From assembly GCA_965204375.1 (NCBI GenBank), contig OZ241986.1, positions 3,552,001 through 3,616,000 on the forward strand: 64,000 nt of DNA. Direction: 5' to 3'. This document shows positions 1 through 64,000 of the stretch, piece after piece; position 1 is the stretch's first letter, and every line of letters starts with the position of its first letter. The notes beneath the pieces are model-generated. The model was not told the DNA's origin. It saw nothing but the letters and a program-made list of their open reading frames with translations, and made no database searches. Source of the DNA: Candidatus Latescibacterota bacterium (GTDB taxonomy: Bacteria > Latescibacterota > UBA2968). The translations under genes were made by a program, and so were the position numbers.

Positions 1-199
1 ATCCCCTGAGCAACCTGAGAAGTTGGTCGAGCAAAATGCGCTTACTCGCATCGGTACTGCTCTTGAGATTTTTGGGAATATGGCCGATTCCTCTGTATGC
101 ATGAACCTTAAACGAATGCTCGGGTCCAATAATCTTTGGAATCAAAATATCGAGTGCCTTTTTGCCAGACTGATCTTCGACGAGCACTTCAAAATGCAT
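1..199 (-). CDS. DUF4276-like (TOPRIM-like) protein, N-terminal part; runs off the window edge
   Basis: Manual translation from ATG at 199: MHFEVLVEDQSGKKALDILIPKII...HAYRGIGHIPKNL...LLDQL. It starts just after the AAA ATPase stop, which is the usual partner arrangement. Not in the ORF track. Confidence 0.7.
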   Translation of the reverse strand, partial: MHFEVLVEDQSGKKALDILIPKIIGPEHSFKVHAYRGIGHIPKNLKSSTDASKRILLDQLLRLLRG

Positions 200-203
200 C
201 CAA

Positions 204-1430
204 TCACCTCTCGTCGAAATAATCGCTGTACCAGAGGCCTCCTAATGGCAATCCCTCTGCAACCATGTTATTCACGACGGGATCATCACTTGCTCGGCGA
301 ATCGTCGAAAAACCATCGTCACCTTTTTCCAGAATCCAGACCTCATCCGGCTCCAAGGCATTGACAAAGTATGGTTGGTGCGTGGTAATAAAAACCTGCG
401 AACCGCCTGGAGTATCGGCGTGTTCGCGAAATTCATTAGCCAGAGTCTCCAGGAGTTTGTGATACAGGCCATTCTCCGGTTCTTCAATGCAGAGAAATGG
501 TGGTGGACTCGGATCTTCGAGCAGCAACAGATAGGCAAACACCTTGAGCGTTCCATCGGACACTTGCTGCGCGTAAAAGGGATCTTGAAAGCCCTTGTCA
601 TTGAACCTGAGCAGCAACCGACCATCACTGGTTCTTTCTGTATCAATCCTGTCTATGCCCGGAATTTTTCCAGCGATATTTTCTAATATAGCCTGAAAAC
701 GCTCTGGATGTTCACGCTCCATAAATTGCACGACATTACCGAGATTATCGCCATGGATATTGAGACGGTTCTGCGGACCCGCCATAGGCAAACTGCGGGC
801 TGCATCTGGGGTGAAATAACTCAGATACCATCCCTCAATGAAGCGACGAAAAGCGGAGATTCGCGGATGTTGTTTCAAAGCACCGAGCGTGGCAATACCC
901 AGCTTCCGATGGTCTTCTAATTCAACAAACTCAGCATCTTTGGGTTGTTTCCCTTCTTTTTTAAACTCGGAAAAATCGAAACCTTCTGCTGTTTTATTTT
1001 CCTTCCAAACAAAGCCCCAACCTTCTCTGAGTACAAGAAAAGATTTGTTCCTATGTATCATACCTTCTTCCAACACATAGGGACGCCCATTCTCGTCTTG
1101 CTCAATGGCGATCTTATAGCCAATAAGCCGGGCATTTTCATGTTCCCTGTAAAACACCTCGAACTCAATAGGGTCTGTTTGTCCATAAGTCCTCAGTTTC
1201 TCGAAGCCACCGCGTCCTCGTGCATCGCAGGCCTCCTCAACGCCGAACTTGAGCGCATCCGAAAGGAATCCAAACGCATCAAATAGGGCACTTTTTCCCA
1301 CGCCATTTTTGCCGATCACTGCTGTCATAGGGGTAAGCAGTTGGGCATCCTGTTGATTCCATAAGGGACCCAGCGTAATATCCTTGAGTACCTTGAAATT
1401 TTTTATTCTAAAGATTTCTATCCTGGCCAT
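204..1430 (-). CDS. AAA_21/ABC-type ATPase (SMC/AbiEii-like)
   Basis: Walker A GKNGVGKS, signature SDGT, Walker B IEEPENGLY, H-loop ITTH. Confidence 0.85.
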   Translation of the reverse strand: MARIEIFRIKNFKVLKDITLGPLWNQQDAQLLTPMTAVIGKNGVGKSALFDAFGFLSDALKFGVEEACDARGRGGFEKLRTYGQTDPIEFEVFYREHENARLIGYKIAIEQDENGRPYVLEEGMIHRNKSFLVLREGWGFVWKENKTAEGFDFSEFKKEGKQPKDAEFVELEDHRKLGIATLGALKQHPRISAFRRFIEGWYLSYFTPDAARSLPMAGPQNRLNIHGDNLGNVVQFMEREHPERFQAILENIAGKIPGIDRIDTERTSDGRLLLRFNDKGFQDPFYAQQVSDGTLKVFAYLLLLEDPSPPPFLCIEEPENGLYHKLLETLANEFREHADTPGGSQVFITTHQPYFVNALEPDEVWILEKGDDGFSTIRRASDDPVVNNMVAEGLPLGGLWYSDYFDER

Positions 1431-1810
1431 TTTACAGTCCTCTTTGGCGTTGTCTTCTTCAAATTTCTATTTTAATAATCGCCGACTCCTTAAAGCTACG
1501 TAACATCAATGATCTAAGCAAAAAAACTCGTAAATGCAAGTTTTAAGGGTCATCTTCAGGCAAAATCGGTCTTGATAAAATTCGGTTCTCAATATATTCT
1601 GATTGTATCTATTACTTAACCAAAGGACCTCGCCATGCCCAGCATCCCCTGGCGGCCCAGAGTTATCCTGTCCGACCAAAGCTTCCGCGGTGTCCTCTTT
1701 GAACCCCTGTGCAGGGGATAGTGGACAATCTGCTACTGTTTTTTATATTGAAAGGCGGTAAGACATAAGAGCCTGCGTTTAACGCCTCGCCTTAAAAGAA
1801 AGGACTCGCA

Positions 1811-2548
1811 ATGGCCGTTGAAACACTTCCACTAACAGCAAATCAGATTGACCAATACCATCGAGACGGTTTTATACTGGCCTCGGGATTAATCCCCGAG
1901 GCTATTGCACGCACGGGCGAAGCCGCAATGTGGGAAGTCATGGACATGGACCCTGACGCCCCGGAAACCTGGGACAACTTTTCGGACGAAGCGAAAGCAT
2001 CCACAGTGCAGGCCGGATTCAAACCCAGATCAAAATTATTCCAATACTTCGGCAACCAACACCCCGACCTCCTCGCCTGTTACACACCCGAAATGATGGC
2101 AGCAATGGCGCAATTGACCGGCGAAAGTATAGATCTCTTTCATCCACCAGACGGCACACTCATACAAAACGTTTTTCCCTCAGATGAAAAATGGGCGTGG
2201 CAAGGGGCGCATTTTGACGGTGGCGTAAAAGCCAAAATGCACAAAACACTCCCCGGCCCATTTATCATCAACTCCATCATCTATCTCAACGACATCGAAA
2301 AACACGGCGGGGGAACAGTCGCGTGGCCCGGATCCCACAAACCCATTCGCGTACTGGCAGAATCCGACCCCGAAAAATACGAATACATGTGGCGGCTATC
2401 ACAAGACCTGCACACCGTCGATATCGGCGACCCCGTAGAACTGGAACCAAAATGCGGTGACATACTGTTCTTCGCTCACTTCTGCGTCCACGCCGCCACC
2501 AATAACGTACGCGACATGCCCCGCCTGGCACTGCGAAGTCGGTGGTAA
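1811..2548 (+). CDS. PhyH-family Fe(II)/2OG dioxygenase
   Basis: LTANQIDQYHRDGF N-terminus, HFD motif, GGGTVAWPGSH, GDILFF..HAA..N...R; RBS AAGGA. Confidence 0.8.
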   Translation: MAVETLPLTANQIDQYHRDGFILASGLIPEAIARTGEAAMWEVMDMDPDAPETWDNFSDEAKASTVQAGFKPRSKLFQYFGNQHPDLLACYTPEMMAAMAQLTGESIDLFHPPDGTLIQNVFPSDEKWAWQGAHFDGGVKAKMHKTLPGPFIINSIIYLNDIEKHGGGTVAWPGSHKPIRVLAESDPEKYEYMWRLSQDLHTVDIGDPVELEPKCGDILFFAHFCVHAATNNVRDMPRLALRSRW

Positions 2549-2555
2549 AAGGCAG

Positions 2556-2670
2556 GTAAGAAGTGAGAAGTAAGAAGTGAGAAAGCCCCGCTCCACCACC
2601 CAAAAGCTGGTGCCTTATCCCACTTCAACCTTCGACCTTCCCACTTCAACCTTCAACCTTCACACTTCTT
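2556..2670. repeat. Short heptamer repeat tracts (GTAAGAA/GTGAGAA, then CTTCAAC/CTTCGAC/CACTTC)
   Basis: gtaagaagtgagaagtaagaagtgagaa followed by cccacttcaaccttcgaccttcccacttcaaccttcaaccttcacacttctt; the two tracts are partly complementary. Confidence 0.55.
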
Positions 2671-4638
2671 ATGGCTCTTTCTTCTGCTCAGGAGGCGATA
2701 TATCCAGCGACTAAACCGAAGCTGATATCGTGGAAAGTCGTGGTCGCGGGCCTGCTGTTAATCGTCGCATCGGACTACTACATCAACTGGTCCACCGTAA
2801 TCTTGCGGGCGTCGAAGAACAACAAAGCTCTATTCCCGATGGGCCTGTTTTTCCCTTTTGTAGTACTCGTAGGGACCAACCTGCTACTCAGATGGGTAAA
2901 ACCGCAATGGGCACTGAACCGGGGACAACTGTGCGTAGCCCTGGGCATGGGACTGATCGGCTCGCTATTCCCATTCTATGGCCTGGCATCCTACGTCGTC
3001 GGCACCATTGCCGCGCCCTATTATTTCGCCACCCCGGAAAACGGCTGGGCAGAACTGCTACACCCCAACATGGTCTCCTGGCTGGTCATGAACAACGAAG
3101 ACAAAGCCGTGACCCATTTCTACGATGGCCTGCCTCCGGGTCAGCCCATACCCTGGAGAGCCTGGGCTGTACCTGTATTCTGGTGGATGACCTTTGTGGC
3201 CGCAGCGGCCTGCGTGGCCCTCTGCCTCATGGTAATACTGCGAAAACAGTGGGTGGAAAACGAACGCCTGGAATTCCCGCTCATGGAAGTGGGCATGCAG
3301 GTCGCTCAGGTAGATAAGCGCAATGGCGGACTCTCCTTGCTCAACCAACCGCTCTTTCGCGTGGGTTTCTGGATCGGGATATTTGCAGTATTCTGGAACA
3401 TCATCTCGTACTTTTATCCCTTAATACCGGGGCTACCAACCACGCACACCGAAGGCCAGTGGTTCCGCTGGCTGGAAGGCGCCAAACCCTTCTGGGTACA
3501 AATCAGCATTTACGTCATAGGCTTTGCCTACTTTGCGCGAGTCGAAACCCTGTTCAGCTTCTGGCTATTCTTTCTCTTCACAGAAATCGAAGTCGCAACC
3601 TTTGATCGCCTGGGAATCGCGGCAGGACACGGAGGCGGCGAAGCCGTGCGGTCGCAAAATTTTGGAGTACTATGCGCCTATGTCATGTTCGGACTGTGGA
3701 TGGCGCGGGGACATCTAAAAGCCGTATTTCGGAAAGTCTTCAAAAATGCCTCCGACGTAGATGACTCTCGAGAAGCAATGTCCTACCGCGCGGCACTAAT
3801 CGCCCTCATAGCCTCCCTGCTGTACATGGTAGCGTGGCTACACGCCGCCGGAATGGAAATCCGGGTCGTCGTCCTGTACCTGTTTTTCACCGCAGTAGCC
3901 TACATTGGAATGGCCCGATTCGCCGCAGAACTGGGCCTGCCTTATGGAGATATTGCCTACCACTCAATAACCTGGACACCCCTCCACATCATGGGCGGGC
4001 AAACAGTAACAGCATCCACACTAACCTGCCAGGGCTATCTATGGGCCATGTTCGGAAAAACCCGGGGATTTCTGGGACCGCCAATCGCGCAAATGCTGAA
4101 ACTGACCACACCGCTACGCGTCGAAAGGGGGCGTTTATTCGGCGTAATCGTACTCGCCGTAGTAGCAGGCGCGACATTTGCCATACTCCACGCCATATAC
4201 ATGGGCTATTCCGGCGGCGGCTTCAACCTCAGAGCCGCGTGGAACCTGTTAATCGGACCACAGCGCTCCTACGATGCCTCAGTAACCTGGATCCGCAACC
4301 CGGAAGCACCCGACGTAGAGCGCATGTTATTCATGGGATCCGGCGTATTGATCACAGCCGTACTCACCTATCTGAAATACCGCTTCGTACACCTGCCCCT
4401 CCACCCCGTAGCCCTGATGCTACAGGGCACCTATATGGCGCAAAAAACCGTATTTTCGGTATTTCTCATCTGGATCTACAAAGCGACCATACTAAAAATA
4501 GGTGGCGTGCGCCTCTACAGAACAGGACAACCATTCTTCATCGGTCTGCTAATCGGATATGCCATAGCGACATTCTTATCCTGCGTAATAGACAGCATCT
4601 TCTTCTTTGGACAGGGACACCTGGTACACGGATTTTAG
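2671..4638 (+). CDS. Multi-pass membrane protein, DUF6784/DUF6785-like putative transporter
   Basis: Many hydrophobic helices; motifs YYFATPENGW, LRKQWVENERLEFPL, PLHP, GGVRLY..PFFIGL. Confidence 0.7.
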   Translation: MALSSAQEAIYPATKPKLISWKVVVAGLLLIVASDYYINWSTVILRASKNNKALFPMGLFFPFVVLVGTNLLLRWVKPQWALNRGQLCVALGMGLIGSLFPFYGLASYVVGTIAAPYYFATPENGWAELLHPNMVSWLVMNNEDKAVTHFYDGLPPGQPIPWRAWAVPVFWWMTFVAAAACVALCLMVILRKQWVENERLEFPLMEVGMQVAQVDKRNGGLSLLNQPLFRVGFWIGIFAVFWNIISYFYPLIPGLPTTHTEGQWFRWLEGAKPFWVQISIYVIGFAYFARVETLFSFWLFFLFTEIEVATFDRLGIAAGHGGGEAVRSQNFGVLCAYVMFGLWMARGHLKAVFRKVFKNASDVDDSREAMSYRAALIALIASLLYMVAWLHAAGMEIRVVVLYLFFTAVAYIGMARFAAELGLPYGDIAYHSITWTPLHIMGGQTVTASTLTCQGYLWAMFGKTRGFLGPPIAQMLKLTTPLRVERGRLFGVIVLAVVAGATFAILHAIYMGYSGGGFNLRAAWNLLIGPQRSYDASVTWIRNPEAPDVERMLFMGSGVLITAVLTYLKYRFVHLPLHPVALMLQGTYMAQKTVFSVFLIWIYKATILKIGGVRLYRTGQPFFIGLLIGYAIATFLSCVIDSIFFFGQGHLVHGF

Positions 4639-4650
4639 AGGAGAAATTTA

Positions 4651-5595
4651 ATGGCAGTTGACACCAGAACACATGGCTTAACCGCGGAAGAACGCGAGAC
4701 TTACGCAAAAGACGGATTCTTCATCCGACCAAAAGCCTTCGACACTTGCGAAATTGACGCACTGCGCGACAGAATCGAAGACCTCGTAGAACTCATCGAG
4801 ACCTCCAAAGTATTGCCAGAGCAACAAAAACAAGCAATTCTAAAACGCAACATCGGAATCGAAGCGACTTCTGGACCCGCATCGTTAAACAGCATAACGC
4901 GACTTCACAGATTCAGCGCACTGGTGCGATCCCACATCCGCGACCCAAGGAGACTGGAAGCGGTCACACAGATCGTAGGATCGGATCTGTTCTGTCCCAA
5001 CGACCTGTACTTTTTCAAACCCCCGGGCACCGGGCGGCCCATCGCGTGGCACCAGGACTCCTGGTACTTCCGAAACACGTATATCAGCAGCATAGGTGAC
5101 GCCATAGAACAAGCCTCAATTGGAACCTATCTGGCACTGGATGACGCAGATGAAGAAAACGGATGCTTGTGGGTAATCCCCGGCAGCCACCGCCTGGGCG
5201 TAGTAGATCACAGCCAGGTCGAAAGCGACGAGTACTTATTGCAAAAGAGATTGACCGTATCCGACGAAATGGAAAAACAGGCACTACCAGTAGAAGTGCC
5301 AAAAGGTGCGCTCGTATTTTTCAACAACGCCCTGTTTCACCGCAGCACCCCCAACAGATCGGATCGGTTTCGGCGGGCCTATATCGTACACTATATGAAA
5401 GCGACCATTCAGCATACCAATACCCGGAACATGCAGAGGATCGCCAAAGAAACGGAGCACTGGGGCACAAATGAGATGTACATCTGCGGAGTGCCCGGAA
5501 CCGTACAAACAACGCCCGAAAAAGAAAGCATGAACTGGGACAAGGCCCTGGGCCGAACATTGACAGAAGACGACATTCGGATTAAAAGGAAATAA
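4651..5595 (+). CDS. PhyH-family dioxygenase
   Basis: FFKPPG, WHQD, ENGCLWVIPGSH, HRS.PN.S.R.RRA. Confidence 0.9.
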   Translation: MAVDTRTHGLTAEERETYAKDGFFIRPKAFDTCEIDALRDRIEDLVELIETSKVLPEQQKQAILKRNIGIEATSGPASLNSITRLHRFSALVRSHIRDPRRLEAVTQIVGSDLFCPNDLYFFKPPGTGRPIAWHQDSWYFRNTYISSIGDAIEQASIGTYLALDDADEENGCLWVIPGSHRLGVVDHSQVESDEYLLQKRLTVSDEMEKQALPVEVPKGALVFFNNALFHRSTPNRSDRFRRAYIVHYMKATIQHTNTRNMQRIAKETEHWGTNEMYICGVPGTVQTTPEKESMNWDKALGRTLTEDDIRIKRK

Positions 5596-5596
5596 A

Positions 5597-7063
5597 ATGC
5601 CAGATAAACGCCCCAACATCCTCTACATCATGACCGACGACCATGGAACCGGCGCCCTGAGTTGCTACGGCAGCCAGATCAACCACACCCCCAACATGGA
5701 CCGCATTGCCCACGGAGGAATGCGTCTGGACAATTGTTACGTCACCTACTCCCTGTGCTCGCCCAGTCGCGCCTCCATCTTAACAGGAAAATACGCACAT
5801 CTCCATGGACAAACATCAATCGGTGGAAATATCTTCGACGGCACACAACAAACATTCCCCCGTCTATTACAGGACGCGGGATATCAAACAGCAATCATCG
5901 GGAAATGGCACCTCCACAGCATACCAACTGGCTCTGATCACTACAGCGTCATGTGGGGACAAGGCTCTTATTTTGATCCCAAATTTATCGAACCCGGCGA
6001 ACATGGTCCCGTATGGAAAGAAAGCCGGGGATATTCGACAGACCTGGTAACCGACAAATGCCTGGACTGGCTCAAAGAACGAAACACCGAACAACCCTTT
6101 ATGCTCTTATGCCATTTCAAATCCCCCCATTACAACTGGGAACCGGACGAAAAACACAAAACCATGTACCAGGATGAAACAATCCCCGAACCAGAGACAT
6201 TTGACCACAATTTTGGAGACAGCCCGGTACCTCCCGAAGCATTGCAAGTCAAGCTCGAAACCGTCCATGAACAATGGAATATCACCCATTGGGACGCTAT
6301 GCCCGAAGGATTATCCATGCAGCAGCAAAAACACAGAAACTACCAGTACTTCATCAAAGACTACCTCCGCTGTGTGGCATCGGTAGATGATAACATCGGG
6401 CGGCTCCTCGACTACCTCGACGAACAAAACCTCGTCGAAAGCACAGTTGTAGTATATACCTCAGACAACGGGATGTTCCAGGGCGAACACGGCTGGGTCG
6501 ATAAAAAAATGATGTACGAAGAAAGCCTACGAGTTCCCTTCTTAATCCGATACCCCAGAGAAATAGCAGCGGGAACCCACACAAATGACATGGTCATCAA
6601 CCTCGACTATGCACCGACCTTCTTAGAATACGCCGGGCAACCCATCCCCGCAGACATCCAGGGAAAAAGCCTGGTACCCCTCCTGCGAGAACAAACGCCA
6701 GAAGATTGGCGAACCGCCTTTTACTACCAGCACTTCGACATCCACCCCGACGGCGAACTGGCAAACTGCGGTGTACGCACCAAAAATTTCAAACTAATCT
6801 GGTACAACCACAACTACGACCACTACCAGCTCTTCGACACCCAAAAAGACCCCAGCGAAACCCGGGATGTATCCGAAGACTCCGAATACGCCTCAACAGT
6901 ATCCGAAATGAAAGCCTTGCTGCGGGCAGAACGCGAAAAAGCGGGCCTGACAGACGAAATAGAACAACAAATATTTAACAGCGATAACATACCTCAAACG
7001 CGCAAGCAGATGAACGCGTTATTGCAAACGATAGATGCCAACACCGCAAAGGAAAAACAATGA
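5597..7063 (+). CDS. Sulfatase (Cys-type, formylglycine-dependent)
   Basis: RPNILYIMTDD, CSPSRASILTG, GKWHL, SDNG, YEESLRVP. Confidence 0.93.
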   Translation: MPDKRPNILYIMTDDHGTGALSCYGSQINHTPNMDRIAHGGMRLDNCYVTYSLCSPSRASILTGKYAHLHGQTSIGGNIFDGTQQTFPRLLQDAGYQTAIIGKWHLHSIPTGSDHYSVMWGQGSYFDPKFIEPGEHGPVWKESRGYSTDLVTDKCLDWLKERNTEQPFMLLCHFKSPHYNWEPDEKHKTMYQDETIPEPETFDHNFGDSPVPPEALQVKLETVHEQWNITHWDAMPEGLSMQQQKHRNYQYFIKDYLRCVASVDDNIGRLLDYLDEQNLVESTVVVYTSDNGMFQGEHGWVDKKMMYEESLRVPFLIRYPREIAAGTHTNDMVINLDYAPTFLEYAGQPIPADIQGKSLVPLLREQTPEDWRTAFYYQHFDIHPDGELANCGVRTKNFKLIWYNHNYDHYQLFDTQKDPSETRDVSEDSEYASTVSEMKALLRAEREKAGLTDEIEQQIFNSDNIPQTRKQMNALLQTIDANTAKEKQ

Positions 7064-9048
7064 AAAATGCAAAACTCCGCTACAGACAGGTACACCTGGA
7101 CTTTCACACCTCTGAACACTGTCCGAATGTCGGGGGCAAATTTGACGAAGACCAGTTCATCGGCGCCCTGAAAAAAGGACATGTCAATTCCATAACCATC
7201 TTTGCACAATGTCATCACGGCTGGTGTTATTACCCCACAAACACGGATATGAGGCATCCCAACCTGCAAACCGACCTCGTCGGACGCATGCTCGCCGCAG
7301 CCAAAAAAGCCGACATCAACATGCCCGTCTATATCACCGTACAATGGCAGGAAAAAGCTGCCCGCGAACATCCCGAATGGCGCGTCAGGCGACCCGATGG
7401 GGGCTATGTGGGACGGCCAACCATGCATCCCCATACCCCTCTGCCACACGGCGGATGGTATCGCCTGTGTTGCAATACGCCCTATCTGGAAGCGAGTGTC
7501 TTGCCCGTATTGACAGAAGTAATGGACATGTACAACCCCTCTGGCATCTTCCTGGACATCACCGGGGAAGAAATTTGCACCTGTGATTGGTGTATCGCCA
7601 GCATGCACGAAAAAGGGCTTGACCCCAATAACGCTGGAGATCGAGTTATCCACTCACAAGAAGTGTACAAAGACTATCTAACCAAAACCACCGACATCAT
7701 CTGGAGCCGCAATCCCGACGCCACAATTTATCACAACGGAAGCGACAAAAAGGGTAGGCACGACCTCTACCCCTACTGGTCGCACCACGAAATCGAATCC
7801 CTGCCAACCGGCATGTGGGGATACAACCACTTCCCGACAAACGCGCGCTACTTCACAAACCTGCCCGACTGCAACGCAATCGCACAAACGGGCAAATTCC
7901 ATCGCATGTGGGGCGAATTTGGCGGCTTCAAAAATCCAGTCGCACTGGAATACGAAGTGGGACAAATCATCTCATTAAATTGCCGCTGTATGGTCGGCGA
8001 TCAACTCCATCCAGAAGGAGAGATGGACGAAGAAACCTATCGCATCATAGGCGAAGCGTACAAACGCGTTGAAGAACGCGAACCATGGCTGGAAGGTGCC
8101 GAACACGTGGTAGATGTAGCGATCCTCGCACCCTCGGGCGTACACAAAGACAGAGACCTGGAAGACAGCGAAGTCGGCGCCGGCCTCATGCTCATGGAAA
8201 ACCACATCCCGTTCTTAATGCTCGACGAAACAATGGATCTATCCCCCTACCAGTTGCTGATCTTACCAGACAGCGTGCGCGTGGACGACGCCCTAAAAGC
8301 GAAAATCGATGCCTTTCTGGCAAATGGCGGCAAGCTCCTGTCATCTGGCGAAAGCGGCCTGGACCCTGCGGGAAAAGATTTTGCGTATGACATCGGCGCC
8401 AAATATACTGGCCCCTCGCCCAATGACATAGAATATGTAGTCGTCGAAGACGCCATCGCCGCAAATTTGGTACGCACCCCATTCCTCGTCTATGAATCTG
8501 GCGTAACGACAAAAGTGACAGACGGCGAAATCCTCGCAGCCGCGTGGAAACCGTATTTTAACCGCACACACGGAAAATTTTGCTCCCACCGAAACACCCC
8601 TTATGAAGGCGACGCGGGTTGGCCCTCTGTCATACGCAAAGGCAACGTCATACACATCGCACAACCCATCTTCAGAGTCTATGACGACCAGGGAATGCAA
8701 TTGCACCGCGACCTGGTAAAAAACTGTATCGACCTGCTCTACGACGACCCCTTATTGCAGGTCGGCCTGCCATCGTGTGGCCGCGTAAATCTAACCCGCC
8801 AACCCCAGGAAGGAAATCGGCTAATCCTGCATCTCATGTACGCCAACCCCATCAAACGGGGCGACACAAATGTAATTGAAGACATTATTCCACTATACGA
8901 TATTCCGGTCTCATTAAAAGCGGACCGCGACATATCTCGCGTGTACCTCGCCCCCGAAAATGAGGACATTGAATTTGCAGTATCGAACGGGCGCGTGTCA
9001 TTTACCGTGCCCAAGGTCGAAATGAATCAGATTGTAGTGATTGAATAA
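7060..9048 (+). CDS. Putative glycoside hydrolase (GHL6/alpha-fucosidase-like N-terminus, beta-galactosidase trimerization domain)
   Basis: RQVHLDFHTSE, FAQCHHGWCYYPT, HEIESLP, KFH..WGEFGG, GDQLHP; start overlaps the sulfatase stop (ATGA). Confidence 0.75.
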   Translation: MKNAKLRYRQVHLDFHTSEHCPNVGGKFDEDQFIGALKKGHVNSITIFAQCHHGWCYYPTNTDMRHPNLQTDLVGRMLAAAKKADINMPVYITVQWQEKAAREHPEWRVRRPDGGYVGRPTMHPHTPLPHGGWYRLCCNTPYLEASVLPVLTEVMDMYNPSGIFLDITGEEICTCDWCIASMHEKGLDPNNAGDRVIHSQEVYKDYLTKTTDIIWSRNPDATIYHNGSDKKGRHDLYPYWSHHEIESLPTGMWGYNHFPTNARYFTNLPDCNAIAQTGKFHRMWGEFGGFKNPVALEYEVGQIISLNCRCMVGDQLHPEGEMDEETYRIIGEAYKRVEEREPWLEGAEHVVDVAILAPSGVHKDRDLEDSEVGAGLMLMENHIPFLMLDETMDLSPYQLLILPDSVRVDDALKAKIDAFLANGGKLLSSGESGLDPAGKDFAYDIGAKYTGPSPNDIEYVVVEDAIAANLVRTPFLVYESGVTTKVTDGEILAAAWKPYFNRTHGKFCSHRNTPYEGDAGWPSVIRKGNVIHIAQPIFRVYDDQGMQLHRDLVKNCIDLLYDDPLLQVGLPSCGRVNLTRQPQEGNRLILHLMYANPIKRGDTNVIEDIIPLYDIPVSLKADRDISRVYLAPENEDIEFAVSNGRVSFTVPKVEMNQIVVIE

Positions 9049-9063
9049 AGAAAGGAGTCTCTC

Positions 9064-9975
9064 ATGGCAGAAACAAAAAAAATCGTCCGATCGGAGCCCT
9101 TTGTAATCAACAAAAACATGGGCAGTCCGATGGCGATATCCACCCGAGATCTAACGCCCAAAAATGCGGATGGTCTCCCGGTAGTCTTGCCCACAGAAAA
9201 ACAAAAATACGACTTTGATCGCAATGGGTGGCTCTTGATCCCCGGCGTACTCTCAAAAGACGAATGCGACGAAATGCGGACCTTTGCCGAGCGACTGGCC
9301 AAAGACCCCGAAAGCATACCCGAACACGAACGCTGCCCACTTGGGGGACCATTGCAAAAATTAGCCGACCACCCCGTTATCGTCGGATTCATGAACGAAT
9401 TTGTAGCATATCCTCCTCTCGCCAACGACGAGCGATACGGATTCAGACTGGAAACATCCCACCTGTTTTACCGCGATGCTGAAACACCCGGAAAATTTAG
9501 CCCGCATAACGGCAATGGCCTGTTTCGCATGCCCTGGGACTCGCACTTTTACCGGTGCATCCCCGGCAAAGCCTGGAGCGGACTAACGCGCGTGGTATGG
9601 GAATTTAACCCCGTCAAAAAAGGCCAGGGCAGCACATTATTTGTAACCGGCAGCCACAAAGCCGCTTATCCAGCACCCGAAACCGTCCGCGCCCCCGAAT
9701 CAACCATGTGGGAAACCTACGGTTGTCCCCCCGGATCGCTGTTGTTCTTCACCGAAGCAATCACGCACAGCGCACATCCCTGGACCAATACCGAAAATAA
9801 TCGCCTCGCCGTATTCAACCTCTACAACATCGTCGCGAGCCGATGGCATTCGTGGTTGCCCCCCGAAAAACTCATCGAATCCATGCCCCCCCTCAGACAA
9901 ACGCTCTTCAGCGAACCGTACAACGAAAAAGTGGATACATTCTTCCCGCGCACAACGGCGTATATGGACGGATAA
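9064..9975 (+). CDS. PhyH-like Fe(II)/2OG enzyme with HxG in place of HxD
   Basis: EKQKYDFDRNGW, PHNG, TLFVTGSHK, PGSLLFFTEAITHS. Confidence 0.7.
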   Translation: MAETKKIVRSEPFVINKNMGSPMAISTRDLTPKNADGLPVVLPTEKQKYDFDRNGWLLIPGVLSKDECDEMRTFAERLAKDPESIPEHERCPLGGPLQKLADHPVIVGFMNEFVAYPPLANDERYGFRLETSHLFYRDAETPGKFSPHNGNGLFRMPWDSHFYRCIPGKAWSGLTRVVWEFNPVKKGQGSTLFVTGSHKAAYPAPETVRAPESTMWETYGCPPGSLLFFTEAITHSAHPWTNTENNRLAVFNLYNIVASRWHSWLPPEKLIESMPPLRQTLFSEPYNEKVDTFFPRTTAYMDG

Positions 9976-9992
9976 CTGAAAAGGAGACCAAC

Positions 9993-10892
9993 ATGGACAG
10001 CAATGGAACCATAACACCTTATATCATCGACAAAAATCTGGGCAGTCCCATGGACGACTACTCAGATGTATTGCCAAAGAAAAATGGCGACGGATTAGAC
10101 ATCATCGAACCGACCGCAGAGCAGAAATACCGGTTCGACAAAGACGGATGGTTATTGGTCCCAGGTGTATTGAGCGAACAGGACATCAAAGAAATGCGGG
10201 AATTTTGTATCCAGCTACATCTCGATCCCCAATCGCTCCCCGAACACGAGCGCACCCCGCTGGCAGGACCCACACAAAAATTGATAGACCATCCTCTGGT
10301 AGTCGGCATGATGAATGAATTCATGGCCAATCCCCGCTTATCAAGCCCCAATTGTTATGGATTCAGCCTGGCCGCCAATGGACTCTGGTATAGAACCGCA
10401 CCCACCCGGCGCAATGAAGGCAAAAGAGAAGCCCGTCAGTTTAGCCCACACAACGGCAATGGACTATATCGCCTGCCCGGCGACGCGCACTATTACAACG
10501 CCTTTCCCGGCAAAGCCAACAGCGCGCATACCCGCGTGATCTGGGAATTGAACCCCGTCAAACACAAACAGGGCGGCACACTCCTCGTAACGGGCAGCCA
10601 CAAAGCTGTGTACACTGCGCCCGACGAAATTCAAGACCCCGACTCCAGCATCTGGACGACCTATTCATGTCCGGCAGGCTCGGTCCTATTCTTTGCAGAA
10701 GCGACAACACACAGCGCGTATCCGTGGATCAACGAAGAAAACGATCGCATTGCCATTGCCAACCTCTACAACTTCGTGGATGGCGGTCACGCCGGACTAC
10801 TGCGACCAGATCCCCACATACTGAAATCCATGCCCCCAATTCGCCAGACCCTGTTCAGAGAGCGATATGCCGGTCAAAATGTCGTCAGGTGA
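9993..10892 (+). CDS. PhyH-like Fe(II)/2OG enzyme (HxG), tandem paralog of 9064-9975
   Basis: ATG at 9993 after AAGGAG; shares KNLGSPM, EQKY.FD..GW, FSPHNGNGL, VTGSHKA, SMPP.RQTLF with the upstream gene. Confidence 0.72.
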   Translation: MDSNGTITPYIIDKNLGSPMDDYSDVLPKKNGDGLDIIEPTAEQKYRFDKDGWLLVPGVLSEQDIKEMREFCIQLHLDPQSLPEHERTPLAGPTQKLIDHPLVVGMMNEFMANPRLSSPNCYGFSLAANGLWYRTAPTRRNEGKREARQFSPHNGNGLYRLPGDAHYYNAFPGKANSAHTRVIWELNPVKHKQGGTLLVTGSHKAVYTAPDEIQDPDSSIWTTYSCPAGSVLFFAEATTHSAYPWINEENDRIAIANLYNFVDGGHAGLLRPDPHILKSMPPIRQTLFRERYAGQNVVR

Positions 10893-10898
10893 GACCCC

Positions 10899-12287
10899 AT
10901 GGACCAGAACCGACCAAATATCCTGTTCATAATGACAGATGAGCAGCGTTTTGACCACCTGGGAAGTGTAAACTCCGCGGTAAAAACACCGCACCTGGAC
11001 GCCCTCGCCAATGACGGCGTTCTATTCAGCCGGGCATATACGCCCAATCCATCGTGCGTACCTGCGCGAGCGGGAATCTTCACCGGAAAATATCCACACC
11101 AGTGCGCGGCACCCACCTTTATCACCTATCTGCCAGCGCACGAAAAGACGTTCATGAGTTATTTACAAGAAGCGGGATATTATACCGCAGTAATAGGAAA
11201 ACAGCACTTTGGCGAATCGAAAATTAAACGGGGTTATAACCATGAAGACATTATAGACAGCCACAGCCCCGCGCCTCAGAATCCAAACCGCAACTCCTAT
11301 AATCAGTGGCTATGGAACTCCGGATTCAAGCACCGCAGCGAACTAATACAGGGAAATCCCGACATCAGAAGATATTCGGAATGGAAGGCAAACCCAAAAT
11401 ACCACGTCGATCACTACGTGGGCGACCGGGGCCGCGAATGGATCGAAAGCGGCATGCCCGAGGATCGCCCCTGGTTTTGCTGGATCTCATTTCCAGGTCC
11501 CCACGGACCAATCGACTGTGGCAATCTTCCCCAGGCCGACCTGTACGACCCGGCTGAAATTGACATGCCAGAAACAAATTTCGAAATGCTGGCACAAAAA
11601 CCTCCGCACAACTCATTGCGAGGCGGACCCGAGCGCCAACAGCCTTTTACAAAAAATGAAATCCGCAAACTGCGACACGCTTATTACGCAAACGTAACAC
11701 TCATAGATGAAAAAATTGGTGCAATCGTACAGGCATTAAAAAATAGCGGCACCTATGACAACACCCTCATATTCTTCACCAGCGACCACGGCGACTTCAT
11801 GGGCGACTTCCAGCTCATGGCCAAAGGTCAAAACATAATGGAAGTACTCATGCGCATCCCCTTTATAATCAAGCCCCCAAAAGGTGGCGCACGCGGAAAA
11901 GTGGAATCATCTCTCATCTCCGCAATCGATATTGCAGCCACCAGTTTAACCGTTGCTGGCGCAGAAGTACCCGAACACATGGCCTCACGCGACCTGTCGC
12001 ATTACTGGTCCCATGCAGAAGACCTGGACGACCGGGATGAGTTATACATGGAAGCATCGGGCATTCGGTGTTTGCGCACCCGGCGCTGGAAAATAGGGCA
12101 TTATTGGAACAAACCCTATGGCGAACTCTACGACCTGAAAAACGACCCGTGGGAAAAAGAAAACCTGTGGGACCGCCAGGACATAGCAGAGTTAAAATCC
12201 AAACTACAAAAACGCTTGCTGGATAAACTGATCGAATTGAGCCAGCGGTCTTATATCGCGTGGAATCACGGCGCACCTGAATTATGA
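10899..12287 (+). CDS. Sulfatase
   Basis: RPNILFIMTDEQR, CVPARAGIFTG, GKQH, SDHGD. Confidence 0.9.
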   Translation: MDQNRPNILFIMTDEQRFDHLGSVNSAVKTPHLDALANDGVLFSRAYTPNPSCVPARAGIFTGKYPHQCAAPTFITYLPAHEKTFMSYLQEAGYYTAVIGKQHFGESKIKRGYNHEDIIDSHSPAPQNPNRNSYNQWLWNSGFKHRSELIQGNPDIRRYSEWKANPKYHVDHYVGDRGREWIESGMPEDRPWFCWISFPGPHGPIDCGNLPQADLYDPAEIDMPETNFEMLAQKPPHNSLRGGPERQQPFTKNEIRKLRHAYYANVTLIDEKIGAIVQALKNSGTYDNTLIFFTSDHGDFMGDFQLMAKGQNIMEVLMRIPFIIKPPKGGARGKVESSLISAIDIAATSLTVAGAEVPEHMASRDLSHYWSHAEDLDDRDELYMEASGIRCLRTRRWKIGHYWNKPYGELYDLKNDPWEKENLWDRQDIAELKSKLQKRLLDKLIELSQRSYIAWNHGAPEL

Positions 12288-13318
12288 GGGATCACGGAAT
12301 GAACGGATATCGGATTGGAATTGTAGGATGTGGTGGAATAGCGCATCGGCACATTGCGGGATATCGGGAAGTCGCGCACGACCTGGGAGAAGTCGTCGCA
12401 GGATGTGATATAGACAAAGAGCAACTGAATGGATATTGCGACCAATACGACATACCCAACCGCTTTACAAATGCGGCAGACATGATCGCATCGGGAGAAG
12501 TCGATGTCATCAGCCTGTTAACACCCCCTGCCGTGCGCCATGACGTAATCTTCCCCGCAATTGAAAAAGGCATCCATCTCCTCGTCGAAAAACCATTTGG
12601 CGAAACATTGTGCGATGCGGTATCCTTTGTCGAAGCCGCGGAAAAAGCAGGCGTAACCCTGGCAGTAAACCACCAATTGGGATTCATGGAAGACGTCGTC
12701 GCAATGCGCGACATCATCAATTCGGGTGATATTGGCGACATACGTTATATATCGCACGACGAATTAAAAAACCGGACGCGAGTACGCGGGTGGCGAAGCC
12801 AGGAGCAGCGCCTGGAAATCAGTATCTTTAGCATCCACCTCATCGACCGCATCCGCACATTGGCGGGTAGCCCTCCCCAAAGCGTATCAGCCGTAACGCG
12901 CCATTGGAATCCAGACGTCAAAGGCGAAACCTTTACCAGCTTGACAGTACAATTTGAAAATGGCATCGTCGGCACCATGGTATCCAACTGGCATGGCTTA
13001 ACCCTATCGGAATGTCGATTGCGCGTAGATGCCACAAGAGGATCGATCCTATCCGTCAAAAAAGTCGTACTTGACGACACAGCCACATTGCACATCCATC
13101 CTCTGAATGCAAAAAAGGAAACACGCGAATTTCACCGCGAAGGGGCATTCACACACGCAATGGGTGAAAGTATGAACCACCTGATGGACTCGGCGCGGCG
13201 CGGCACAGAACCCATGCACAGTGGGCGAGGAAATTTATACACCATGCAAATTGTCGATGCGGCCTATCTATCGGCACAACGCGGCGGACAAATGGTAGAA
13301 GTGGAAGAAATAAAATAA
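12284..13318 (+). CDS. Gfo/Idh/MocA family oxidoreductase
   Basis: IGIVGCGGIA..H, LLVEKP, SIHLID. Confidence 0.88.
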   Translation: MRDHGMNGYRIGIVGCGGIAHRHIAGYREVAHDLGEVVAGCDIDKEQLNGYCDQYDIPNRFTNAADMIASGEVDVISLLTPPAVRHDVIFPAIEKGIHLLVEKPFGETLCDAVSFVEAAEKAGVTLAVNHQLGFMEDVVAMRDIINSGDIGDIRYISHDELKNRTRVRGWRSQEQRLEISIFSIHLIDRIRTLAGSPPQSVSAVTRHWNPDVKGETFTSLTVQFENGIVGTMVSNWHGLTLSECRLRVDATRGSILSVKKVVLDDTATLHIHPLNAKKETREFHREGAFTHAMGESMNHLMDSARRGTEPMHSGRGNLYTMQIVDAAYLSAQRGGQMVEVEEIK

Positions 13319-13334
13319 TACTGGAGGAACAGCA

Positions 13335-14135
13335 ATGACCGCAGATTGTCCCACAACCCCTGAAGATATCGCGCAATATCAAAAAAAGGGATTCATCAGC
13401 TATCCCAATTTCTTCTCTCCAGAAGACCTCCGGGAACTGGCAGACGCGCTCGACCACGCCGTAGCAATCAACCGCGCCAGAATCAAAGGCGCAGAAAACG
13501 CGGGACGAGGCAGACCCGAATACGAACTCGTATTTAATCAAATGGTCAACCTCTGGACCGACTATGCAGGCGCGCGAAAAATTGCCCTGAACAAACGCCT
13601 CGCAGAATCCGCTCGCCGACTATCACAAGCCAAACAAATCCGCATCTATCACGACCATGCACTCATAAAACCACCCGGCGTCAAAAGCCGGGAAACCAAC
13701 TGGCACCAGGACTTTCCGTACTGGTCTGGCATGGATCGCCCGGGCGCACTCTCTGCCTGGATCGCAATCGATGATGTCTATGTCGAAAATGGCTGCATGC
13801 ACTTCGTCCCCGGAAGCCACAAATTCGGCAAACAAGAAGGCATAAGCCTGACCACTCAGGGCGAAAGCATCGTCGAAAAAATGAAAGAACGCGGACACAA
13901 AGTCGCCGAACCGGAAACCATAGAACTGCCAGCCGGCGGCGTCACCTTCCACCATGGATGCAACTTCCACTATGCAGGACCCAACCTCAGCGACAAACCC
14001 CGCCGCGCATTCGCCATCATCTACATCCCCGACTACGTCCTCTTCACCGGCAAAAACGACGCAGCGGGCGCGCAAGACGAAATGGAAATCGGCAAACCCT
14101 GGGATCACCCCCTGCATCCCGTAATCGCAGAATAA
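13335..14135 (+). CDS. PhyH-family dioxygenase
   Basis: WHQD, ENGCMHFVPGSH, FHH...HYAGPN.S..PRRA. Confidence 0.9.
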   Translation: MTADCPTTPEDIAQYQKKGFISYPNFFSPEDLRELADALDHAVAINRARIKGAENAGRGRPEYELVFNQMVNLWTDYAGARKIALNKRLAESARRLSQAKQIRIYHDHALIKPPGVKSRETNWHQDFPYWSGMDRPGALSAWIAIDDVYVENGCMHFVPGSHKFGKQEGISLTTQGESIVEKMKERGHKVAEPETIELPAGGVTFHHGCNFHYAGPNLSDKPRRAFAIIYIPDYVLFTGKNDAAGAQDEMEIGKPWDHPLHPVIAE

Positions 14136-14147
14136 AGGAGGCCAAAA

Positions 14148-15098
14148 ATGTTGACCCCTGAACAATGCGAATCATACCAGCGCAACGGCTATCTCTTAGT
14201 CCCCAATCTCTTCTCAAAAGAGCAATTGGCACCCGCGCTCGAAGTCACAGAACAAAATGCTTACGGCAAATCTCACGAAGCATTCAACGCCGAAATAGAC
14301 GCCCATCCCGAAATTGCAGAAACACTCATCAGACCAAAAGGCCGCCGCAGCTTTGGCGGACCCCGCGCGCAATTTCACGACATCCCAACGGGTATTGACG
14401 CCATTGATCAGACCCTTGAACACGAACCTTTTTTAGACGCCCTATCCCAACTCTTAGACACACCCGACATGCACTACCACCACGGCTTTGTCTATGCCCG
14501 TAGCGGACGCTTAGACCGGGGAACCCCTAAAGAACCCTGGCAGGGCTTCCACATCGACTGGGCAAAACCTCTGCTCCCCCCGCACCCGGAATGGCAACGC
14601 TACGGCCACATTCAAGCCTGGGTTTATTTAACCGACAACGACGCAGACTGCGCCCCGGTCCGCGTATTGCCCGGCGCACACAGCAAAATGAACAAACTCA
14701 TCCGCGACCCAATAGGCACAGAACACGCATCTTATCGCTTTGACGACATCCGCGAACTCCCTTACAAATTCGAACCCGTCACCGCCACCGGAAAAACCGG
14801 AACCGTACTCTTTTACAGCTCACACATGCCCCATTCAGCCCAGGCATTCACCAACCCCAGAAAACAACGCGCAGTCCTCTTCTACGCCGTGGGCCGCAGA
14901 GACACCAGCACCTGGACACTCACGGAAAAACGAGACATACAAGAACGCGGACGCCTGCGCCCCTTCCTGACAAAAACCACCGCAAGAGTCCGCAGCCTCT
15001 TTGGCTGGCCCAATCCCGGTGACGACTTCTACACGCCAGAAACGCTTCACCTTATCAAAAACGCCTACCCAGAAATGGACCTCAGTCCATACTATTAA
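14148..15098 (+). CDS. PhyH-family dioxygenase
   Basis: LTPEQCESYQRNGY, FHID, VLPGAH, GTVLFY...PHS. Confidence 0.8.
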   Translation: MLTPEQCESYQRNGYLLVPNLFSKEQLAPALEVTEQNAYGKSHEAFNAEIDAHPEIAETLIRPKGRRSFGGPRAQFHDIPTGIDAIDQTLEHEPFLDALSQLLDTPDMHYHHGFVYARSGRLDRGTPKEPWQGFHIDWAKPLLPPHPEWQRYGHIQAWVYLTDNDADCAPVRVLPGAHSKMNKLIRDPIGTEHASYRFDDIRELPYKFEPVTATGKTGTVLFYSSHMPHSAQAFTNPRKQRAVLFYAVGRRDTSTWTLTEKRDIQERGRLRPFLTKTTARVRSLFGWPNPGDDFYTPETLHLIKNAYPEMDLSPYY

Positions 15099-15110
15099 GG
15101 AACATCGCAC

Positions 15111-16853
15111 ATGACAGAACGCCCCAATGTAATCCTGATCTTAACCGACGATCAGGGATATGGGGATCTAAGCTGCACGGGCAATCCCGTATTAAAAACA
15201 CCACATCTGGACCAATTATACGACCAGAGCGTGCGCTTGACCGACTACCACGTAGATGCCATGTGTTCTCCCACAAGAGCCGCGCTCATGACTGGACGAT
15301 ATGCTACGCGCACCGGCGTATGGAGCACCTTGCGGGGCCGATATATCATGCGCCGGGACGAAATCACCATCGCCGACGCATTTGCGGACTCGGGCTATCG
15401 CACCGGCATCTTTGGCAAATGGCATCTGGGCGACAACTATCCCTATCGCCCTTTTGACCGGGGATTTCGAGAATCCCTGAGCTTTGGCGGCGGCGTAGTA
15501 GGAGAAATCCCAGACCACTGGGACAACGACAACTTCACCGCCACATATCTCCGAAACGGCGCACCCGAACAACACGCCTGCTATTGCACAGACGTATGGT
15601 TCAACGAAGCCATGCAATTTATGGAGGCGGATGAAACCCCATTCTTCTGCTACATCTCCACCAACGCCCCCCATGGCCCATTCAACGTACACGAAAAATA
15701 CAGCGCACCTTATTTGAAACAGGGCATACCGAAACAGCGCGCGCGATTCTACGGCATGATCGCAAACATCGACGAAAACATCGGACGCCTCCGCCAGTGG
15801 CTCTCAGACAATAACCTGACAGAAAACACCATACTGATCTTCATGGGAGACAACGGCACATCCATGGGAACGGGAATAACCGCGGATGGATATCCAACAG
15901 ATGGATATAACGCGGGCATGCGCGGCAAAAAAACGTGGGTCTATGACGGCGGCCATCGCAACGCGTGTTTCATACACTGGCCCGCCGGAAAACTGACAGG
16001 CGGACGCGATATCGATCACCTGACCGCACACATCGACATCATGCCCACATTGATCGACCTCTGCGAACTTGAACCACCGGACGCAAAACTCGACGGCACC
16101 AGCCTCACACCTCTATTAAACAACACTTCTAACAACTGGCCCACACGCACCCTATTCGTACACCAGCAACAAATTGATCACCCGAAAAAATACAAAGACT
16201 TCGCCGCCATGACCGACCGCTGGCGACTCGTACACACGGGAACGTGGCGCGACCCACAATATGAACTATACGACCACAAACGCGACCCTGAGCAAAAATA
16301 CGACATAGCAGAGCACCATCCCGATATCGTACAAACACTGCGCGAAGCGTATGAAAATTGGTGGATTGACATCTCCCGGCGATTTGGCGAATACAGCGAA
16401 ATCGCAATCGGATCTCACCATGAAAATCCCACAACACTAACCGCACACAGTTGGCACGGAAAAGAAGGCATATACAGCCAGCGACATGTGCGCCAAAAAG
16501 AGCGAGACAACGGATTCTGGGCCATCGACATCGAACAAGACGGAGAATACGAATTTGAACTCCGCCGCTGGCCCATTGAAATCGACACACCGGTCTGCGC
16601 CGCACTACCGGGCAGAACCGGCGTACCTTATGTAGATGATCTACTACCGGGAGAAGCACTCACCATCAAAACGGCAAAATTGCAAGTAGGCGATATCGTC
16701 CAACAAAAAGCAGTTGGCGAAGAAGACAAATACATCGCCTTTCATCTATCACTCAAAAAAGGCTCAACCCACGTACAAACCTATTTTGACGATGGCATTG
16801 ACGAGCCACCTGGTGCCTACTATGTTTATATAAAGAGAATCAGTCCCGCTTAG
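15111..16853 (+). CDS. Arylsulfatase
   Basis: [39 protein letters not shown]...YDGGHR. Confidence 0.93.
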
Positions 16854-16914
16854 CCACCTGGGACTACACAATCACATTTCGTTTTCGAGGTATATATCGA
16901 GAAAGGAGATCATA

Positions 16915-17172
16915 ATGCAGACCAGACTCACATTGCAGATGGATGATAAATTGGTTGCACTGGCCAAAACACATGCAAAGAAACGCGGAAAGTCGGTTTC
17001 AAAGCTCGTTGCAGACTATATCAAATTTTTGGATAGCCTGGAAAAGAGCAAACAGGAGCCGCCATCGAAAAAAAAATACGGGCCGATCACAGAATCTTTG
17101 AAGGGTGCATTGAAAGATGCAAAAGTAGATGAAGAGGACTATTATCGCTATCTTGAGGAAAAATATCGATGA
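16915..17172 (+). CDS. Antitoxin (DUF6364/RHH-like)
   Basis: TRLTL..D..LV..AK..AKKRGKSVSKLV...YYRYLEEKY; overlaps the PIN gene. Confidence 0.8.
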   Translation: MQTRLTLQMDDKLVALAKTHAKKRGKSVSKLVADYIKFLDSLEKSKQEPPSKKKYGPITESLKGALKDAKVDEEDYYRYLEEKYR

Positions 17173-17615
17173 TTGTCCTTTTTGATACAGATGTGGTTTT
17201 GGATGTTTTGCTAGATCGCACACCTTTCGTCGAAGCTGCGCTACTTTTGTTTGATCACGCAGAACAAAAAGCGATTCATGGATATCTTTGTGCAACGACG
17301 ATAACGAATATTTATTATATCGCAAGGCCCAGAGTTGGCAAAGCTGTTGCTCTGAATCGCATCCGAGAATTGCTCGATATTTTTGAGATTGCATTGGTCA
17401 ACCGTTCTGTGTTGTCAATGGCTGTTGACGGCAGCTTTTCAGACTTTGAAGATGGTGTTTTATATGAATCTGCTCGCCGTGTTGGTGCTGAGTTTATTGT
17501 CACGCGCAATGCATCTGATTTTGAAAAATCCGAGATACCTGTTTATTCTCCAGATGATTTGAATGCATTAATAGATTTGCGCGACGCAGAAGAAGTGGAT
17601 ACAGGAGGAATTTAG
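17169..17615 (+). CDS. PIN-domain (VapC-like) toxin
   Basis: LFDTDVVLD, DFEDG, IVTRN..DF. Confidence 0.85.
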   Translation: MIVLFDTDVVLDVLLDRTPFVEAALLLFDHAEQKAIHGYLCATTITNIYYIARPRVGKAVALNRIRELLDIFEIALVNRSVLSMAVDGSFSDFEDGVLYESARRVGAEFIVTRNASDFEKSEIPVYSPDDLNALIDLRDAEEVDTGGI

Positions 17616-17617
17616 AA

Positions 17618-18883
17618 ATGGCATCACGCGTAACGGGTGTCCCCCGCCCCGTAGGTATATCTGTTTACGACCCCGAGCGTAGCTGGAATGGCTATACGGT
17701 CTATGCTGGCGGTGAGATAATTGACATGAACGGCAACCTCGTAAAGCATTTTGAACTGTCACAACTGGGCAAAATAATGCCTGGCGGGCATATTCTCGGT
17801 GATCGGCGTTACAACGGTCCTCGTATGGAACGGGGGCGCGAACTCGTTCAGTTGGATTGGGATGGGAATGAAGTCTGGCACTATAATAAAACTGAGCAAA
17901 TCGAGATTGATAAGAAAAAAATCTGGTCCGCCAAGCAACACCACGATTTTGAGCGCGAAGGCAGTCCAACCGGGTATTATGCGCCGGGTTTAGATCCCAT
18001 TATAGAAGGCGGAAATACAATAGTGCTCGCAGCAAAAGAAGTCGAAAGGCCACATATCGCACCTGGGGTGCTGCATGGCGATTGTATTTTGGAAGTAAAT
18101 TGGGACGGTGACATCGTGTGGGAATGGCAAAGTGTGGATCACTTTGATGAAATGGACTTTAGCGAAGAAGCAAAAAATGCGATTTACCGGGGTGGGCGTG
18201 TCGGAGCAGATCCTTATGACTGGGTACACTCCAACAGTGTATCCTATTTGGGCCCAAACAAATGGTATGATGCTGGCGATGAGCGCTTTCATCCAAATAA
18301 TTTTATTTGGGATGGCCGACATACCAACACAATCGCAGTAATCAGCAAAGAAACGGGTGAAATCGCGTGGAAAGTCGGGCCGGATTATTCACTGACATCC
18401 AAACTGCGGGCATTGGGCTGGATTATTGGACTGCATCACGCACATATGATACCAAAAGGCTTGCCCGGTGAAGGCAATATCCTGGTATTTGATAATGGCG
18501 GTGCTGCTGGATATGGCGCACCGAATCCGGGTGCTCCCAACGGACGGATGAACGCGGTACGAGATTATTCTCGTGTGGTAGAATTCGATCCAATAACACT
18601 GGAGCTCGTATGGGAGTATTCCGCGCTCAAGGCGGATGGCGACCGGATCCGCGCCTACCGTTTTTACAGCCGTCCGTGGAGTTCTGCACAGCGCTTGCCC
18701 AATGGCAATACACTGATTTGCGAAGGAGCAGGTGGTCGGCTTTTTGAAGTCACTCCCGAACTTGAAATAGTCTGGGAATTTATCAGCCCTCGCGAAACGT
18801 GTTATCGCGCTTATCGCGTCCCTTATGAGTGGATCCCGCAACTGGACAAACCAGAAGAAAAAGCTATCGCCGTCAAAAAATAA
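17618..18883 (+). CDS. Aryl-sulfate sulfotransferase (ASST family)
   Basis: QHHDF, DWVHSNS, HHAHMI, LVFDNG, SRVVE, SSAQRLPNGNTLI. Confidence 0.85.
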   Translation: MASRVTGVPRPVGISVYDPERSWNGYTVYAGGEIIDMNGNLVKHFELSQLGKIMPGGHILGDRRYNGPRMERGRELVQLDWDGNEVWHYNKTEQIEIDKKKIWSAKQHHDFEREGSPTGYYAPGLDPIIEGGNTIVLAAKEVERPHIAPGVLHGDCILEVNWDGDIVWEWQSVDHFDEMDFSEEAKNAIYRGGRVGADPYDWVHSNSVSYLGPNKWYDAGDERFHPNNFIWDGRHTNTIAVISKETGEIAWKVGPDYSLTSKLRALGWIIGLHHAHMIPKGLPGEGNILVFDNGGAAGYGAPNPGAPNGRMNAVRDYSRVVEFDPITLELVWEYSALKADGDRIRAYRFYSRPWSSAQRLPNGNTLICEGAGGRLFEVTPELEIVWEFISPRETCYRAYRVPYEWIPQLDKPEEKAIAVKK

Positions 18884-18893
18884 AGGAGCACAA

Positions 18894-20033
18894 ATGAAAA
18901 TCACCGATCTACACGTCATGCGTATGGGCACACCGGGAAAGGGTGGGGGGACAAACTGGACATTTGTAAAAATCGAAACCGACGCCGGCATATACGGACT
19001 GGGCGAAGCCAGTCTGCAATACAAAGACGAAGGACTAATAGCGGAATTCGGAGCATTCAAACGATTCCTAATCGGCAAAGACCCCTTTGAAATCGAGCGA
19101 CTATGGACCTCGCTATATCGGCGCGTCACCTGGTCTGGCGGACCCGTAACCACCAGTGCCATCAGCGCCATTGACCTCGCGCTATGGGACATCAAAGGAA
19201 AAGCACTCGGCGTACCCGTATATGAACTGCTCGGCGGCAAATCTCACGATAAAATACGCATGTACGCCAACGGCTGGCCCAGCAAAGGAAACACACCCGA
19301 AAGCATTGCCGAAGGCGTAAAACAGGTCGTAGATCAGGGCTATACAGCCTTAAAATTCTATCCCTTTGGCGGCGAACAAGTCGCAAAAATCGACCGAATA
19401 GAACACGGCGTCGCACTCGTAGAAGCCGCGCGAGAAACCGCCGGACCGCAAGTCGAAATCGGCATTGACATCCGCACGCGGTTAAACATCTGGAGCGCGC
19501 GCCGGGTCGCACAAGCACTCGAACCATACAACATCGCCTGGATGGAAGAACCCATCTTATGGGACAACCCCGAAGCCCTCGCGCAATTTGCCCACGAAGT
19601 GCGCGTACCCATTGCAACCGGCGAACAACTGTACACCCGCTGGGGATTCCGCTCACTATTAGAACTGAACGCCGTAGGCATCATCCAGCCGGACATCTGC
19701 CACGCGGGCGGCATCACCGAACTAAAAAAAATAGCGGCAATGGCCGAAACCTATTACGTAACCGTCGCACCGCACAACTCCAACGGCCCGATCTCCACCA
19801 TCGCCAGCCTGCATCTGGACCTCTGCATACACAACAGCCTGATGCAGGAAATATTCCTATCGTCCATCGGCCACTACAACGAAGTCCTCACACAGCCTAT
19901 CGAAGTAATCGACGGCTATTGTGTCCCACCCGAAGGGCCCGGCTGGGGCGTAGATTTGAAAGCAGATGTCCTGGCAAAATATCCGCCAAAACCATTTACC
20001 CCCATTGAATCAGAGCCTTATGTAGAATTTTGA
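18894..20033 (+). CDS. Mandelate racemase/muconate lactonizing family, galactonate dehydratase-like
   Basis: ATG at 18894 after AAGGAG; SAIDLALWDIKGK, WMEEP, ATGE, QPD, APHN. Confidence 0.85.
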   Translation: MKITDLHVMRMGTPGKGGGTNWTFVKIETDAGIYGLGEASLQYKDEGLIAEFGAFKRFLIGKDPFEIERLWTSLYRRVTWSGGPVTTSAISAIDLALWDIKGKALGVPVYELLGGKSHDKIRMYANGWPSKGNTPESIAEGVKQVVDQGYTALKFYPFGGEQVAKIDRIEHGVALVEAARETAGPQVEIGIDIRTRLNIWSARRVAQALEPYNIAWMEEPILWDNPEALAQFAHEVRVPIATGEQLYTRWGFRSLLELNAVGIIQPDICHAGGITELKKIAAMAETYYVTVAPHNSNGPISTIASLHLDLCIHNSLMQEIFLSSIGHYNEVLTQPIEVIDGYCVPPEGPGWGVDLKADVLAKYPPKPFTPIESEPYVEF

Positions 20034-20058
20034 TAATTCTATCTTTACAGGAGAAACC

Positions 20059-21468
20059 ATGGCAATACAACTACCCGAAGGCCCTTTTGAACCGAACTGG
20101 GATTCACTCTCAAATTATCGCGTTCCCGACTGGTATCAGAACGACAAATTTGGCATCTTCATTCACTGGGGCGTGTATTCAGTACCCGCTTATGGAAGCG
20201 AATGGTACCCCCGCAACATGTATCAACAAGGCTCCAAAGAATTCGCGCATCATGTAGCGACCCATGGCGAACACAGCAAATTTGGATACAAAGACTTCAT
20301 CCCCATGTTCAAAGCGGAAAAATACGATCCCGACCACTGGGCCGACTTATTCCGCAGAGCCGGCGCCCGCTTTGTCGTCCCCGTAGCCGAGCATCACGAT
20401 GGATTTGCCATGTACGACACCGACCTGTCGGACTGGTGCGCGGGCAAAATGGGACCCAAACGCGATCTCATTGGCGAACTCGCCGAAGCCGTACGCAAAC
20501 AATGGCTGATATTTGGATTATCGACGCACCGCGCAGAACACTGGTGGTTCATGGATGGCGGGATGCAATTTGACTCCGATGTGCAAGACGGACAATACGC
20601 GGGCTTATACGGACCCGCGCAACCGAGGGACAGCCAGCCCAACGAAGAATTCTTAGACGACTGGCTCGCACGCACCTGCGAACTTGTCGATAAATACCAC
20701 CCGCAAATCGTGTGGTTTGATTGGTGGATACAAGAACCCGCTTTCGCGTCTTACGTACAGCGTTTTGCAGCCTACTATTACAACCGCGGCGCCGAATGGG
20801 ATCGCGGTGTAGCGATCAATTACAAACACGATACCTTTCCCCCAGAGGTCGCAGTTTACGACATTGAACGCGGGCAATTAGACGACATCAACCCGCACTT
20901 CTGGCAAACCGACACCTGCGTAGCGAGAAAATCCTGGGGATATATCGAAGAAGAACGGGGATACAAAAGCGCCTCGCAATTAATCGGCGACCTGGTAGAT
21001 ATCGTGAGCAAAAACGGCGCACTCTTGCTCAACGTAGGCCCCCGCGCCGATGGCACAATCCCCGAAGAAGAAGAGGCACTGCTACTCGCAATCGGCAAAT
21101 GGCTCACCGTGAACGGCGAAGCGATCTACGACTCGCGCCCCTGGAAAGTATTTGGCGAAGGCCCCACAGAAGTCGCAACAGGTTCATTCACCGATACAAA
21201 GCGGCAGATGTTTACCGAACGCGACATCCGCTTCACCACGCGAGGGGACATCCTCTACGCAACCGTATTGGCAATACCCGAAAAAGATGAAGTAACGATC
21301 CAATCGCTCGGTTCCTCCCTGCGTCTGCTAACCAAACCAATCGACAAAGTCGAACTATTGGGAGCAGGCACATTGAAGTGGTCGCAAACAATGCGCGGAC
21401 TAAAAGTCCAATTGCCCGCAGAAAAACCATGCGAACACGCGCTCGTCTTAAAAATCACGCCAAAATAA
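20059..21468 (+). CDS. Alpha-L-fucosidase (GH29)
   Basis: PDWY..DKFGIFIHWG, AEHHDGF, VWFDW, DIVSKNG.LLLNVGP. Confidence 0.92.
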   Translation: MAIQLPEGPFEPNWDSLSNYRVPDWYQNDKFGIFIHWGVYSVPAYGSEWYPRNMYQQGSKEFAHHVATHGEHSKFGYKDFIPMFKAEKYDPDHWADLFRRAGARFVVPVAEHHDGFAMYDTDLSDWCAGKMGPKRDLIGELAEAVRKQWLIFGLSTHRAEHWWFMDGGMQFDSDVQDGQYAGLYGPAQPRDSQPNEEFLDDWLARTCELVDKYHPQIVWFDWWIQEPAFASYVQRFAAYYYNRGAEWDRGVAINYKHDTFPPEVAVYDIERGQLDDINPHFWQTDTCVARKSWGYIEEERGYKSASQLIGDLVDIVSKNGALLLNVGPRADGTIPEEEEALLLAIGKWLTVNGEAIYDSRPWKVFGEGPTEVATGSFTDTKRQMFTERDIRFTTRGDILYATVLAIPEKDEVTIQSLGSSLRLLTKPIDKVELLGAGTLKWSQTMRGLKVQLPAEKPCEHALVLKITPK

Positions 21469-21540
21469 GCGTGCCCTGTGCCCGCCCGTTAGCGGAACCG
21501 GCGTTCAAGTGCCGCTTTTACAAAAAAGGAAACCTGCGTC

Positions 21541-23115
21541 ATGCGCTTTTTTAACACGACCGGGCCGGTGGTAGCTGAGGATCACTACTGCATCCCACCC
21601 TTAAAACGGCTCGACCTCACCGAGGTTCGGCAACTCATCCGCGACAAACGCTACTTCGTCCTGCACGCGCCCCGGCAGACAGGCAAGACTTCTGCTCTGC
21701 TGGCCCTGCGCGACCTGCTCAACGCCGAGGGCAACTACCGTTGCGTGTACGTCAATATCGAAAGTGCCCAAGCCATGCGCGAAAATGTGGAACGGGCGAT
21801 GCAGGTCATCTTGGGCGATCTGGCTTCTTGGGCGCGTTTGACGTTAAGCGACGAATTTTTGACCGAGAATTGGTCTGGCATCTTCGCTGAGTTCGGCGCA
21901 GGTGCGCTACGCGAGGTGTTGACGCGCTGGGCACAGGCCGATCCGAAACCGCTGGTGCTGCTCATCGATGAGATCGACTCCTTGATCGGCGATACGCTGT
22001 TGGCCGTACTGCGGCAACTCAGAGCGGGTTATGTTCTGCGTCCGACGAGTTTTCCGCAAAGCGTGGTGCTGTGCGGGGTGCGCGATGTACGTGATTACCG
22101 CATCCAATCCACCGCAGAGAACGCGATTATCGCGGGCGGCAGCGCGTTCAACATTCGAGCTGAATCCCTGCGCCTGGGCGACTTTTCGCCGGACGAGGTG
22201 CATACACTCCTATCGCAACACACCGAGACAACCGGACAGATATTCGCTGAGGACGCACAGAACGAGATATGGAAACTGACGCGGGGACAGCCGTGGCTCG
22301 TGAACGCTTTGGCTTATGAAACCTGTTTTAAGAACAAGAGCGGGCGAGATCGCAGCCAACCCATCACAGCCGAGGCGATATGCGACGCACGGGAGCAACT
22401 CATCCTGCGTCGAGAGATACACCTCGACCAGTTGGCCGACAAGCTCAAGGAAGACCGCGTGCGGCGCGTCGTTGAGCCGCTACTGAGCGGCGGTGAGGAA
22501 CGCCACTTCACTGACCGCGACCTGGAGTATGTGCAGGATCTCGGTCTTGTAGCTCAAGATCTGCCGTACCGCATTGCCAATCCCATCTACGCCGAAGTCG
22601 TGCCCCGCGAACTGACGTGGGTGGTACAAGGGGAGTTTGAGCAGGAAACCGCCTGGTACGTCAATGACGATGGCAGCCTGAATGTGGTCAAACTGATGAC
22701 CGAGTTCCAGACCTTCTTCCGCGAGCACTCAGAGCATTGGGTGAGACGATTTCAATACCAGGAGGCGGGGCCACAGTTGTTATTGCAGGCGTTTTTGCAG
22801 CGCATTTTGAACAGCGGTGGACGCATTGAGCGGGAGTATGGCCTTGGGCGGATGCGTACGGATCTATTGATCGTCTGGCCGCAGGGCGATGTGACGCGCA
22901 AGATTGTGATTGAGTGCAAAATTCTCCACAAGGGCCTGGAGCAGACCATTGCCGATGGCCTGAAACAGACCGCGGAGTACATGGATCGCTGCGATGCGGA
23001 GGCGGGGCATCTGGTGGTCTTTGACCGTCGAGAAGACAGACGTTGGGAAGAGAAGGTTTTCCACCGTCGCCAGGTATCGGAAAGCGGCGTGGAGATCGAT
23101 ATTTGGGGCATGTAA
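21541..23115 (+). CDS. AAA-like ATPase with C-terminal PD-(D/E)XK nuclease domain
   Basis: RFFNTTGP, APRQTGKTS, LLIDEID; C-terminal REY.LG..RTDL...IECK. Confidence 0.85.
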   Translation: MRFFNTTGPVVAEDHYCIPPLKRLDLTEVRQLIRDKRYFVLHAPRQTGKTSALLALRDLLNAEGNYRCVYVNIESAQAMRENVERAMQVILGDLASWARLTLSDEFLTENWSGIFAEFGAGALREVLTRWAQADPKPLVLLIDEIDSLIGDTLLAVLRQLRAGYVLRPTSFPQSVVLCGVRDVRDYRIQSTAENAIIAGGSAFNIRAESLRLGDFSPDEVHTLLSQHTETTGQIFAEDAQNEIWKLTRGQPWLVNALAYETCFKNKSGRDRSQPITAEAICDAREQLILRREIHLDQLADKLKEDRVRRVVEPLLSGGEERHFTDRDLEYVQDLGLVAQDLPYRIANPIYAEVVPRELTWVVQGEFEQETAWYVNDDGSLNVVKLMTEFQTFFREHSEHWVRRFQYQEAGPQLLLQAFLQRILNSGGRIEREYGLGRMRTDLLIVWPQGDVTRKIVIECKILHKGLEQTIADGLKQTAEYMDRCDAEAGHLVVFDRREDRRWEEKVFHRRQVSESGVEIDIWGM

Positions 23116-23131
23116 TTGAGGAACTTATCCA

Positions 23132-23917
23132 ATGACATCCGATCACATACACTGGTCATTTCAGTACGATGGCAGAAGTCAGACGCCCCATTTTGGCAAT
23201 CAGTTGATCGAAATACTGAATGCAGGCACTATGCCATCGCCTGAAAAAAAATACACCGTCCTCCCGAACTACTGGAAAGGATACAAAGGGCGGGCAGGTG
23301 GAGAAGCCCCGCGCGACCTATCAATTGGCGAAGTAATAATCGATAGAAAGCGCGAACCATCGAAAAACTGGCATTACGATATTCAATTTCTCAACACCAC
23401 AAGTGGCGAAAATCTGCACCTCGACTACACTTGCGCGGACGACGACTTTCACACCCTGCGGGATACCTGGCGCGTAACAGCGACCAATGGTGCAGGAGAT
23501 AAATATCGCCAATTCACCTGCGAGGGACACATCACATCACAGGAAGACCAGCAGCGCGTCACACTCGTCGTCAACAACACAACCTTACCACTCGGCCATA
23601 TCGACAACACCCACCCCATCACCTGCAACTGGACGCTATTCGACGTCATTCCAAAACTCGCACACCAGTTAAAATCTTCCGGCAAACAAATCTCCCTCAC
23701 CATATTGGAAGACCTCGAAAAAGTCCGCACACCCGCACATATCGGCTATATGGAAGACTGCACTTTACCACTCAGCGACAGAACCCTAAAACTCTCCGGC
23801 TTCTTCGTCTATGGCGCGGGAACACTACCCTCGTACTGGTGGCTGGACCAGCAAGAACAGGTCATGATCGCATCGACCACATTCCAGACCTTTGTAATCT
23901 CAGGAGGTGCAGCATGA
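23132..23917 (+). CDS. Hypothetical protein
   Basis: 261-aa ORF with RBS (GAGGA) and host-like codon usage; its stop overlaps the next sulfatase start. Confidence 0.65.
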   Translation: MTSDHIHWSFQYDGRSQTPHFGNQLIEILNAGTMPSPEKKYTVLPNYWKGYKGRAGGEAPRDLSIGEVIIDRKREPSKNWHYDIQFLNTTSGENLHLDYTCADDDFHTLRDTWRVTATNGAGDKYRQFTCEGHITSQEDQQRVTLVVNNTTLPLGHIDNTHPITCNWTLFDVIPKLAHQLKSSGKQISLTILEDLEKVRTPAHIGYMEDCTLPLSDRTLKLSGFFVYGAGTLPSYWWLDQQEQVMIASTTFQTFVISGGAA

Positions 23918-25365
23918 GTGACCGACCCAACATCCTGTTCATCAACACCGACCAGCACACCTGGGACGTCATATCTGCCTACGGCAACACACACGTAAAA
24001 ACGCCACACATCGACCGTCTGCACAACAACGGCATCTCATTCATGCGGTCTTATAGCAGCGACCCGGTCTGCGCCCCTGCGCGAGCGAGCTGGATGACCG
24101 GGCGATACACCTCGGAAGCTGGCACCCCATTCAACGGCGGCCATCTGCACGAAGACATACCCGATCTCGGTCAAATATTACAACAAAGCGACCATCGCGC
24201 AATCCACTGCGGCAAATGGCACGTAGATGGTCGAAATGTATATGACAGCTTCGACGTCCTGTACTACGGCCAACAGCGAATCGGTGCAGGCGGCGGCGAA
24301 TACTACGACGCGGCAATGACGCACGCAGTCGTAGATTTTTTAACCAACTACGACAAAACCGACCCATTTTACCTCCAGATCTGGTACGTCAACCCACACG
24401 ACATCTGCGAATATGGCCACAACTTTGAAACAAAAGAAATGCCCGACGCCATACGCCGGGGCATGCTCACCGAAGAAGAACTACCCCCCCTACCTGACAA
24501 CTTTAATTACGACACCCGCGAAACCGTCTTACACCGCGTATGCAGGCGCATAGACGAATGTCTGATCCACTGGCCCATCTTGCGAGCCATGAAAACATGG
24601 GACGAACTTCAATGGCGAACATTTATATGGCATCACCACCGATTTGTAGAAAAAGTAGATGGTGAAATCGGCCTGATCTTAACCGCCCTTGAGCAAAGCG
24701 GCCTCGCGGACAACACTGTAATCATCTTCAGCGTAGATCACGGCGAAGCCTTTGGCCAGCACCAGATGTTCCAGAAATTCTCCCTCTACGAAGCCAGCAT
24801 TCGCGTACCCTTTATCGTCTCATCACTCGGCCACAACCTGAACATCCCCAAAGGCGCGTTTGATCACCAACACTTTGTATCCGGTGTCGATCTCCTGCCC
24901 ACCGTATGCGACTACGCCGGAATCGACCCACCCGAACATGCGCGGGGAATGAGCGTGCGCCCCCTCGTTGAAGGCCGGGACGTACCCTGGCGCGACTTTG
25001 GCTTCGTAGAAAGCAACTACTGGGGACGCGCACTGCTTTTTGACCGATACAAATACGTTTGTGAGTATATTCCCTACGGAGATAAAAAAGACTTGCTCCC
25101 ACCCGGACCCGACCCCGAACGCATCGGCCTCGAACAAATTTTTGACCTCAGGAACGACCCGGGCGAAACGCAAAACCTCGCCTATGACGAAAACAAACGC
25201 GCATTATTGATACAATGTCGCCAGGCACTCCTGAATTTTGAAGCGGGATTGGAACGGCGGCAAATCACACACGAGCGACCCACCCGTCAAATCGGCAACT
25301 GGGGACAGAGGATCCGGGCGCACTGGGACGCACATCCCGAACTGGAAGCCCTGAGGATTCCCTAA
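23914..25365 (+). CDS. Sulfatase
   Basis: ATG at 23914 after AGGAGG; RPNILFINTDQ, CAPARASWMTG, GKWH, DHGE. Confidence 0.9.
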   Translation: MSDRPNILFINTDQHTWDVISAYGNTHVKTPHIDRLHNNGISFMRSYSSDPVCAPARASWMTGRYTSEAGTPFNGGHLHEDIPDLGQILQQSDHRAIHCGKWHVDGRNVYDSFDVLYYGQQRIGAGGGEYYDAAMTHAVVDFLTNYDKTDPFYLQIWYVNPHDICEYGHNFETKEMPDAIRRGMLTEEELPPLPDNFNYDTRETVLHRVCRRIDECLIHWPILRAMKTWDELQWRTFIWHHHRFVEKVDGEIGLILTALEQSGLADNTVIIFSVDHGEAFGQHQMFQKFSLYEASIRVPFIVSSLGHNLNIPKGAFDHQHFVSGVDLLPTVCDYAGIDPPEHARGMSVRPLVEGRDVPWRDFGFVESNYWGRALLFDRYKYVCEYIPYGDKKDLLPPGPDPERIGLEQIFDLRNDPGETQNLAYDENKRALLIQCRQALLNFEAGLERRQITHERPTRQIGNWGQRIRAHWDAHPELEALRIP

Positions 25366-25385
25366 AACAGAAAGGACAAAGCACC

Positions 25386-26939
25386 ATGAGCGACACGCCA
25401 GATTACACATCACTCGTACCGCACTACACATTTCCAAACACACTCGAAGAACAGCGCGAAGCCCTCGCCACAAATCCGCTATTACAGCGGATGAATGAAT
25501 CGCGCAAAGAGTATGAAGGCGACCCGCACAGGCCCATCTACCACTATGTAAACCCGGAACACACACTCAACGACCCCAACGGCCTCTGCTTCTGGCAGGG
25601 GCGATGGCATCTGTTTTACCAGGCATATCCCCCCGAAGACCCCCGCCAGCACTGGGGACACGCCATCAGCGACGACTTAATCCACTGGGAAGACTTGCCC
25701 TATGCGATATATCCCAATCCCGAACGCTGCTGTTTTTCCGGCTCAACACTCGTAGAAGACGACCGCGTCATCGCCATGTATCACGGCACCATGGTCGGCA
25801 ACATGGTCGCCGTATCCAGCGATCCCCTGCTCTTAAACTGGGAAAAAGTAACCGGACAAGCCGTAATCCCCATGCAAAATCCCGATGGCTCCACCCCGCC
25901 CTATCGGGTATTTGATCCCTGCATCTGGAAAAAGGGCGATTTTTACTACTCCCTCTCGGGCGGCACCCTGCCCGGACCGGGCGGCAAGCGCACCCGCGCG
26001 AACTTCTTGCTCCGATCACCCGACCTGGCGAACTGGACGTATTTGCATCCATTTGTCGAAGACGACCTCTTCACACTCGTTGGCGACGACGGTGCCTGCC
26101 CCTATTTCTGGCCCATTGGCGATCGTCATATCCTGCTATTCTACAGCCACATGAGCGGCGGGCAGTATCTCCTGGGCGACTACGACAAAGAACGCGACAA
26201 ATTTGTAGTAACAGCGCATGACAAATGCAATTTTGGACCTTATGGTCCCTGTGGCGTACACGCGCCTTCGGCAACCCCGGATGGCAATGGCAATATCATC
26301 GTCATCTTCAACATGAACCCGGGCAAGCCAACAGAGAATTGGAACCAGATCATGACCTTGCCCCGCAAAATGACGCTTATCGGCGAAGAAGATATACGCA
26401 TAGAACCAGCGGGCGACGTAAAATCCCTGCGCCGCGACCACCAGCACACAGGTCGCATGACACTCGCCGCCAATAGCGAGATCGTCCTCGACACTATTCA
26501 GGGCAATGCAATGGAGATCGTCGCTGAAATCGATACCAAAAACGCGCCCATGGTCGAAATGGACGTATTGCGGTCACCCAACAAAGAAGAAGTCACGCGC
26601 ATCATGTTCTTCAAAGATCGCGGATTCAGAAATCGAGAACGCAACACACAGAAGAGCCTGATCACAATCGACTCATCGTGTTCATCCATTCTACCCGACG
26701 TGCGCACCCGCGCGCCAGAAACCGGTTCGGTCTATATCGAGCCGGATGAAACCTTAAAATTGCGCGTATTCGTCGATAAAAGCGTCGTAGAAGTATTCGT
26801 AAACGGCAAACAATGCGTGGCACTGCGCGTCTATCCCGGGCGCGAAGACAGCACTGGCGTCTCCCTCCGGTCACAGGGACAGGACAGCGAACTCCTGTCT
26901 CTCGACGCCTATCAGATGGAGAACATCTACACATCCTGA
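25386..26939 (+). CDS. Glycoside hydrolase family 32
   Basis: LNDPNG, WHLFYQ, WGHAIS, FSGS, FDP, C-terminal LRVFVDKSVVEVF. Confidence 0.9.
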   Translation: MSDTPDYTSLVPHYTFPNTLEEQREALATNPLLQRMNESRKEYEGDPHRPIYHYVNPEHTLNDPNGLCFWQGRWHLFYQAYPPEDPRQHWGHAISDDLIHWEDLPYAIYPNPERCCFSGSTLVEDDRVIAMYHGTMVGNMVAVSSDPLLLNWEKVTGQAVIPMQNPDGSTPPYRVFDPCIWKKGDFYYSLSGGTLPGPGGKRTRANFLLRSPDLANWTYLHPFVEDDLFTLVGDDGACPYFWPIGDRHILLFYSHMSGGQYLLGDYDKERDKFVVTAHDKCNFGPYGPCGVHAPSATPDGNGNIIVIFNMNPGKPTENWNQIMTLPRKMTLIGEEDIRIEPAGDVKSLRRDHQHTGRMTLAANSEIVLDTIQGNAMEIVAEIDTKNAPMVEMDVLRSPNKEEVTRIMFFKDRGFRNRERNTQKSLITIDSSCSSILPDVRTRAPETGSVYIEPDETLKLRVFVDKSVVEVFVNGKQCVALRVYPGREDSTGVSLRSQGQDSELLSLDAYQMENIYTS

Positions 26940-26951
26940 CACCCACCCACA

Positions 26952-26990
26952 AAAAAGCCCCCGACGCCACAATAGCACCGGGGGCTTTTT
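26952..26990. terminator. Bidirectional intrinsic terminator
   Basis: AAAAAGCCCCCG...CGGGGGCTTTTT between convergent genes. Confidence 0.8.
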
Positions 26991-27003
26991 GTTTTACGCT
27001 CTA

Positions 27004-28269
27004 CTATTCATTCTCATATTGCGCGGCGTAAATCGTGAGTTTGGTCGCCTCTCCGATTTGTTCGAGCTCTGGGCGGCGTCCAGATAGACGCAGGCTATCT
27101 CTCACCAGGTTCAAGAACCCCTCTCCTCTCGCTTCCATAAAGCTGCTGCCGGTCAGCGCGCTCTTGTAATCGCGCATAAAGCCCGCCAGAAGTTGATTGC
27201 GGCGAACGGGCTGGCAGCCCGCGTATAAATTCTCAATAGTCAGCGTGTTGTAGAGCGCACCCGGATTCTGAAACTCAATTCGGTCGGGAAACATGCGAAT
27301 GATAATCTGCGAACCCGCAATTTCGTAATCCCGATGCACAACCGCGTTCACAACAGCTTCCTGAAGCGCTGTGAGTGCGTAACTCGGATAATCCCTTCGG
27401 CCATCTCCATCCTTCCTGGAAACCGTTGGAACCAGAGGAGAAACCCGTAAATAGGACACCACCTGGGCGATCTGTTCAGGCACTGGTCCAACGAATCGGT
27501 TGCTATCCACAGTATTGCCATCGGGTGTATCGTGGGTATATACGGCCAAATCGATATAAGCACCGTATATATATCGCTCGGGCTGTTCTGCAAATAGCAA
27601 CACCCCAAGGTATGTCGGCGTCACACCCGAGTCGAGCACTGCGGCGAGTTTGTGGGCCACAAGAGTGGAACCCCAGTCATCGGGCTTGGACCAATCCGAG
27701 AAGCGATCGCGAAAGTATTTTTCCAGACGAACCTCGCTCAGATCATCCAGACTACTGCCCAACAGCGGTCGTTCCTCAATCGGACTGGTCAGACGACGCG
27801 CACTCAACAGACGGGCAAGTCGCTCCGGAGGAATGGATTGCCGGTGGCTACCCAACCGTTGAAGATAGCGTCCATCGCTCGTTTGATGTACATCGAATCT
27901 CGACATGGGGATCTCAACAATCAAACAGAGTTTTGGGACATCGTCTTCTCCGGGCAGATATTCCCAATCCAACGCCGGAACAATCATCGGCTTACAGTTA
28001 TTCAGCGCCACATTGACTACAAATTGCTCCAGAAGATCGCGCTTTTCGGGCTCGATACCGACTGGCATGCGATCGCTATTGCGCACACCTATCACAACCA
28101 CGCCACCCTTCGTATTCGCCATGCTGACAAATACTTCGGCAAGTCTGGAAGTGGCGCGTCCTTCTTCCCTCGCAAAGGAAATTCTGTCTCCCCGAAACAC
28201 AATCTCCTTTAATTCGAGTTCAGTATCTTCTCCGGCCCGAATAGAAGCCAGGCGTTCTTGTTTATTCAT
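27004..28269 (-). CDS. Schlafen/AlbA_2 domain plus HATPase_c_4 (RecG C-terminal-like) protein
   Basis: GEDTELELKE, SMANTKGGVVVIGV, EAVVNAVVHRDY, RN.LLA, EARGEG. Confidence 0.82.
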   Translation of the reverse strand: MNKQERLASIRAGEDTELELKEIVFRGDRISFAREEGRATSRLAEVFVSMANTKGGVVVIGVRNSDRMPVGIEPEKRDLLEQFVVNVALNNCKPMIVPALDWEYLPGEDDVPKLCLIVEIPMSRFDVHQTSDGRYLQRLGSHRQSIPPERLARLLSARRLTSPIEERPLLGSSLDDLSEVRLEKYFRDRFSDWSKPDDWGSTLVAHKLAAVLDSGVTPTYLGVLLFAEQPERYIYGAYIDLAVYTHDTPDGNTVDSNRFVGPVPEQIAQVVSYLRVSPLVPTVSRKDGDGRRDYPSYALTALQEAVVNAVVHRDYEIAGSQIIIRMFPDRIEFQNPGALYNTLTIENLYAGCQPVRRNQLLAGFMRDYKSALTGSSFMEARGEGFLNLVRDSLRLSGRRPELEQIGEATKLTIYAAQYENE

Positions 28270-28312
28270 CGTCGCTTTGTTCCGTGTTTGTTACCCGGTT
28301 ATTACACAACCT

Positions 28313-29497
28313 TCACGACAGAGTCTGGAAACGCTCCCACGCTTCGCCAGCCGCTGCAGCTTGCCGCTCCAGCTCACCGCGCCAACCGATCACCTCGCCA
28401 GCTTTGATGCGCTTAATGTCGAATCCCGGATACCGGTCCTCGAGCGTATCCCCGAGTTTCGTTCTCTCGGCCCAGCGATCCCACGCCGTCTTCATCCACT
28501 CGTGTGGCAGTGCTTCTCGCACAGCGGGATCGAGCTGCCATGCATGTCGCACATCGCTCACAGAAGGCTCTTCGTCAGATGGTCCCGACCACTTCGACCA
28601 ACCGATTGACAACGTATTGCGCTCGCGACCGGGAACCGTGTGCCCCGTATGGATCGTCGCCCCATTGCGGATCAGAGCCTCCCCGGCCTTGAGCCGGATC
28701 GCCACCTGTCCCGGCAATGGATCTTCGCCATTCCAACTCGGCGTATGCGGCACCCCCTGCTCCTTTACCGCCTTCGGCAAAAGCACATCGTGCTCAAACG
28801 GCGTACGCCACCGATTGTGGCTCCCCGGTATGAGTTCGTGACACTCATCGTCCGCCAATGCCAAAAACATACTCACGCCATTTCGCTCCTTCAAAGACTT
28901 CGCGTTATTTGCGCGGATCTCTTTCCAGCGTTTTCTCTCGACCTCCTCGGAATACGCCTCTGGATCTCTACCCCGCTCATCCCGCTGTGCAAAATAGCGC
29001 TCACCCGTGCCCCACCACGTCACATCCCGGTGCCAGCTGAGCTTATTCTCTTTCTGCCGCGGATTGCACCACAGCAGCAAACCACCCAGCACCATATCTT
29101 CTGGCTCCAGCCCCCCATCACACCACGAATGAACAAAACTCAGAAAATCTGGCGAACCGTGGAACTCCGCAAAACACGGCTCTCCAAAAGCCGGATGGAT
29201 AAGCCCCCGAATCGCCCACGGCTCATCATTACCCGTGCGGTGTACATACCCCTTCGAGCAATCGATCTTGCTATACTCATTCTCTGGCGCGCACGCCTCG
29301 GTCACGCGGCGCCCCGCCTCGCGGAGAACGGGAATCCAGGGATTATCGGCAAAATCGTTAATAATGACAAAACCGTGCGCCTCCAGATGCGCCAATCGCT
29401 CTGGCGTAGCCCCGGGAGCCGAAAGCTCCGGTTTGAAATCGGCAAAAGCCGGAGCGCGATAAACCGTCGATGGTGATTGAGAATTGGACATCTTCAT
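28313..29497 (-). CDS. PhyH-like dioxygenase
   Basis: LEAHGFVII, WHRD, LIPGSH, LKAGE...IHTG. Confidence 0.75.
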   Translation of the reverse strand: MKMSNSQSPSTVYRAPAFADFKPELSAPGATPERLAHLEAHGFVIINDFADNPWIPVLREAGRRVTEACAPENEYSKIDCSKGYVHRTGNDEPWAIRGLIHPAFGEPCFAEFHGSPDFLSFVHSWCDGGLEPEDMVLGGLLLWCNPRQKENKLSWHRDVTWWGTGERYFAQRDERGRDPEAYSEEVERKRWKEIRANNAKSLKERNGVSMFLALADDECHELIPGSHNRWRTPFEHDVLLPKAVKEQGVPHTPSWNGEDPLPGQVAIRLKAGEALIRNGATIHTGHTVPGRERNTLSIGWSKWSGPSDEEPSVSDVRHAWQLDPAVREALPHEWMKTAWDRWAERTKLGDTLEDRYPGFDIKRIKAGEVIGWRGELERQAAAAGEAWERFQTLS

Positions 29498-29711
29498 TCC
29501 TTTCGCCCCGTGCCAGACCTATCGTCTCAGCACTGAGGTCATCGTAAAGGTGATAAATCTGCTTTTCCCCACTTCCCGTGAAATTATGGCATGAAACAAA
29601 AAAATTATCAAGCGTTTTGCTATTCGTAAGAAAGTAAAAATGTTGCTTTTTTTTAAAACTGGTATAATTTTGGGCGAGATAAAATTGAAACGCGAATTTG
29701 AGGAGACCGCA

Positions 29712-30491
29712 ATGGAACTAACCGAAAGCCAAAAGCGCTTCTTTTACGAAGAAGGCTATCTCAAAGTCTCGGGTGCCGTACCTCGCGTAATGGTAGATGC
29801 CGCGCGGCAGGCGATCAATGCCGAAATAGGCAAAGGCAATACCAACCCCTTTCCCGAAATCAACGCCACACCCGTAATCACGGACCTGTTCAACGAAACA
29901 CCCGCCTTCTCACTCCTCGAATCCGCATTGGGAGAAGGCAATCTGCAGCGCAGTCAGACGGGAAGTATCAAGCTCAATTTTCCGCGACCGCCAGGCAGTC
30001 TTCCAAAAGATACTTTAACGGAAAAAATTGGATGGGGCAGAAGTGGCGGACACCTGGACGGCATTAAAGCCGTAGGCGCCCGGCTGCGAGGATTACGCGA
30101 AGACGGAACTTATAACCGGAATTTTACATCTTTTGCGGTCGTATATCTCGACGATGTCCCCGTTCCCAATGGCGGCAACTTTACAGTATGGCCCAAATCG
30201 CATCACTTCTTTGAAAACTACTTCAAAGAACACGGACATCAAATACTGGATGACCACATGCCCCATGTCGAACTACCCGAAGGTCCAGTATTTGTAACTG
30301 GGGAAGCGGGAGACGTGGTCTTTGCCCATCACGCCATGGTACATACCGGCTGTCCCAACACCTCGCCAGACATTCGATACGCCGTGATCTTCAGGACCAA
30401 ACACACCCAGATCGACGAAATCGGACTCGATGCCTTCACAGATATATGGCGCGAATGGGATGGTGTGCGCGAGACTGTCGGCGTAGTATAA
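29712..30491 (+). CDS. PhyH-family dioxygenase
   Basis: ATG at 29712 after AGGAG; [37 protein letters not shown]...H...N.S..IR. Confidence 0.8.
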
Positions 30492-30517
30492 ACCAAACCA
30501 CAGAAAGGAAATCCATT

Positions 30518-31411
30518 ATGAAACGCCAACAAGCAACTGACTTTGACCAGGAACTCCTCGACCTCTACGATGAATATGTCCACGGACAAACAGACCGGCG
30601 AGGCTTCTTAAACCGCGCAACGAAATTCGCAGTCGGCGGCGTAACCGCTGCCGCTCTGCTGGACAGTCTGAAGCCCAATTACGCGCTTGCACAGCAAATC
30701 GCCAAAGACGACGAGCGCATCAGCGCCGAATATATCGAATATCCATCTCCAGAAGGACACGAAAAAACGCGCGGATACCTCGTCGCGCCAGCACAGACAG
30801 AAAGCAAAGTACCCGGCGTCGTTGTCATCCACGAAAATCGCGGCCTAAATCCCTACGTAGAAGACGTTGCCCGGCGCGTGGCAACGGCCGGTTTCCTGGC
30901 ATTAGCCCCCGACGCACTCGCCCCCCTCGGCGGATATCCCGGCACCGATGACGAAGGGCGGCTCATGCAGCGCGAGATAGACCGCAATAAAATGACAGAA
31001 GACTTCATCGCCTCTGCGCGTTATTTACACACACACGAAAAATGCACCGGCAAAGTCGGCGTCGTAGGCTTCTGCTTTGGCGGCGGCATGTCGAACACCC
31101 TTGCCGTGCGCATCCCCGACATCATCTCTGCCGCAGTCCCCTTTTACGGCCGCCAACCCGCTGTCGAAGACGTGCCAAAAATAAAAGGCGCCTTGCTCAT
31201 CCACTATGCCGAACTGGACAGACGCATCAACCGGGGCTGGCCCGCTTATGAAGCCGCGCTCAAAGAAGCAGGTGTGAATTACACGACTCATATATACGAA
31301 AACGCCAACCACGGATTTCACAATGACACAACGCCGCGCTATGACGAAGCCGCTGCAAAATTGGCATGGCAACGCACGATTGACTTTTTTAATGAGACAT
31401 TGAAAGAATAA
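30518..31411 (+). CDS. Dienelactone hydrolase family protein (YghX-like)
   Basis: [39 protein letters not shown]. Confidence 0.9.
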
Positions 31412-31430
31412 TTTTTTTCAAGGAATCTTC

Positions 31431-33062
31431 ATGAACGGCATTGAATACATCGCTCGCATATTGAAACAAGAAGGCGTCGAATGGCTCTCCTGTTACCCCA
31501 GCAATCCTCTAATTGAAGCCGCAGCCCAGGAAAGCATTCGCCCAATCGCATTTCGCCACGAACGCGGGGCAGTCATGGCCGCAGACGGCTTTAGCCGCAC
31601 CAGCAACCGACAGCGATTTGGCGTCGTGGCAATACAGGCACAAGCCGGTGCAGAAAACGCAATGGGTGGCATTGCCCAGGCTTATGCCGACAACGTCCCA
31701 ATTCTGGTCCTCCCAGGCGGCGTAAGACTCAATCAAATCGCAGTTCGTCCCAATTTTTCCGCAACCCACACCTATCGCGGATGGGTCAAACGCGTCGAGG
31801 CGATCTATCGACCAGAAGATGTCGGCACCGTAATGCGCCGCGCATTCCACGCGCTTCGCAATGGTATTTCGGGCCCCGTCGTAGTCGAAATGACCTCCGA
31901 CGTCTGCGCAGAGGAAATACCCGCCGATGCACAAAATTATCACTCGCCAAAACGCGCGCAACAGGTGCCCTCGTCCGGAGACATCAAAGATGCCGTCACA
32001 GCCCTCCTCGCTGCAAAAAACCCCGTAATCTGGGCGGGACACGGAGTCGTATTTGCCGGGGCAACAGATGAACTAAAAGAACTGGCCGACCTGACCGGCA
32101 TACCCGTATTCTGCACCATGCCCGGCAAATCGTCCTTTGACGAACGCCATCCACTCGCCCTCGGTGCTGGCAGCGGCGCAACCACGGGACCCGTACACCA
32201 CTGGCTCAAAAACTGCGACGTACTGCTCGCGCTCGGCTCCAGTTTAACGCGCACGCCTTATGCCCAATCCGTCCCCCCCGCCAAAGTACTCATACAAAAC
32301 ACCGATAATCCTGATGACATCAACAAAGACGAAGCCGTAGATATCGGATTGATCGGCGATGTCAAACTCACCCTGCAAGCAATCATTGACCAGGTAAAAG
32401 GTCAAATTGGCGAACCCAAAAACTCTGATCGCGTCGCCGCTGAGATCGCACATGCCAAAAAAGAATGGCTCGACACCTGGACGCCCCTGCTGACCTCAAA
32501 TGAAGAACCCCTCAACCCCTATCGCGTCATCAACGAAATCAACAACACACTCGACCGCGAAAACAGCATTGTCACACACGATGCCGGTGCCCCCCGCGAC
32601 TCAATCGTGCCATTTTATACCGCAACCACACCCCACTCTTATATCGGCTGGGGCAAAACAACCCACCTGGGTTTCGGCATCCCCCTGATGATCGGCGCCA
32701 AACTGGCCCATCCCGATAAATTCTGCCTCAACATGATGGGAGATGGCGCCTTCGGCATGTCCGGCCTGGACATTGAAACATCTGCTCGCGCAGGCATCCC
32801 CATTACAACCGTGCTTCTGAACAACGGGGGCATGGCGACATACCCCGGCGGATTCCCCGTGGCGCGCGAACGCTATGGCGTTTCCAATATGCAAGGCAAC
32901 TACGCCCAAATTGCCGACGGCATGGGCGCTGTGGGCATCACCGTGGAAAAACCGGGCGAAATGCGCCCCGCATTACAAGAAGCACAGCGACTAAATGCCG
33001 ATGGCAAAACCGTGTTGATCGATGTGCATACCAGTATGGAGAGCAAACAGTCGCGGTTTTGA
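31431..33062 (+). CDS. Thiamine pyrophosphate-requiring enzyme (acetolactate synthase-like)
   Basis: RHERGAVMAADG; TPP motif GDGAFGM...LLNN. Confidence 0.88.
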   Translation: MNGIEYIARILKQEGVEWLSCYPSNPLIEAAAQESIRPIAFRHERGAVMAADGFSRTSNRQRFGVVAIQAQAGAENAMGGIAQAYADNVPILVLPGGVRLNQIAVRPNFSATHTYRGWVKRVEAIYRPEDVGTVMRRAFHALRNGISGPVVVEMTSDVCAEEIPADAQNYHSPKRAQQVPSSGDIKDAVTALLAAKNPVIWAGHGVVFAGATDELKELADLTGIPVFCTMPGKSSFDERHPLALGAGSGATTGPVHHWLKNCDVLLALGSSLTRTPYAQSVPPAKVLIQNTDNPDDINKDEAVDIGLIGDVKLTLQAIIDQVKGQIGEPKNSDRVAAEIAHAKKEWLDTWTPLLTSNEEPLNPYRVINEINNTLDRENSIVTHDAGAPRDSIVPFYTATTPHSYIGWGKTTHLGFGIPLMIGAKLAHPDKFCLNMMGDGAFGMSGLDIETSARAGIPITTVLLNNGGMATYPGGFPVARERYGVSNMQGNYAQIADGMGAVGITVEKPGEMRPALQEAQRLNADGKTVLIDVHTSMESKQSRF

Positions 33063-33086
33063 TCCCTATCGAAAACACCAGCAGTA

Positions 33087-33129
33087 AGAACTAAAAAACC
33101 ACGCCCAAAGGACGTGGTTTTTTAGTTCT
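33087..33129. terminator. Bidirectional terminator at the left edge of the accessory block
   Basis: Perfect 17-bp inverted repeat AGAACTAAAAAACCACG-N9-CGTGGTTTTTTAGTTCT. Confidence 0.85.
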
Positions 33130-33775
33130 AAGATCGCTTTTTTTGTTTTGACCTTTTAAATTTACCTCGAATATACATCACAAATTCTTTGCCTCGGTAT
33201 AGGATTAACGAAATAAACACACCCACCGCCATTATAGAATCGTACCAGGAATTGTATTCAATCGATAGCTGACAGCCGAACTCAAGGTAGATGAGATAAG
33301 CCTGCAACACAATAACAATAAGGGGAAAAATTCCTGCATAGAATATCCAAACACAATTTGAAAAAGAAGGGTAATCTGTGAGATATGATTTACCCTCTCT
33401 AGTGTATATAGAATCATCTCCAAGAAGAGAAGAAATGGTATCTTCAAGTTTATGTAGATATTTATACTGTCGATCTACCGTAATGGAATTCTGACAGTAG
33501 CGTAGCATGATAACTAGAAAAACCGTCCATGTTGCGCTTGTGATAATGGAGATAGGGAGAGCATTGAGAACATTAAGAGATTTCTTTGTGCTTGAAGTGC
33601 TTATTTCATTGAATATCCTCTGAAGATCATCCGGATACTGCACCTCCAAGAATAAAGAACCAAGGAGCGCAATAAGTACTAGAAATAGCAAGTCTCTCTG
33701 CTTCTCCCTTTCCCGAATTTGAGAGAAGCTTTCTTTGTAATGGTCGTGTAAAATATTGAGATCAGGAATATCCAT
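33128..33775 (-). CDS. 4-TM membrane protein, candidate TIR-associated effector
   Basis: Four hydrophobic segments with conserved-looking HY...R and RQY.YL..LE stretches; starts 9 bp after the TIR gene stop. Confidence 0.65.
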   Translation of the reverse strand: MDIPDLNILHDHYKESFSQIREREKQRDLLFLVLIALLGSLFLEVQYPDDLQRIFNEISTSSTKKSLNVLNALPISIITSATWTVFLVIMLRYCQNSITVDRQYKYLHKLEDTISSLLGDDSIYTREGKSYLTDYPSFSNCVWIFYAGIFPLIVIVLQAYLIYLEFGCQLSIEYNSWYDSIMAVGVFISLILYRGKEFVMYIRGKFKRSKQKKRS

Positions 33776-33784
33776 GGCGTAGCT

Positions 33785-34210
33785 TCACGCTTTCCTAATA
33801 GCCCTAAGAATAGCCTCAACCGTGAAACTCATAGCCCATTCAGCACCTTTTCCATAGAGGGGATCTGGAGACGTATTCGATGAGTCAATTTTGACAGCAA
33901 TAAACCCTTTCCTCTCTTCCGCGCTCTTATTGATTTCCCACCACTGCCAATTTCGATCACCTATCTCCTTTCTGTCACGATGATAACTATTAGCGTGTTT
34001 ACCAATGATAACAAGAGTATGGGTAGCCTCACGAATTTTACTAGTGAGGACTGCCTTAATACGGGAGATATCTTCACTTTGGATTTCCTCCGGCGTACAG
34101 TCATCAAAGTCAATATCTGAGCTCGGATTTGCAACTAGCGCATTGAGAAGATATCGATAGTGCCGATCATGATCATAGTCGAAGCTTATGAAGACTCGTT
34201 TCTTTGCCAT
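33785..34210 (-). CDS. TIR-domain protein, MTH538/DUF1863 (Thoeris ThsB-like)
   Basis: KKRVFISFDYDHD, TLVIIG, WQWWEI (catalytic Glu position), RBS AGGAGG. Confidence 0.85.
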   Translation of the reverse strand: MAKKRVFISFDYDHDRHYRYLLNALVANPSSDIDFDDCTPEEIQSEDISRIKAVLTSKIREATHTLVIIGKHANSYHRDRKEIGDRNWQWWEINKSAEERKGFIAVKIDSSNTSPDPLYGKGAEWAMSFTVEAILRAIRKA

Positions 34211-34373
34211 TCTTACCTCCTGGGGTTTTATGGTGATGCTTTGGTAATTACATCGAGAATATTGCCAAATGTTGGCGGGGCTAAGCGCATCTCTGAACCG
34301 CGAAGCGGTTGGGAGAAGGGATGAATGCTCTGAAGTTTGGGGCAGAGGTGCTGTTAGGTCCTACTATGGTTTG

Positions 34374-35385
34374 CTAAGGAGCATCGAATGTGATTCCGAT
34401 TGCCGCCGAAATTGGTCCCGAGCGTCGATTGAATATAGTAAACAGCCCCTCATCATTTCTACTTTGAGTGATATATCCTTCTCCGCACGTAACAAGAAGA
34501 TGTGCAACAAAATGTTCTAAGCGCCACCCGACTTCATGTTCTGCCGAATTGTACGGTTCTGGAAGCCCGACCTGCAGATCTTCATAACAGGGCACGCGCT
34601 GAGAATCAAAACTTTGGAGTGCTTGTCTAACCGACTCTGATCTGACTATGCGACAACCAACTGTGTTTGGGCCTCGGGGGTTCCTTGTAGTAGTCCGTGG
34701 AACATTGTAAGTAGAGGGGACGCGTAGTGGATGATAGAACATGTAGTGGACAGGAATTCCTGTGCTATTTTCATATTCCTCTATGCGTTCATACTGATCG
34801 TTACCCTTCCTTAGCGCCTCGTATCTGCTTGTTTGTTTGAATCTAAACTTCCGTGACTCAGAAACAGCGAGATAGGTTTCCTCTGATTCGAATAGACGTC
34901 CAAATCCCCAGAGATAGTCCAAAGGCTGATCCTCATCAGAGTCCACTTGTGGGGTAAAGTCGCTTGGACTGGAGAAGTGCGACCTTGCTTCGGACGAATT
35001 GCCCGGCCTGTCGAAACATCACCAGAAAGCCGATATCGGCAATTTCCCACGATCCAAAGTGCCGTCCACCCCCGAGATAATAAGTGTCAAGCCGAACTGT
35101 CCATCCGGAACCGAGCCTTACAGGAGCCGAATAATTCGAAAGATGCTCAATGAAAGTCATGTCCAGAGAAGTTTCATGAACATTCGGCATTTTAGAGATT
35201 TTTCTTGACACAGCCAGGTTGCAGGCTTCAAAAATATTCTCTAAAAATGCCAGAACATCGTCAGGCAGATAGATTTGATTCAATTTGGCTTCCTCGATTT
35301 GGGCAGAATGATCCAGTGGTGCAAACCTTACCAGAAAAGCAAATGAATCTACCCACGTTTGAAAGGGCACTGCTTCAAGAGTCAT
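34374..35385 (-). pseudogene. Frameshifted PD-(D/E)XK-like (QxK) nuclease-fold gene
   Basis: ORFs 34936-35385 and 34374-34946 overlap in different frames; EIADIG...LLQSKRLYP then continues as DSDEDQPLDY in the other frame; breakpoint near 34950. Confidence 0.6.
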
Positions 35386-36470
35386 GGAATAGGAGGAAAA
35401 GATACAGTTTTTTTTGACCTGCTCCTGTCTCGGTCTTTAGAAACGTACTTCACATTGTGATAGTCCCTGTACCAGGCGACAAAATTTGCAAGTCCTGTTT
35501 CTATGGGCGTTGTGGGATTATAGCCCACATCTCGCATGAGATCCGATACGTCTGCGGCATTATCCGTGAAGTCTCCAGGCTGTATGGGCATATCTTTTCG
35601 GATCGCTTTTTTGCCCAGCAAGTCCTCTAATAGCGAGAGGAAATACTCTAATTCTATGACGTTGTGATTGCCGATATTGTAAATCCGATAGGGGCTGGAA
35701 CTCGATCCCGGGTCGGGGCATTGTCCCGTCCATTCGGGATCTGGCTTTGCGGGGTTTGACAAGACGCGAGTTACGCCTTCGACTATGTCGCCGACATACG
35801 TAAAACTGCGACGCATCTTGCCGTGATTATAGACTTTGACAGGTCGATTTTTCAGGATGGCTCTGGTCCACAGATAGGCAACCCCATCCGGACGTCCCCA
35901 GGGTCCATAGACGGAGAAAAAGCGCAATCCCGTCGTGGGAATATCGTATAGATGGCTATACGAATGCGCCATTAGTTCATCGGCTTTTTTTGTCGCTGCG
36001 TACAGGCTGAGGGGATGATCGACATTTTGGTGGATGTTAGCGGGTGTGGTGGTGTTCAAGCCATAAACAGAACTCGACGAGGCATAGACCAGATGTTCAA
36101 TACCGCAATGGCGACATCCTTCCAGGATGTTGAGAAATCCCATGACATTGCTTTTGACGAAGGCCTGGGGATTTTTCAGGCTATAAGGCATACCCGCCTG
36201 GGCCGCGAGGTTGATGACGTGAGAAAAGTTCTCTTCGCGGAAGAGGTTTGTTATTCCCGCTTCGTCCTCGAGGTGCATGCGAACAAATTTGAATCCGCTT
36301 TCCCGTTTTAGAATGGATAGGCGGTCTTCTTTGAGTTGAGTACTGTAATAACCGTTCACATTGTCCAATCCGACTACTGAATGCCCCATTTCAAGCAGTT
36401 GTCTGGAGAGATGAAATCCAATGAATCCCGCAGCACCTGTTACGAGTACGTGTCGCGCAGCATCAGTCAT
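35382..36470 (-). CDS. NAD-dependent epimerase, UDP-glucuronate 4-epimerase-like
   Basis: VTGAAGFIG, NLAAQAG, ASSSSVYG, YAATKK, RFFSVYGPWGRPD; ATG at 36470 after AAGGAG. Confidence 0.9.
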   Translation of the reverse strand: MTDAARHVLVTGAAGFIGFHLSRQLLEMGHSVVGLDNVNGYYSTQLKEDRLSILKRESGFKFVRMHLEDEAGITNLFREENFSHVINLAAQAGMPYSLKNPQAFVKSNVMGFLNILEGCRHCGIEHLVYASSSSVYGLNTTTPANIHQNVDHPLSLYAATKKADELMAHSYSHLYDIPTTGLRFFSVYGPWGRPDGVAYLWTRAILKNRPVKVYNHGKMRRSFTYVGDIVEGVTRVLSNPAKPDPEWTGQCPDPGSSSSPYRIYNIGNHNVIELEYFLSLLEDLLGKKAIRKDMPIQPGDFTDNAADVSDLMRDVGYNPTTPIETGLANFVAWYRDYHNVKYVSKDRDRSRSKKTVSFPPIP

Positions 36471-36504
36471 GTTACAAATCTTCTCCTTATCCCTCTCATA
36501 AAAA

Positions 36505-37530
36505 CTATTCGAGCAATTGTATTGCCATCTCAATAACCGGATCTTTTTTTATAACCTCGTCAGAAGATGGCACCTCAACGTGAATATCCGGAGGAATACC
36601 AACGCCTTCATACATAACATGATCTGCCGAAAACCACTTCCCAATAGAGATTCTATATACCCAACCATTGGGAAGTTCTCGATACATGTTAGGTGCCATG
36701 CTACCTGCCGTCACGTCTCCAACTATCCTGACATAAGGAAATAGCTTCATTGCCAATACGAAATATTCCCCACCACTTATTGTTCGTCTATCCGTGAGTA
36801 CAATAATGGGTTTGGTAAATTGTTTTTCTCCTGCAGGCTCGACATATCTTTCTCGAATAGGAGTAAAATCTGAATGGCGAGGTCCATTGCGCCTTTGCAA
36901 AAGAGAGGACAGTTTCTTCTGGTCTGCAAAGCGTCCCACTACCGCTTCGACGTTGACTCCGTTTCCTCCAGAATTATTTCTTACATCTACAATGAAACCC
37001 CTGTGATCAAAAAACTCGTTTACAATGGGATCTATAGCTTCTACCCAAGCACTGCCATTCCTGCTACTGAAAGACGCAATGTGTAAATAGCCTATGGTAT
37101 CAGAGATTTGACCAGACGTAAAAAAACCGTTCCCTGTGGTTTGAAACCCAGAACGCAAGTATTTACTCTTCACAAGATCCAAATTGAGCGTCCCTTCAGG
37201 TCGTCCCTTTGCATGGCTTGAGATGAATCTCTCAAACGGCGCAATCAGATACACATGTTCATCGTCTAAATGAGCCAGCATTGAAGACATAATTTCAAAG
37301 AGAGCATTGTCGTTCGTCTGATCGGTGACTTGCGGCGCATAGATGTCATACAGGGCATTCCAATCAATGTTTTTCACCTTAAACAGGGCATAATAGCGGT
37401 CAAATTCATCCCATAAAATTTGAAAATTGTTCTGTGGGGTATTGGCGGGATCAGAACCGACTAGGATTTCGCCACAAGAAAACAATACAGGCAAAAGGAT
37501 GATACCGACTATTCGGGTTAAAAAACGCAA
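36505..37530 (-). CDS. S41 family peptidase, lipoprotein
   Basis: Lipobox VLFSC; Tricorn C1-like N-terminus; DVRNNSGG, TISGGE, IVGDVTAG, EGVGIPPD. Confidence 0.88.
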   Translation of the reverse strand: MRFLTRIVGIILLPVLFSCGEILVGSDPANTPQNNFQILWDEFDRYYALFKVKNIDWNALYDIYAPQVTDQTNDNALFEIMSSMLAHLDDEHVYLIAPFERFISSHAKGRPEGTLNLDLVKSKYLRSGFQTTGNGFFTSGQISDTIGYLHIASFSSRNGSAWVEAIDPIVNEFFDHRGFIVDVRNNSGGNGVNVEAVVGRFADQKKLSSLLQRRNGPRHSDFTPIRERYVEPAGEKQFTKPIIVLTDRRTISGGEYFVLAMKLFPYVRIVGDVTAGSMAPNMYRELPNGWVYRISIGKWFSADHVMYEGVGIPPDIHVEVPSSDEVIKKDPVIEMAIQLLE

Positions 37531-37542
37531 TGCCTATCCCTT

Positions 37543-38295
37543 TCAAAATTGGAACGAGATGCCCCCACTAAGTCCGTGAAAGACTGAAATTGTTTTTCGA
37601 GGTTGGGAATACCGCTGGTAGAGAAACCAATATGCCAGGCGCAACTTGAAATAAGCAGAAAGGGTGTGTTCATAAAGTGAGGAAAACCGTAAACGTTGAT
37701 AACCATTGAGACTGATCAACCGATTCGTTATATCTAGCGAATTTACGGCATAACTATTTCGCAATAAATAACCTAAAACTGGAATAGATAAAAAGAAAAC
37801 GACTCTTTGTTTTTCAAAGGGTAATAGCTCGCACAAAAGGGCTATATTGAGAGTCGAGACTGCTGTGCCCGTTGGTGCACCACTATAATTAGAGGAAAAA
37901 AAAGAATAATCTCTGGCAGAGACCATAATATCCCAGTTCCCCCCCAACCAAAAAGTCCTATTGGCACTCGAACCCCCTGACAATAGATGCGTATACCCGT
38001 ATTGCAATTGCCCGTAATAATGGTCAGCGAGACTCTTGCGTGCAGATGTTTTTAATTCACCTGTCATAATATGTACTTGCACCCAATGCTGATTCTTCAT
38101 CCCTTTGTAATTGTAAAAAACCCCAATTTTTTTTTGATTTCCTTCATACAGCAGCGGCGATGCCAGATCATCTCTATTTATGTAATTCGTTAGCCCTACA
38201 TCAATGCCGATTTGGTGTGTGTTTTTTCCAAATACTACCGTTGAATGCAGGACCAAAAGGATGGCGATGAGAATGGTGAATACTTTCAGGTTCAT
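37543..38295 (-). CDS. Outer-membrane beta-barrel protein
   Basis: Signal peptide, D..SPLLY.G, alternating beta strands, C-terminal ISFQF. Confidence 0.65.
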   Translation of the reverse strand: MNLKVFTILIAILLVLHSTVVFGKNTHQIGIDVGLTNYINRDDLASPLLYEGNQKKIGVFYNYKGMKNQHWVQVHIMTGELKTSARKSLADHYYGQLQYGYTHLLSGGSSANRTFWLGGNWDIMVSARDYSFFSSNYSGAPTGTAVSTLNIALLCELLPFEKQRVVFFLSIPVLGYLLRNSYAVNSLDITNRLISLNGYQRLRFSSLYEHTLSAYFKLRLAYWFLYQRYSQPRKTISVFHGLSGGISFQF

Positions 38296-39482
38296 TGCGC
38301 CAACACCCGGCGATAGATGTCAATCCAATTTTCAGTTTCTTGAGCCAGAGAAAATTGATTTGCTACTTTCTTTTTTCCTGCCCTACCAATCCTCTTTCGG
38401 AGTTCCATATCCTCAAGTAATAGTTGCAATTTTTGCGATAACATATCGGCGTCATCCGTAGGAACAAGCAGGCCATTCTTATTATCTTCAACTATATCAA
38501 CAATACCACCGACTTGAGAAGCCACAATGGGTAGTTCACAGGCCATCGCTTCTATGAGTGCATTTGGCGACCCTTCATGAAGCGAAGATAAGGCAAAAAT
38601 ATCCATCTCTTTCATCCACGCCATCACCTCCCGATGTGGAATATAACCCGTAAATACAACTTGCCGTTTGAGTCCCGAGTCACTGATTTGCTTCAACATA
38701 TCTCTTTTGTAGGATTCTTGTATAAACTTACCAACAACAAGCAAGCAAGTATCGGGATAAACTTTTACTACCCTCTCAAATGCCTGTAAGAGAATGTGAA
38801 ACCCCTTTACGGGCCGCAAAAGTCCAGCTGTCCCAATGACTGCTCCCCCTTGTGATTTCATCCGTAAAAAGGTTTCAGTAAGTATTTGCAGTCTATCGTT
38901 GTGCTCTCTTGTTATTTCTAAAAGTGCGCGTGCATCAAATATCGATGCATCAAACACATTGAGCATGACTTTTCCCTCTTTGACCCTTACCATTTGATGA
39001 ATTTTTTGCATGAGTTCAGATGATACCGACGTTACATAATCTGCTCGTTCTAATACCCACCTTAGATTTGCTGCGTGTTGGATGCTATATCGCAAAACTT
39101 CCCAATCGCTACCTCTGACACTAACAATGAAGGGGCGCTCAATTTCAGTAGCCACAATTGCACCTAAAAATCCAGGGGGCATGAGAAAAGCGGCATGAAC
39201 TAAATCAAAGTTTTGTTCTTTATGAAGGTTAAAAATATAGTCACCAAGCACTTGTAAACTATACGGATCAGCGTGGTATTTTGATAATATCGAAAATGTT
39301 CGATGTACTGTCACGTCATCTTCTATGACAGGTGATATCTTATCTCTTAATTGATAGGGACCTGGCGCGATAATATGGATATTAACACCCTGTTTTGCCA
39401 GATTTTTAGCAATCCTATAAATTGCACTTCCCACTCCTCCAGGATAAGGGGGATATTGGTACGAAATCAGACAGATATTCAT
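38292..39482 (-). CDS. Glycosyltransferase family 4
   Basis: YPPYPGGV, KG..ILL.A, HEGSPNALIEAMAC..P, VGGIVDIV. Confidence 0.9.
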   Translation of the reverse strand: MNICLISYQYPPYPGGVGSAIYRIAKNLAKQGVNIHIIAPGPYQLRDKISPVIEDDVTVHRTFSILSKYHADPYSLQVLGDYIFNLHKEQNFDLVHAAFLMPPGFLGAIVATEIERPFIVSVRGSDWEVLRYSIQHAANLRWVLERADYVTSVSSELMQKIHQMVRVKEGKVMLNVFDASIFDARALLEITREHNDRLQILTETFLRMKSQGGAVIGTAGLLRPVKGFHILLQAFERVVKVYPDTCLLVVGKFIQESYKRDMLKQISDSGLKRQVVFTGYIPHREVMAWMKEMDIFALSSLHEGSPNALIEAMACELPIVASQVGGIVDIVEDNKNGLLVPTDDADMLSQKLQLLLEDMELRKRIGRAGKKKVANQFSLAQETENWIDIYRRVLAQ

Positions 39483-39497
39483 ATTTACCTCATGATG

Positions 39498-40295
39498 TCA
39501 CGAATTGGGTTTTCGCGCTGTAATTTCTCCGAATAGAAGGGATAGATATTTGAAGGGATAATAATGATGTTTACCAAATTCGGTCAAAGCAGGTTGACCA
39601 TTGATCTTGGTAATCATATATCGGGAAGACTGGCTGGCGGTGAAACCAATTAACTTGCAAGAGCGAATTTCTTCAAAACCGGCACTATATATAGCACTTA
39701 TATGTTCTTCAAGAGTAGGTGTTTTATATGCAAAGATTCTATTAAACTCCGCCATCTCTCGTTTTTCTTCACTCGATGCTCCCTCTTTATCCAAGAAATA
39801 GACATCCTTGATATATAGCTTCCCCCTTGGACGCAGTACCCGGAAAACTTCCTCAAAAAGACGTTGGCGATCATAAGCATAGCCCGCAGATTCAAAAAAA
39901 AATACGACATCAAAGGATGAATCAAAAAATGGAAGGTCATGATAATCGCCTCTATAGACTTGAATTCTCGAGGATAGTCTCGCTTGCTGAATCAGTCTCT
40001 TAGCTATTTTTGCCTGAACTTCGGAAAGCGTAATCGCATCAATGTGAACGCCCTGAGTGTTCAAAGCAATGTCAATACTTGGTCCGCAGACACCACAACC
40101 ACAGTCTAAAATTCGGTGACCTGATTGAATGCCAGCACGAGAGGCCAGATATAGGTTGGTCGTTTTGGCTGTATTTCTTCGGGAATGTGACAATTGAATT
40201 GCCTGAAGGCTTGTACCCACATATTTCAAATAAACTTCAGTCATTGTGTCGTAATAATCGCATACTTTTTCAATGTATGCTTTGTGATCTTCCAT
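39498..40295 (-). CDS. SAM-dependent methyltransferase (sterol/tocopherol/prenyl C-MT-like)
   Basis: YYD, ILDCGCGVCGP, ITLSEVQ, GDYHDLPF.DSSFD, FES, RVLRP.GKL. Confidence 0.85.
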   Translation of the reverse strand: MEDHKAYIEKVCDYYDTMTEVYLKYVGTSLQAIQLSHSRRNTAKTTNLYLASRAGIQSGHRILDCGCGVCGPSIDIALNTQGVHIDAITLSEVQAKIAKRLIQQARLSSRIQVYRGDYHDLPFFDSSFDVVFFFESAGYAYDRQRLFEEVFRVLRPRGKLYIKDVYFLDKEGASSEEKREMAEFNRIFAYKTPTLEEHISAIYSAGFEEIRSCKLIGFTASQSSRYMITKINGQPALTEFGKHHYYPFKYLSLLFGEITARKPNS

Positions 40296-40296
40296 A

Positions 40297-41547
40297 TCAC
40301 ATCATCATCCTTGTTAATCGCTTCGCAATTCGGTATATAGCAAGGCCGAACATCAGAATGATCAGAGAGGGAAAGAAAAAGTCCGACAATGCACTCCCAA
40401 TATTTCGCCAATTCCCCACTGCAAAACTGTTTATTATCTCGCTAAAAGTCTTATACACTAAGCCAGGATAGTTTGTAACTAGATCGGGAAACAAAAAGAA
40501 AATCTTGTAAAAAAACAGAAAGAAGAAACTGGTGCTAACGATTCCATACAGCAAAAGAAACGATTTCATTTTACCACTGATGTGCAAAAAGACAGGTTCA
40601 GCGACCCCTTTTTGTTTTAAGACGAAACGTTTCGCAAAGTATTTCAGAATTTCTAAAGACCTTTTTCTGAGATTGGGTACGCCTATTATATCGGAAAAAA
40701 GCCAATACCCATCAAAGCGGAAAATTGGATTCAAGTTAAACAGTGCTGAACCGTAGTTAAGGAGAATCGCGTACAAAAATATGCTACTTGATGTCATTAG
40801 ATACAAAATGAAGAGTATGGGAACAAAAATAAGCTGAAAATATATGCCACCAAAGTCCACCATCGCACGTTGAGTTCTCGGCAGTCTCCAAGCATCCGTT
40901 ACATCAGCATAGAGAACGGGAAATCTAAAATATAATCCTATTCCTATCTCTCCAGGAAACACACCATAATAGGCACAGGCAGAAGAATGACCTAATTCAT
41001 GAAAGATCGCTAAAATACCAAAAATTATTAGCCCAAAGATAGCTTCTTGAAACGAAATATCATAAATAACAATATCTATGACTTGAAAAACAAAAAAATA
41101 AAAGTATAAAAAGAAGACGAAAGAGAAGAAAATAAAGAAGATCAGAATTCTTGGATTATAGAGAATTTTTAAAATATGACTAATGGACTGAACTACATTC
41201 TCCCGAATAATGGGATATTGAAAATACAAATATGAACTACTTTTTTGAATACTGTCATCTGAGTTTGTGTTTTCAAGGATGCCATAGGGCACAAGAAATG
41301 AATGGATAATTGCATCAATGTCTTTGGTAGAATAAGTCTTGTTTCTGACAGTAGAGTATTCGTTTGCAATTTCAGACAGTGTTTTTTTTCCATCTATCAA
41401 CTCTAAGATCTGATAGATACCTTCGCTTATTTCAAACCGTTTCGTACCTATACATAAAACATAACTCTCCTTAGCCAAAGAAGTATCGAATTTATACATC
41501 GAAACTTTAGGAACCAACTTAATCGGGTCTGGTAGGGACTCTTGCAT
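40297..41547 (-). CDS. RRE(PqqD-like)-fused M50 intramembrane zinc metallopeptidase (YydH-like RiPP peptidase)
   Basis: N-terminal wHTH (ILELIDGKKTLSEIA); HELGH; YADVTDAW; NLNPIFRFDGYW. Confidence 0.85.
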   Translation of the reverse strand: MQESLPDPIKLVPKVSMYKFDTSLAKESYVLCIGTKRFEISEGIYQILELIDGKKTLSEIANEYSTVRNKTYSTKDIDAIIHSFLVPYGILENTNSDDSIQKSSSYLYFQYPIIRENVVQSISHILKILYNPRILIFFIFFSFVFFLYFYFFVFQVIDIVIYDISFQEAIFGLIIFGILAIFHELGHSSACAYYGVFPGEIGIGLYFRFPVLYADVTDAWRLPRTQRAMVDFGGIYFQLIFVPILFILYLMTSSSIFLYAILLNYGSALFNLNPIFRFDGYWLFSDIIGVPNLRKRSLEILKYFAKRFVLKQKGVAEPVFLHISGKMKSFLLLYGIVSTSFFFLFFYKIFFLFPDLVTNYPGLVYKTFSEIINSFAVGNWRNIGSALSDFFFPSLIILMFGLAIYRIAKRLTRMMM

Positions 41548-41724
41548 GATATATTCCTATCTCAATTGTTCGCGGCGGGATCTATGGTGGCATCCAAACC
41601 TGATGCTTAGCACGGAATTTGGATGCCGCTGATCACGGAAAACAACGGGGGAAAGCACATCCTTTTTTGCTCGGCGCATTCTATGCCATCTTTAAACTAT
41701 CTACTTTGCAGGTGGTCGCTTGCG

Positions 41725-42729
41725 CTAAAATTTTTCGCTTTCTTTCAGCATCACAAGTTTACTTACCCGATCAATTTCTCGCTCCTTGGCCGCCTTCAAA
41801 TTGCGGAGCATAACTGACGTTTCAGATATGCAGGTGTCAAGAGCAATCTTCCAGTCCGTGCAAGGAATATTTTCAACATACGACAATGATTGTCGATAAT
41901 AATCTATGGAATAATCGAGAATTTCTTCTGCCAGCCCTGTAAAATAAATCATGCGTGCCAGTTCTTCCAGAGTAATAGATTCTAATTTTTTTTTCAGTCC
42001 CTTTCTTTCAATGATTTGAGACAAAAGATACGAATATCTTCCAGCCAAAAAATCTATGCGCCAATCTTTAAGATCATCACGAAACTGTAGTCCTGTAAAA
42101 AAAGCATCTAAGGATTTTTCAAAGGGCCGGATCAGATCGGGGGAATGAGATAAACAGGCTAGAGCAGTTGTCGCCATTTGGGCGGTAGAGGCTTTATCTG
42201 AGGCAATTTTAAACGCCTCATCCAAAGAATAAGAAGTGGGATTATTCCATTTTGTTCTTTCTTCTAATGTTGCAGTAATAACGCGCCGTTGGTACTTTTT
42301 GGCAAAGACCCAAAAATCCGAACTTTTTGAAAATAAATCATTTAGCAACACATACGCATGATCCCTTAAAAGTGAAACTAAAAAATAGGCATCTACTTTA
42401 AGTGCTTCTTGCTCATCAAAAATATCGTCCATATACATTGTATAGAGATATATTGATCTATTAGCAAAATATAATTTCTTATGCGTATCTTCATCTAAAA
42501 CAAATGCCTGTGAGAACAGATATGTAAAGGAAGTATATATATCATTACCCAAAAATATGGGATCTTGTAAAGCCGTCTCCAAGTTATACTCTTCACAAAT
42601 CTGCGATATGAATTGATAAAATTCTACTTCGGATTTTTTAATAGATATATCGTCCTGAAGGCCAAAATTCAATGAAGAAATTTCATCCTCCAGAGACTCA
42701 AATGGGTCTAATGGTAAATGCTTATCCAT
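41725..42729 (-). CDS. Class I isoprenoid-synthase-fold enzyme (ComQ-like prenyltransferase or terpene synthase)
   Basis: Two Asp-rich motifs, YMDDIFDE and QFRDDLKDW, with DKAS before the second; no RRG loop after the first motif. Confidence 0.75.
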   Translation of the reverse strand: MDKHLPLDPFESLEDEISSLNFGLQDDISIKKSEVEFYQFISQICEEYNLETALQDPIFLGNDIYTSFTYLFSQAFVLDEDTHKKLYFANRSIYLYTMYMDDIFDEQEALKVDAYFLVSLLRDHAYVLLNDLFSKSSDFWVFAKKYQRRVITATLEERTKWNNPTSYSLDEAFKIASDKASTAQMATTALACLSHSPDLIRPFEKSLDAFFTGLQFRDDLKDWRIDFLAGRYSYLLSQIIERKGLKKKLESITLEELARMIYFTGLAEEILDYSIDYYRQSLSYVENIPCTDWKIALDTCISETSVMLRNLKAAKEREIDRVSKLVMLKESEKF

Positions 42730-42804
42730 ATAAAGGTCCTTGGTGAAAACTCCGAAAGAGATGGGTTTGCTTGCTGCATCGGGTAGTCAAGCCATAGTTA
42801 TTCT

Positions 42805-45228
42805 TCAATTGAGCCGTGCAAAACTAGCCCGTATTGAAAACCCATCCTCGTCCAGCCTTTTGGTCGCGTCAATGCGTATCAAGTGATATATGTTTAAAGA
42901 GATACCGGCTTCGTGATAGAATTTGTCGAGGACATGGGGATCATATTGCAGGGTGTCTAATTTCTCTTTTGATATCCAAGTTCGCCCCGATCCACCATAT
43001 AGTATGACCTCAAAGCCATTTCTAGCCAAATATTCCATATTGAAAATTTCAAAGGGTGCAGAGCGAAAATTGTGCTGCCAGTAAACACCGAAATATTTTT
43101 CGCCTTCATAAGGATAGCCACCTAAATGCTTGAAAGTGCCAAATGAGGTGAAGGGACGCCAAACATCCAAAACGCCGAAACGCTGTACGGGTAAATCACC
43201 CGTAAAAGTTCCAGCCGTAACGCGAACATCTAAAACATTGGGTACTGCACGACGCTTCAAGAATGTTTCAATACGCCAATCAAAACCCAAATCGTATTTG
43301 ACATAAGAGAAATCGCTTTTTAAGAGATCTAAAGAACCCCATTCAACCCAAGCAGTTGCACACTTATAACGAGACTCTCGAAAGCGAAATCTGAAATCAA
43401 TATAACGAAGCCGACCTTCATCAATGGGTGGATTTATGCGTTGGCTTATATCTCTTCCCAGAATGTTGAAATCCGTCTGTTTGCTCAACAAAGAGTGCTT
43501 TTCATCATGGAATCCCAAAGACAATCTCCCTTTTCCCCGCGAAAATCGCTGTGTAATATCAAAATTCGCAGATTTGCGCCAATAATAATCGTAGTAATCG
43601 TCCAATCCCAGTAGGGTAAAGCCACTTTGCAAAGCAACGTCGGTCAAATTGCCAAGACCGTAATTGAGATTGCCAGAACCGTAATGATAAGAATGATACC
43701 GTTCGGCGATAGCGGTTTGATGATAAAATCGTAGTTCACCGACATTCCTTGTTCCCCTACCCCATCCATACCGGAATCTAATAAGATAAGGCCTGTAGGA
43801 GAGGCCCTGAGAATATTCTCCTCCCAAGTCCAATCCATATCGTCTTCCCGTAGCTTGATTGAGCAGTGCTGAGTAAATGATCATATTCACTCTCGCCATG
43901 CTTACACGATTATAGCCTCCCGGATTAATACGCCACCCAAAAATAGGTCTCCATCCCTTGCGTCTCTGAGATTTTTTTGCAGATTTTAACGACTCTAAGC
44001 TCATTTGAGTCCAACGCGCTATCGGACCAGAAGGCGGGAATGCCTTGCGAATAGTCAATTTTTCATCAATTTCACGATATGCTTTTTTTTCCCTTGCGCT
44101 ATTAGGAAATCTTGTGAACAAGCTGTCCCTCCGAATCGAAACAGAATCAACTGAAACAATCTGGTTTTGCTCGAAAATTGACGTGGAAAGTTTTTTGTTT
44201 ACCTCGAAATTGTTTAACTGTGTAATGACCGTTATTTTGCCTTTGGGAATCTTTAGTACCCCAGGTATTGATACCCTCCCTTCAATCTGCAGGTGAAAAT
44301 CAATGGGCAACCACACATCGTCGCCAAATCTCTGAAACTGTTGGAGAAAGGAGACTTGTACCCCCCTGACAAAGGAAACGAACGAAAATACAATCGGACT
44401 AGGGTTTACTTCTGCGCGTAAGATTACAAAGGCTTCATCTAAAACAAATACCCGGCCCATAAAAGCTGGTTGGAGTTTGGTCTTAGGACGCAGGGATATT
44501 TCATAGATAGTCTGTCCACCATTGTATTGTTGCTCACGCAACTCAAAACGGTAAAAATCGAGTGCGTCTGGATGTGTAGGACCAATAATACGGTTTCCCG
44601 CGAAAACAATCTCATCATCATAAATGTTGGGCAGCGATTTGAGAGCTTTAAAAACTGAATATGTATATAACCATTCTGGCACGTTTTTGGTATGGCGTTT
44701 AGACACAATAAACTCGCGAAAACCCCGATCGCGATCCCAATGAATTTCAGACACCAGATCTCCTATCCCAACAATACGCGCTTCATTTTCAACATTTTCA
44801 GCGACTTGCCGCGTATATGCCATCGCCTTAAAACGCTTCAGCTTTGGACGCCATTGACCCTTTTTCTCAATGACTTTTTGCATAATTGCCGATCCCATAT
44901 CAGACGTTACAACAATTTCCTCAAACGGGTATGCCACAGGCTGCATTTTGATGGACAGAACCTCAGCAGCCTCATTCACGAAAACCTTCTGATCAGCATA
45001 TCCAATATGCGTAATAAGCAACGTGACAGGTAATCCTGAGACCTCGAGCACAAATACACCGTCTTCATTAGATATCGTTGCAAAAAATGTATCCTTAGCT
45101 CTAATATTGGCAGTCGCTAATGGCTGCCTGCTATCCGCATCGACAATTTTACCGGAGATCATAACTTGACCATTTGCACTTTCACAAAATACAAGGAAGA
45201 TATACGCCACTATAATGAAAATCCTCAT
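42805..45228 (-). CDS. Outer-membrane protein, carboxypeptidase-regulatory-like domain plus DUF5686-like barrel
   Basis: Signal peptide; ISGKIVDADSRQPLATANI, SNEDGVF, HIGY; IIGP...A...YRF; aromatic-rich beta C-terminus. Confidence 0.75.
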   Translation of the reverse strand: MRIFIIVAYIFLVFCESANGQVMISGKIVDADSRQPLATANIRAKDTFFATISNEDGVFVLEVSGLPVTLLITHIGYADQKVFVNEAAEVLSIKMQPVAYPFEEIVVTSDMGSAIMQKVIEKKGQWRPKLKRFKAMAYTRQVAENVENEARIVGIGDLVSEIHWDRDRGFREFIVSKRHTKNVPEWLYTYSVFKALKSLPNIYDDEIVFAGNRIIGPTHPDALDFYRFELREQQYNGGQTIYEISLRPKTKLQPAFMGRVFVLDEAFVILRAEVNPSPIVFSFVSFVRGVQVSFLQQFQRFGDDVWLPIDFHLQIEGRVSIPGVLKIPKGKITVITQLNNFEVNKKLSTSIFEQNQIVSVDSVSIRRDSLFTRFPNSAREKKAYREIDEKLTIRKAFPPSGPIARWTQMSLESLKSAKKSQRRKGWRPIFGWRINPGGYNRVSMARVNMIIYSALLNQATGRRYGLDLGGEYSQGLSYRPYLIRFRYGWGRGTRNVGELRFYHQTAIAERYHSYHYGSGNLNYGLGNLTDVALQSGFTLLGLDDYYDYYWRKSANFDITQRFSRGKGRLSLGFHDEKHSLLSKQTDFNILGRDISQRINPPIDEGRLRYIDFRFRFRESRYKCATAWVEWGSLDLLKSDFSYVKYDLGFDWRIETFLKRRAVPNVLDVRVTAGTFTGDLPVQRFGVLDVWRPFTSFGTFKHLGGYPYEGEKYFGVYWQHNFRSAPFEIFNMEYLARNGFEVILYGGSGRTWISKEKLDTLQYDPHVLDKFYHEAGISLNIYHLIRIDATKRLDEDGFSIRASFARLN

Positions 45229-45280
45229 AGCATCCCCAATATCTCTGATAGAATCTCTAAATTCTGTCTCTCTTGCAATG

Positions 45281-45313
45281 AAAACTACCTGCTTGCAATA
45301 GGCAAGCAGGTAG
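45281..45313 (-). terminator. Intrinsic terminator downstream of precursor A
   Basis: Minus strand reads CTACCTGCTTGC-ctatt-GCAAGCAGGTAG-TTTT. Confidence 0.75.
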
Positions 45314-45449
45314 ACAGGCCAATACTGTAATTAAAGTTTTTTTTACTCTCAGAACCGAAGTCGTCAACTTCACTAACTATGCACTTTGAAACGAGGCAGT
45401 GGATTGCTGGTTATTTGCCTTCTACAAAAGCATTCTCAGGTACTATTAC

Positions 45450-45701
45450 CTAAGAGCCATCATCATCACTACCATCATCACTACCATCATCACTACCATC
45501 ATCATCATTATTATTATTTTCTATACCACAACCATTGTCAGCATCATCGCATCCGATGTTGATGTAGCATGCTGTAAAAGGAGACATTTCGAGTCTTTCT
45601 TCAAGAACATCAACGGCCAGATCCTCATACAGTTCAGGATATGAGATAATATGTGCTTTGAGATCGGTTTCCGAAGAAATTTGGGAAGAAAATTTATCCA
45701 T
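45450..45701 (-). CDS. Putative RiPP precursor peptide A (83 aa)
   Basis: RBS AAGGAGGG; leader ending VLEERLEM; core SPFTACYINIGCDDADNGCGIE; acidic tail (DDGS)n; directly downstream of rSAM/SPASM. Confidence 0.8.
   Translation of the reverse strand: MDKFSSQISSETDLKAHIISYPELYEDLAVDVLEERLEMSPFTACYINIGCDDADNGCGIENNNNDDDGSDDGSDDGSDDDGS
45461..45496. repeat. 3 x 12-bp tandem repeat encoding DDGS
   Basis: CATCATCACTAC x3, followed by CAT/TAT triplet runs. Confidence 0.9.
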
Positions 45702-45803
45702 GATACTACCCTCCTTAATTAAAGGTTACTTGATTAAAGACTTATATAGATGACATCATTGTTGATACTGGCATCAAAACATAGTATCTCCTTTCTTGAA
45801 AAT

Positions 45804-47561
45804 TTATACACTTTGTAAGGTCTGTTGTTTACACTCCTCAAATATCTCAGGCACAATCGTATGAAAAACTCTGGGATACTCATCGCAATAGGATGTCTTG
45901 ATATTGCCGTTATTCTTTACATAAGCATGTGCAGCACACCCACCGCCGCAAAAGAAAGCATATTTGCACTTACTACAAGATGGTACATTGGAAATATTCC
46001 GATCATACCACTCTGATAAACGTTTATCATTGAATTCAACTTTATCTACAAAACTTCCAACTTTATACCGCTCTACCCCCACTAAGTCCCAGCACGTATA
46101 GAGATCTCCATAAGGATCAAAGATCAACATATTGGTCTGTGCACCACAGAAAACAGGCTTGAAACTCAACAGTCCCTTGCCCTCAAAAGCCTTCTTGAAG
46201 GTCTGTCTAATGCCATAGTCCTGGCAAGAAATTTGATGCATCATGTCGGGGTTTTCTTTTGCAAACTGATAGTATTTGCGCGTGAATTCTCTTCTTGGTA
46301 TCACTGAAATTTCGCCGTTTTGAGGCTGGTTTGATTCCATCTCTTGAGATATTTTTTCCTGGTTAATTGGATGTGTACCGTTTTGGTAGTTCAAGAAAAT
46401 TTCTTCCTCTCGTTCTACATCTATGTATTGCTCTTCATCTATGAGCATTTCAGAAGCGGTGTGCAACTGTGCCTGGAGTTCAAGTTTCTCAGAAGTTTTC
46501 TGTTTTTTACTCTCACTGAAGGATATGACAGAGGCAACAGACTCGGCGGATCCGAAATCTGCTGCTGGTGCTTCAATTGAAATAAGAGGGGCTGTTTGAC
46601 CATAATTGCCTGGCGTCTTTTTACCGGACATTGTAGCACTACACGACATGCCCTCTTCAACCTGATGTACCAAAGCAGAATAGGCTGAAAATTTTGGATA
46701 CTCTGTAAATCCTCTATCTTTGAACAAATCAAATAATGCAGGCAAAATATCCACATTGTCGTAATCTGTATTGATCCGCATTGAAATCTGCACATCAAGC
46801 GACAGGGCAAGTGCCACATTTTTTATTATGGCGTCAAAGCTATCTCTCGCACGATAATGTGGACGCTTGCGATTGTGATTTTCTTCTTCGCCATCTAAGG
46901 TGATCTGAAGACGCCCGATTTTTTTCGGACTTAATAGGTCTGTGAAATGGTGGAGGTCATATCCATTTGTAATGGCTTTAAAAGTGTAACCGCGTTTCAA
47001 ACCTTCATCTACGATATACTTCACGATCTCTTTATTTTTGGCCAATAAAGGCTCTCCACCATATAGAGTAATGTTTTTGCTATGCATGGCTTTATTGGGC
47101 TGGATTTCACACATTGCTTGGTATGCACGGTCAACCATTTCTTTTGTAAATACCTGCTTTGACCAACCCCTTCCATAATCTGAAATGCCATTTTCAAAAC
47201 AATAGGGACAGCGGAAGTTACAATCATAGGCCACCAAGAAAAGGAAAGATGCGGCACTGTGGCTTGCGGTATGATGAAGAAAGTTCGCCATGCTATGCAC
47301 GTATTCTCGTTCTTCCACAGGTGAACGGCTAGTCATATAGCCCCGCTTCATCAATGTATGGATCGTCTCTTTTGAACAAGGCAGTTGATCAAACATATCT
47401 TCAGAGATAACAATCCGACTCTTTATCATCCGAGCAACTTCTTTATTCACTCTATCTATTGCGCCCGTATATCCGTGAACGAGCAGAGAGTGATTTGGAT
47501 CTTCAGGCAAATTGACACAAATTGTATAGGATGATACGCGATATAACTCTGAACTTGCCAT
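45804..47561 (-). CDS. Radical SAM/SPASM peptide maturase A
   Basis: CNFRCPYC; YGGEPLL; SPASM CGA...CW...CSKCKYAFFCGGGC...C; N-terminal RRE-like region. Confidence 0.9.
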   Translation of the reverse strand: MASSELYRVSSYTICVNLPEDPNHSLLVHGYTGAIDRVNKEVARMIKSRIVISEDMFDQLPCSKETIHTLMKRGYMTSRSPVEEREYVHSMANFLHHTASHSAASFLFLVAYDCNFRCPYCFENGISDYGRGWSKQVFTKEMVDRAYQAMCEIQPNKAMHSKNITLYGGEPLLAKNKEIVKYIVDEGLKRGYTFKAITNGYDLHHFTDLLSPKKIGRLQITLDGEEENHNRKRPHYRARDSFDAIIKNVALALSLDVQISMRINTDYDNVDILPALFDLFKDRGFTEYPKFSAYSALVHQVEEGMSCSATMSGKKTPGNYGQTAPLISIEAPAADFGSAESVASVISFSESKKQKTSEKLELQAQLHTASEMLIDEEQYIDVEREEEIFLNYQNGTHPINQEKISQEMESNQPQNGEISVIPRREFTRKYYQFAKENPDMMHQISCQDYGIRQTFKKAFEGKGLLSFKPVFCGAQTNMLIFDPYGDLYTCWDLVGVERYKVGSFVDKVEFNDKRLSEWYDRNISNVPSCSKCKYAFFCGGGCAAHAYVKNNGNIKTSYCDEYPRVFHTIVPEIFEECKQQTLQSV

Positions 47562-47811
47562 TAAAAGACCTCCCTTGGTGTATGGGCATTACACTTGTAT
47601 TTATATGCTTATCTTACCTAATCGCCTATCACTATGAAAAATGGATGGCGTAGGATGCTTGTTCTGCACTACCACTAAAATGGAGCAACTCCAAATGATT
47701 CCACACATAGAAGAGTTAGAGGGGAGTTGACAACCCATCGATCAAAAGATATCTTAAACCATTCAAGCTCACATTCCCAAATGCTTGAGCTTTGAACTGC
47801 TGTTGCAGTCT

Positions 47812-47854
47812 GCCGCCGACACTCGACTTGCCAGAGTCTGTCGGCGGCTTTTTT
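47812..47854 (+). terminator. Intrinsic terminator oriented on the + strand
   Basis: GCCGCCGACA-N17-TGTCGGCGGC-TTTTTT. Confidence 0.7.
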
Positions 47855-47908
47855 GTGATGTGAATGATAATATGATTGCCCCTATAGTTTCAAGCCCAAA
47901 AGTTTGTC

Positions 47909-48616
47909 CTAATCTGCAAAATTTGTTCCAGTTGCTACTTTTTTTCGATATATTGTCGGACTAACTCCATACTTCTCTTTGAAAATCTTGCTAAAAGTCG
48001 ATAAAGATCCAAATCCACACAGGTAAGCAATTTCCGAAAGGGTATATGATGTGTTCTTCAACGCTTCCTCAGCCTTTGTTAGGCGTACATTCCGAAGGCA
48101 CATCCTGAATGGCATTCCCAGGTGCTTTTTAAATAATTTATGTCCATAGCTTTCCGAGAACCTGAAATGACGCATGATATCTTCAAATCTCAGCTTTGGA
48201 TTGCTGTAATTCGCCTCCAAAAATGATTCCAACCAACTCTTCCAAATATCTTGTAGAGGCATATATTTTTTGACCTTCGCCAAAAACACATCTTTCTTGA
48301 TGGGTTTATCAAATACACTCGCTGCACCAGCCTTGATCGCTTCCGCGCCCAATTCCATTTTTCCCAAACTTGTCATGATCAGTATAGTTGTCTGAATTTT
48401 TTCCGCCTTCACACGCTTCAATAGTGTCATACCATCCATACCCTTTATCTTCATCTCAACGACAGCAAGGCCGATCTCCTCTTTTCTTAAAATTTCAAGG
48501 CCTTCTATCCCGTTTCTCGCCGCGAATACTTCATAAAGTTCATCTCTCAAGAATCCTACAAGTTCTGATATTACAAATGGTTCATCATCTACAATCAAAA
48601 TTTGCTGCTTGTCCAT
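47909..48616 (-). CDS. Response regulator, REC plus AraC HTH (atypical receiver)
   Basis: ILIVDDE, VVEMKIKGMDG, KP; AraC motif EIAYLCGF...FSKIFKEKYGVSP..YR. Confidence 0.85.
   Translation of the reverse strand: MDKQQILIVDDEPFVISELVGFLRDELYEVFAARNGIEGLEILRKEEIGLAVVEMKIKGMDGMTLLKRVKAEKIQTTILIMTSLGKMELGAEAIKAGAASVFDKPIKKDVFLAKVKKYMPLQDIWKSWLESFLEANYSNPKLRFEDIMRHFRFSESYGHKLFKKHLGMPFRMCLRNVRLTKAEEALKNTSYTLSEIAYLCGFGSLSTFSKIFKEKYGVSPTIYRKKVATGTNFAD
47915..47931 (-). promoter_or_regulatory. Candidate sigma54 -24/-12 promoter facing RiPP locus A
   Basis: Minus strand CTGGAACAAATTTTGCA (GG-N10-GC), inside the last codons of the regulator. Confidence 0.4.
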
Positions 48617-48803
48617 TGACCCTCCTTTAGCAATGGTTGAGTTTACGATTTTACTCTGCTAATAAGTATTTATTTTAATAATTTAGATTAATACGAATTA
48701 TCAGGTCACAATAGATTGATCAAATTGGCGGAATCCGATCAGCATCTTACAACCTCGACGTAAAATCAAAGGCTCTTGAGAAGCCAGTAGCGAAGCCTTA
48801 ACA

Positions 48804-48839
48804 GAAAAAGCCCAACGGTTTAGTGGAGACCGTTAGGCT
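48804..48839 (-). terminator. Terminator after the patatin/KTSC-like genes
   Basis: Minus strand AGCCTAACGGT-N9-ACCGTTGGGCT-TTTT. Confidence 0.65.
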
Positions 48840-48920
48840 CCAAATTGAAATGTGATTTTCTATGTTCGTGGGTTTAGCGAAAACGCGATACAAGTCCTTA
48901 TACGGATACTCTCTTCTAAA

Positions 48921-48983
48921 AATGCGGTTGACCAGGCAATGGCCGTACATCTGAAGCCCCAACTGGTCCTAGATGCTTTGGAT
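48921..48983 (+). pseudogene. Possible IS3-family transposase remnant
   Basis: Translates as QAMAVHLKPQLVLDALD, resembling the IS3 rve segment W.M..H...LV.DAL. Confidence 0.3.
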
Positions 48984-49005
48984 TATGATATATCCAATTT
49001 TGTTC

Positions 49006-49233
49006 TTAGCGGAGCTTACTGGCGTAGTCTTTTCTTACACAACGATTGATGAAGCTGTTCAGACCCTCGCCTGCAATAGCCAATCGCTTCATGTGCTCAA
49101 TATTAGCACTACCCGCACTCTGATACGTATAGAGATAGATGGATCCATCACTAAACATCACCGTGATGGAGTCAGATCCTATCTCGTAAGCTACGACTCC
49201 AGAATCCCCGCCTCTGTTTCTATAGCGTTCCAT
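49006..49233 (-). CDS. Small conserved KTSC-like protein (75 aa)
   Basis: MERYRN.GGDSGVVAYEIG.DSI.V.F.DGSIYLY...SAG..NIEHMK.LA.AG.GLNSFI; ATG at 49233 after GAGGA. Confidence 0.7.
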   Translation of the reverse strand: MERYRNRGGDSGVVAYEIGSDSITVMFSDGSIYLYTYQSAGSANIEHMKRLAIAGEGLNSFINRCVRKDYASKLR

Positions 49234-49243
49234 ATATTCATCC

Positions 49244-50965
49244 TCATCGCCGATCCTCCGGAGAGGCATCGTTTGTGGTCCAGTGAATGGTGTAGTCCTT
49301 ATCGGTCAGTGTCTGATAGTCCTTGATATCCCATCGTTTGACCATCCGTCGCATCGCCACGTACGTCAGAAACGCAACAACATAAAGCCACAAAGCAATC
49401 CAGCCTACGAACGTTAGCTCTTGAGTGTCCAGAGGAAAGTTGCTGCTCCCGACGATCTCCTCCAAAACCCACCGCACCCAGTCGGGCATGACATGGGACA
49501 ACCATCTCTCGAACAGCAAGGTGAGAGCGTAGAGCGACTCCAAATGGTGCCGAATAGCCCACCAACCTCCGAGAAACAATAACAAGGCAGGCACAAAGAC
49601 CAGCCATGATTTCTTGCGATACTTTCGCCACGAACGAAATAAGAACACACGACCACTCCCAGCTTTCAACACATCCTTCACGCGTTTTCGTAGCCTGGTT
49701 TCGTTGACGCATTTCTCGGTAGTTTGGTCTGAACTTGGCTGATCAAGAAAAAGAGGAGGTTGTGCCAACTCTGGTACGTCACCAGTCTTGTTGCTAATGG
49801 CCGCCTTCAACCTTTCACAATACTTTTGGATCTGCGCATCGATGAGAGTGTAGCCGTGGTACATCAAGACTTCCCGTTCGATAAAACTAAACTGGTCCAG
49901 ATCAGTTCGGATCCCACCCAACGCGGGAATGTACTCGGAAGGTAAGCGCGGCGTGTTGGGTCTGTCCTTAAGGTTTAAAAACAAATGCACAAACGCAAAT
50001 TCGCGACTGCTGCTGTCGTTTCTCTGCCACAAACGGAGGAGCTTGAGCATTTTTCTTCGAAGCTGGAACTGAAAAATAGAAAAGGTTCGGCCCATAACGG
50101 CGAAGGTTCGATTTCCTTGTCGATGAACTGGCTCCATCTGTCCGGAGGCATCGCTGACGAGCAGGACATCAAAGTCGTCACAGTCTGTCACTGAACTTTC
50201 TTCGCCATCCAATAAGCGATCAACGCCAACCAGAGCATCTATTCCCTGATTGTCCGCGACACCCCCATCTACAAGCTTATCTCCCCATATTGTCGTAGGG
50301 GGAAATAGACCGGGTACTCCTGAAGATGCTCCTACGACCTTCGACAACTTCAACGTATTCTGATTTACACGATGAAGTTCTTGCAGCCGGGATACCGGAT
50401 CTCGGCTGAACCCTATTCGCTCACCTGTAAGCAACGATGTCGTGTTCAGTACAACCTCCGGTCCGGTCAAGAAAAGAGGACTCTTCTCTTCTTCGGAACG
50501 TGCATCGTTGTGGCGCAAAGCGACTGAGGGTAAATGGTCCAGGGTTTCGTCGCGATAAAACCACTTGTCGTATTCTTTCTGCATTATGTCAGAGCGAGAA
50601 CAAGAGGGCCACAAGCTTTTGAGAAAGAGAATTGGATGGTAGAAGGGACCGAACACCATCGCCCTGGACCGCAGGTTGTGGTTAAGGGCTTGGAAAAAGC
50701 AGTCGGCGATTTTCTCGAATATCTGAAGTCGGACCTCATCGAGCCGGTCAGGATTATCTGCCAACTCTTCCCTGCGTTGGCGCAGGCGCTTCTCCATCTC
50801 GATCACGTAATAGGCTGCTATGATTGAGCCACCCGAGACAGCAGAGATCGTATGGACGTACTTCATGATCCCGAGTTCTTCGAGTCGGCGAATCACTCCC
50901 AGGTGGAAAATCGAAGCCCGAAATCCGCCTCCAGAAAGAGCAAGACCGATCCGGGGAGACTTCAA
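49244..50965 (-). CDS. Patatin-like phospholipase with C-terminal TM helices
   Basis: LALSGGGFRA, SAVSGGS (catalytic Ser), DGG, SDAS. Confidence 0.88.
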   Translation of the reverse strand: MKSPRIGLALSGGGFRASIFHLGVIRRLEELGIMKYVHTISAVSGGSIIAAYYVIEMEKRLRQRREELADNPDRLDEVRLQIFEKIADCFFQALNHNLRSRAMVFGPFYHPILFLKSLWPSCSRSDIMQKEYDKWFYRDETLDHLPSVALRHNDARSEEEKSPLFLTGPEVVLNTTSLLTGERIGFSRDPVSRLQELHRVNQNTLKLSKVVGASSGVPGLFPPTTIWGDKLVDGGVADNQGIDALVGVDRLLDGEESSVTDCDDFDVLLVSDASGQMEPVHRQGNRTFAVMGRTFSIFQFQLRRKMLKLLRLWQRNDSSSREFAFVHLFLNLKDRPNTPRLPSEYIPALGGIRTDLDQFSFIEREVLMYHGYTLIDAQIQKYCERLKAAISNKTGDVPELAQPPLFLDQPSSDQTTEKCVNETRLRKRVKDVLKAGSGRVFLFRSWRKYRKKSWLVFVPALLLFLGGWWAIRHHLESLYALTLLFERWLSHVMPDWVRWVLEEIVGSSNFPLDTQELTFVGWIALWLYVVAFLTYVAMRRMVKRWDIKDYQTLTDKDYTIHWTTNDASPEDRR

Positions 50966-51065
50966 AGTGACCTCATCTTTTAATGTGTCGTTCAGGCTGA
51001 TCCATCCTTCACTGTAATGATGCCACGCAGGTAATGGCCAGAGTCATTTTCAGAATCGGAAGGGA

Positions 51066-52102
51066 TCATTTCCCTTCCTGGCTACCGAAACCTCGCAAAC
51101 CTTGCTCTGCCAAGTCTGCGAGGTGATCATTGCCAGCATATCGTGCCAGATCTCGTGCTTTCTCGAAATCTTGCCGCGCTTCGTCTATTAGCTTTAACTT
51201 GTCTTTCGTAATGCCCCGGTTGTAGTATGTATTGGCGTCGTCTGGTTTTAGGCGGATCGCCTCATTATAGTCGGCCATGGCTTCAGGGTATTGCTCTAAT
51301 GAGGCCTTGGCATTACCACGGTTGTTGTATACTCCGACTAAGTCTGATTTCAGGTCAATCGCTTTGTTAAAATCGACGATGGCCTCCTCATAGCGGCCGA
51401 GTAGGCCCTTCGCAGCACCCCGGTTTCTGTATGCTTCAGCGTAGTCTGGTTTTAGCTGAATCGCTTTGGTGTTGGCCGATATGCATTCTTTCAGATTTTC
51501 GTTCCGAAATAAATAACCCACATAATACCAAGCTTCGGCAGCGAGGTCATTATCGCTTCCTTCTGTGATGTTGGCAATGGCACGCCATTTCTCGATTGCT
51601 TCGTCTATTCTTCCTTGCTGCTGGAGAGAATCGGCCTGGGCAATTAATTTCTCTGTATATATCTGCAATTCCTTGGGGACCTCGTCCACGCTAACATCGA
51701 ATTCGGGCCTATCGGCAAGGAGTTCAAACTGAGATACATATTCTTCGGCTTTATCGCGGTACTTTTTCATCTCATCAAGAATGCGCTTAGCTTCTTGTGC
51801 ATGCTCGGCAGCATCTCTGGCACTATTTCTTGCCTCGGTCTCAATATCCCAGAATTTTTTGAAGCCCACATAACCGCCCAAGGCAACGATAACACCGAAA
51901 AATGTGAGGATAAGGGCAATAACAAAGAGCCAACGGTCAATGGATACTGCCCGTTTATCCAGAAGTTCGTCTCGAAGTTCGTTGAAGTGGCGTTGAATTT
52001 CGACATCGTCCACAGTAGAAATCGACGAACCGGCAGACGAGTCGGTTTGTGTGGATGGGTCACGCTCCGCGTTTTTCTTTTTATGCGTTGGATTTTCTTT
52101 AG
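51066..52102 (-). pseudogene. TM plus TPR protein, interrupted near its N-terminus by IS1380 (original ATG at 53837); may restart at GTG 52013
   Basis: TPRs (AIQLKPDYAEAYRNRG, YNNRG, YYNRG); the frame stays open up to the IS end, and removing the IS restores MNNSKENPTHKKK... in frame. Confidence 0.75.
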
Positions 52103-53823
52103 CCCGACTAATTCATGAAAGTTTTTGAATAGTCTATTTATGTCATCATTTCGATGTTGTAAGCCCTCTGTCCGTGTTTTTCTGTTTTTGTTGCTCCCGA
52201 TTGTGTTTTTACCGGGTTCTGACAGGTCAATGTCATTGGTAGAGCGTGCCTGTGGTAGTCAAAAAGGGCAGAGGTTCCCCCTTGCCCTTGCCTGCCGAGT
52301 CTTTGCCCAGCACAAGGCGGTGTGCGCCAGTGATGTTGTCTGCCTTCTGCTTGCCATCTCTGCCCTCCTGCGTTTTGGGTTAAGGTCCTGCCCTTTTCAG
52401 ATTGTGTAGGATTTTATGATACAGATGTTGCAAAGGATAGGACACAGGCAGATGGAAGGTGATCCTTGTTTTCAACTCACAGACGCGTCCTGCGACTTTG
52501 AGGAAGCGATTTTGAATGGTATTGACCTGCGCGTTTATCCACCTTGTGCCATTGAATCCTATTTGCGCCAATGTCTGTATCAAGACATAGGCGGCAGAAT
52601 GGAGAAAGAGGCGGAACTGATTGGCAGTAAAGCTGTGACAGGATGTGCGGTCAGAGTGGAGAAAGGTTTTGTGATTTTTAATGAAGTTTTCCATCTGTCC
52701 GCGCGCACAATAGACGCTTTGATAGATAAAGGACGCCATTGAACTTTTCAGGTTGGTCACGACAAAGCGTGTGTTTTGGCCTCGGTCACTGATTTCGACC
52801 TTGCATACGATGCGTTGTGCCTTGTTCCAACTCTTTGCCTGATAGGAAAACGAGGTAAAAAGACGCACGGCCTCCTTTGTATGTGCATAAAGCCTTTTGG
52901 CCTGCGCGATAAGGGGTTGTGCCGCCTCACAAAGCTTGGCATTGCTGGTCTGTCCTAAGATAAAATACAGGTCATCAGTCTCACAAAGGTGATGGACTTG
53001 CGGACAAGAAAAGTGGGCATCACCCCGCAAGATGATCGCCACATCAGGCCAAGCCTGACGCAGATAGGCCACCAAACGCTTGATAATGGCGACTATCTGT
53101 TGGCCGGTCGGACGGATACCGGGACGCAATATCGTAGTGATCAACTTACCGGTTTGTCCCTCATAAATATGCAAGGGCTGATAGGTGTAGGCATTGTAAT
53201 AGCCATTGAATAGGGACAACTGCTGGGTCCCATAAACCGTATCCTGTGTATCATCAATATCTAAGATGATCGCCTCGGGCGGCTTTTTATACGAAGCGAT
53301 AAAACAATCGAGGAAGGCACGGGCAATCCGATACAAGTCGCTTCGCCTGATCTGGTTCTCAAACCGGCTCATCGTGGGTTGACTGCCCAAGTCTTTACCT
53401 GAAAGCGGCAAGACACCACAGGCGGCCTTGATACCCGGATCGCTGCGTAAGGCATCACAATCATTGCCATCTTCATACCCACAGGCTATCTGGAACACCC
53501 GTTGCTTGACCAACTCTGCGACGGCGTGCCTCACATAACTCTTATGCCGACGATCCCTGATCGCAGCACTCATGCGTGTTAAAATGCCAGATTTTGCCTC
53601 TACTTCTCGAAGCAATAACGCGCCGCTATCGCTGGTGAGAATGCCCCCATCAAAGGCGATATTGACACGTTTGCCGAAAATGCTTGCCAAAGGAACCTTG
53701 CGATGTTTATCTTGTGACCCCATGGTAGTTTCCTCCAAGTCTATTGTTTAATGGTTATGGTGATAACCTATAATAATACAATGACTTGAATAAGGAAACT
53801 ACCTTTTTTATGAATTTTTCAGG
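52103..53823 (-). mobile_element. IS1380-family insertion sequence, 1721 bp
   Basis: Terminal IRs CCTGAAAAATTCATAAAA and CCCGACTAATTCATGAAA (14/18 identical); 4-bp TSD TTAG at 52099-52102 and 53824-53827. Confidence 0.88.
52380..53738 (-). CDS. IS1380 family transposase (DDE_Tnp_1_4)
   Basis: FDGG.LTSDSG.LLL, GYED.ND...LR.DP, SQPTMSR.EN, LDID.T, RGD..F, Y..RG..EN.IK..K. Confidence 0.92.
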   Translation of the reverse strand: MEETTMGSQDKHRKVPLASIFGKRVNIAFDGGILTSDSGALLLREVEAKSGILTRMSAAIRDRRHKSYVRHAVAELVKQRVFQIACGYEDGNDCDALRSDPGIKAACGVLPLSGKDLGSQPTMSRFENQIRRSDLYRIARAFLDCFIASYKKPPEAIILDIDDTQDTVYGTQQLSLFNGYYNAYTYQPLHIYEGQTGKLITTILRPGIRPTGQQIVAIIKRLVAYLRQAWPDVAIILRGDAHFSCPQVHHLCETDDLYFILGQTSNAKLCEAAQPLIAQAKRLYAHTKEAVRLFTSFSYQAKSWNKAQRIVCKVEISDRGQNTRFVVTNLKSSMASFIYQSVYCARGQMENFIKNHKTFLHSDRTSCHSFTANQFRLFLHSAAYVLIQTLAQIGFNGTRWINAQVNTIQNRFLKVAGRVCELKTRITFHLPVSYPLQHLYHKILHNLKRAGP

Positions 53824-53847
53824 TTAGAATTGTTCATATTGAGAGTC

Positions 53848-54732
53848 TCAAAAAAACGTATTGACGATTATCATATAACAGGCATTCTGTTTTCTCTTCA
53901 GAGTGTCTGGTAGGAGTGTAGCATTTCGGCTCGTAAACTCCTGGATGCGCTCAGGCTTCACCCCATAGATATTGCGGAGGGTATTAAACAGGCCGATCAG
54001 ATCTGTTTCACTGTTAGTAGCTTTAGCCAACGCGCTCAAATACACATCATCAATATGCGATAATGCCTTTGCTATTCGGGAGCGCGTTTCATTGACAGAC
54101 TGAACATCCGAAAGTCTGGCAGGCGCATCCCAACACGGTGTCACGGATTTGATCTTACGCAACACGGCCAGATGGTGGTCCTCGCGGATAATCGACACTG
54201 TAAAACTACTGGGATAGACGGACAGCCAATTCTCGACAATTTGCTTCTCATAAGACCTTCTGAAATCGTCCAGAATGACCAGACCACCAATCTTGATCTG
54301 ATCATAAACCTGGTAAAGGCAGGCCTCCCGACCTCGCAAGGTATAGACAGGCGGACCATCAATAATCACGCAATCCATCTCTTCCTGCCAAAACATCCCA
54401 TCTTCATAAGTCAAAAATTCCGCATCTCCATAAGATTCAAGCGTAATCGGACGATATTTGATCGATAGATTGCGCTTATCCAAAAACTTCTGTATCAAAT
54501 CCGTAGTTTCTCTAAAATTTCGACAATCACCTTCCACAGACAAAACTTGCGCTTCAGGAAACGCCATCGCCAGACGGATAGAACTCGGACCACTTCCAAA
54601 TTCGAGAATTCTTTCTACTGTGGACATCTGAAGAAGCAAGGTCTCTATTCTCCCGAACACTGTCTCACCAATGCTCCAGCCTGTGTCCAGATTAAGCTGA
54701 TCAGGCATTTCAAAATCTGAAATTTTATGCAT
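53848..54732 (-). CDS. Class I SAM-dependent methyltransferase (Methyltransf_24-like)
   Basis: ILEFGSG.SS, IIDGPP, GGLVILDD. Confidence 0.8.
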   Translation of the reverse strand: MHKISDFEMPDQLNLDTGWSIGETVFGRIETLLLQMSTVERILEFGSGPSSIRLAMAFPEAQVLSVEGDCRNFRETTDLIQKFLDKRNLSIKYRPITLESYGDAEFLTYEDGMFWQEEMDCVIIDGPPVYTLRGREACLYQVYDQIKIGGLVILDDFRRSYEKQIVENWLSVYPSSFTVSIIREDHHLAVLRKIKSVTPCWDAPARLSDVQSVNETRSRIAKALSHIDDVYLSALAKATNSETDLIGLFNTLRNIYGVKPERIQEFTSRNATLLPDTLKRKQNACYMIIVNTFF

Positions 54733-54747
54733 TTCTCACTTCTCTGC

Positions 54748-56178
54748 CTATGATGTCACCTCCAGATCATAACGTCGCTGCAACAAAGACGCATCGACTT
54801 CCGCAATCTCCATACACATCTCCATCGCCAGTTCATAGCGATAGCGCGTCTGCTCACAAGCAACCGGATTGGGATACATCGGATCACCCGTCGTCGTCCG
54901 TGCCTCCCAAAGACATCCGCCACCACACAAGTTGCGCGCCCAGCACGTTTTGCACTCAGATCGATTATTCACATTGAACTGCGCGTCAAAATACTGCTGT
55001 TTTTCGCGATCAATACCCGCAAACACATCACCCATCTTAAACTCAGGTGCATCGGCCAAACTCGAGCAAAAATAAATTGATCCGTCTGCTGCAACAGCCA
55101 AATACTGCTTGCCGCCCAAGCATCCATGACAGGATTTTTGGCGCGTCAAAAGTTTTTCGATCCTCGGATCAAACTCTTCACTCTCTTCACCATTTAAAAT
55201 GGCTTTGAGCGCATGTCGGCTCCGCTTGTAAATTTGCTGCTTCAGAACGGGTATATGTTCTTCCCGAATAGCATAAGGCGCATCCGGTGAAACAACAGCC
55301 GGACCAACAAGTGCGTTTTCAGTACCCAGGGAACGCAACTCATCGGCAATCTGATCCTCGTCCATATCATAAGCTGTCATAACAGCCTGCAAATACACGC
55401 GCTCAGGTGCCTCAGCAGTCAGCTTTTTCACATTTTTTGCCACAACATCATAAGTCCCAGAACCATTGTGAAACTTGCGAATGCGATCCTGTGTTTTACG
55501 TCCGCCATCCAGGCTAACCTTAATCTGAAACTTTTCATCAACCAAAAACTGCTTCATCTCGTCGGTCAACAGCGTGCCATTGGTCACAATGCCAAATCCC
55601 ACCTGCACACCTAATCGCGCTCCCAGGGACCTGGCAAACGGCACCAGCTTGCATAATAGCGGAAAGTTCAAAAGCGGCTCTCCGCCAAAAAAATCAATCT
55701 GGCACCGTCCGAACACCTGAGCCTCATTAACAATCCAGCTTATCGCTTGTTCGGCAACATCGGGTTGCATCAGCATGGCCTTACCGCCGTAATCTCCACC
55801 GTGGGCAAAGCAATAAGCGCATTGAATATTGCACGTATGGGAAACGTGCAGCGACACCTGCAAACGATCTGTCTGCGATACCCCACAGGCTGCCACCCCT
55901 TCTGCGATCGGCACATTGGATACCACGGGTAGAGCACCATCCGAAATCAAACCTACCCGAGACAATTCCTCAATGGCTTCGACAACTTCTTCTGCCTCGT
56001 ATTGACCGACCAGCATCTGGACAACCTGTGAAGCAGACAAGCTCTCACAACATTCTAAAATTGATTTGAAAAGGGGGTCCAGTTCAAAAAACAGCCCCGT
56101 CTTCACCTGATAGACAATCGGCTGTTTGTGCTCTTCGGTTTGAAAAAGATGCATGTCACATTTTTGAATACACAGCAT
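54748..56178 (-). CDS. Radical SAM/SPASM peptide maturase B (CteB/QhpD-like, N-terminal RRE)
   Basis: CNIQCAYC, FFGGEPLLN, TNGTLL, SLDG; SPASM C.GG...C...CKTCWARNLCGGGC...C. Confidence 0.9.
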   Translation of the reverse strand: MLCIQKCDMHLFQTEEHKQPIVYQVKTGLFFELDPLFKSILECCESLSASQVVQMLVGQYEAEEVVEAIEELSRVGLISDGALPVVSNVPIAEGVAACGVSQTDRLQVSLHVSHTCNIQCAYCFAHGGDYGGKAMLMQPDVAEQAISWIVNEAQVFGRCQIDFFGGEPLLNFPLLCKLVPFARSLGARLGVQVGFGIVTNGTLLTDEMKQFLVDEKFQIKVSLDGGRKTQDRIRKFHNGSGTYDVVAKNVKKLTAEAPERVYLQAVMTAYDMDEDQIADELRSLGTENALVGPAVVSPDAPYAIREEHIPVLKQQIYKRSRHALKAILNGEESEEFDPRIEKLLTRQKSCHGCLGGKQYLAVAADGSIYFCSSLADAPEFKMGDVFAGIDREKQQYFDAQFNVNNRSECKTCWARNLCGGGCLWEARTTTGDPMYPNPVACEQTRYRYELAMEMCMEIAEVDASLLQRRYDLEVTS

Positions 56179-56202
56179 GCCTTGTACTCCTGAGAATCGA
56201 AA

Positions 56203-56391
56203 TCATCTATCCTGATCATCAGCCTGATCAAGATCGTCCCAATCGTCATCATCGGGAAAGGGCAGGGGGGGAACAGCTATCCAACCGGGCTCACAGATCA
56301 TTTCAAAACTATCCGCAGTCTGATACATAAGAATGCCACCTTCTTGACCTATCGTTCCATTGATCAAAGTCAACTTGCGTCGCGTTGCCAT
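56203..56391 (-). CDS. Putative RiPP precursor peptide B (62 aa)
   Basis: RBS GGGAGGG then ATG at 56391; MATRRKLTLING leader; FEMICEPGW; Pro-rich then Asp-rich tail; ends 24 bp before rSAM B. Confidence 0.78.
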   Translation of the reverse strand: MATRRKLTLINGTIGQEGGILMYQTADSFEMICEPGWIAVPPLPFPDDDDWDDLDQADDQDR

Positions 56392-56446
56392 ATTACCCTC
56401 CCTCAATACAAAAATCTAAAATGTGGTCACGATCTGTCCTTAATAC

Positions 56447-56463
56447 TGCAAGATCCGTGCCTG
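56447..56463 (-). promoter_or_regulatory. Sigma54 (RpoN) -24/-12 promoter
   Basis: Minus strand CAGGCACGGATCTTGCA versus consensus TGGCACG-N4-TTGCW. Confidence 0.8.
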
Positions 56464-56478
56464 AAATCGTCCCAACAC

Positions 56479-56510
56479 AAAAAAAAGCACTTGAAAATTC
56501 TCAAGTGCTT
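56479..56510 (-). terminator. Terminator of the kinase-activator gene
   Basis: Minus strand AAGCACTTGA-N6-TCAAGTGCTT followed by a T tract. Confidence 0.7.
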
Positions 56511-56573
56511 AAAAAATAAAGAGATAAAATTTAAAAATTATTTGTGATACAAATGCGACGATCAGACATAAGT

Positions 56574-56692
56574 GTAAACACCAGGATACACTTACAACCG
56601 CTTATTTAAATAAAATATCCATAAATTATTGACTTATATAAACATACTACAAATCGTAAACACCAGGATACACTGTAAACGCCAGGATACAC
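56574..56692. promoter_or_regulatory. Three 18-bp repeats, putative enhancer (UAS) sites
   Basis: GTAAACACCAGGATACAC at 56574 and 56656; GTAAACGCCAGGATACAC at 56675; TGTAAA-N6-GATACA pseudo-palindrome. Confidence 0.7.
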
Positions 56693-56703
56693 CTGTTCAA
56701 CGT

Positions 56704-59700
56704 CTATATCAATCCCAAACGATTGATCTTTTTATGCAGGCCAACGCGCGTCATTCCCAATTCTCTGGCGGCCTGGGTAATATTGCCCTCGTATTTCTCG
56801 AGCGTATCTCGAATCAATTGTTTTTCATACTCCTGAACACGATCTTGTAAATACCCCTGAAATTCGACAGAGGCATCTGACACTGTATGCCCGATAGATT
56901 CTGAAAACAAATCAGGCGTAATATCACCATCTTCTTTTGCCAATGCCACCGCAAGCCGAATCTTATTTTCCAACTCGCGCACATTACCCGACCATCTGTG
57001 ACTTGTGAGCACCTTAATCGCACCTAATGTCAGCTCTCCAACCGACTTGTTTGCCTCTTCTTTTGCCCGAATGAGCAGATGTTCAGCCAATAACGGCACA
57101 TCTTCAAGGTGTTCTCGCAAAGGCGGCATATCGATCTGAATCCCATGCAACCGATAATACAAATCTTCGCGAAAAGAGCCTTTTTCAACTTCTTTTTTTA
57201 AGTCTCGATTGGTCGCTGCAATAATGCGTACATCCACTTTGCGATCCTCTGTTTCTCCCACACGCCGAATCTCTCCTTCTTGCAACACCCGCAACAAACT
57301 CTTTTGCAACTCTGGCGAGGCATCGGCGATTTCATCCAAAAGAACCGTGCCCCCATCAGCAACTTCAAAAATCCCTTTATGATCTTCACTCGCGCCAGTA
57401 AAAGCACCTTTTTTGTGACCAAACAATTCACTCTGCAACAACTCTGGTGAAAGTGCAGCACAATTTTGCGACAAAAATCGCTGGTCTTTGCGTGTACTAT
57501 TGTAGTGTATGGCACGCGCAGCCAATTCCTTGCCCGTACCTGTTTCGCCCTGCACAAGCACGGGAATATCGCTCTTTGCAGCAGTTTCTATAAGCCGGTA
57601 GATCGCCTGCATCGCATCACTCTGGCCAACCAGATCATCAAGTCGGTACCGCCTTTTCACCTCCTGCTGCCAATATTGTGCTTTCTCCTCCAATTGTTCG
57701 TACATCCTCGCATTGACCAGTGCCATCCCCACCAGATTCGCAAATGCCTGCAAAAACGTCTGATCTTCTTCAGAAAATACATTGTCTATGCCGCGATGAT
57801 CCACATATAGCGCACCGATAACACCTTCCTTAACATGAAATAGGGGTACGCATAATACAGACCGAATGTTGTAGTCCATCACACTCTGGTACTGATTGAG
57901 CCTTCCATCTGTCTGGGCATCAAAGCTCAAAACGGGTTCATTGGTCTCAATAACGCGGCGAATAATACCTCCACTCAATTCTTCTGCATCATCTACCTCT
58001 AAATTGTGGTAGCGCACAGCATCGACCACAAAGCCTTTTGGGGTCTCATTTTTAATCGCAACAACCACGCGTTCTGCTGGATAGATAGTCAACAAATTAC
58101 CCAAAGTTCGATCCAATAGCACCTTGACATCGCGCTCTGTTGTCAATTCCCTGCTCACATCGTAAAGCAAGCGTAAGCGATCAACAGATAACGTATCGAC
58201 CGAAATTTCAGAACTGGGAGCGACATCCTCGTTGCGAGAAGATTCATCCAATTGATCTAATAACACCTGTGTTTTCTCCAGAAAATAGGACATTTCCATT
58301 TCTTCAAACGCCTGTTTTGCCGCTTCGAGATGTGCCTGCGCTTTTGGTACATCATCGCGCTCGAGATAAAATTCCCCTGCCATCAACAGCGCACGCGCCC
58401 AGTGATCGCCTTTGGATTCTCTGCGACATTCAATAGCCTGCTCAAACGCCTCTTCAGCCTCAGCAATCCGCCCTGCTTGAGCGAAAGCAACGCCGATACC
58501 ACAATACACCAGGGGCAATATGCCCTTGTACATCCCCGATGTTTGTTGCGTACCTTCACTGACTCTTTCTGTCCATTCAAGTGCTACATCTGTATCTCCC
58601 ATTCTCGCCGCAGCCGTTGCCGCTATCGCATAAGCGCGATAGACATAATCTTTTCGAGGTGTTTCCAAAAATCGCTCTGAAGAAATCTCGGCATATTCCA
58701 ATGCTTCGGCAAAATCACCGCGTTCCAGTGCCAATTCTCCCAAGTAGAGGAAATTCATTGCCTCCCAGTACAAAAGTCCTCGCTTCTGCCACTCACCAAT
58801 GACCTCATAACAAACCGATTCCGCACGATTGAAATCACCCAAATAAAAATACACTCTTTGAAGTGAATTAAGTGCCCAAATGCGATGGTGTTCAAGTCCA
58901 AGTTGTAGAGATGTTCTTACAGTTGCTTTTAGGTGTGCTTTAGCTGTCCCAAAGCGAAATCCCACTAATGCAATCAGACCTTCTCGCCCTTGTATAATAG
59001 CCTTGTTTTGAGCTCTTCCCAGAGTAGCATATTTCTCTATTTCCCGACGCATATACGCAATCGCTTCTTCGTGCCGTCCAGACACATCACATAAATGAGC
59101 TAAACTGCTCAATGCCTGAACCTCACCTTCGAGATCACCGAGTTCGCGATAAAGTCGCAATGCCTCCAGCATATATTCTTCTGCTATTTCTCGATGTTGA
59201 AGTACGCTGTGAATAACCCCTTTGCGATTCAAAATATGTGCCTTCAAATCGTTTCGATCAGAGGGCAATAACCCCTTTGCCTCGTTTAAAAGTTCCAGTG
59301 CTTTATTGTACTGACCGCAATTGCGCAGCACATCTGCATAATCGCACAAAAAGTCGATAGTATCTGCTTGTGATTCAAAGGCGTCATCCGCTGACCAGCC
59401 TCGCACAGCCTCAAACCGTCTCAATGCTTGGCGATACGCCTGTGTCTCCAATGCTTTCTTGCCCGCCAGACACATATATTTCATCGCCTTATCTCGTTCT
59501 TCTGCCGCCGCAAAATGATCCGCCAATTCTTCCGCCAATTCTTCCGCATCCTCCGACTCGTCCAGAACATTGCCAATTTCTCGATGCAACAGACGCCGCC
59601 GAGCATTTTGCAGGCGGTCATAAATTGCACGCCGACACAACTCCTGCGAAAATCGATAGCGGTCTTCATCCTCTACACAAGCATCCAAAAGCCCTTCTGC

Positions 59701-61506
59701 AATCAAGTCGTCCAGTACATCCAATAGCTCCAACTCATCACCGCGCCAAACCTCAGCCAATAATTCGAAAGAAAAATCACTCAAAAAAACACAGGCGTAT
59801 TCCAGCACCCGGCGCTGCACATCAGGCAGAGTAGCTATGCGCCTGTGTAAAACCTCTGAAAAATCATCGGACAACAAAGATTCGGGAAATTCTCCCCACT
59901 GCCAATCGCCAGACACATTCTGCCGAACCACATTGGCCTGCACCAGTGTTCTCACAGCCTCCACGACAAACAGGGGTTGTCCACCCGTTTCCCTGAACAG
60001 GGATTGCAAGGCATCCACCGGTATGGATCGCTCCCCCAACATCGACGCCGCTAAATATCCCGACGCTTCTTGTGATAGATTCTTCAACTGAATATGAGTC
60101 GCACCAGCAAATTCATTGCTATGTATAAATTTTTCAATTTCCTCTGAAATCGGTTCCAAATTAGACCATCGGCAAGTCAGGCATAACAAAAACGGACACG
60201 GTTCTGGATCGCGCAACACATACTTCAAAAATTCCAATGACAATTCATCAAGCCATTGAATATCTTCCAGGCAAAACACAATGGGCTTTTGCTTTCGCAT
60301 ACGCTTTAACAACTGCAACCAGCGTTCCATAACAGAAAACTTATCCGTCTCTACCGGATCGGGCATCCGCCCCATCAAATTCGTCATCCCTTGAAAAGCA
60401 TCAACCAATGCACCGTATATTTGTCCACCCTCTTCCCACCCTGCACTTTTCAAACACAGAAAATTATAGACCCGAGCATCGCCCAATAGTTCTTCAACCA
60501 ATCTCGATTTACCCACCCCTGACTCACCAGAGATCAAAACCACGCGCTGCTCACCAACCAGTACATCCTTTAACATCGCACGCAACGTCTTCATCTCGGA
60601 TTCGCGCCCGACAAATTGCGGCCGCATCACTTTCACAGGCACATCGCGCTGCTCATCATCCGGTGACATAAACCCCGATTGTAAGGCACGCACCAGTTCC
60701 TCTGCCGACTGATAGCGATCAACAGACTCCTTTGCCAGCAACTTTAACACAACTTGTTGCGTCTGTTCGGGAACAGCGATATTGACCTGGCCTATTGGTG
60801 GCGGTGACTCTCGAATATGCTTCAGAATAACAGATATTGGATTTTGTCCAGAAAATGGCGGTGCGCCCGTAAGCATCTCGTATAAAATCACACCCAATGA
60901 ATACAAATCTGACCGATGATCCACCCACAACCCCTTACCCTGCTCTGGCGACATATATTCTGCCGTACCAATCGTCGCGCCCGTCTGCGTAATGGAAACG
61001 CTATGCAGATGCCTGAGTTTGGCCAGCCCCAGATCCAGAATCGTGGTCTCAATCCCCTCTTCTGTTTCCAATACCATAATATTGGACGGTTTGAGATCGC
61101 GATGCACTGCACCCTGCGCGTGGATGTACGCCAATCCCTCGGCAATTTGTTGCACAAAAGTAAAAAAGTACGAAGCCCGAAATCGTCCCAACAGTGCAGG
61201 ATCGGCAATTATTTTTTCCAATGTCTTCCCGGGCAAATATTCCATTGTAAAATAAGGACGCCCCTCGGCAAAGCCCCAAGCATACGTGCGTACCAAGCGC
61301 GGGTGCTGAAGTCTGCTCAACACCTGAAACTCTCTGTGAAAACGGCGATGCACAGCCTGCTCATCCATCATTTCATTCAAAATTTTGAGCACGCAAACCC
61401 GGTCTTGCTCCAGGTCCAAAACCCGATAGACCTCGCCCATGCCCCCGGATCCCAGGTGCGCCTGGATCTGGTATCTTTTGTCGAGAATGGTGCCGATTTC
61501 AAACAT
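56704..61506 (-). CDS. Ser/Thr kinase - STAND ATPase - TPR - GAF - sigma54 activator - HTH fusion (about 1600 aa)
   Basis: GSGGMGEVY, HRDLKPSN, DLG, YMSPE; GESGVGKS/LEDIQW; TPRs; GAF; GETGTGKE, GAFTGA, LLDEI, GNVRELEN; Fis-type HTH. Likely start ATG at 61506. Confidence 0.92.
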   Translation of the reverse strand: MFEIGTILDKRYQIQAHLGSGGMGEVYRVLDLEQDRVCVLKILNEMMDEQAVHRRFHREFQVLSRLQHPRLVRTYAWGFAEGRPYFTMEYLPGKTLEKIIADPALLGRFRASYFFTFVQQIAEGLAYIHAQGAVHRDLKPSNIMVLETEEGIETTILDLGLAKLRHLHSVSITQTGATIGTAEYMSPEQGKGLWVDHRSDLYSLGVILYEMLTGAPPFSGQNPISVILKHIRESPPPIGQVNIAVPEQTQQVVLKLLAKESVDRYQSAEELVRALQSGFMSPDDEQRDVPVKVMRPQFVGRESEMKTLRAMLKDVLVGEQRVVLISGESGVGKSRLVEELLGDARVYNFLCLKSAGWEEGGQIYGALVDAFQGMTNLMGRMPDPVETDKFSVMERWLQLLKRMRKQKPIVFCLEDIQWLDELSLEFLKYVLRDPEPCPFLLCLTCRWSNLEPISEEIEKFIHSNEFAGATHIQLKNLSQEASGYLAASMLGERSIPVDALQSLFRETGGQPLFVVEAVRTLVQANVVRQNVSGDWQWGEFPESLLSDDFSEVLHRRIATLPDVQRRVLEYACVFLSDFSFELLAEVWRGDELELLDVLDDLIAEGLLDACVEDEDRYRFSQELCRRAIYDRLQNARRRLLHREIGNVLDESEDAEELAEELADHFAAAEERDKAMKYMCLAGKKALETQAYRQALRRFEAVRGWSADDAFESQADTIDFLCDYADVLRNCGQYNKALELLNEAKGLLPSDRNDLKAHILNRKGVIHSVLQHREIAEEYMLEALRLYRELGDLEGEVQALSSLAHLCDVSGRHEEAIAYMRREIEKYATLGRAQNKAIIQGREGLIALVGFRFGTAKAHLKATVRTSLQLGLEHHRIWALNSLQRVYFYLGDFNRAESVCYEVIGEWQKRGLLYWEAMNFLYLGELALERGDFAEALEYAEISSERFLETPRKDYVYRAYAIAATAAARMGDTDVALEWTERVSEGTQQTSGMYKGILPLVYCGIGVAFAQAGRIAEAEEAFEQAIECRRESKGDHWARALLMAGEFYLERDDVPKAQAHLEAAKQAFEEMEMSYFLEKTQVLLDQLDESSRNEDVAPSSEISVDTLSVDRLRLLYDVSRELTTERDVKVLLDRTLGNLLTIYPAERVVVAIKNETPKGFVVDAVRYHNLEVDDAEELSGGIIRRVIETNEPVLSFDAQTDGRLNQYQSVMDYNIRSVLCVPLFHVKEGVIGALYVDHRGIDNVFSEEDQTFLQAFANLVGMALVNARMYEQLEEKAQYWQQEVKRRYRLDDLVGQSDAMQAIYRLIETAAKSDIPVLVQGETGTGKELAARAIHYNSTRKDQRFLSQNCAALSPELLQSELFGHKKGAFTGASEDHKGIFEVADGGTVLLDEIADASPELQKSLLRVLQEGEIRRVGETEDRKVDVRIIAATNRDLKKEVEKGSFREDLYYRLHGIQIDMPPLREHLEDVPLLAEHLLIRAKEEANKSVGELTLGAIKVLTSHRWSGNVRELENKIRLAVALAKEDGDITPDLFSESIGHTVSDASVEFQGYLQDRVQEYEKQLIRDTLEKYEGNITQAARELGMTRVGLHKKINRLGLI

Positions 61507-61519
61507 AAATGCAACCACC

Positions 61520-61560
61520 GTCAGAATCAGGATGTGCAGGATTAAAGGATGAACAGGATA
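61520..61560. repeat. Short AGGAT nonamer repeat element
   Basis: caggatgtg-caggatta-aaggatgaa-caggat. Confidence 0.45.
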
Positions 61561-61664
61561 AAAATCAAAAGCAAAACACTGGATCGCGGCTAAAGCATGC
61601 CGCGATGACGGGTACAACTTGCCAAAATATAATTAATAATTCTTATACTAAGAAAAAATTAAAT

Positions 61665-62690
61665 TTAACAATTATTATACTTTCTATTATGCGTACGATT
61701 CAGGATTTTTTCAACCTTTTTTTTCACCCGCGGTGCTGTTTGTTCCGTCGTTTTTTTCAGACTTATCAAAAAACGGTGGGCAGAGTTATCAAACGACAAG
61801 CGATGCTGCTCAACGTGTACTTCCAAAATATCCAGATCGCGCAACACCTCGTCCTGTAGCATAGGCAGGGGCATCATCCACAAACGCCGCAACAGCGCCT
61901 TCATAATCAAAATCGGGTCATCTGGATCTTGAGCCAAACGACTATAAAAAGCCTTCAGGGGCAACTCCCAATACAACTTCTGCACAATAAGCCCCAGGTA
62001 TTCCCGGTTCTTTTCTCTAATATCGCCTGCAGAAAAGCGATCGGACGCCGAACCTCGATCACCCTCATGCATGCGACATCGAAGCGTAGGTTGTTTAATA
62101 ATCCCAATTTTAAACCCAGCGCGTATAATGCGAATCCACATATCGTAATCTTGCCCGCGAATCAAACGCTCGTCAAAACAGCCGACCCTGTCATAACACA
62201 TCCGATGGGCAACCACGGTCGGACTACACAACTCAAATCGCCCGAACAAATACATCACCATATCGCCTATAGGCGGCATCCGCGCTTCAAAAGACCGCAC
62301 GGGTAAATCGCTTCTCTCCCCCTCTATGAATTCATAGCCCGTATAGACAAATCTCAAATCCGGGTCTTCCGCAAACTGCGCCGCGTGCAACTCGAGCTTA
62401 TTCGGCAACCCAATATCATCATCGTCCAAAATCCAAACATACTCACCCGTCACATATTTCAGCCCCAGATTCACAGCAGATGCCTTCCCGCCATTTGCCT
62501 TTTCAACATAGCAAATCCGATCCCCAAACCGCCTGATCACCTCTGCCGTATCATCCGTAGAACCATCATTCACCACAATGAGTTCAAAACCCTGATACGT
62601 CTGCCGCAAAACGCTCTCAACAGCCTCCGCAACATAGTTCGCGCGATTATATGTTGGAATAATCACTGAAAATTTTGGATTTGGCGTCAA
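61665..62690 (-). CDS. Glycosyltransferase family 2
   Basis: SVIIPTYNR, VNDGSTD, LDDDD, QDYDMW; TTG at 62690 after AGGAGG. Confidence 0.9.
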   Translation of the reverse strand: MTPNPKFSVIIPTYNRANYVAEAVESVLRQTYQGFELIVVNDGSTDDTAEVIRRFGDRICYVEKANGGKASAVNLGLKYVTGEYVWILDDDDIGLPNKLELHAAQFAEDPDLRFVYTGYEFIEGERSDLPVRSFEARMPPIGDMVMYLFGRFELCSPTVVAHRMCYDRVGCFDERLIRGQDYDMWIRIIRAGFKIGIIKQPTLRCRMHEGDRGSASDRFSAGDIREKNREYLGLIVQKLYWELPLKAFYSRLAQDPDDPILIMKALLRRLWMMPLPMLQDEVLRDLDILEVHVEQHRLSFDNSAHRFLISLKKTTEQTAPRVKKKVEKILNRTHNRKYNNC

Positions 62691-62711
62691 AATTTTGCCT
62701 CCTGGGAAAAC

Positions 62712-62749
62712 AGAACAAAAAACCACGCCCAAGGAACGTGGTTTTTGTT
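62712..62749. terminator. Terminator, near-identical to the one at 33087
   Basis: AGAACAAAAAACCACG-CCCAAGGAA-CGTGGTTTTTGTT. Confidence 0.8.
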
Positions 62750-62784
62750 TGGTCTAAATATGATCTTTAGAGTTACACCGCTTC

Positions 62785-63744
62785 CTACCCGACATCCATC
62801 ACTTCTCTAACACCCGCAACAATATTATCTCGATCTGGAAAAACGTGATCTTCCAACTGGGGCGTGTACGGGATGGGCACATGGAGGGCGCAGACGCGTT
62901 TGACGGGCGCTTTCATCTTTGCAAACGTCTCTGCATCTTCGGTCGCCACAGCGGCAATCTCGGCAGAGGCACCCGCTGTGGGACCCGCCTCATCCGCAAT
63001 AACCAGCCGCCCGGTCTTTTGCACAGACGCGCGAATAGCATCGCAATCGAGCGGAACCAGCGTACGCGGATCCAGCACCTCAACGGAAACCCCCTCCTTA
63101 TCCAGCACCTCCGCAGCCGCCAGCGCTTCGTGTACCAGCCATGCCAGCGCGACAATCGTGACATCTGTACCCTCGCGTTTAATATCTGCTTTGCCCAGAG
63201 GCACGGTATAAGGCTCTTCGGGAACCTCGCCTGCAACACCCATGAGGCGATTGGACTCAAAAGAAATGACGGGATTATCATCCCGAATAACAGTTTTGAG
63301 AAGCCCTTTCATATCATAAGGCGTTGAAGGCAATATCATCTTCAACCCAGCCAGATTCATAAACATCGAATACGGACTCTGCGAATGTTGCGCCGCAACC
63401 CTTCTGCCGCCACCAACAGACGTGCGGAAAGTAATCGGGAATTTCACCTGCCCCCCGAACATATAGTGAATCTTGGCTGCCTGATTCACAATCTGATCCA
63501 TCGCCACAAAAGAAAACGTAACCATACTCCAGTTGATAATCGGACGAAAGCCAGACCCAGCAGCACCAACAGCAATACCCGTAAGCGCACCCTCGGCAAT
63601 AGGCGTGGCGCGTACGCGCTCTGACCCAAACTCCTTGACGAGCGCATCGGGCGCATCGGTTGACAGATGAAACGTCGTTGGATCGCGCCTCATTTCTTCT
63701 ACAAGGGCTTCCATCCCGGCCTGTGCATAAGAGATTTTTCTCAT
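62785..63744 (-). CDS. 2-oxoacid/acetoin dehydrogenase E1 beta subunit
   Basis: TPIAE, DQIVNQAAK, AQHSQ, D.RTLVPLD, SVQKTGRL. Confidence 0.92.
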   Translation of the reverse strand: MRKISYAQAGMEALVEEMRRDPTTFHLSTDAPDALVKEFGSERVRATPIAEGALTGIAVGAAGSGFRPIINWSMVTFSFVAMDQIVNQAAKIHYMFGGQVKFPITFRTSVGGGRRVAAQHSQSPYSMFMNLAGLKMILPSTPYDMKGLLKTVIRDDNPVISFESNRLMGVAGEVPEEPYTVPLGKADIKREGTDVTIVALAWLVHEALAAAEVLDKEGVSVEVLDPRTLVPLDCDAIRASVQKTGRLVIADEAGPTAGASAEIAAVATEDAETFAKMKAPVKRVCALHVPIPYTPQLEDHVFPDRDNIVAGVREVMDVG

Positions 63745-63759
63745 CGTATTATCCTCGAC

Positions 63760-64000
63760 TCACTCGGCAAAAACATCTTCGACGGCTGCTTCTAAATCTG
63801 GAAATGGACTCTCTTTGGAAAATTGAACCGCCTCTTCAATCTCCGCGAGAATTTCTTCATCCATCTCTTGCCACGCCTCCTGGGTAATACAGCCCTGATC
63901 CATCAGACCTGCGACAAACCGCTCAATCGGATCTCTCTCCTGCCATGCGCGGATCTCGCCCTGCGGCCTTGGATCAGCCCCGCCAACCCTCTCCGTATGC
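63760..64000 (-). CDS. 2-oxoacid/acetoin dehydrogenase E1 alpha subunit, C-terminal part
   Basis: Manual translation ...DPIERF...EIEEAVQFSKESPFPDLEAAVEDVFAE*; lies upstream of E1 beta. Confidence 0.85.
   Translation of the reverse strand, partial: HTERVGGADPRPQGEIRAWQERDPIERFVAGLMDQGCITQEAWQEMDEEILAEIEEAVQFSKESPFPDLEAAVEDVFAE

Follow-up and report, generated by a model that had tools for sequence, protein, structure and literature searches.

A radical SAM RiPP gene cluster with a prenyltransferase-like protein in an uncultivated bacterium

The window, the whole 64,000-nucleotide stretch of DNA analysed here, carries ten open reading frames on its minus strand, at the coordinates given in a preliminary description of this DNA (Table 1). 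The gaps between them range from −4 to 221 nt, in agreement with the ten co-directional, mostly tightly spaced genes of that description, and the gene labels are backed by Pfam and NCBIfam for all except the 334-aa and 250-aa proteins. The cluster forms a low-GC island (GC 0.35-0.43 versus 0.508 genome-wide) and is patchily distributed within its genus (3 of 21 genomes). The response regulator encoded within this island is a possible cluster regulator, and a receiver-domain gene also lies 5′ of the radical SAM gene in a paralogous copy of the cluster, 0.85 Mb distant in the same genome, and in one related locus (L004). Other genomes and metagenomes also carry related loci and, together with the paralogous copy, these indicate that the arrangement is not due to chance. 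Indeed, the preliminary description had made its reading depend on conserved synteny in other genomes, which was looked for and found. The locus is a real RiPP cluster for a small, Cys-rich, enzyme-modified peptide.

Table 1. Features of the RiPP locus and its surroundings in the window
Feature	Coordinates	Strand	Basis and remarks
NAD-dependent nucleotide-sugar epimerase/dehydratase	35382..36533	-	Pfam Epimerase E 3.2e-54; membership doubtful
S41 (C-terminal processing type) serine peptidase, lipoprotein-like signal	36505..37530	-	Pfam Peptidase_S41 E 3.4e-28, Tricorn_C1; GC 0.428
250-aa secreted protein ending in F	37543..38295	-	No Pfam match
GT4 retaining-type glycosyltransferase, 396 aa	38292..39482	-	Pfam Glycos_transf_1 E 2.5e-38
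Class I SAM methyltransferase, 265 aa	39498..40295	-	Pfam Methyltransf_11; accessory
Intramembrane HExxH (M50-like) metalloprotease	40297..41547	-	NF041824 daptide_HExxH E 1.1e-34; proposed leader peptidase
Stand-alone trans-isoprenyl-diphosphate-synthase-like protein, 334 aa	41725..42729	-	Fold; proposed peptide prenyltransferase
Outer-membrane protein, CarboxypepD_reg + DUF5686, 807 aa	42805..45228	-	Pfam; candidate export component
Terminator-like hairpin, 12 pairs, 7 G-C, T-rich tail	45285..45313	-	Consensus match alone
Precursor peptide, 83 aa	45450..45701	-	39-aa leader ending LEERLEM + 44-aa acidic core, 3 Cys
12-nt tandem repeat	45457..45517	.	Repeat search; encodes DDGS repeat tail of precursor
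Radical SAM/SPASM peptide maturase, 585 aa	45804..47561	-	Pfam Radical_SAM; TIGR04085 SPASM E 8e-17
Response regulator, AraC-type HTH	47909..48616	-	Pfam Response_reg, HTH_18; GC 0.394

The precursor would be made in excess, as suggested by a strong ribosome-binding site (AAGGAGG, 7 nt 5′ of the ATG) and by the hairpin after its stop codon, which is a possible attenuator. In an alignment of 12 homologues with the peptides of three further loci (L005, L006 and L007; 16 precursors in all), the 39-aa leader is common to every precursor and the acidic cores are hypervariable; 15 of the 16 contain 3-12 Cys, 12 are free of Lys and Arg, and eight have no Trp. Across 15 cores, Asp, Glu or Asn occupies the position Cys+3 far more often than expected (75 observed versus 31.6 expected, z = 10; a value not reached in any of 2000 shuffles), whereas Asp or Glu at Cys+4, the CX3D arrangement, is at chance (27 versus 25.3). 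The conserved core motif of the family is hence Cys-x-x-Asp/Glu/Asn and not the CX3D of PapB; the string CDDAD, from which a PapB-type motif had been proposed, is present in the core, but the spacing read into it is not enriched across the family. Furthermore, a Cys-Cys spacing of five is enriched (z 3.5), and two of the 16 precursors weakly match the CefA model (E 0.0016). The window precursor itself is atypical, having only three Cys and a repeat-derived acidic tail and lacking a C-terminal Cxx[DNH][ST]; its DDGS tail is missing from the other 15 precursors.

The best NCBIfam model for the radical SAM/SPASM enzyme is CefB (134.9 bits, cut-off 600), and it also matches the models for the geopeptide maturase (122.8 bits, cut-off 400), PapB (122 bits, cut-off 340) and SCIFF (97.9 bits, cut-off 425); its closest solved structure is CteB (5wgg, E 7.9e-17). 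These similarities support placing the enzyme nearest to thioether-forming maturases, and the comparison with PapB and CteB in the preliminary description stands. The membrane protease, whose sequence contains HELGH and NLNPIFRFDGY, matches the daptide HExxH model over residues 35-358 (120.3 bits, cut-off 300) and the YydH/LiaK model at 51.4 bits. Since all equivalog cut-offs are missed, both the maturase and the protease lie outside the characterised families. The protease had been described as an RRE-M50 peptidase; the peptidase part is borne out by the daptide match, whereas the N-terminal PqqD/RRE-like segment shows only weak PqqD matches (E 3.4e-4 and E 0.11).

The 334-aa protein has no Pfam or NCBIfam match, and PF00348 is not matched at E ≤ 0.01. 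Its family profile nonetheless finds prenyl synthase structures in the PDB (3oyr, E 7.8e-9; 4lob, E 4.2e-7), with the first and second Asp motifs aligned. In its AF2 model (pLDDT 91.1, pTM 0.87), for which trans-prenyl synthases rank top in Foldseek, the structural alignment with VIA gives Z 22.6 and an rmsd of 2.7 Å over 273 residues, and that with Ord1, a stand-in for the trans-IDS-like peptide prenyltransferases, Z 19.6. Together, the model and the profile give the protein a trans-isoprenyl-diphosphate-synthase (polyprenyl-synthase) fold, which confirms the class I isoprenoid fold named previously. All 52 family rows have D105, D219 and D226, and at least 50 have D101, D218 and D222. An elongation-type RRG or RRR loop after the first Asp motif occurs in none of the 52 rows, which makes chain elongation unlikely. 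The family comprises 697 representatives at E ≤ 1e-3, many of them of ~680 aa with a C-terminal squalene-hopene-cyclase-like domain (SQHop_cyclase in 9 of 14 long relatives scanned).

In 6 of 7 related loci the radical SAM, precursor and prenyltransferase-like genes stand side by side in this order, with prenyltransferase identities from 100% down to 28%. A single genus supplies five of the seven loci, which do not count as independent. The gene for the prenyltransferase-like protein and that for M50 occur together in five loci and are both absent from G091, a same-genus genome in one contig (98% complete) with no match to either gene, which retains the radical SAM gene, two precursors, a GT4-like gene, the 250-aa protein and S41. 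Neither prenylation nor cleavage by M50 is therefore a required step for this family of precursors.

The remaining genes are conserved to different degrees. The CarboxypepD_reg outer-membrane gene is found in 2 of 7 loci, and in L006 the prenyltransferase-like and M50 genes flank a CarboxypepD_reg/Plug receptor-like gene. The best solved relatives of the methyltransferase are MitM (E 4.8e-21), 3bus (1e-17) and a glucose O-methyltransferase (4.3e-16); of the seven related loci only that in the window has it, whereas the paralogous locus, L004, L005 and L025 lack a copy, which weakens the claim that it belongs to the pathway. The GT4 enzyme resembles BshA (142 bits, cut-off 274; PDB entries 2jjm and 5d00) and is restricted to same-genus loci (five of seven), which weakens the earlier proposal of glycosylation. 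The 250-aa protein is probably a small outer-membrane barrel; its nearest Atlas clusters are Bacteroidota hypotheticals and DUF3316 (a lead only). The epimerase scores 132.8 bits against the TviC model (cut-off 760), has a genome-like GC of 0.488, and is absent from the stretches examined of L004, L005, L006, L007 and L025. The alignment with a 95%-identical paralogue, which is encoded 4 kb upstream of the cluster's second copy, begins only at residue 21, and the epimerase therefore most likely starts at Met21 (36473). It probably lies outside the cluster, contrary to its earlier listing as a member.

We propose that the maturase binds the conserved leader through its RRE-type N-terminal domain, as homology suggests, and links the sulfur of Cys to a carbon atom in the +3 residue (Asp, Glu or Asn), at the statistically supported motif. 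The resulting rings would be small non-alpha thioethers, resembling those of ranthipeptides except for their i,i+3 spacing. The stand-alone trans-IDS-like enzyme, given its fold, Asp motifs and gene linkage, may then prenylate the peptide, on an acceptor that cannot always be Trp since half of the cores are free of it. In the same-genus clade GT4 could add a sugar, and at the window locus the methyltransferase could add a methyl group, possibly onto that sugar. The protease, with its RRE-like segment, would cut the leader off after LEERLEM, a site suggested by the drop in conservation there and by the daptide and epipeptide precedents; the outer-membrane proteins and the S41 lipoprotein might serve export and trimming.

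Other readings of the individual steps have to be weighed. The radical SAM enzyme could make a non-thioether modification, such as C-C or C-O crosslinks, epimerisation or other radical chemistry: its matches also include maturases for cyclophanes (YhhB, FxsB) and dynobactin, among others, it scores under every cut-off, and it contains a low-complexity insertion of ~130 aa that the L006 homologue lacks. However, its highest-scoring models and best solved relative (CefB, geopeptide, PapB, TIGR04463, SCIFF/CteB) handle Cys-rich precursors, and the cores are defined by Cys coupled in position to the +3 residue; we consider this reading unlikely, albeit the least unlikely of the alternatives. Next in rank, and doubtful, is that the 334-aa protein makes a small isoprenoid or terpene as a separate product, or serves the M50 protease as a non-catalytic partner that binds the peptide, in a cluster that is still RiPP. 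More distant family members (L008, L015) lie in neighbourhoods that are not RiPP-like, the only acceptor known for the enzyme class is missing from half of the cores, the gene is gained and lost with M50 and not with the radical SAM gene, and the second position of each Asp motif is not constant in close homologues, which have G or S in place of D102 and, in 5-6 of 19, N in place of D218 and D222. Against this, the metal-binding D101, D105, D219 and D226 are retained, the elongation loop is absent throughout, the cyclase-fused relatives share a layout reported for a peptide-modifying enzyme, and the gene's position fits: in L006 and L007 it comes immediately 3′ of the precursor, and in the four M50-bearing same-genus loci it adjoins M50.

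Lowest in our ranking, and improbable, is a pathway of the radical SAM enzyme, precursor, prenyltransferase-like protein and M50 protease only, with GT4, methyltransferase, 250-aa protein, S41 and epimerase as cell-envelope genes that are neighbours by chance. Genes for GT4, S41 and epimerases are often found among envelope functions, GT4 is missing from L006 and L007, the distributions of the methyltransferase and of the epimerase (no synteny outside its own genome) fit such a reading, and a second DUF5686 gene and a second S41 gene lie ~5 kb apart elsewhere in the genome. Yet in each of the four M50-bearing same-genus loci M50 is followed by GT4 (~80% identity, with the low GC of the island), with at most the methyltransferase gene in between, additional glycosyltransferases lie within the paralogous locus, L004 and L005, and the 250-aa protein and S41 recur together beside the radical SAM gene and precursors in L004 (twice) and G091, and as a pair in L025. 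Taken as a whole, a horizontally mobile RiPP cluster with the maturation steps proposed above is the explanation that we favour, with some reserve. The modified-peptide product of the preliminary description is accordingly retained as regards a conserved RiPP cluster, while each of the modifications stays a proposal.

The cluster shares with the ranthipeptide/SCIFF systems (PapB/PapA, freyrasin; CteB/CteA, thermocellin) a leader-binding radical SAM/SPASM enzyme beside a Cys/Asp-rich precursor, but differs in its scores far below their cut-offs, its i+3 motif and the insertion in the maturase; we know of no prenyltransferase-like, GT4 or HExxH-protease partners in those systems. Likeness to the NCBIfam 'Cys-every-fifth' system CefA/CefB (NF038108/NF038107), of which we found no mention in the literature searched, lies in the best maturase model and the Cys-Cys spacing of five, although the score is well under the cut-off. 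Like the daptide (MpaP-type) and epipeptide (YydH/LiaK) proteases, the protease here is polytopic, carries HExxH and NxxPxxxxDG and is encoded inside a RiPP cluster, but it scores well short of their model and the remaining cluster genes differ from theirs. The pairing of a radical SAM crosslinking enzyme with a prenyltransferase-like enzyme appears in no paper that we found in the literature searched, nor did we find a report of a trans-IDS-like peptide prenyltransferase with a radical SAM/SPASM partner, in line with the earlier statement that no characterised pathway with this combination was known. Chain-elongating trans-IDS (FPPS, GGPPS, OPPS) share the fold (Z 20-22.6) and both aligned Asp motifs with the 334-aa protein, which is set apart by its lack of a PF00348 match and of the RRG loop and by ~12-16% identity. 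The fused prenyltransferase-cyclase ChrPC was reportedly first described by Hubrich et al. (Chem, 2024). A 2026 review (PMC13290415) places its P domain beside ComQ and PalQ among the trans-IDS-like peptide prenyltransferases, whose characterised members all act on Trp. These enzymes share with the 334-aa protein the polyprenyl-synthase fold, the Asp-rich motifs and a gene beside a RiPP precursor, and its cyclase-fused relatives match the layout of ChrPC, compared by description only; unlike them, the enzyme here would act on a family in which 8 of 16 cores are free of Trp.

The ten co-directional minus-strand ORFs of the cluster match exactly the gene list of the preliminary description, and the gaps between them range from -4 to 221 nt. 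By Pfam and NCBIfam, the 807-aa protein carries CarboxypepD_reg and DUF5686 domains, and four other products are labelled as a class I methyltransferase, a GT4 glycosyltransferase, an S41 peptidase and an NAD-dependent sugar epimerase; the 83-aa peptide, the 334-aa protein and the 250-aa protein have no match in either collection. GC content is 0.353-0.428 across the genes from S41 through the response regulator, which lies upstream of the radical SAM (rSAM) gene (genome, 0.508), whereas host-like values are found for the epimerase (0.488) and, past the regulator, for the patatin-like gene (0.507). Because of this difference, we place a low-GC island over the interval listed in the table, with the epimerase probably outside it. 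Both cluster copies in this genome are flanked by IS elements. Integration linked to a tRNA was considered and rejected, as the 64-kb window has no tRNA gene.

Features of the window and related loci (window positions unless a contig label is given; G000, this genome; G091, a same-genus genome; identities are relative to the window's genes)
Feature	Position	Strand	Content
Ten-gene RiPP cluster	35382-47561	-	
M50 protease gene	40297-41547	-	416 aa, HExxH protease
334-aa prenyltransferase-like gene	41725-42729	-	
Low-GC island	about 36.5-48.6 kb		
ThsB-like TIR protein region	33128-35385	-	directly downstream of epimerase; Pfam ThsB_TIR E 3e-10, PADLOC ThsB E 1.7e-9
Patatin-like phospholipase	49244-50965		
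IS1380-family transposase	52380-53738	-	between the two RiPP-like loci; 387 bits (cut-off 180)
Second RiPP-like locus	53848-56406	-	476-aa rSAM/SPASM maturase, preceded by 67-aa peptide with acidic tail, followed by 294-aa protein without family match
Second copy of 476-aa rSAM type	near 3.058 Mb of the genome		
1637-aa ORF	56704-61617	-	
Second S41 and second DUF5686 genes	G000:C1:5350541-5358966		about 5 kb apart; 25% (S41) and 35% (DUF5686) identity
L003, paralogous locus, 0.85 Mb off	G000:C1:4434127-4447215		rSAM (83%), precursor, ABC ATPase, 1122-aa permease protein, 864-aa double glycosyltransferase, prenyltransferase-like (76%), M50 (80%), GT4 (80%); IS3-like transposase after it
L004, Candidatus Latescibacterota MAG	OZ244028.1		regulator, rSAM, precursor, 250-aa protein, S41, GT1-type glycosyltransferase, prenyltransferase-like, M50, GT4, 250-aa protein, S41
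L005, Candidatus Latescibacterota MAG	OZ220741.1		layout of the paralogous locus
L006, metagenome contig			rSAM (42%), 75-aa precursor, prenyltransferase-like (40%), CarboxypepD_reg/Plug receptor-like protein, M50 (40.5%); no GT4
L007, metagenome contig			rSAM (37%), 83-aa peptide with related leader, prenyltransferase-like (28%); M50 not found within 10 kb
L025, variant cluster of G091	G091:C1:988000-1007999		permease, rSAM (77%), two precursors, GT4-like gene, 250-aa protein, S41

A search with the 83-aa peptide returned 12 homologues among 5020 candidates, and these, together with the peptides of L005, L006 and L007, align over the leader SSExDLKAHIxSYPELYEDLAVDxLEERLEM, beyond which conservation collapses; in L006 the leader ends in ELEERLEM and the core starts with SCYINFGC. 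Cores of 15 of the 16 peptides hold 3-12 Cys, that of L007 a single one. Lys and Arg are absent from 12/16 cores, and Trp occurs in 8/16, Tyr in 11/16 and at least one of both in 16/16. Residue spacing was tested on 15 cores, leaving out that of L007, which is of another kind. Asp, Glu or Asn lies at Cys+3 in 75 instances, whereas shuffled cores give 31.6 on average (z 10; 0/2000 shuffles reach 75), in a test that overstates independence because the peptides are mutually related, the cores being nevertheless their variable part. Ile, Val and Leu are enriched at Cys+1 and +2, Cys-Cys spacing of 5 gives z 3.5, and a C-terminal Cxx[DNH][ST] is found in 12/15 cores and near the end in two more. 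The CX3D motif of the PapB type that had been read from the window's core does not hold up across the family, as Asp or Glu at Cys+4 is at chance (27 observed, 25.3 expected, in the same 15 cores).

The window precursor is atypical, with three Cys (in CYIN, CDDA and CGIE) and without the terminal motif. Its acidic NNNNDDDGSDDGSDDGSDDDGS tail derives from a 12-nt tandem repeat in the gene, and since this repeat is in frame, we rejected a frameshift artefact as the origin of the tail. The precursor of the paralogous locus has a different core, made of ECICDEF repeats with 12 Cys. In the window, AAGGAGG lies 7 nt before the precursor ATG, and the stop codon is followed by a hairpin of 12 pairs that ends in a T-rich tail; overall, the promoter and terminator scan was at chance (30 against 35.3 expected and 10 against 11.2, respectively).

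The 334-aa protein had been assigned a class I isoprenoid fold from its sequence, and this assignment is borne out by profile-PDB matches, an AlphaFold2 model, Foldseek and VIA-align. Its 22 close homologues (72-100% identity, among 1756 candidates) gave a profile, A1, without any match to PDB sequences, and a wider alignment was therefore needed. This 52-row stand-alone alignment, A2, matches PDB trans-isoprenyl diphosphate synthases (3oyr, E 7.8e-9; 4lob, 4.2e-7; 9kp1_B, 5.5e-6), with both Asp-rich motifs aligned. AlphaFold2 run on A2 yields a model of pLDDT 91.1 and pTM 0.87 (single sequence, pLDDT 38.3). Foldseek returns 87 PDB matches at E <= 0.001 for this model, the top ones being trans-prenyl diphosphate synthases (TM 0.54-0.67), and VIA-align superposes it on 4lob with Z 22.6 and an rmsd of 2.7 A over 273 residues, and on Ord1, a free-Trp prenyltransferase, with Z 19.6. 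D105, W140, D219 and D226 are kept in 52/52 A2 rows, D101 in 51/52, and D218 and D222 each in 50/52.

The protein was also considered as a housekeeping polyprenyl synthase. Chain-elongating enzymes are marked by an RRG loop following the first Asp motif, and neither RRG nor RRR is found there in any of the 52 A2 rows. Furthermore, the 334-aa protein has no PF00348 match at E <= 0.01. It is therefore not an ordinary polyprenyl synthase, a reading that we rejected; compared with chain-elongating trans-isoprenyl diphosphate synthases, it differs in lacking the RRG loop and in falling short of the PF00348 gathering score.

A HMMER scan of 1.84 billion representatives found 697 relatives of this prenyltransferase-like protein at E <= 1e-3, of which 209 reach E <= 1e-10 and 7 reach E <= 1e-30; neither Pfam nor NCBIfam has a model for this family. 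Among the 149 listed representatives, 60 are under 400 aa, 6 are of 400-549 aa, 76 of 550-770 aa and 7 over 770 aa; about half of those listed are fused to cyclase-like domains, and a C-terminal SQHop_cyclase/Prenyltrans alpha-alpha-toroid domain is present in 9 of 14 long relatives scanned. The fused relatives surfaced only in the full HMMER scan, a word-index search for longer homologues having found none. In a FastTree tree of 152 domain rows, which is a quick one with many long branches, the window protein falls with its close kin, P0023, the L006 protein, P0024, P0026 and P0037 in a group of 10 that are all stand-alone (support 85) and whose sister is a mostly fused clade (support 96); the L007 protein is placed elsewhere. 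Among the longest relatives, which include P0038 and P0063, some of about 1000 aa combine prenyltransferase-like, squalene-hopene-cyclase-like and GldB-like/DUF2268 (predicted Zn protease) domains, and in others of about 915 aa the C-terminal 600 residues have no Pfam match.

The 585-aa maturase carries Radical_SAM (PF04055, E 8.3e-11) and SPASM (TIGR04085, E 8e-17) domains, with CxxxCxxC present as CNFRCPYC. Among solved structures, CteB (5wgg, E 7.9e-17) is its closest relative, and it misses all NCBIfam equivalog cut-offs. At the N terminus of the M50 protease, the PqqD-like match is weak (TIGR03859, E 3.4e-4, 20.4 bits with a cut-off of 46; PqqD 5sxy, E 0.11). The entries nearest to the GT4 protein are N-acetyl-alpha-D-glucosaminyl L-malate synthase (BshA, 5d00) and group-1 glycosyltransferases such as 2jjm; those nearest to the methyltransferase are MitM, the methyltransferase entry 3bus and a glucose O-methyltransferase, with prenyl-diphosphate C-methyltransferases ranking lower. 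S41 and DUF5686 proteins are also encoded close together elsewhere in this genome (see table), and the two families may cooperate outside a RiPP context.

Related loci were sought on genome contigs (2 loci among 54 pattern matches) and, with the smaller alignment A3, in metagenomes (3 loci among 276). Across seven loci, five of which come from one genus and hence are not independent, the precursor adjoins the rSAM gene in 7/7, and a prenyltransferase-like gene is present in 6/7, M50 and a GT4-type gene in 5/7 each, the 250-aa protein with S41 in 3/7, a large outer-membrane protein in 2/7 and the methyltransferase in 1/7. An epimerase is nearby in 2/7, both in this genome. At the paralogous locus, the ABC ATPase, the 1122-aa permease/Golvesin_C protein and the double glycosyltransferase replace DUF5686, the methyltransferase, the 250-aa protein and S41.

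The same-genus genome G091 speaks against a strict linkage of the prenyltransferase-like gene and M50 to the rSAM-precursor pair. It is a single contig, 98% complete, and the queries used found no prenyltransferase-like or M50 match either in its cluster or in the whole genome. Its two precursors are set apart by Sel1-repeat genes, and the GC content of its cluster (0.48-0.56) is much closer to that of the surroundings. Within the phylum, the rSAM scan gave matches in 4/168 genomes, all of one genus, and the prenyltransferase-like profile in 3/21 genomes of the genus and 5/168 of the phylum. The latter five matches include one genuine polyprenyl synthase and one remote relative whose gene context is different. 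From this distribution, the cluster is a patchy accessory island.

Several neighbouring features lie outside the cluster. Three small proteins without family match surround the ThsB-like TIR protein, and the region may be a defence islet. The 476-aa maturase of the second, distinct RiPP-like locus scores 263.8 bits with the SCIFF model (cut-off 425), 250.9 with QhpD and 230.6 with PapB (cut-off 340). The translation of the 1637-aa ORF, read by eye, suggests a Ser/Thr kinase-like N terminus, long repeats and a sigma-54-activator-like C terminus.

The locus is best read as a RiPP cluster built of modules. Fold, motifs, gene linkage and the statistics on the precursors are observations, whereas each chemical step is our inference: the rSAM-precursor module would probably form Cys-to-(+3) thioether rings, and the prenyltransferase-M50 module would probably lipidate the peptide and cleave off its leader. 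The genes for glycosylation, methylation and export or trimming are clade-specific. More tentatively, and with the balance in our judgement somewhat against it, the products might form a new subclass of RiPPs: a stand-alone trans-IDS-like prenyltransferase would lipidate a ranthipeptide-like Cys-to-+3 scaffold on a non-Trp residue (Tyr, Cys or a carboxylate), and in same-genus loci this scaffold would also be glycosylated. If so, this would be the first ribosomal peptide to be rSAM-crosslinked, prenylated and glycosylated, and the acceptor range of the trans-IDS-like prenyltransferase class would be broader.

Lipidation of peptides alters their membrane behaviour and bioactivity. A stand-alone member of the trans-IDS fold, genetically coupled to a thioether-type rSAM maturase and with cores that are often Trp-free, points towards novel acceptor chemistry as well as a new hybrid RiPP scaffold, and the locus offers a concrete, testable way into the wider prenyltransferase-like family. 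Furthermore, the fixed leader and freely varying cores of the precursor family are a layout useful for RiPP engineering. In the literature searched, no rSAM/SPASM maturase was found working with a trans-IDS-like prenyltransferase; supplements and the primary ChrPC report may bear on an earlier listing. For Latescibacterota MAGs, the accessible part of one paper gives antiSMASH calls of 'ranthipeptide' and 'RRE-containing' clusters (PMC12993501).

Compared with characterised maturation systems, the rSAM protein shares the CxxxCxxC core and the C-terminal SPASM domain of ranthipeptide/SCIFF-type maturases (PapB, CteB) but scores below the NCBIfam cut-offs for PapB (122/340 bits), SCIFF (97.9/425) and CefB (134.9/600). 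The family carries Asp, Glu or Asn at Cys+3 instead of the CX3D of the ranthipeptide PapA, with its Asp at Cys+4. CefB is the best-scoring rSAM model, and its partner CefA ('Cys-every-fifth') weakly matches 2/16 precursors; the literature searched makes no mention of the CefA/CefB system. The M50 protein shares the HExxH and NxxPxxxxDG motifs (as HELGH and NLNPIFRFDGY) of the daptide-type HExxH protease, whose model (NF041824) covers residues 35-358 at E 1.1e-34, but its 120.3 bits are below the 300-bit cut-off.

ComQ, PalQ and the P domain of the fused prenyltransferase-cyclase ChrPC are grouped as 'trans-IDS-like' peptide prenyltransferases in a 2026 review (PMC13290415), according to the accessible text of which every characterised member acts on Trp; the accessible part of the PalQ paper describes this superfamily as well. 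The 334-aa protein shares with them the trans-IDS fold and the Asp-rich metal/diphosphate motifs, and, as with them, its gene is linked to a RiPP precursor gene, in 6/7 loci, G091 being the one that lacks it. It differs with respect to the acceptor, Trp being present in half of the cores and absent from that of the window. On fold and domain layout only, the 334-aa protein would be placed with ComQ, PalQ and ChrPC, and many of its long relatives share the fused prenyltransferase-cyclase layout of ChrPC.

Follow-up and report, generated by a model that had tools for sequence, protein, structure and literature searches.

The window, that is, the whole stretch of 64,000 nucleotides that was analysed, contains on its minus strand a gene cluster organized in the order response regulator, radical SAM (rSAM)/SPASM enzyme, precursor peptide, CarbopepD_reg/DUF5686 protein, prenyltransferase candidate, HExxH protease, methyltransferase, GT4 glycosyltransferase, 250-aa protein and S41 peptidase. 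The features are the following (related loci are designated by L and a number).

47909..48616, minus strand: response regulator with an AraC HTH, upstream of the operon; a weaker match is present in L011 and L042
45804..47561, minus strand: radical SAM/SPASM peptide maturase of 585 aa (Pfam Radical_SAM; NCBIfam SPASM domain above cut-off)
45450..45701, minus strand: precursor peptide of 83 aa with AAGGAGG upstream; its leader is alike in related clusters (tblastn E 1e-15 to 1e-18)
42805..45228, minus strand: CarbopepD_reg + DUF5686 protein of 807 aa, between the precursor and the prenyltransferase candidate
41725..42729, minus strand: candidate trans-IDS-like prenyltransferase of 334 aa, standalone and single-domain, without a cyclase domain
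40297..41547, minus strand: HExxH intramembrane metalloprotease (NCBIfam daptide_HExxH, 120 bits against a cut-off of 300)
39498..40295, minus strand: class I SAM methyltransferase
38292..39482, minus strand: GT4 glycosyltransferase, kept in the three closest clusters
36505..38295, minus strand: 250-aa protein of no assigned family and S41 peptidase, both kept in the L011 cluster

The G+C content of the cluster is 0.38-0.44, compared with 0.47-0.54 in the flanks. The rSAM enzyme (45804-47561) comes nearest to the curated families CefB, geopeptide and PapB, without approaching the cut-off of any of them (134.9 bits for CefB, against 600). Residues 17-65 of the HExxH protease give a weak PqqD-like (RRE-type) N-terminal match (E 3e-4). 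CarbopepD_reg proteins of 762-768 aa are found in L013 and L014 at the position taken here by the 807-aa protein, which possibly has an outer-membrane export role. No prenyl diphosphate synthase is encoded in this cluster; the two of the genome lie elsewhere.

In the 83-aa precursor, the leader corresponds to residues 1-39 and ends with LEERLEM (45701-45585). The 44-aa core (45584-45453) starts with SPFTACYINIGC and then runs into an acidic DDGS-repeat tail. It contains four Cys, one Tyr and one Phe, and it is free of Trp, as the initial annotation had stated for this peptide (its precursor A). The core carries a CYIN motif that recurs across phyla. Besides 45450-45701, no ORF with the family leader was found in the 64-kb window.

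The reading frame of the prenyltransferase candidate (41725-42729) is stop-free in 21 other proteins at 72-82% identity (word-indexed protein search; 22 matches including the protein itself, range 72-100%), and these matches include a 76% identical paralogue encoded in the same genome. Neither Pfam nor NCBIfam returned a match to the 334-aa protein at E≤0.01, and its sequence matched nothing in the PDB at E≤10. Its structure was modelled with AlphaFold2; a 47-row diverse alignment led to a model with a pLDDT of 91 and a pTM of 0.88, and close homologues alone led to a poor one (pLDDT 52.5). The best structural match of the model found with VIA-align was the GGPP synthase 3n3d (Z 22.7, rmsd 2.8 Å over 279 residues), and MoeN5, a non-elongating prenyltransferase of this fold, had a Z of 18.7. 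Foldseek placed heptaprenyl and FPP synthases on top (E about 1e-5) and gave a probability of 1.00 to many IDS. A profile of the family also matched trans-IDS structures by sequence (3oyr, E 1e-8; 4jxy, 4e-6; 4lob, 7e-6). As modelled, the 334-aa protein has the all-alpha class I isoprenoid synthase (trans-IDS) fold.

We mapped the motifs by profile-profile alignment of the family against a canonical trans-IDS from the same genome.

42415..42429, minus strand: motif 1, DDIFD, D101-D105, aligned on FARM
42052..42078, minus strand: motif 2, DDLKDWRID, D218-D226, aligned on SARM; DDLKD corresponds to residues 218-222 (42078-42064)

The two Asp-rich motifs that the initial annotation had pointed out, DDIFD and DDLKD, were thereby confirmed; the protein, with 8.7% Asp, contains no other DD..D match. 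FARM positions 1 and 5 are occupied by D101 and D105, QxxDDxxD coincides with SARM, and the GK at 178-179 aligns with the 'KT' Lys of canonical IDS. Motif 2 takes the form NDLKN in the closest paralogues.

The IPP-binding elements of canonical trans-IDS are an N-terminal basic motif of the GGKRxR type and the RRG loop that follows FARM. The alignment begins past the N-terminal basic IPP motif (GRRFRP), which has no counterpart in the family, nor is there any conserved basic residue in that region. The RRG loop, reported missing in the initial annotation, is indeed absent, since the family has an 11-residue gap opposite the IDS segment ETRRGDDVLHLQWGN. A second gap lies where canonical IDS have the post-SARM GK loop. 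Judging by this alignment, the allylic diphosphate/Mg site of the 334-aa protein is largely kept and the IPP (elongation) site is gone. Each of the two missing loops contributes a residue to the binding of the allylic diphosphate in canonical IDS (Arg from the RRG loop, Lys from the post-SARM loop), so that the prenyl donor could differ here.

The closest folds are those of chain-elongating synthases, which speaks for a divergent chain-elongating trans-IDS supplying the prenyl donor to another enzyme. We consider such a role very improbable: there is no PF00348 match at E≤0.01, the protein lacks both IPP-binding elements as well as the post-SARM loop, and related clusters encode a canonical synthase in addition. 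Such a PF00348 synthase was located within six of the 35 loci scanned (L021, L022, L024, L028, L029 and L031), with every NCBIfam match of these cluster-encoded enzymes below its cut-off. The relative P0023 scores 23.3 bits against PF00348 (cut-off 27), and in one ESM Atlas cluster PF00348 is present on 47% of the members; the Atlas clusters returned were otherwise annotated as 'hypothetical protein'.

An exhaustive profile search recovered 828 representatives of the family at E≤1e-3, 306 at E≤1e-10 and 21 at E≤1e-30. The family has no Pfam or NCBIfam model and is characterized by the signature DxxxD ... FW ... GK ... QxxDDxxDW[RK]xD. Conservation was counted in 44 standalone (270-380 aa) and 89 fused-length (≥560 aa) representatives, with the close homologues P0002-P0022 left out. 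D101 is Asp in all 44 standalone and 86 of the 89 fused proteins, and D105 in 44/44 and 88/89; motif 1 is thus DxxxD across the family, its second Asp not being conserved. W140 and D226 are invariant in both sets (Trp and Asp, respectively). D218, D219 and D222 are Asp in 44/44 standalone and 87-88/89 fused proteins, and W223 is Trp in 43/44 and 86/89. Lys at position 179 (37/44 and 79/89) and Gln at position 215 (39/44 and 78/89) are less strictly kept.

About two thirds of the classed relatives (89/133) have the fused length. A Pfam scan of 13 long representatives detected SQHop_cyclase_C, an alpha/alpha toroid, after the prenyltransferase-like domain in ten of them; the remaining three (883-943 aa) gave faint squalene-cyclase matches only. 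The C domains of fused members have QW-like repeats and a PPDxD motif in common, and a D.D[DE] match was found in 29 of 74. In P0155 (1117 aa), a toroid, a prenyltransferase-like domain and a full rSAM/SPASM peptide maturase are joined in one chain. The initial annotation had called for a phylogeny, of which we ran the trans-IDS part (FastTree, 155 rows, with long branches and many weakly supported ones): the six canonical IDS form their own clade with a support of 100, apart from the family. Standalone and fused forms interleave in this tree, the starred branches forcing at least 13-14 changes between them. The 334-aa protein belongs to an all-standalone clade of five rows within a starred set of 18 rows (12 standalone, 6 fused).

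A kept metal-binding, carbocation-generating site combined with an absent IPP site would also suit a peptide-independent class I terpene synthase, or another prenyl diphosphate-processing enzyme that makes a free isoprenoid. Class I terpene cyclases have DDxxD plus NSE/DTE motifs, and the spacing of D218, D222 and D226 (i, i+4, i+8) resembles the NSE/DTE triad; two relatives give weak Terpene_syn_C_2 matches, and class II cyclase-like fusions are also typical of bifunctional terpene synthases. However, terpene cyclase structures match the fold much less well than IDS do (Z 12-14 against 22.7 with VIA-align), and the family is tied to rSAM maturases, leader-bearing precursors and leader proteases, with one member fused to a maturase of this kind. 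A free isoprenoid as the product is, in our opinion, rather improbable.

The link to peptide maturation comes from related loci, 31 of which were collected by scanning one genome per species and searching the ORFs with the cluster proteins at E≤1e-5. The closest one, at 81% identity, is in a Candidatus Latescibacterota MAG, and the loci span Saprospiraceae, Ignavibacteria, Anaerolineae, Clostridia, Thermodesulfobacteriota and others. Orthologues of the rSAM enzyme are present in 13 of the 31 loci and those of the HExxH protease in 15. Both are found in 11, and leader-bearing precursors occur there. When only the 23 loci with a tblastn E≤1e-10 are considered, at least one of the two enzymes is encoded in 17. 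The six such loci without rSAM/SPASM or HExxH orthologues are five from Actinomycetota and one contig of 1.9 kb; among the five from Actinomycetota, L019 and L025 have a B12-type rSAM, and L019 and L020 a second, toroid-fused copy of the family. The distribution is patchy: in the host phylum the family is present in 4 of 168 genomes (its own included), and in the genus in 2 of 20 other genomes. The genome studied here has a paralogous cluster (L003), about 850 kb away, with its own rSAM enzyme, enzyme copy (the 76% identical paralogue), protease and GT4.

Small ORFs beside the related rSAM genes share a leader ending in ...(L/I)(S/P)(I/L)(E/D)ELExRLE(M/L), followed by Cys-rich cores. We counted 46 cores, i.e. 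44 distinct ones in 16 loci plus those of the own cluster and of L003, which the search pattern had both missed. All 46 contain Tyr or Trp; Trp is present in 22 and absent from 24. In 35 of the 46, a Tyr or Trp lies at most two residues from the first Cys, as in CYINSC, CYIDIC, CYTDFC, CLYYLC, C(V/I)W(F/A)xC, DCWVHDNC and GWCGSHC. Several Thermodesulfobacteriota loci combine five or six precursors with two copies of the prenyltransferase-like family. Ten loci have a single precursor type. In five of them (the own cluster, L011, L012, L013 and L014) the cores are Trp-free and the enzymes are all standalone. The other five (L003, L042, L015, L016 and L017) have Trp cores; the enzymes of L016 and L017 are fused, each of these two loci having a single enzyme and a core with one Trp.

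These cores bear directly on the nature of the acceptor. According to a 2026 review (PMC13290415), every characterised trans-IDS-like peptide prenyltransferase targets Trp, and the second cluster of this genome encodes a precursor (L003:1988-2236) with the shared leader and two Trp, the only Trp-containing one with that leader found in the genome. The 334-aa protein might then prenylate Trp, as its characterised relatives do, and its actual substrate would be encoded elsewhere, by L003:1988-2236 or by the ORF 56203-56406. We assign a low probability to this possibility. The paralogous cluster has its own enzyme copy, rSAM enzyme and protease, and Trp-free cores are found in five of the ten single-precursor-type loci, across phyla. 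As for the ORF 56203-56406 (67 aa, two Trp, acidic tail), it lies directly upstream of a different, SCIFF/PapB-like rSAM gene (54748-56178), and was rejected as a partner precursor for this reason and because it lacks the leader. Two other Trp-containing ORFs, 47601-47738 (45 aa) and 41557-41679, were rejected as extra precursors, as conservation was lacking in L003, L011 and L042 alike (best E 0.05). The initial annotation had left room for a Trp-containing precursor B as the substrate; which ORF was meant is ambiguous, but neither 47601-47738, for want of conservation, nor 56203-56406, for want of a leader, suits this role, and the Trp precursor that does bear the leader belongs to the paralogous cluster.

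We then compared enzymes with Tyr-only and Trp cores. The four Latescibacterota copies divide into two with DDL(K/R)D and Tyr-only cores (own cluster and L011) and two with NDLKN and Trp cores (L003 and L042). As these are two versus two among close kin, the pattern is only a lead, and the D-to-N change in SARM is not independent, because it tracks Trp cores within these four copies only. Across phyla, a comparison of five enzymes with five revealed no residue position that separates the two groups. The disordered N-terminus of the enzyme (DEISSLNFG...DDISI) was considered as a mimic of the leader and rejected: a leader HMM was assembled from 58 segments, including one spurious ORF of the stretch studied here, and in a search of the 334-aa protein and its close homologues it had no N-terminal match, the best match anywhere having an E of 0.44.

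The complex prediction proposed in the initial annotation was run with the precursor 45450-45701. The median ipSAE was 0.58 (0.38, 0.58 and 0.67 in the three runs), compared with 0.00 for the best control, a result classed as 'weak support' for an interaction. The mark used is reached by 116 of 157 solved complexes and by 2 of 215 mismatched pairs; with an ipSAE of 0.60 or under, it was reached by only 18 of the 157 solved complexes, and by both of the passing mismatches. At least 28% of contacts are shared between the runs, the partner pLDDT is 48 or more, and no interface is reported.

A role without any prenyl transfer was also considered, the protein serving the maturase complex as a scaffold or chaperone, or using its Asp/Mg site for another peptide chemistry. 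This would be in line with the deletion of two diphosphate-binding elements of canonical IDS, with the lack of a prenyl synthase in this cluster and with the putative function of the whole family, which is deduced from sequence, fold and context. On the other hand, the Asp clusters are invariant and, like the Lys and the Gln that precede SARM, speak for a functional diphosphate/Mg site; canonical prenyl synthases are encoded in six related clusters, and relatives carry cyclase-like partner domains. We therefore regard a non-prenylating role as unlikely.

Given a lost elongation site and a widely conserved peptide-maturation cluster, the 334-aa protein most likely attaches an isoprenoid lipid to the Cys-rich, Trp-free peptide. 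The peptide prenyltransferase of the initial annotation is thus retained, as the reading best supported by fold, motifs, gene fusions and neighbourhood; the label 'ComQ-like' that came with it is imprecise (see below). We propose that the protein is probably a cyclase-less peptide prenyltransferase that acts on Tyr or Cys. It would be a standalone member of a large, trans-IDS-derived family that lost the IPP site. An allylic prenyl diphosphate would be bound by K179 and through Mg2+ coordinated by D101/D105 and D218/D219/D222; the donor would be ionised and the prenyl cation passed to a nucleophile of the leader-bearing peptide, which is probably already cross-linked by the rSAM enzyme. In the proposed pathway, the rSAM/SPASM enzyme would cross-link the 83-aa precursor at cysteines, the 334-aa enzyme would prenylate it, methylation and glycosylation would possibly take place, and the HExxH membrane protease would free the peptide from its leader. 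The most likely acceptor would be the Tyr in the recurrent CY(I/T)(N/D) motif, namely Tyr46 (core Tyr7), with a Cys thiol as the alternative. A linear prenyl group on a non-Trp residue is likely, since Trp is absent from the cognate core and a cyclase domain from the enzyme. The use of the donor, the peptide as acceptor, the acceptor residue, the chain length and the order of the steps are what we infer from these data.

A broader proposal can be put forward only tentatively, and we hold it with more doubt than confidence: the protein may be the first peptide prenyltransferase of the isoprenoid-synthase fold with a non-Trp acceptor (the Tyr of CY(I/T)(N/D) or a Cys thiol), and it may mark an uncatalogued, phylum-spanning RiPP class that is defined by an ...EELExRLEM leader, a Cys-rich core, an rSAM/SPASM enzyme, a prenyltransferase with or without a cyclase and an HExxH protease, the cyclase domain having been gained or lost many times. 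Full-text literature searches brought up no paper in which the family occurs together with an rSAM/SPASM-HExxH system, or in which a standalone member has a Trp-free substrate; the ChrPC primary paper, the 2026 Natural Product Reports review and supplements may cover such clusters. Prenyl lipidation alters the membrane affinity and bioactivity of peptides, and a natural, leader-guided prenylation of Tyr or Cys, if real, would widen the peptide-lipidation toolbox. With its 828 representatives, the family constitutes a testable set of clusters, which is linked to radical SAM maturases of the thioether type, to dedicated prenyl synthases and to loci that encode several precursors. The genome itself provides a natural specificity experiment, since one of its two paralogous clusters has a Tyr-only core and the other a Trp-containing one.

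Among known systems, the nearest to the partner rSAM enzyme are those of the ranthipeptide/SCIFF type (PapB, CefB), whose cores are Cys- and Asp-rich like the one described here; we know of no prenyltransferase in these systems. Canonical trans-IDS (PF00348), such as 3n3d, are the best structural match, and their FARM, SARM and 'KT' positions align with the 334-aa protein. The latter differs from them in having no Pfam match, in lacking the N-terminal basic motif and the loops that follow FARM (RRG) and SARM, and in belonging to a separate clade. The structure of Ord1 (9v4g) shows the same fold as the model (Z 19.1, rmsd 3.5 Å over 269 residues), and PalQ and Ord1 share with the 334-aa protein a Gln three residues before SARM (Q215). 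PalQ requires a terminal Trp and Ord1 acts on free Trp, neither of which the cognate peptide offers.

The 2026 review (PMC13290415) counts ComQ, PalQ and the ChrPC P domain among the peptide prenyltransferases of the trans-IDS-like type. ComQ (family IPR033965), the Trp prenyltransferase of Bacillus ComX, has the isoprenoid-synthase fold, does not elongate and modifies a ribosomal peptide, as proposed here. Compared by description only, the two enzymes differ in their Asp-rich motifs: as described in PMC10853753, ComQ, a member of the isoprene synthase superfamily, keeps FARM and has lost SARM, whereas in the present family the DDxxD of SARM is invariant and FARM is reduced to DxxxD, hence the imprecision of the 'ComQ-like' label. 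The precursor type is also different, and ComQ has no rSAM or protease partners. In ChrPC (Hubrich et al., Chem 2024; also compared by description only), a trans-IDS-like fold likewise acts on a ribosomal peptide. According to the review cited above (PMC13290415), its P domain uses C10-C20 donors to prenylate an internal Trp of a RiPP, and the prenyl group is cyclised by the C domain. This two-domain build, a prenyltransferase-like domain with a class II cyclase-like toroid, is that of most relatives of the 334-aa protein. Unlike ChrPC, which acts on an internal Trp, the 334-aa protein has no cyclase domain and a cognate core without Trp, and its context is an rSAM/SPASM-HExxH system with a Cys-rich peptide. 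By this analogy, the ChrPC P domain appears to be a nearer precedent than ComQ, and the 334-aa protein appears to be a cyclase-less member, paired here with a Trp-free substrate, of a family in which the fused forms have the prenyltransferase-cyclase build already published.

The G+C content of the cluster region (36000-48000) is 0.38-0.44, compared with a higher 0.47-0.54 in the flanks, and of 20 further genomes from the genus, just 2 carry the family of trans-IDS-like candidate peptide prenyltransferases. Both the lower G+C and the limited spread would fit an accessory island that may have been acquired by transfer.

Two further points concern the window precursor and a paralogous cluster in the same genome:

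45453-45510, (-) strand: acidic repeat tail NNNNDDDGSDDGSDDGSDDDGS, C-terminal end of the window precursor
G000:C1:4434000-4453900: paralogous cluster L003

The tail is unusual and is missing in the precursors of related clusters. As for L003, its 82-aa precursor has the same leader as the window precursor, with a CxC/DEFE-repeat core containing two Trp, and its enzyme copy (motif NDLKN) is 76% identical to the window enzyme. Further L003 genes encode a radical SAM (rSAM) enzyme, an ABC transporter pair, an 864-aa glycosyltransferase (GT), an HExxH protease and a GT4. Transposase fragments were observed on the flanks of this cluster.

The window also holds other gene groups:

1811-26939, (+) strand: long run of genes on one strand
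204-1430, (-) strand: AAA_21 ATPase
27004-28269, (-) strand: Schlafen/AlbA_2-HATPase_c_4 protein
33785-34210, (-) strand: ThsB-like TIR protein, beside three small proteins without a family (region 33128-35385)
52380-53738: DDE transposase, adjoining the second RiPP-like unit
53848-56406, (-) strand: second RiPP-like unit, distinct from the prenyltransferase cluster
54748-56178, (-) strand: SCIFF/PapB-like rSAM/SPASM protein of that unit (top NCBIfam score 263.8 bits; cut-off 425)
56203-56406, (-) strand: 67-aa acidic-tailed ORF containing two Trp
within 53848-56406, (-) strand: 294-aa protein of no family
56704-61617, (-) strand: fusion protein of 1637 aa that joins Ser/Thr kinase, AAA_16, TPR, GAF, sigma-54 activator and HTH_8 domains

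The long run comprises four sulfatases, six PhyH-family dioxygenases, one arylsulfotransferase, an alpha-L-fucosidase, GH32, GHL6 and a DUF6785/6784 membrane protein, and looks like a sulfated-polysaccharide utilisation island. The TIR region and the Schlafen and AAA_21 genes are possible defence genes.

Other loci show further family architectures. In seven Thermodesulfobacteriota-type loci (L021, L024, L027, L028, L029, L031 and L032), two large copies of the family (~640 and 870-1000 aa), whose extra parts had no Pfam match, lie in tandem, and each locus has two to six distinct leader-bearing precursors; a canonical polyprenyl synthase is found upstream in five (L021, L024, L028, L029 and L031). 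The Actinomycetota loci L019, L020 and L025 are without orthologues of the window rSAM/SPASM maturase and HExxH protease. In L019 and L020 a family member of 504-512 aa precedes a second copy fused to a toroid. L025 has a single form of ~505 aa, and a SnoaL-like protein of 732 aa comes after it. Next to the family gene, L019 and L025 have a B12-binding radical SAM enzyme. Finally, the representative protein P0155 (1117 aa) combines three parts in one polypeptide: a cyclase-like toroid, the prenyltransferase-like domain and an rSAM/SPASM peptide maturase in its complete form.

What the first reader, a model, noticed from the sequence alone, without database searches (positions are those of the whole stretch)
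53848..61506. RiPP locus B placed directly downstream of a kinase-STAND-TPR-GAF-sigma54 activator
Seen: the activator has an intact GAFTGA motif and is followed by repeats, a terminator, a sigma54 promoter, a 62-aa peptide, an rSAM/SPASM enzyme and an MTase. Established: GAFTGA-containing enhancer-binding proteins activate RpoN promoters and are often encoded beside their targets; STAND-TPR modules are NLR-like sensors. Inference: an NLR-like sensor-kinase switches on a modified peptide, which would be a sensing-to-peptide-output circuit for signalling, host interaction or defence.
Basis: partly seen in the sequence, partly recalled or inferred. Interest (0 to 1): 0.8.

Follow-up and report, generated by a model that had tools for sequence, protein, structure and literature searches.

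The report
Sensor-activator switch for modified peptide
A giant sensor protein of an uncultured marine bacterium sits beside its own DNA landing sites and a special promoter that drives a small, partly hypervariable peptide and the enzyme that probably cross-links it, a compact and conserved sense-and-respond module whose signal and purpose are still unknown.

Summary
On the minus strand lie a 1600-aa Ser/Thr kinase–STAND NTPase–TPR–GAF–sigma54 activator with an HTH (56704-61506), three 19-nt dyad repeats, a hairpin with a T-run, a -24/-12 promoter, a 62-aa peptide, a CteB/QhpD-like radical SAM/SPASM enzyme and a sub-threshold Methyltransf_24-like ORF.

Comparison supports the regulatory reading. 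In 36 of 36 related loci with upstream DNA, the activator ORF ends 296-328 nt before the peptide start, and all 36 keep a GG-N10-GC promoter. The maturase follows wherever downstream DNA exists.

Activator, peptide and maturase occur in the same 16 of 21 genomes of one Latescibacterota genus. The peptide was found in 0 of 147 other genomes of the phylum. Genomes carry 2-3 cassettes.

The HTH recognition helix (Q/H/Y) and the repeat half-sites (TGCA/TGTA) change together, with both arms of each dyad changing.

The peptide is a new family. It has a conserved N-part, an invariant Cys, a six-residue hypervariable loop and a conserved proline/acid follower.

The signal, the chemistry and the role are all inferred. 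A statistical link between the loop and the TPR segment at aa 801-900 is suggestive but failed a phylogeny-controlled test. I rate it a new variant of known kinds, with interest 0.6.

The parts
56704..61506 (-). 1600-aa activator: Ser/Thr kinase, STAND NTPase, TPR, GAF, sigma54 AAA+ domain and Fis-type HTH
   Evidence: Pfam hits are all above their cut-offs. The start at 61506 fits the conserved N-terminus of the homologues. It is 82% identical to a paralogue in the same genome.
60700..61473 (-). Hanks-type protein kinase domain (aa 12-269)
   Evidence: Pkinase scores 156.4 bits. K41, H135-R136-D137, N142 and D158 are invariant in 77 homologues.
60199..60618 (-). STAND-type P-loop NTPase (AAA_16, aa 297-436)
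   Evidence: AAA_16 scores 81.6 bits against a cut-off of 32.6. The Walker A residues G327, G330, V331, G332 and K333 are invariant.
58303..58983 (-). TPR sensor region (TPR_MalT aa 842-988, TPR_12 aa 1000-1068)
58807..59106 (-). Most variable stretch of the activator (aa 801-900)
   Evidence: Mean pairwise identity is 0.58-0.68, against 0.8-0.9 elsewhere. It is the segment whose distance correlates best with peptide-loop distance in the Mantel tests. Sister-pair contrasts do not single it out.
57718..58134 (-). GAF domain (aa 1125-1263)
   Evidence: GAF 55.7 bits, GAF_2 48.9 bits.
57133..57633 (-). Sigma54-interaction AAA+ domain (aa 1292-1458); GAFTGA at 57391-57408
   Evidence: Sigma54_activat scores 248.6 bits. 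In 77 homologues G1367, F1369, T1370 and G1371 of GAFTGA are invariant, A1368 and A1372 nearly invariant, and Walker A is invariant apart from E1321.
56719..56832 (-). HTH_8 DNA-binding domain; recognition helix TRVGLHKKINRL ('H type')
   Evidence: HTH_8 scores 45.2 bits. The helix type covaries with the repeat type in 36 loci.
56656..56693 (-). Enhancer sites 1 and 2: two abutting 19-nt repeats, each a TGTA-N10-TACA dyad, starting 11 nt after the activator stop codon
   Evidence: The only such sites in the 6.34-Mb genome.
56622..56635 (-). AT-rich spacer with an IHF-like motif (one mismatch here)
   Evidence: Read. WATCARNNNNTTR is found in 21 of 36 loci. The IHF consensus is recalled, not tested.
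56574..56592 (-). Enhancer site 3, the best dyad (AAGTGTA-N10-TACACTT)
56477..56510 (-). Hairpin plus T-run (intrinsic-terminator-like) between the enhancer and the promoter
   Evidence: Found by pattern in 31 of 36 loci. Column conservation is 0.89.
56447..56462 (-). Sigma54 -24/-12 promoter AGGCACGGATCTTGCA; predicted start near 56436
   Evidence: GG-N10-GC is present in 36 of 36 loci, 58-80 nt before the ATG. It is the most conserved intergenic element, at 0.92.
56203..56391 (-). 62-aa precursor peptide: N-part aa 1-30, Cys33 (56293-56295), hypervariable loop aa 34-39 (56275-56292), follower VPPLPFPDDDDWDDLDQ
   Evidence: 118 homologues. All 118 of 118 have C-loop-[VI]Pxx[PS]FP. pN/pS is 0.93 in the loop against 0.13-0.20 in the flanks. 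RBS GGGAGGG at about 56396-56402.
54748..56178 (-). Radical SAM/SPASM peptide maturase (476 aa) with an RRE-like N-terminus
   Evidence: The best solved relative is CteB (5wgg), E 1e-61 over aa 21-452. It is 88-94% identical in all related cassettes.
53848..54732 (-). 294-aa probable class I SAM methyltransferase (Methyltransf_24/TylF-like), an accessory gene
   Evidence: with all hits below cut-offs. Present in 12 loci and absent from the second context.

Best explanation
This is a self-contained sigma54 switch cassette, confined to one genus of uncultured Latescibacterota.

The 1600-aa cytoplasmic protein joins sensing modules to a complete enhancer-binding protein. The sensing modules are an active-looking Ser/Thr kinase, a STAND NTPase with a TPR sensor, and a GAF domain.

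Proposed mechanism:
1. The protein's HTH binds as dimers to three dyad sites that begin 11 nt after its own stop codon.
2. A terminator stops read-through from the activator gene, so the downstream operon depends on the -24/-12 promoter alone.
3. On an unknown signal the AAA+ ring assembles. Three dimer sites could template one hexamer (inference).
4. The ring remodels sigma54-RNA polymerase.
5. The peptide, the rSAM/SPASM maturase and, in this context, a methyltransferase are expressed.
6. The maturase binds the conserved N-part of the peptide through its RRE-like domain.
7. It most likely forms a single thioether from the invariant Cys33 to a residue of the conserved acidic follower. This would close a ring that displays the six-residue hypervariable loop.

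Shown by sequence and comparison: the parts, their order, their co-inheritance, the matching of HTH and enhancer, and the selection pattern of the peptide.

Inferred: activation, the signal, the thioether and its acceptor, and the fate of the product.
For: Domains and motifs.

Synteny:
- The activator ORF ends 296-328 nt upstream of the peptide ATG in 36 of 36 loci with upstream DNA.
- The promoter is present in 36 of 36 loci.
- The rSAM lies directly downstream in 21 of 21 loci of the first set and in all 33 loci with enough DNA.

Phyletic pattern:
- The peptide is in 16 of 168 genomes of the phylum, all in one genus (16 of 21), and in 0 of 147 others.
- The activator (77-88% identity) and the rSAM (88-95%) are in the same 16 genomes. 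Both are missing from the same 5, which are 97-99% complete.

rpoN is present. The enhancer sequence is unique to this locus in the 6.34-Mb genome.

HTH and enhancer matching:
- Q helix with GTGCAT..ATGCAC in 17 of 17 loci.
- H helix with GTGTAT/GTGTAA..TACAC in 12 of 12 loci.
- Y helix with TGTATCA or TGTAAAC types in 7 loci.
- Both arms of each dyad change together.
- On a tree built without the C-terminal 110 aa, the window's H-type protein is sister to a Q-type one with SH-aLRT support of 100%.

The intergenic region is conserved at 0.75-0.92 majority per column.

Peptide:
- 118 homologues.
- Fixed C-x6-VP spacing in 117 of 118 and a single Cys in 101 of 118.
- pN/pS is 0 at the Cys, 0.93 in the loop and 0.13-0.20 in the flanks.

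Maturase:
- The CX3CX2C and CX2CX5CX3C motifs are visible.
- Relatives are CteB, QhpD and PapB.
- Cys-Asp and Cys-Glu thioethers by QhpD and freyrasin, and the single thioether of NxxcA, are described in passages of PMC8326336.
Against: - There is no experimental or expression evidence. The start site, RpoN dependence and activator dependence are untested.
- HTH and enhancer lie within about 100 bp of each other, so one recombination tract could move both. Their co-variation therefore does not by itself prove binding.
- The number of independent switches is small, at least two on the tree.
- Window-wide, neither the promoter scan nor the terminator scan exceeds chance.
- Every curated maturase model scores below its cut-off, so the chemistry is a guess.
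- The acceptor residue is inferred only from the fixed spacing on the C-terminal side.
- No protease or exporter is conserved in any of the three genomic contexts.
- Two family members drive unrelated cargo.
- Several activators in other genomes are split or frameshifted.
Confidence: 0.75

Rival explanations
1. Autoinducing peptide circuit. The matured peptide, or the precursor, is itself the ligand of the TPR sensor or the substrate of the kinase of its own activator. Each cassette would then be a feedback loop whose specificity is set by the hypervariable loop. This would resemble the pherotypes of peptide quorum sensing, built here on a STAND/sigma54 chassis.
For: Among 100-aa windows of the activator, loop distance correlates clearly with aa 801-900, the most variable TPR stretch, and far more weakly with aa 1301-1400:
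- 23 loci: aa 801-900 r 0.44, partial r 0.35 controlling for the whole protein, p at most 0.001; aa 1301-1400 partial r 0.13, p 0.019.
- 47 pairs: aa 801-850 r 0.30, partial 0.22, p 0.002. The leader and tail controls show nothing at aa 801-900 in that run.
- The signal holds when same-genome pairs are left out: r 0.41, p 0.0002.

Similar TPR segments go with similar loops across different HTH clades. For example, L034 (H type) and L035 (Q type) both carry PSG loops.

SCIFF-derived ranthipeptides are listed as quorum-sensing factors in a review table (PMC8326336).
Against: - Ten phylogenetically independent sister pairs do not single out aa 801-900. Rho is 0.50 (p 0.14) against 0.61 for the rest of the protein, and the ratio gives rho 0.18.
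- Mantel tests are liberal for related sequences.
- The loop-to-TPR mapping is loose.
- Two activators have no peptide downstream.
- The two cassettes of this genome carry nearly the same loop (EPGWIA and EPGWVT).
- No exporter or importer is linked.
Confidence: 0.12
2. Defence switch. The STAND/TPR module senses an invader protein, as Avs-type NLR-like proteins do, and turns on a harmful or protective modified peptide. The loop would vary because of an arms race.
For: - STAND NTPase plus TPR architecture.
- The peptide segment is hypervariable.
- There are multiple diverged copies per genome.
- A ThsB-like TIR gene lies elsewhere in the window.
Against: - The cassettes sit at conserved chromosomal positions beside housekeeping genes (pyruvate dehydrogenase E1 beta, a glycosyltransferase), not in variable islands.
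- The PADLOC library was not searched, so nothing ties the genes to known defence systems.
- Transcriptional output through sigma54 is slow for abortive defence (general knowledge).
- No toxin-like feature is seen in the peptide.
Confidence: 0.07
3. The gene order is a fossil. The activator regulates something else, and the peptide operon is driven independently.
For: - The genome has about 20 other sigma54 activators.
- The promoter scan alone is not above chance.
Against: - The layout is identical in 36 of 36 loci.
- The enhancer sequence is unique in the genome.
- HTH and enhancer match.
- Even the two loci with other cargo keep the same enhancer and promoter directly after the activator.
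Confidence: 0.04

Closest known systems
SCIFF/ranthipeptide systems (CteB, PapB/freyrasin, NxxcB) and QhpD
   Same: An rSAM enzyme with a full SPASM domain and an RRE-like N-terminus sits next to a small Cys-containing precursor. The best solved relative is CteB, E 1e-61. The best curated models are the SCIFF maturase, QhpD, the nif11 rSAM and PapB. An acid-rich substrate fits the Cys-Asp and Cys-Glu thioethers described in passages of PMC8326336.
   Different: All models score below their cut-offs: 263.8 against 425, 250.9 against 453 and 230.6 against 340. The precursor is unrelated to SCIFF. It has one Cys rather than six, a conserved follower and a hypervariable loop of fixed length. It has no relatives outside one genus. 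The product has not been determined.
NifA/NtrC-type bacterial enhancer-binding proteins
   Same: A GAF-AAA+-HTH_8 core with GAFTGA, dyad enhancer sites 110-240 nt upstream of a -24/-12 promoter, and an AT-rich, IHF-like spacer.
   Different: The NifA model scores 389.1 against a cut-off of 528.85, so this is not NifA. About 1100 extra N-terminal residues carry a kinase, a STAND NTPase and TPRs. The target is a peptide operon. A terminator sits between the enhancer and the promoter.
STAND transcription regulators and kinase-STAND proteins (MalT, PknK, and the TOMM kinase/cyclase fusion TIGR03903)
   Same: An AAA_16 NTPase plus a MalT-like TPR sensor. TIGR03903 matches aa 389-834 and is itself a kinase-STAND protein named for its association with a RiPP (TOMM) system. 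The MalT and PknK comparisons are recalled, not tested.
   Different: The output domain is a sigma54 AAA+ activator, not a LuxR HTH or a cyclase. TIGR03903 scores 304.3 against a cut-off of 705.75. Two ATPase modules of different classes sit in one chain.
Rgg/SHP-controlled radical-SAM RiPP operons of streptococci
   Same: A cytoplasmic repeat-domain sensor encoded beside an rSAM-RiPP operon switches it on (abstracts of PMC13361665 and PMC9389541, seen in the listing).
   Different: Those systems use a different regulator family, sigma70 promoters and a separate pheromone peptide. Here no pheromone gene is known.
Sigma54 control of natural-product genes in myxobacteria
   Same: Enhancer-binding proteins and -24/-12 promoters sit inside biosynthetic clusters (PMC7910581, abstract and passages).
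   Different: That work concerns polyketide and non-ribosomal peptide genes. Its only match to the term 'RiPP' is an author name in the reference list. Its regulators are response regulators, not kinase-STAND fusions.

Membership tests
Bacterial enhancer-binding protein (sigma54 activator) | AAA+ sigma54-interaction domain with a GAFTGA loop | tested here: met
   PF00158 scores 248.6 bits against 20.2. GAFTGA lies at aa 1367-1372; G, F, T and G are invariant and both A nearly invariant in 77 homologues.
Bacterial enhancer-binding protein (sigma54 activator) | C-terminal DNA-binding HTH and cognate upstream sites | tested here: met
   HTH_8 scores 45.2 bits against 22. Three dyad repeats covary with the recognition helix in 36 loci. 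Binding itself is not testable here.
Bacterial enhancer-binding protein (sigma54 activator) | rpoN in the genome and a -24/-12 target promoter | tested here: met
   One Sigma54_DBD gene, 193.7 bits. GG-N10-GC is present in 36 of 36 loci.
Bacterial enhancer-binding protein (sigma54 activator) | ATP-dependent activation of sigma54-RNA polymerase | not testable with these tools
   Needs a reporter or in vitro transcription.
NifA (TIGR01817 equivalog) | Score above the curated cut-off | tested here: not met
   389.1 against 528.85.
STAND NTPase / NLR-like sensor | STAND-type P-loop NTPase followed by a repeat sensor domain | tested here: met
   AAA_16 81.6 against 32.6, TPR_MalT 47.7 against 45, and nSTAND3 below its cut-off at 24.2 against 27.2.
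STAND NTPase / NLR-like sensor | Ligand-induced oligomerisation | not testable with these tools
Hanks-type Ser/Thr protein kinase | Kinase domain with catalytic Lys, HRD, Asn and a DFG-like Asp | tested here: met
   Pkinase 156.4 against 31.7. K41, H135, R136, D137, N142 and D158 are invariant in 77 sequences. The motif reads DLG instead of DFG.
TOMM kinase/cyclase fusion (TIGR03903) | Score above the cut-off; a cyclase domain | tested here: not met
   304.3 against 705.75. No cyclase domain appears among the 25 best of 38 Pfam families listed.
rSAM/SPASM RiPP maturase | CX3CX2C radical SAM motif and a SPASM domain with CX2CX5CX3C | tested here: met
   Radical_SAM 54 against 29.5 and SPASM 23.6 against 21.5. 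CNIQCAYC and CKTCWARNLCGGGC are visible.
rSAM/SPASM RiPP maturase | RiPP recognition element (PqqD-like) at the N-terminus | tested here: inconclusive
   PqqD scores 17.5 against 23.4, E 0.0054, aa 22-77. The alignment to CteB starts at aa 21.
SCIFF system (TIGR03974 maturase with a six-Cys precursor) | Maturase above the cut-off; precursor with six Cys in about 45 residues | tested here: not met
   263.8 against 425. The precursor has one Cys in 101 of 118 family members.
Ranthipeptide (non-alpha thioether peptide) | Cys sulfur linked to a beta or gamma carbon of an acceptor residue | not testable with these tools
   Needs mass spectrometry and NMR of the product. There is only indirect support: an invariant Cys, a conserved Asp run and fixed spacing.
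QhpD (TIGR03906) | Score above the cut-off | tested here: not met
   250.9 against 453.
Class I SAM methyltransferase (Methyltransf_24) | Pfam score above the gathering cut-off | tested here: inconclusive
   The window protein gets no hit. 3 of 6 orthologues score 15.3-20.7 bits against 26.3, over the full profile. Atlas look-alike score 0.96. The single-sequence fold failed, with pLDDT 33.7.

The most novel reading that the evidence does not exclude
Each cassette is an orthogonal, self-sensing peptide circuit. The ring-displayed six-residue loop would be recognised by the variable TPR segment (aa 801-900) of its own STAND-sigma54 activator, or phosphorylated by its kinase. This would give strain-specific 'pherotypes'.

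The Q, H and Y helix and enhancer pairs would keep the 2-3 circuits of one cell insulated from each other.

If true, it would be peptide signalling of the RRNPP kind rebuilt on an NLR-like, sigma54-dependent chassis in symbionts of sponges and corals.
Probability: 0.12. Interest if true: 0.9.

Novelty: new variant of a known kind. Interest (0 to 1): 0.6.

Why it matters
It gives a compact and fully specified model for how a STAND (NLR-like) sensor can be wired directly to transcription through sigma54. The model contains the sensor, its enhancer, an insulating terminator, the promoter and the output, all within 7.7 kb.

Natural variants already supply matched and mismatched helix/enhancer pairs (Q, H, Y) for orthogonality tests.

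It defines a new precursor-peptide family with a fixed scaffold and a six-residue variable loop. Such a scaffold is a natural display format for a radical-SAM cross-linked ring.

It concerns uncultured Latescibacterota. Close relatives of the locus turn up in sponge and coral libraries. For sponge-associated Latescibacterota, automatic annotation has so far reported only 'ranthipeptide clusters of unknown function' (passages of PMC12993501).

Tried and rejected
**Complex prediction.** I submitted the TPR region (aa 690-1100, an alignment of 77 rows) with the peptide (an alignment of 41 rows). The verdict was 'no answer', score 0.01 against a mark of 0.32, and the controls were not run. This counts neither for nor against binding.

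**Single-sequence fold of ORF294.** pLDDT was 33.7, so the model is unusable and no fold search was run.

**RNA evidence**.
- Three metatranscriptome libraries from two studies (X21 coral; X22 and X23 sponge) hold contigs 80-99% like the rSAM, ORF294 and the 3' end of the activator.
- These are contigs, so they give no strand, start or level, and DNA carry-over is not excluded.
- Neither sponge library has cover over 56424-56647. Missing cover proves nothing.

**Within-genome gene conversion** as the cause of the loop-TPR correlation: rejected. Same-genome pairs are no more alike than other pairs (loop distance 0.72 against 0.70; TPR 0.34 against 0.32).

**Sister-pair contrasts** (10 pairs) did not confirm a specific loop-TPR coupling.

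**A first Mantel run on 17 loci** also pointed to the kinase domain (r 0.36). This did not hold with 23 loci (r 0.13-0.15).

**A crude TGCAT/TGTAW count** used as a tree label was faulty, because Q-type repeats contain TGTAT. The explicit repeat listing is used instead.

**Profile search for distant peptide relatives.** It returned 14 hits at E up to 0.001. All were the same family or frameshifted copies, plus one chance repeat protein.

**Double-glycine leader idea.** GG, GS or GA precedes the Cys in only 49 of 118 peptides. The three C39-peptidase ORFs of the genome are all unlinked.

**Literature searches.**
- Searches found no description of a kinase-STAND-sigma54 activator or of this peptide family.
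- (terms Sigma54_activat and Pkinase) returned 0 papers.
- I recall that kinase-EBP fusions were noted in a myxobacterial genome paper, but I could not check this.
- Supplements were not consulted.

Full report
**What is there**

All genes of the finding lie on the minus strand.

The large ORF, read from the ATG at 61506, gives a 1600-aa protein. Its start, MFEIGTILD, is shared by its homologues. Pfam places six modules on it, all above their cut-offs:
- a protein kinase domain (aa 12-269)
- a STAND-type AAA_16 NTPase (aa 297-436)
- MalT-like and ordinary TPRs (aa about 840-1070)
- a GAF domain (aa 1128-1263)
- the sigma54-interaction AAA+ domain (aa 1292-1458)
- a Fis-type HTH (aa 1559-1596)

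In an alignment of 77 homologues the following are invariant: the kinase catalytic residues (K41, HRD 135-137, N142, D158) and the STAND Walker A. The EBP Walker A and the GAFTGA loop are invariant or nearly so. All modules therefore look functional. No curated equivalog is reached. NifA scores 389 against 529, and the TOMM kinase/cyclase fusion scores 304 against 706.

**The regulatory region**

Between the activator stop (56704) and the peptide ATG (56391) lie 312 nt with a fixed order of elements:
- two abutting 19-nt repeats
- an AT-rich stretch
- a third repeat
- a hairpin of 11 pairs with a T-run
- AGGCACGGATCTTGCA
- about 55 nt of leader and a GGGAGGG ribosome site

The three repeats are far beyond chance: 3 found against 0.05 expected, and 0 of 100 shuffles reach 3. 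Each repeat is an internal dyad (TGTA-N10-TACA). They are the only such sites in the 6.34-Mb genome, apart from one two-mismatch hit elsewhere.

The promoter and terminator scans are not above chance for the window as a whole. These two elements are credible because they are conserved, as shown next. rpoN is present once in the genome.

**Comparative evidence**

*Family size and range.* The 62-aa ORF has 118 homologues among cluster representatives. None carries a Pfam family, and the single one that a source names is called a hypothetical protein. A profile search of 1.84 billion representatives found only the same family.

Searching GTDB species genomes with the peptide alignment gave 21 loci, all from Latescibacterota MAGs. 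Across 168 genomes of the phylum the peptide is in 16, all in one genus (16 of 21), and in 0 of 147 others. Positive genomes carry 2-3 copies each.

*Co-occurrence.* The activator N-terminal 1100 aa (77-88% identity) and the rSAM (88-95%) are found in exactly the same 16 genomes. Both are absent from the same 5, which are 97-99% complete.

*Synteny.* After I fetched 14 more loci, 37 peptide loci were in hand.
- In 36 of 36 with upstream DNA the activator ORF ends 296-328 nt before the peptide ATG.
- All 36 carry GG-N10-GC 58-80 nt before the ATG.
- The hairpin is found by pattern in 31 of 36.
- The rSAM follows in every locus with enough downstream DNA: 32 by script, L044 by inspection, and 4 cut by contig ends.

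*Conservation.* The intergenic region is conserved at 0.75-0.92 per column, with the promoter highest at 0.92. Synonymous sites of the peptide gene differ at about 0.4-0.5.

*Genomic contexts.* The cassettes occupy three conserved contexts, and only activator, peptide and rSAM are common to all.
- ORF294 is present in 12 loci: 11 in the cluster, plus L044.
- A sensor-less 331-aa EBP plus a PHP-UvrD helicase follow the rSAM in 6 loci.
- No protease or transporter is conserved.

**Matching of protein and DNA**

The recognition helix of the HTH comes in three forms, and the repeats change with it:

| Helix | Repeat type | Loci |
|---|---|---|
| ..GLQKK.. | GTGCAT..ATGCAC | 17 of 17 |
| ..GLHKK.. 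| GTGTAT/GTGTAA..TACAC | 12 of 12 |
| ..LY(K/R)K.. | TGTATCA or TGTAAAC types | 7 (the pattern caught repeats in 5; the other two are visible) |

The T-to-C change in the left arm is mirrored by A-to-G in the right arm, in each of the three sites. This is what a dimer-binding site under selection should do.

On a tree built without the last 110 residues, the window's H-type protein is sister to a Q-type protein (L048) with SH-aLRT support of 100%. The pair of helix and enhancer has therefore switched at least twice, or has been moved by recombination.

One caveat applies. Helix and enhancer are within about 100 bp of each other, so a single recombination tract can carry both.

Most genomes hold one cassette of each type, which would keep them insulated from each other. 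That is inference.

**The peptide**

All 118 family members fit one pattern:
- a conserved N-part (MATRRKLTLINGTID.EG.I..Y...NSFE)
- 2 or 3 spacer residues (63 and 53 cases)
- an invariant Cys
- a loop of exactly six residues in 117 of 118, with 82 distinct loops
- then [VI]Pxx[PS]FP and an acidic run, which carries Trp in 94 of 118

101 of 118 have a single Cys.

In 23 genes, pN/pS differs sharply along the peptide:

| Region | pN/pS |
|---|---|
| Residues 2-12 | 0.20 |
| Cys | 0 |
| Loop | 0.93 |
| VPPLPFP | 0.16 |
| Acidic run | 0.13 |

This is a coding gene with a constrained scaffold and a free or diversifying loop.

**The enzymes**

The 476-aa protein has CX3CX2C, a full SPASM motif and a weak PqqD-like N-terminus.
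- Its best curated relatives are the SCIFF maturase, QhpD, the nif11 rSAM and PapB, all below their cut-offs.
- Its best solved relative is CteB, E 1e-61.
- Outside the genus the nearest relatives are 43-49% identical.

Passages of a review (PMC8326336) describe Cys-Asp and Cys-Glu thioethers made by QhpD, six Cys-Asp bridges in freyrasin, and a single Cys-Asn bridge in NxxcA.

The spacing is fixed on the C-terminal side of the Cys and variable on the N-terminal side. I therefore expect one thioether from Cys33 to an Asp of the follower, closing a ring of about 15 residues that contains the loop. I put this at roughly 0.4.

ORF294 is probably a Methyltransf_24/TylF-like enzyme, but no score reaches a cut-off.

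**Does the peptide talk back to the sensor?**

The most variable part of the activator is aa 801-900.

*Evidence for a link:*
- Loop distance correlates clearly with this segment alone. With 23 loci, r is 0.44 and partial r 0.35 (p at most 0.001); the only other 100-aa window with a partial p below 0.05 is aa 1301-1400, at 0.13.
- With 47 pairs, aa 801-850 gives r 0.30 and partial r 0.22 (p 0.002). The peptide leader and tail show nothing at aa 801-900 in that run.
- Within-genome homogenisation does not explain it.
- Similar TPR segments accompany similar loops across different HTH clades.

*Evidence against a link:*
- Ten independent sister pairs give rho 0.50 (p 0.14). This is no better than the rest of the protein, and the ratio shows nothing.
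- The mapping is loose.
- Two activators lack a peptide altogether. L050 drives a secreted dockerin-LRR protein and a WD40 protein. L051 drives a DUF218 protein and a TPR protein.

I keep this as the novel reading at 0.12.

**Comparison with what is known**

- Sigma54 control of natural-product genes has been shown for polyketide and non-ribosomal peptide genes (PMC7910581, abstract and passages).
- Repeat-domain sensors beside rSAM-RiPP operons are known in streptococci (abstracts).
- Kinase-STAND proteins named for a RiPP association exist (TIGR03903).
- 'Ranthipeptide' clusters have been listed by automatic annotation in sponge-associated Latescibacterota, with the remark that their function is unknown (passages of PMC12993501).
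- My searches found no description of this activator architecture, this peptide family or the circuit.

**Verdict**

The parts are of known kinds; the combination and the peptide family are new.

Still to be shown at the bench:
- activation of the promoter
- the signal
- the chemistry of the modification
- the role of the product

Noticed in passing
L014 (G000:C1:3046000-3065900), 6069..13927: A second cassette in the same genome. Its activator is 82% identical, its enhancer is Q-type, its promoter is a perfect TGGCACGGATCTTGCA, its peptide is 83% identical and its rSAM 94%. A sensor-less 331-aa sigma54 activator (AAA+ plus HTH only) and a PHP-UvrD helicase follow the rSAM. This layout recurs in 6 loci and hints at a two-step sigma54 cascade.
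   Followed up: partly
L050 5311..9001; L051 5284..8654: Two full-length activators of the family keep the dyads, hairpin and -24/-12 promoter but drive other genes. One drives a secreted dockerin-LRR protein plus a WD40 protein. The other drives a DUF218 membrane protein plus a TPR protein.
   Followed up: partly
window 45804-48616 and 49244-50965: Another radical SAM gene (585 aa) lies beside a response regulator with an AraC HTH, and a patatin-like phospholipase lies nearby. I did not look for a precursor peptide.
   Followed up: no
window 52380-53738: An IS1380-family transposase (387 bits against a cut-off of 180) lies directly after ORF294. It is not present at this position in any of the related loci compared.
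   Followed up: partly
window 33785-34210: A small ThsB-like TIR-domain protein (PF08937, E 3e-10) lies at the edge of a low-GC stretch (0.38-0.44 GC, about 36-48 kb) that is rich in glycosyltransferases.
   Followed up: no
L016, L026, L032, L033, L036, L043: The activators are split by frameshifts, a stop codon or an insertion, while the peptide and rSAM stay intact. This may be decay of the sensor or assembly error; the two cannot be told apart here.
   Followed up: no
window 56203-56272 (peptide follower): The conserved PPLPFP and acid-Trp run (DDDDWDDF) resembles eukaryotic short linear motifs, namely proline-rich ligands and acidic-Trp motifs. This is a recalled resemblance only. It may be relevant because close relatives of the locus occur in sponge and coral libraries.
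   Followed up: no
G000:C1:251539, 4024613, 5829167: Three C39-peptidase-domain ORFs (possible peptide exporters) exist in the genome, but none is near either cassette.
   Followed up: partly
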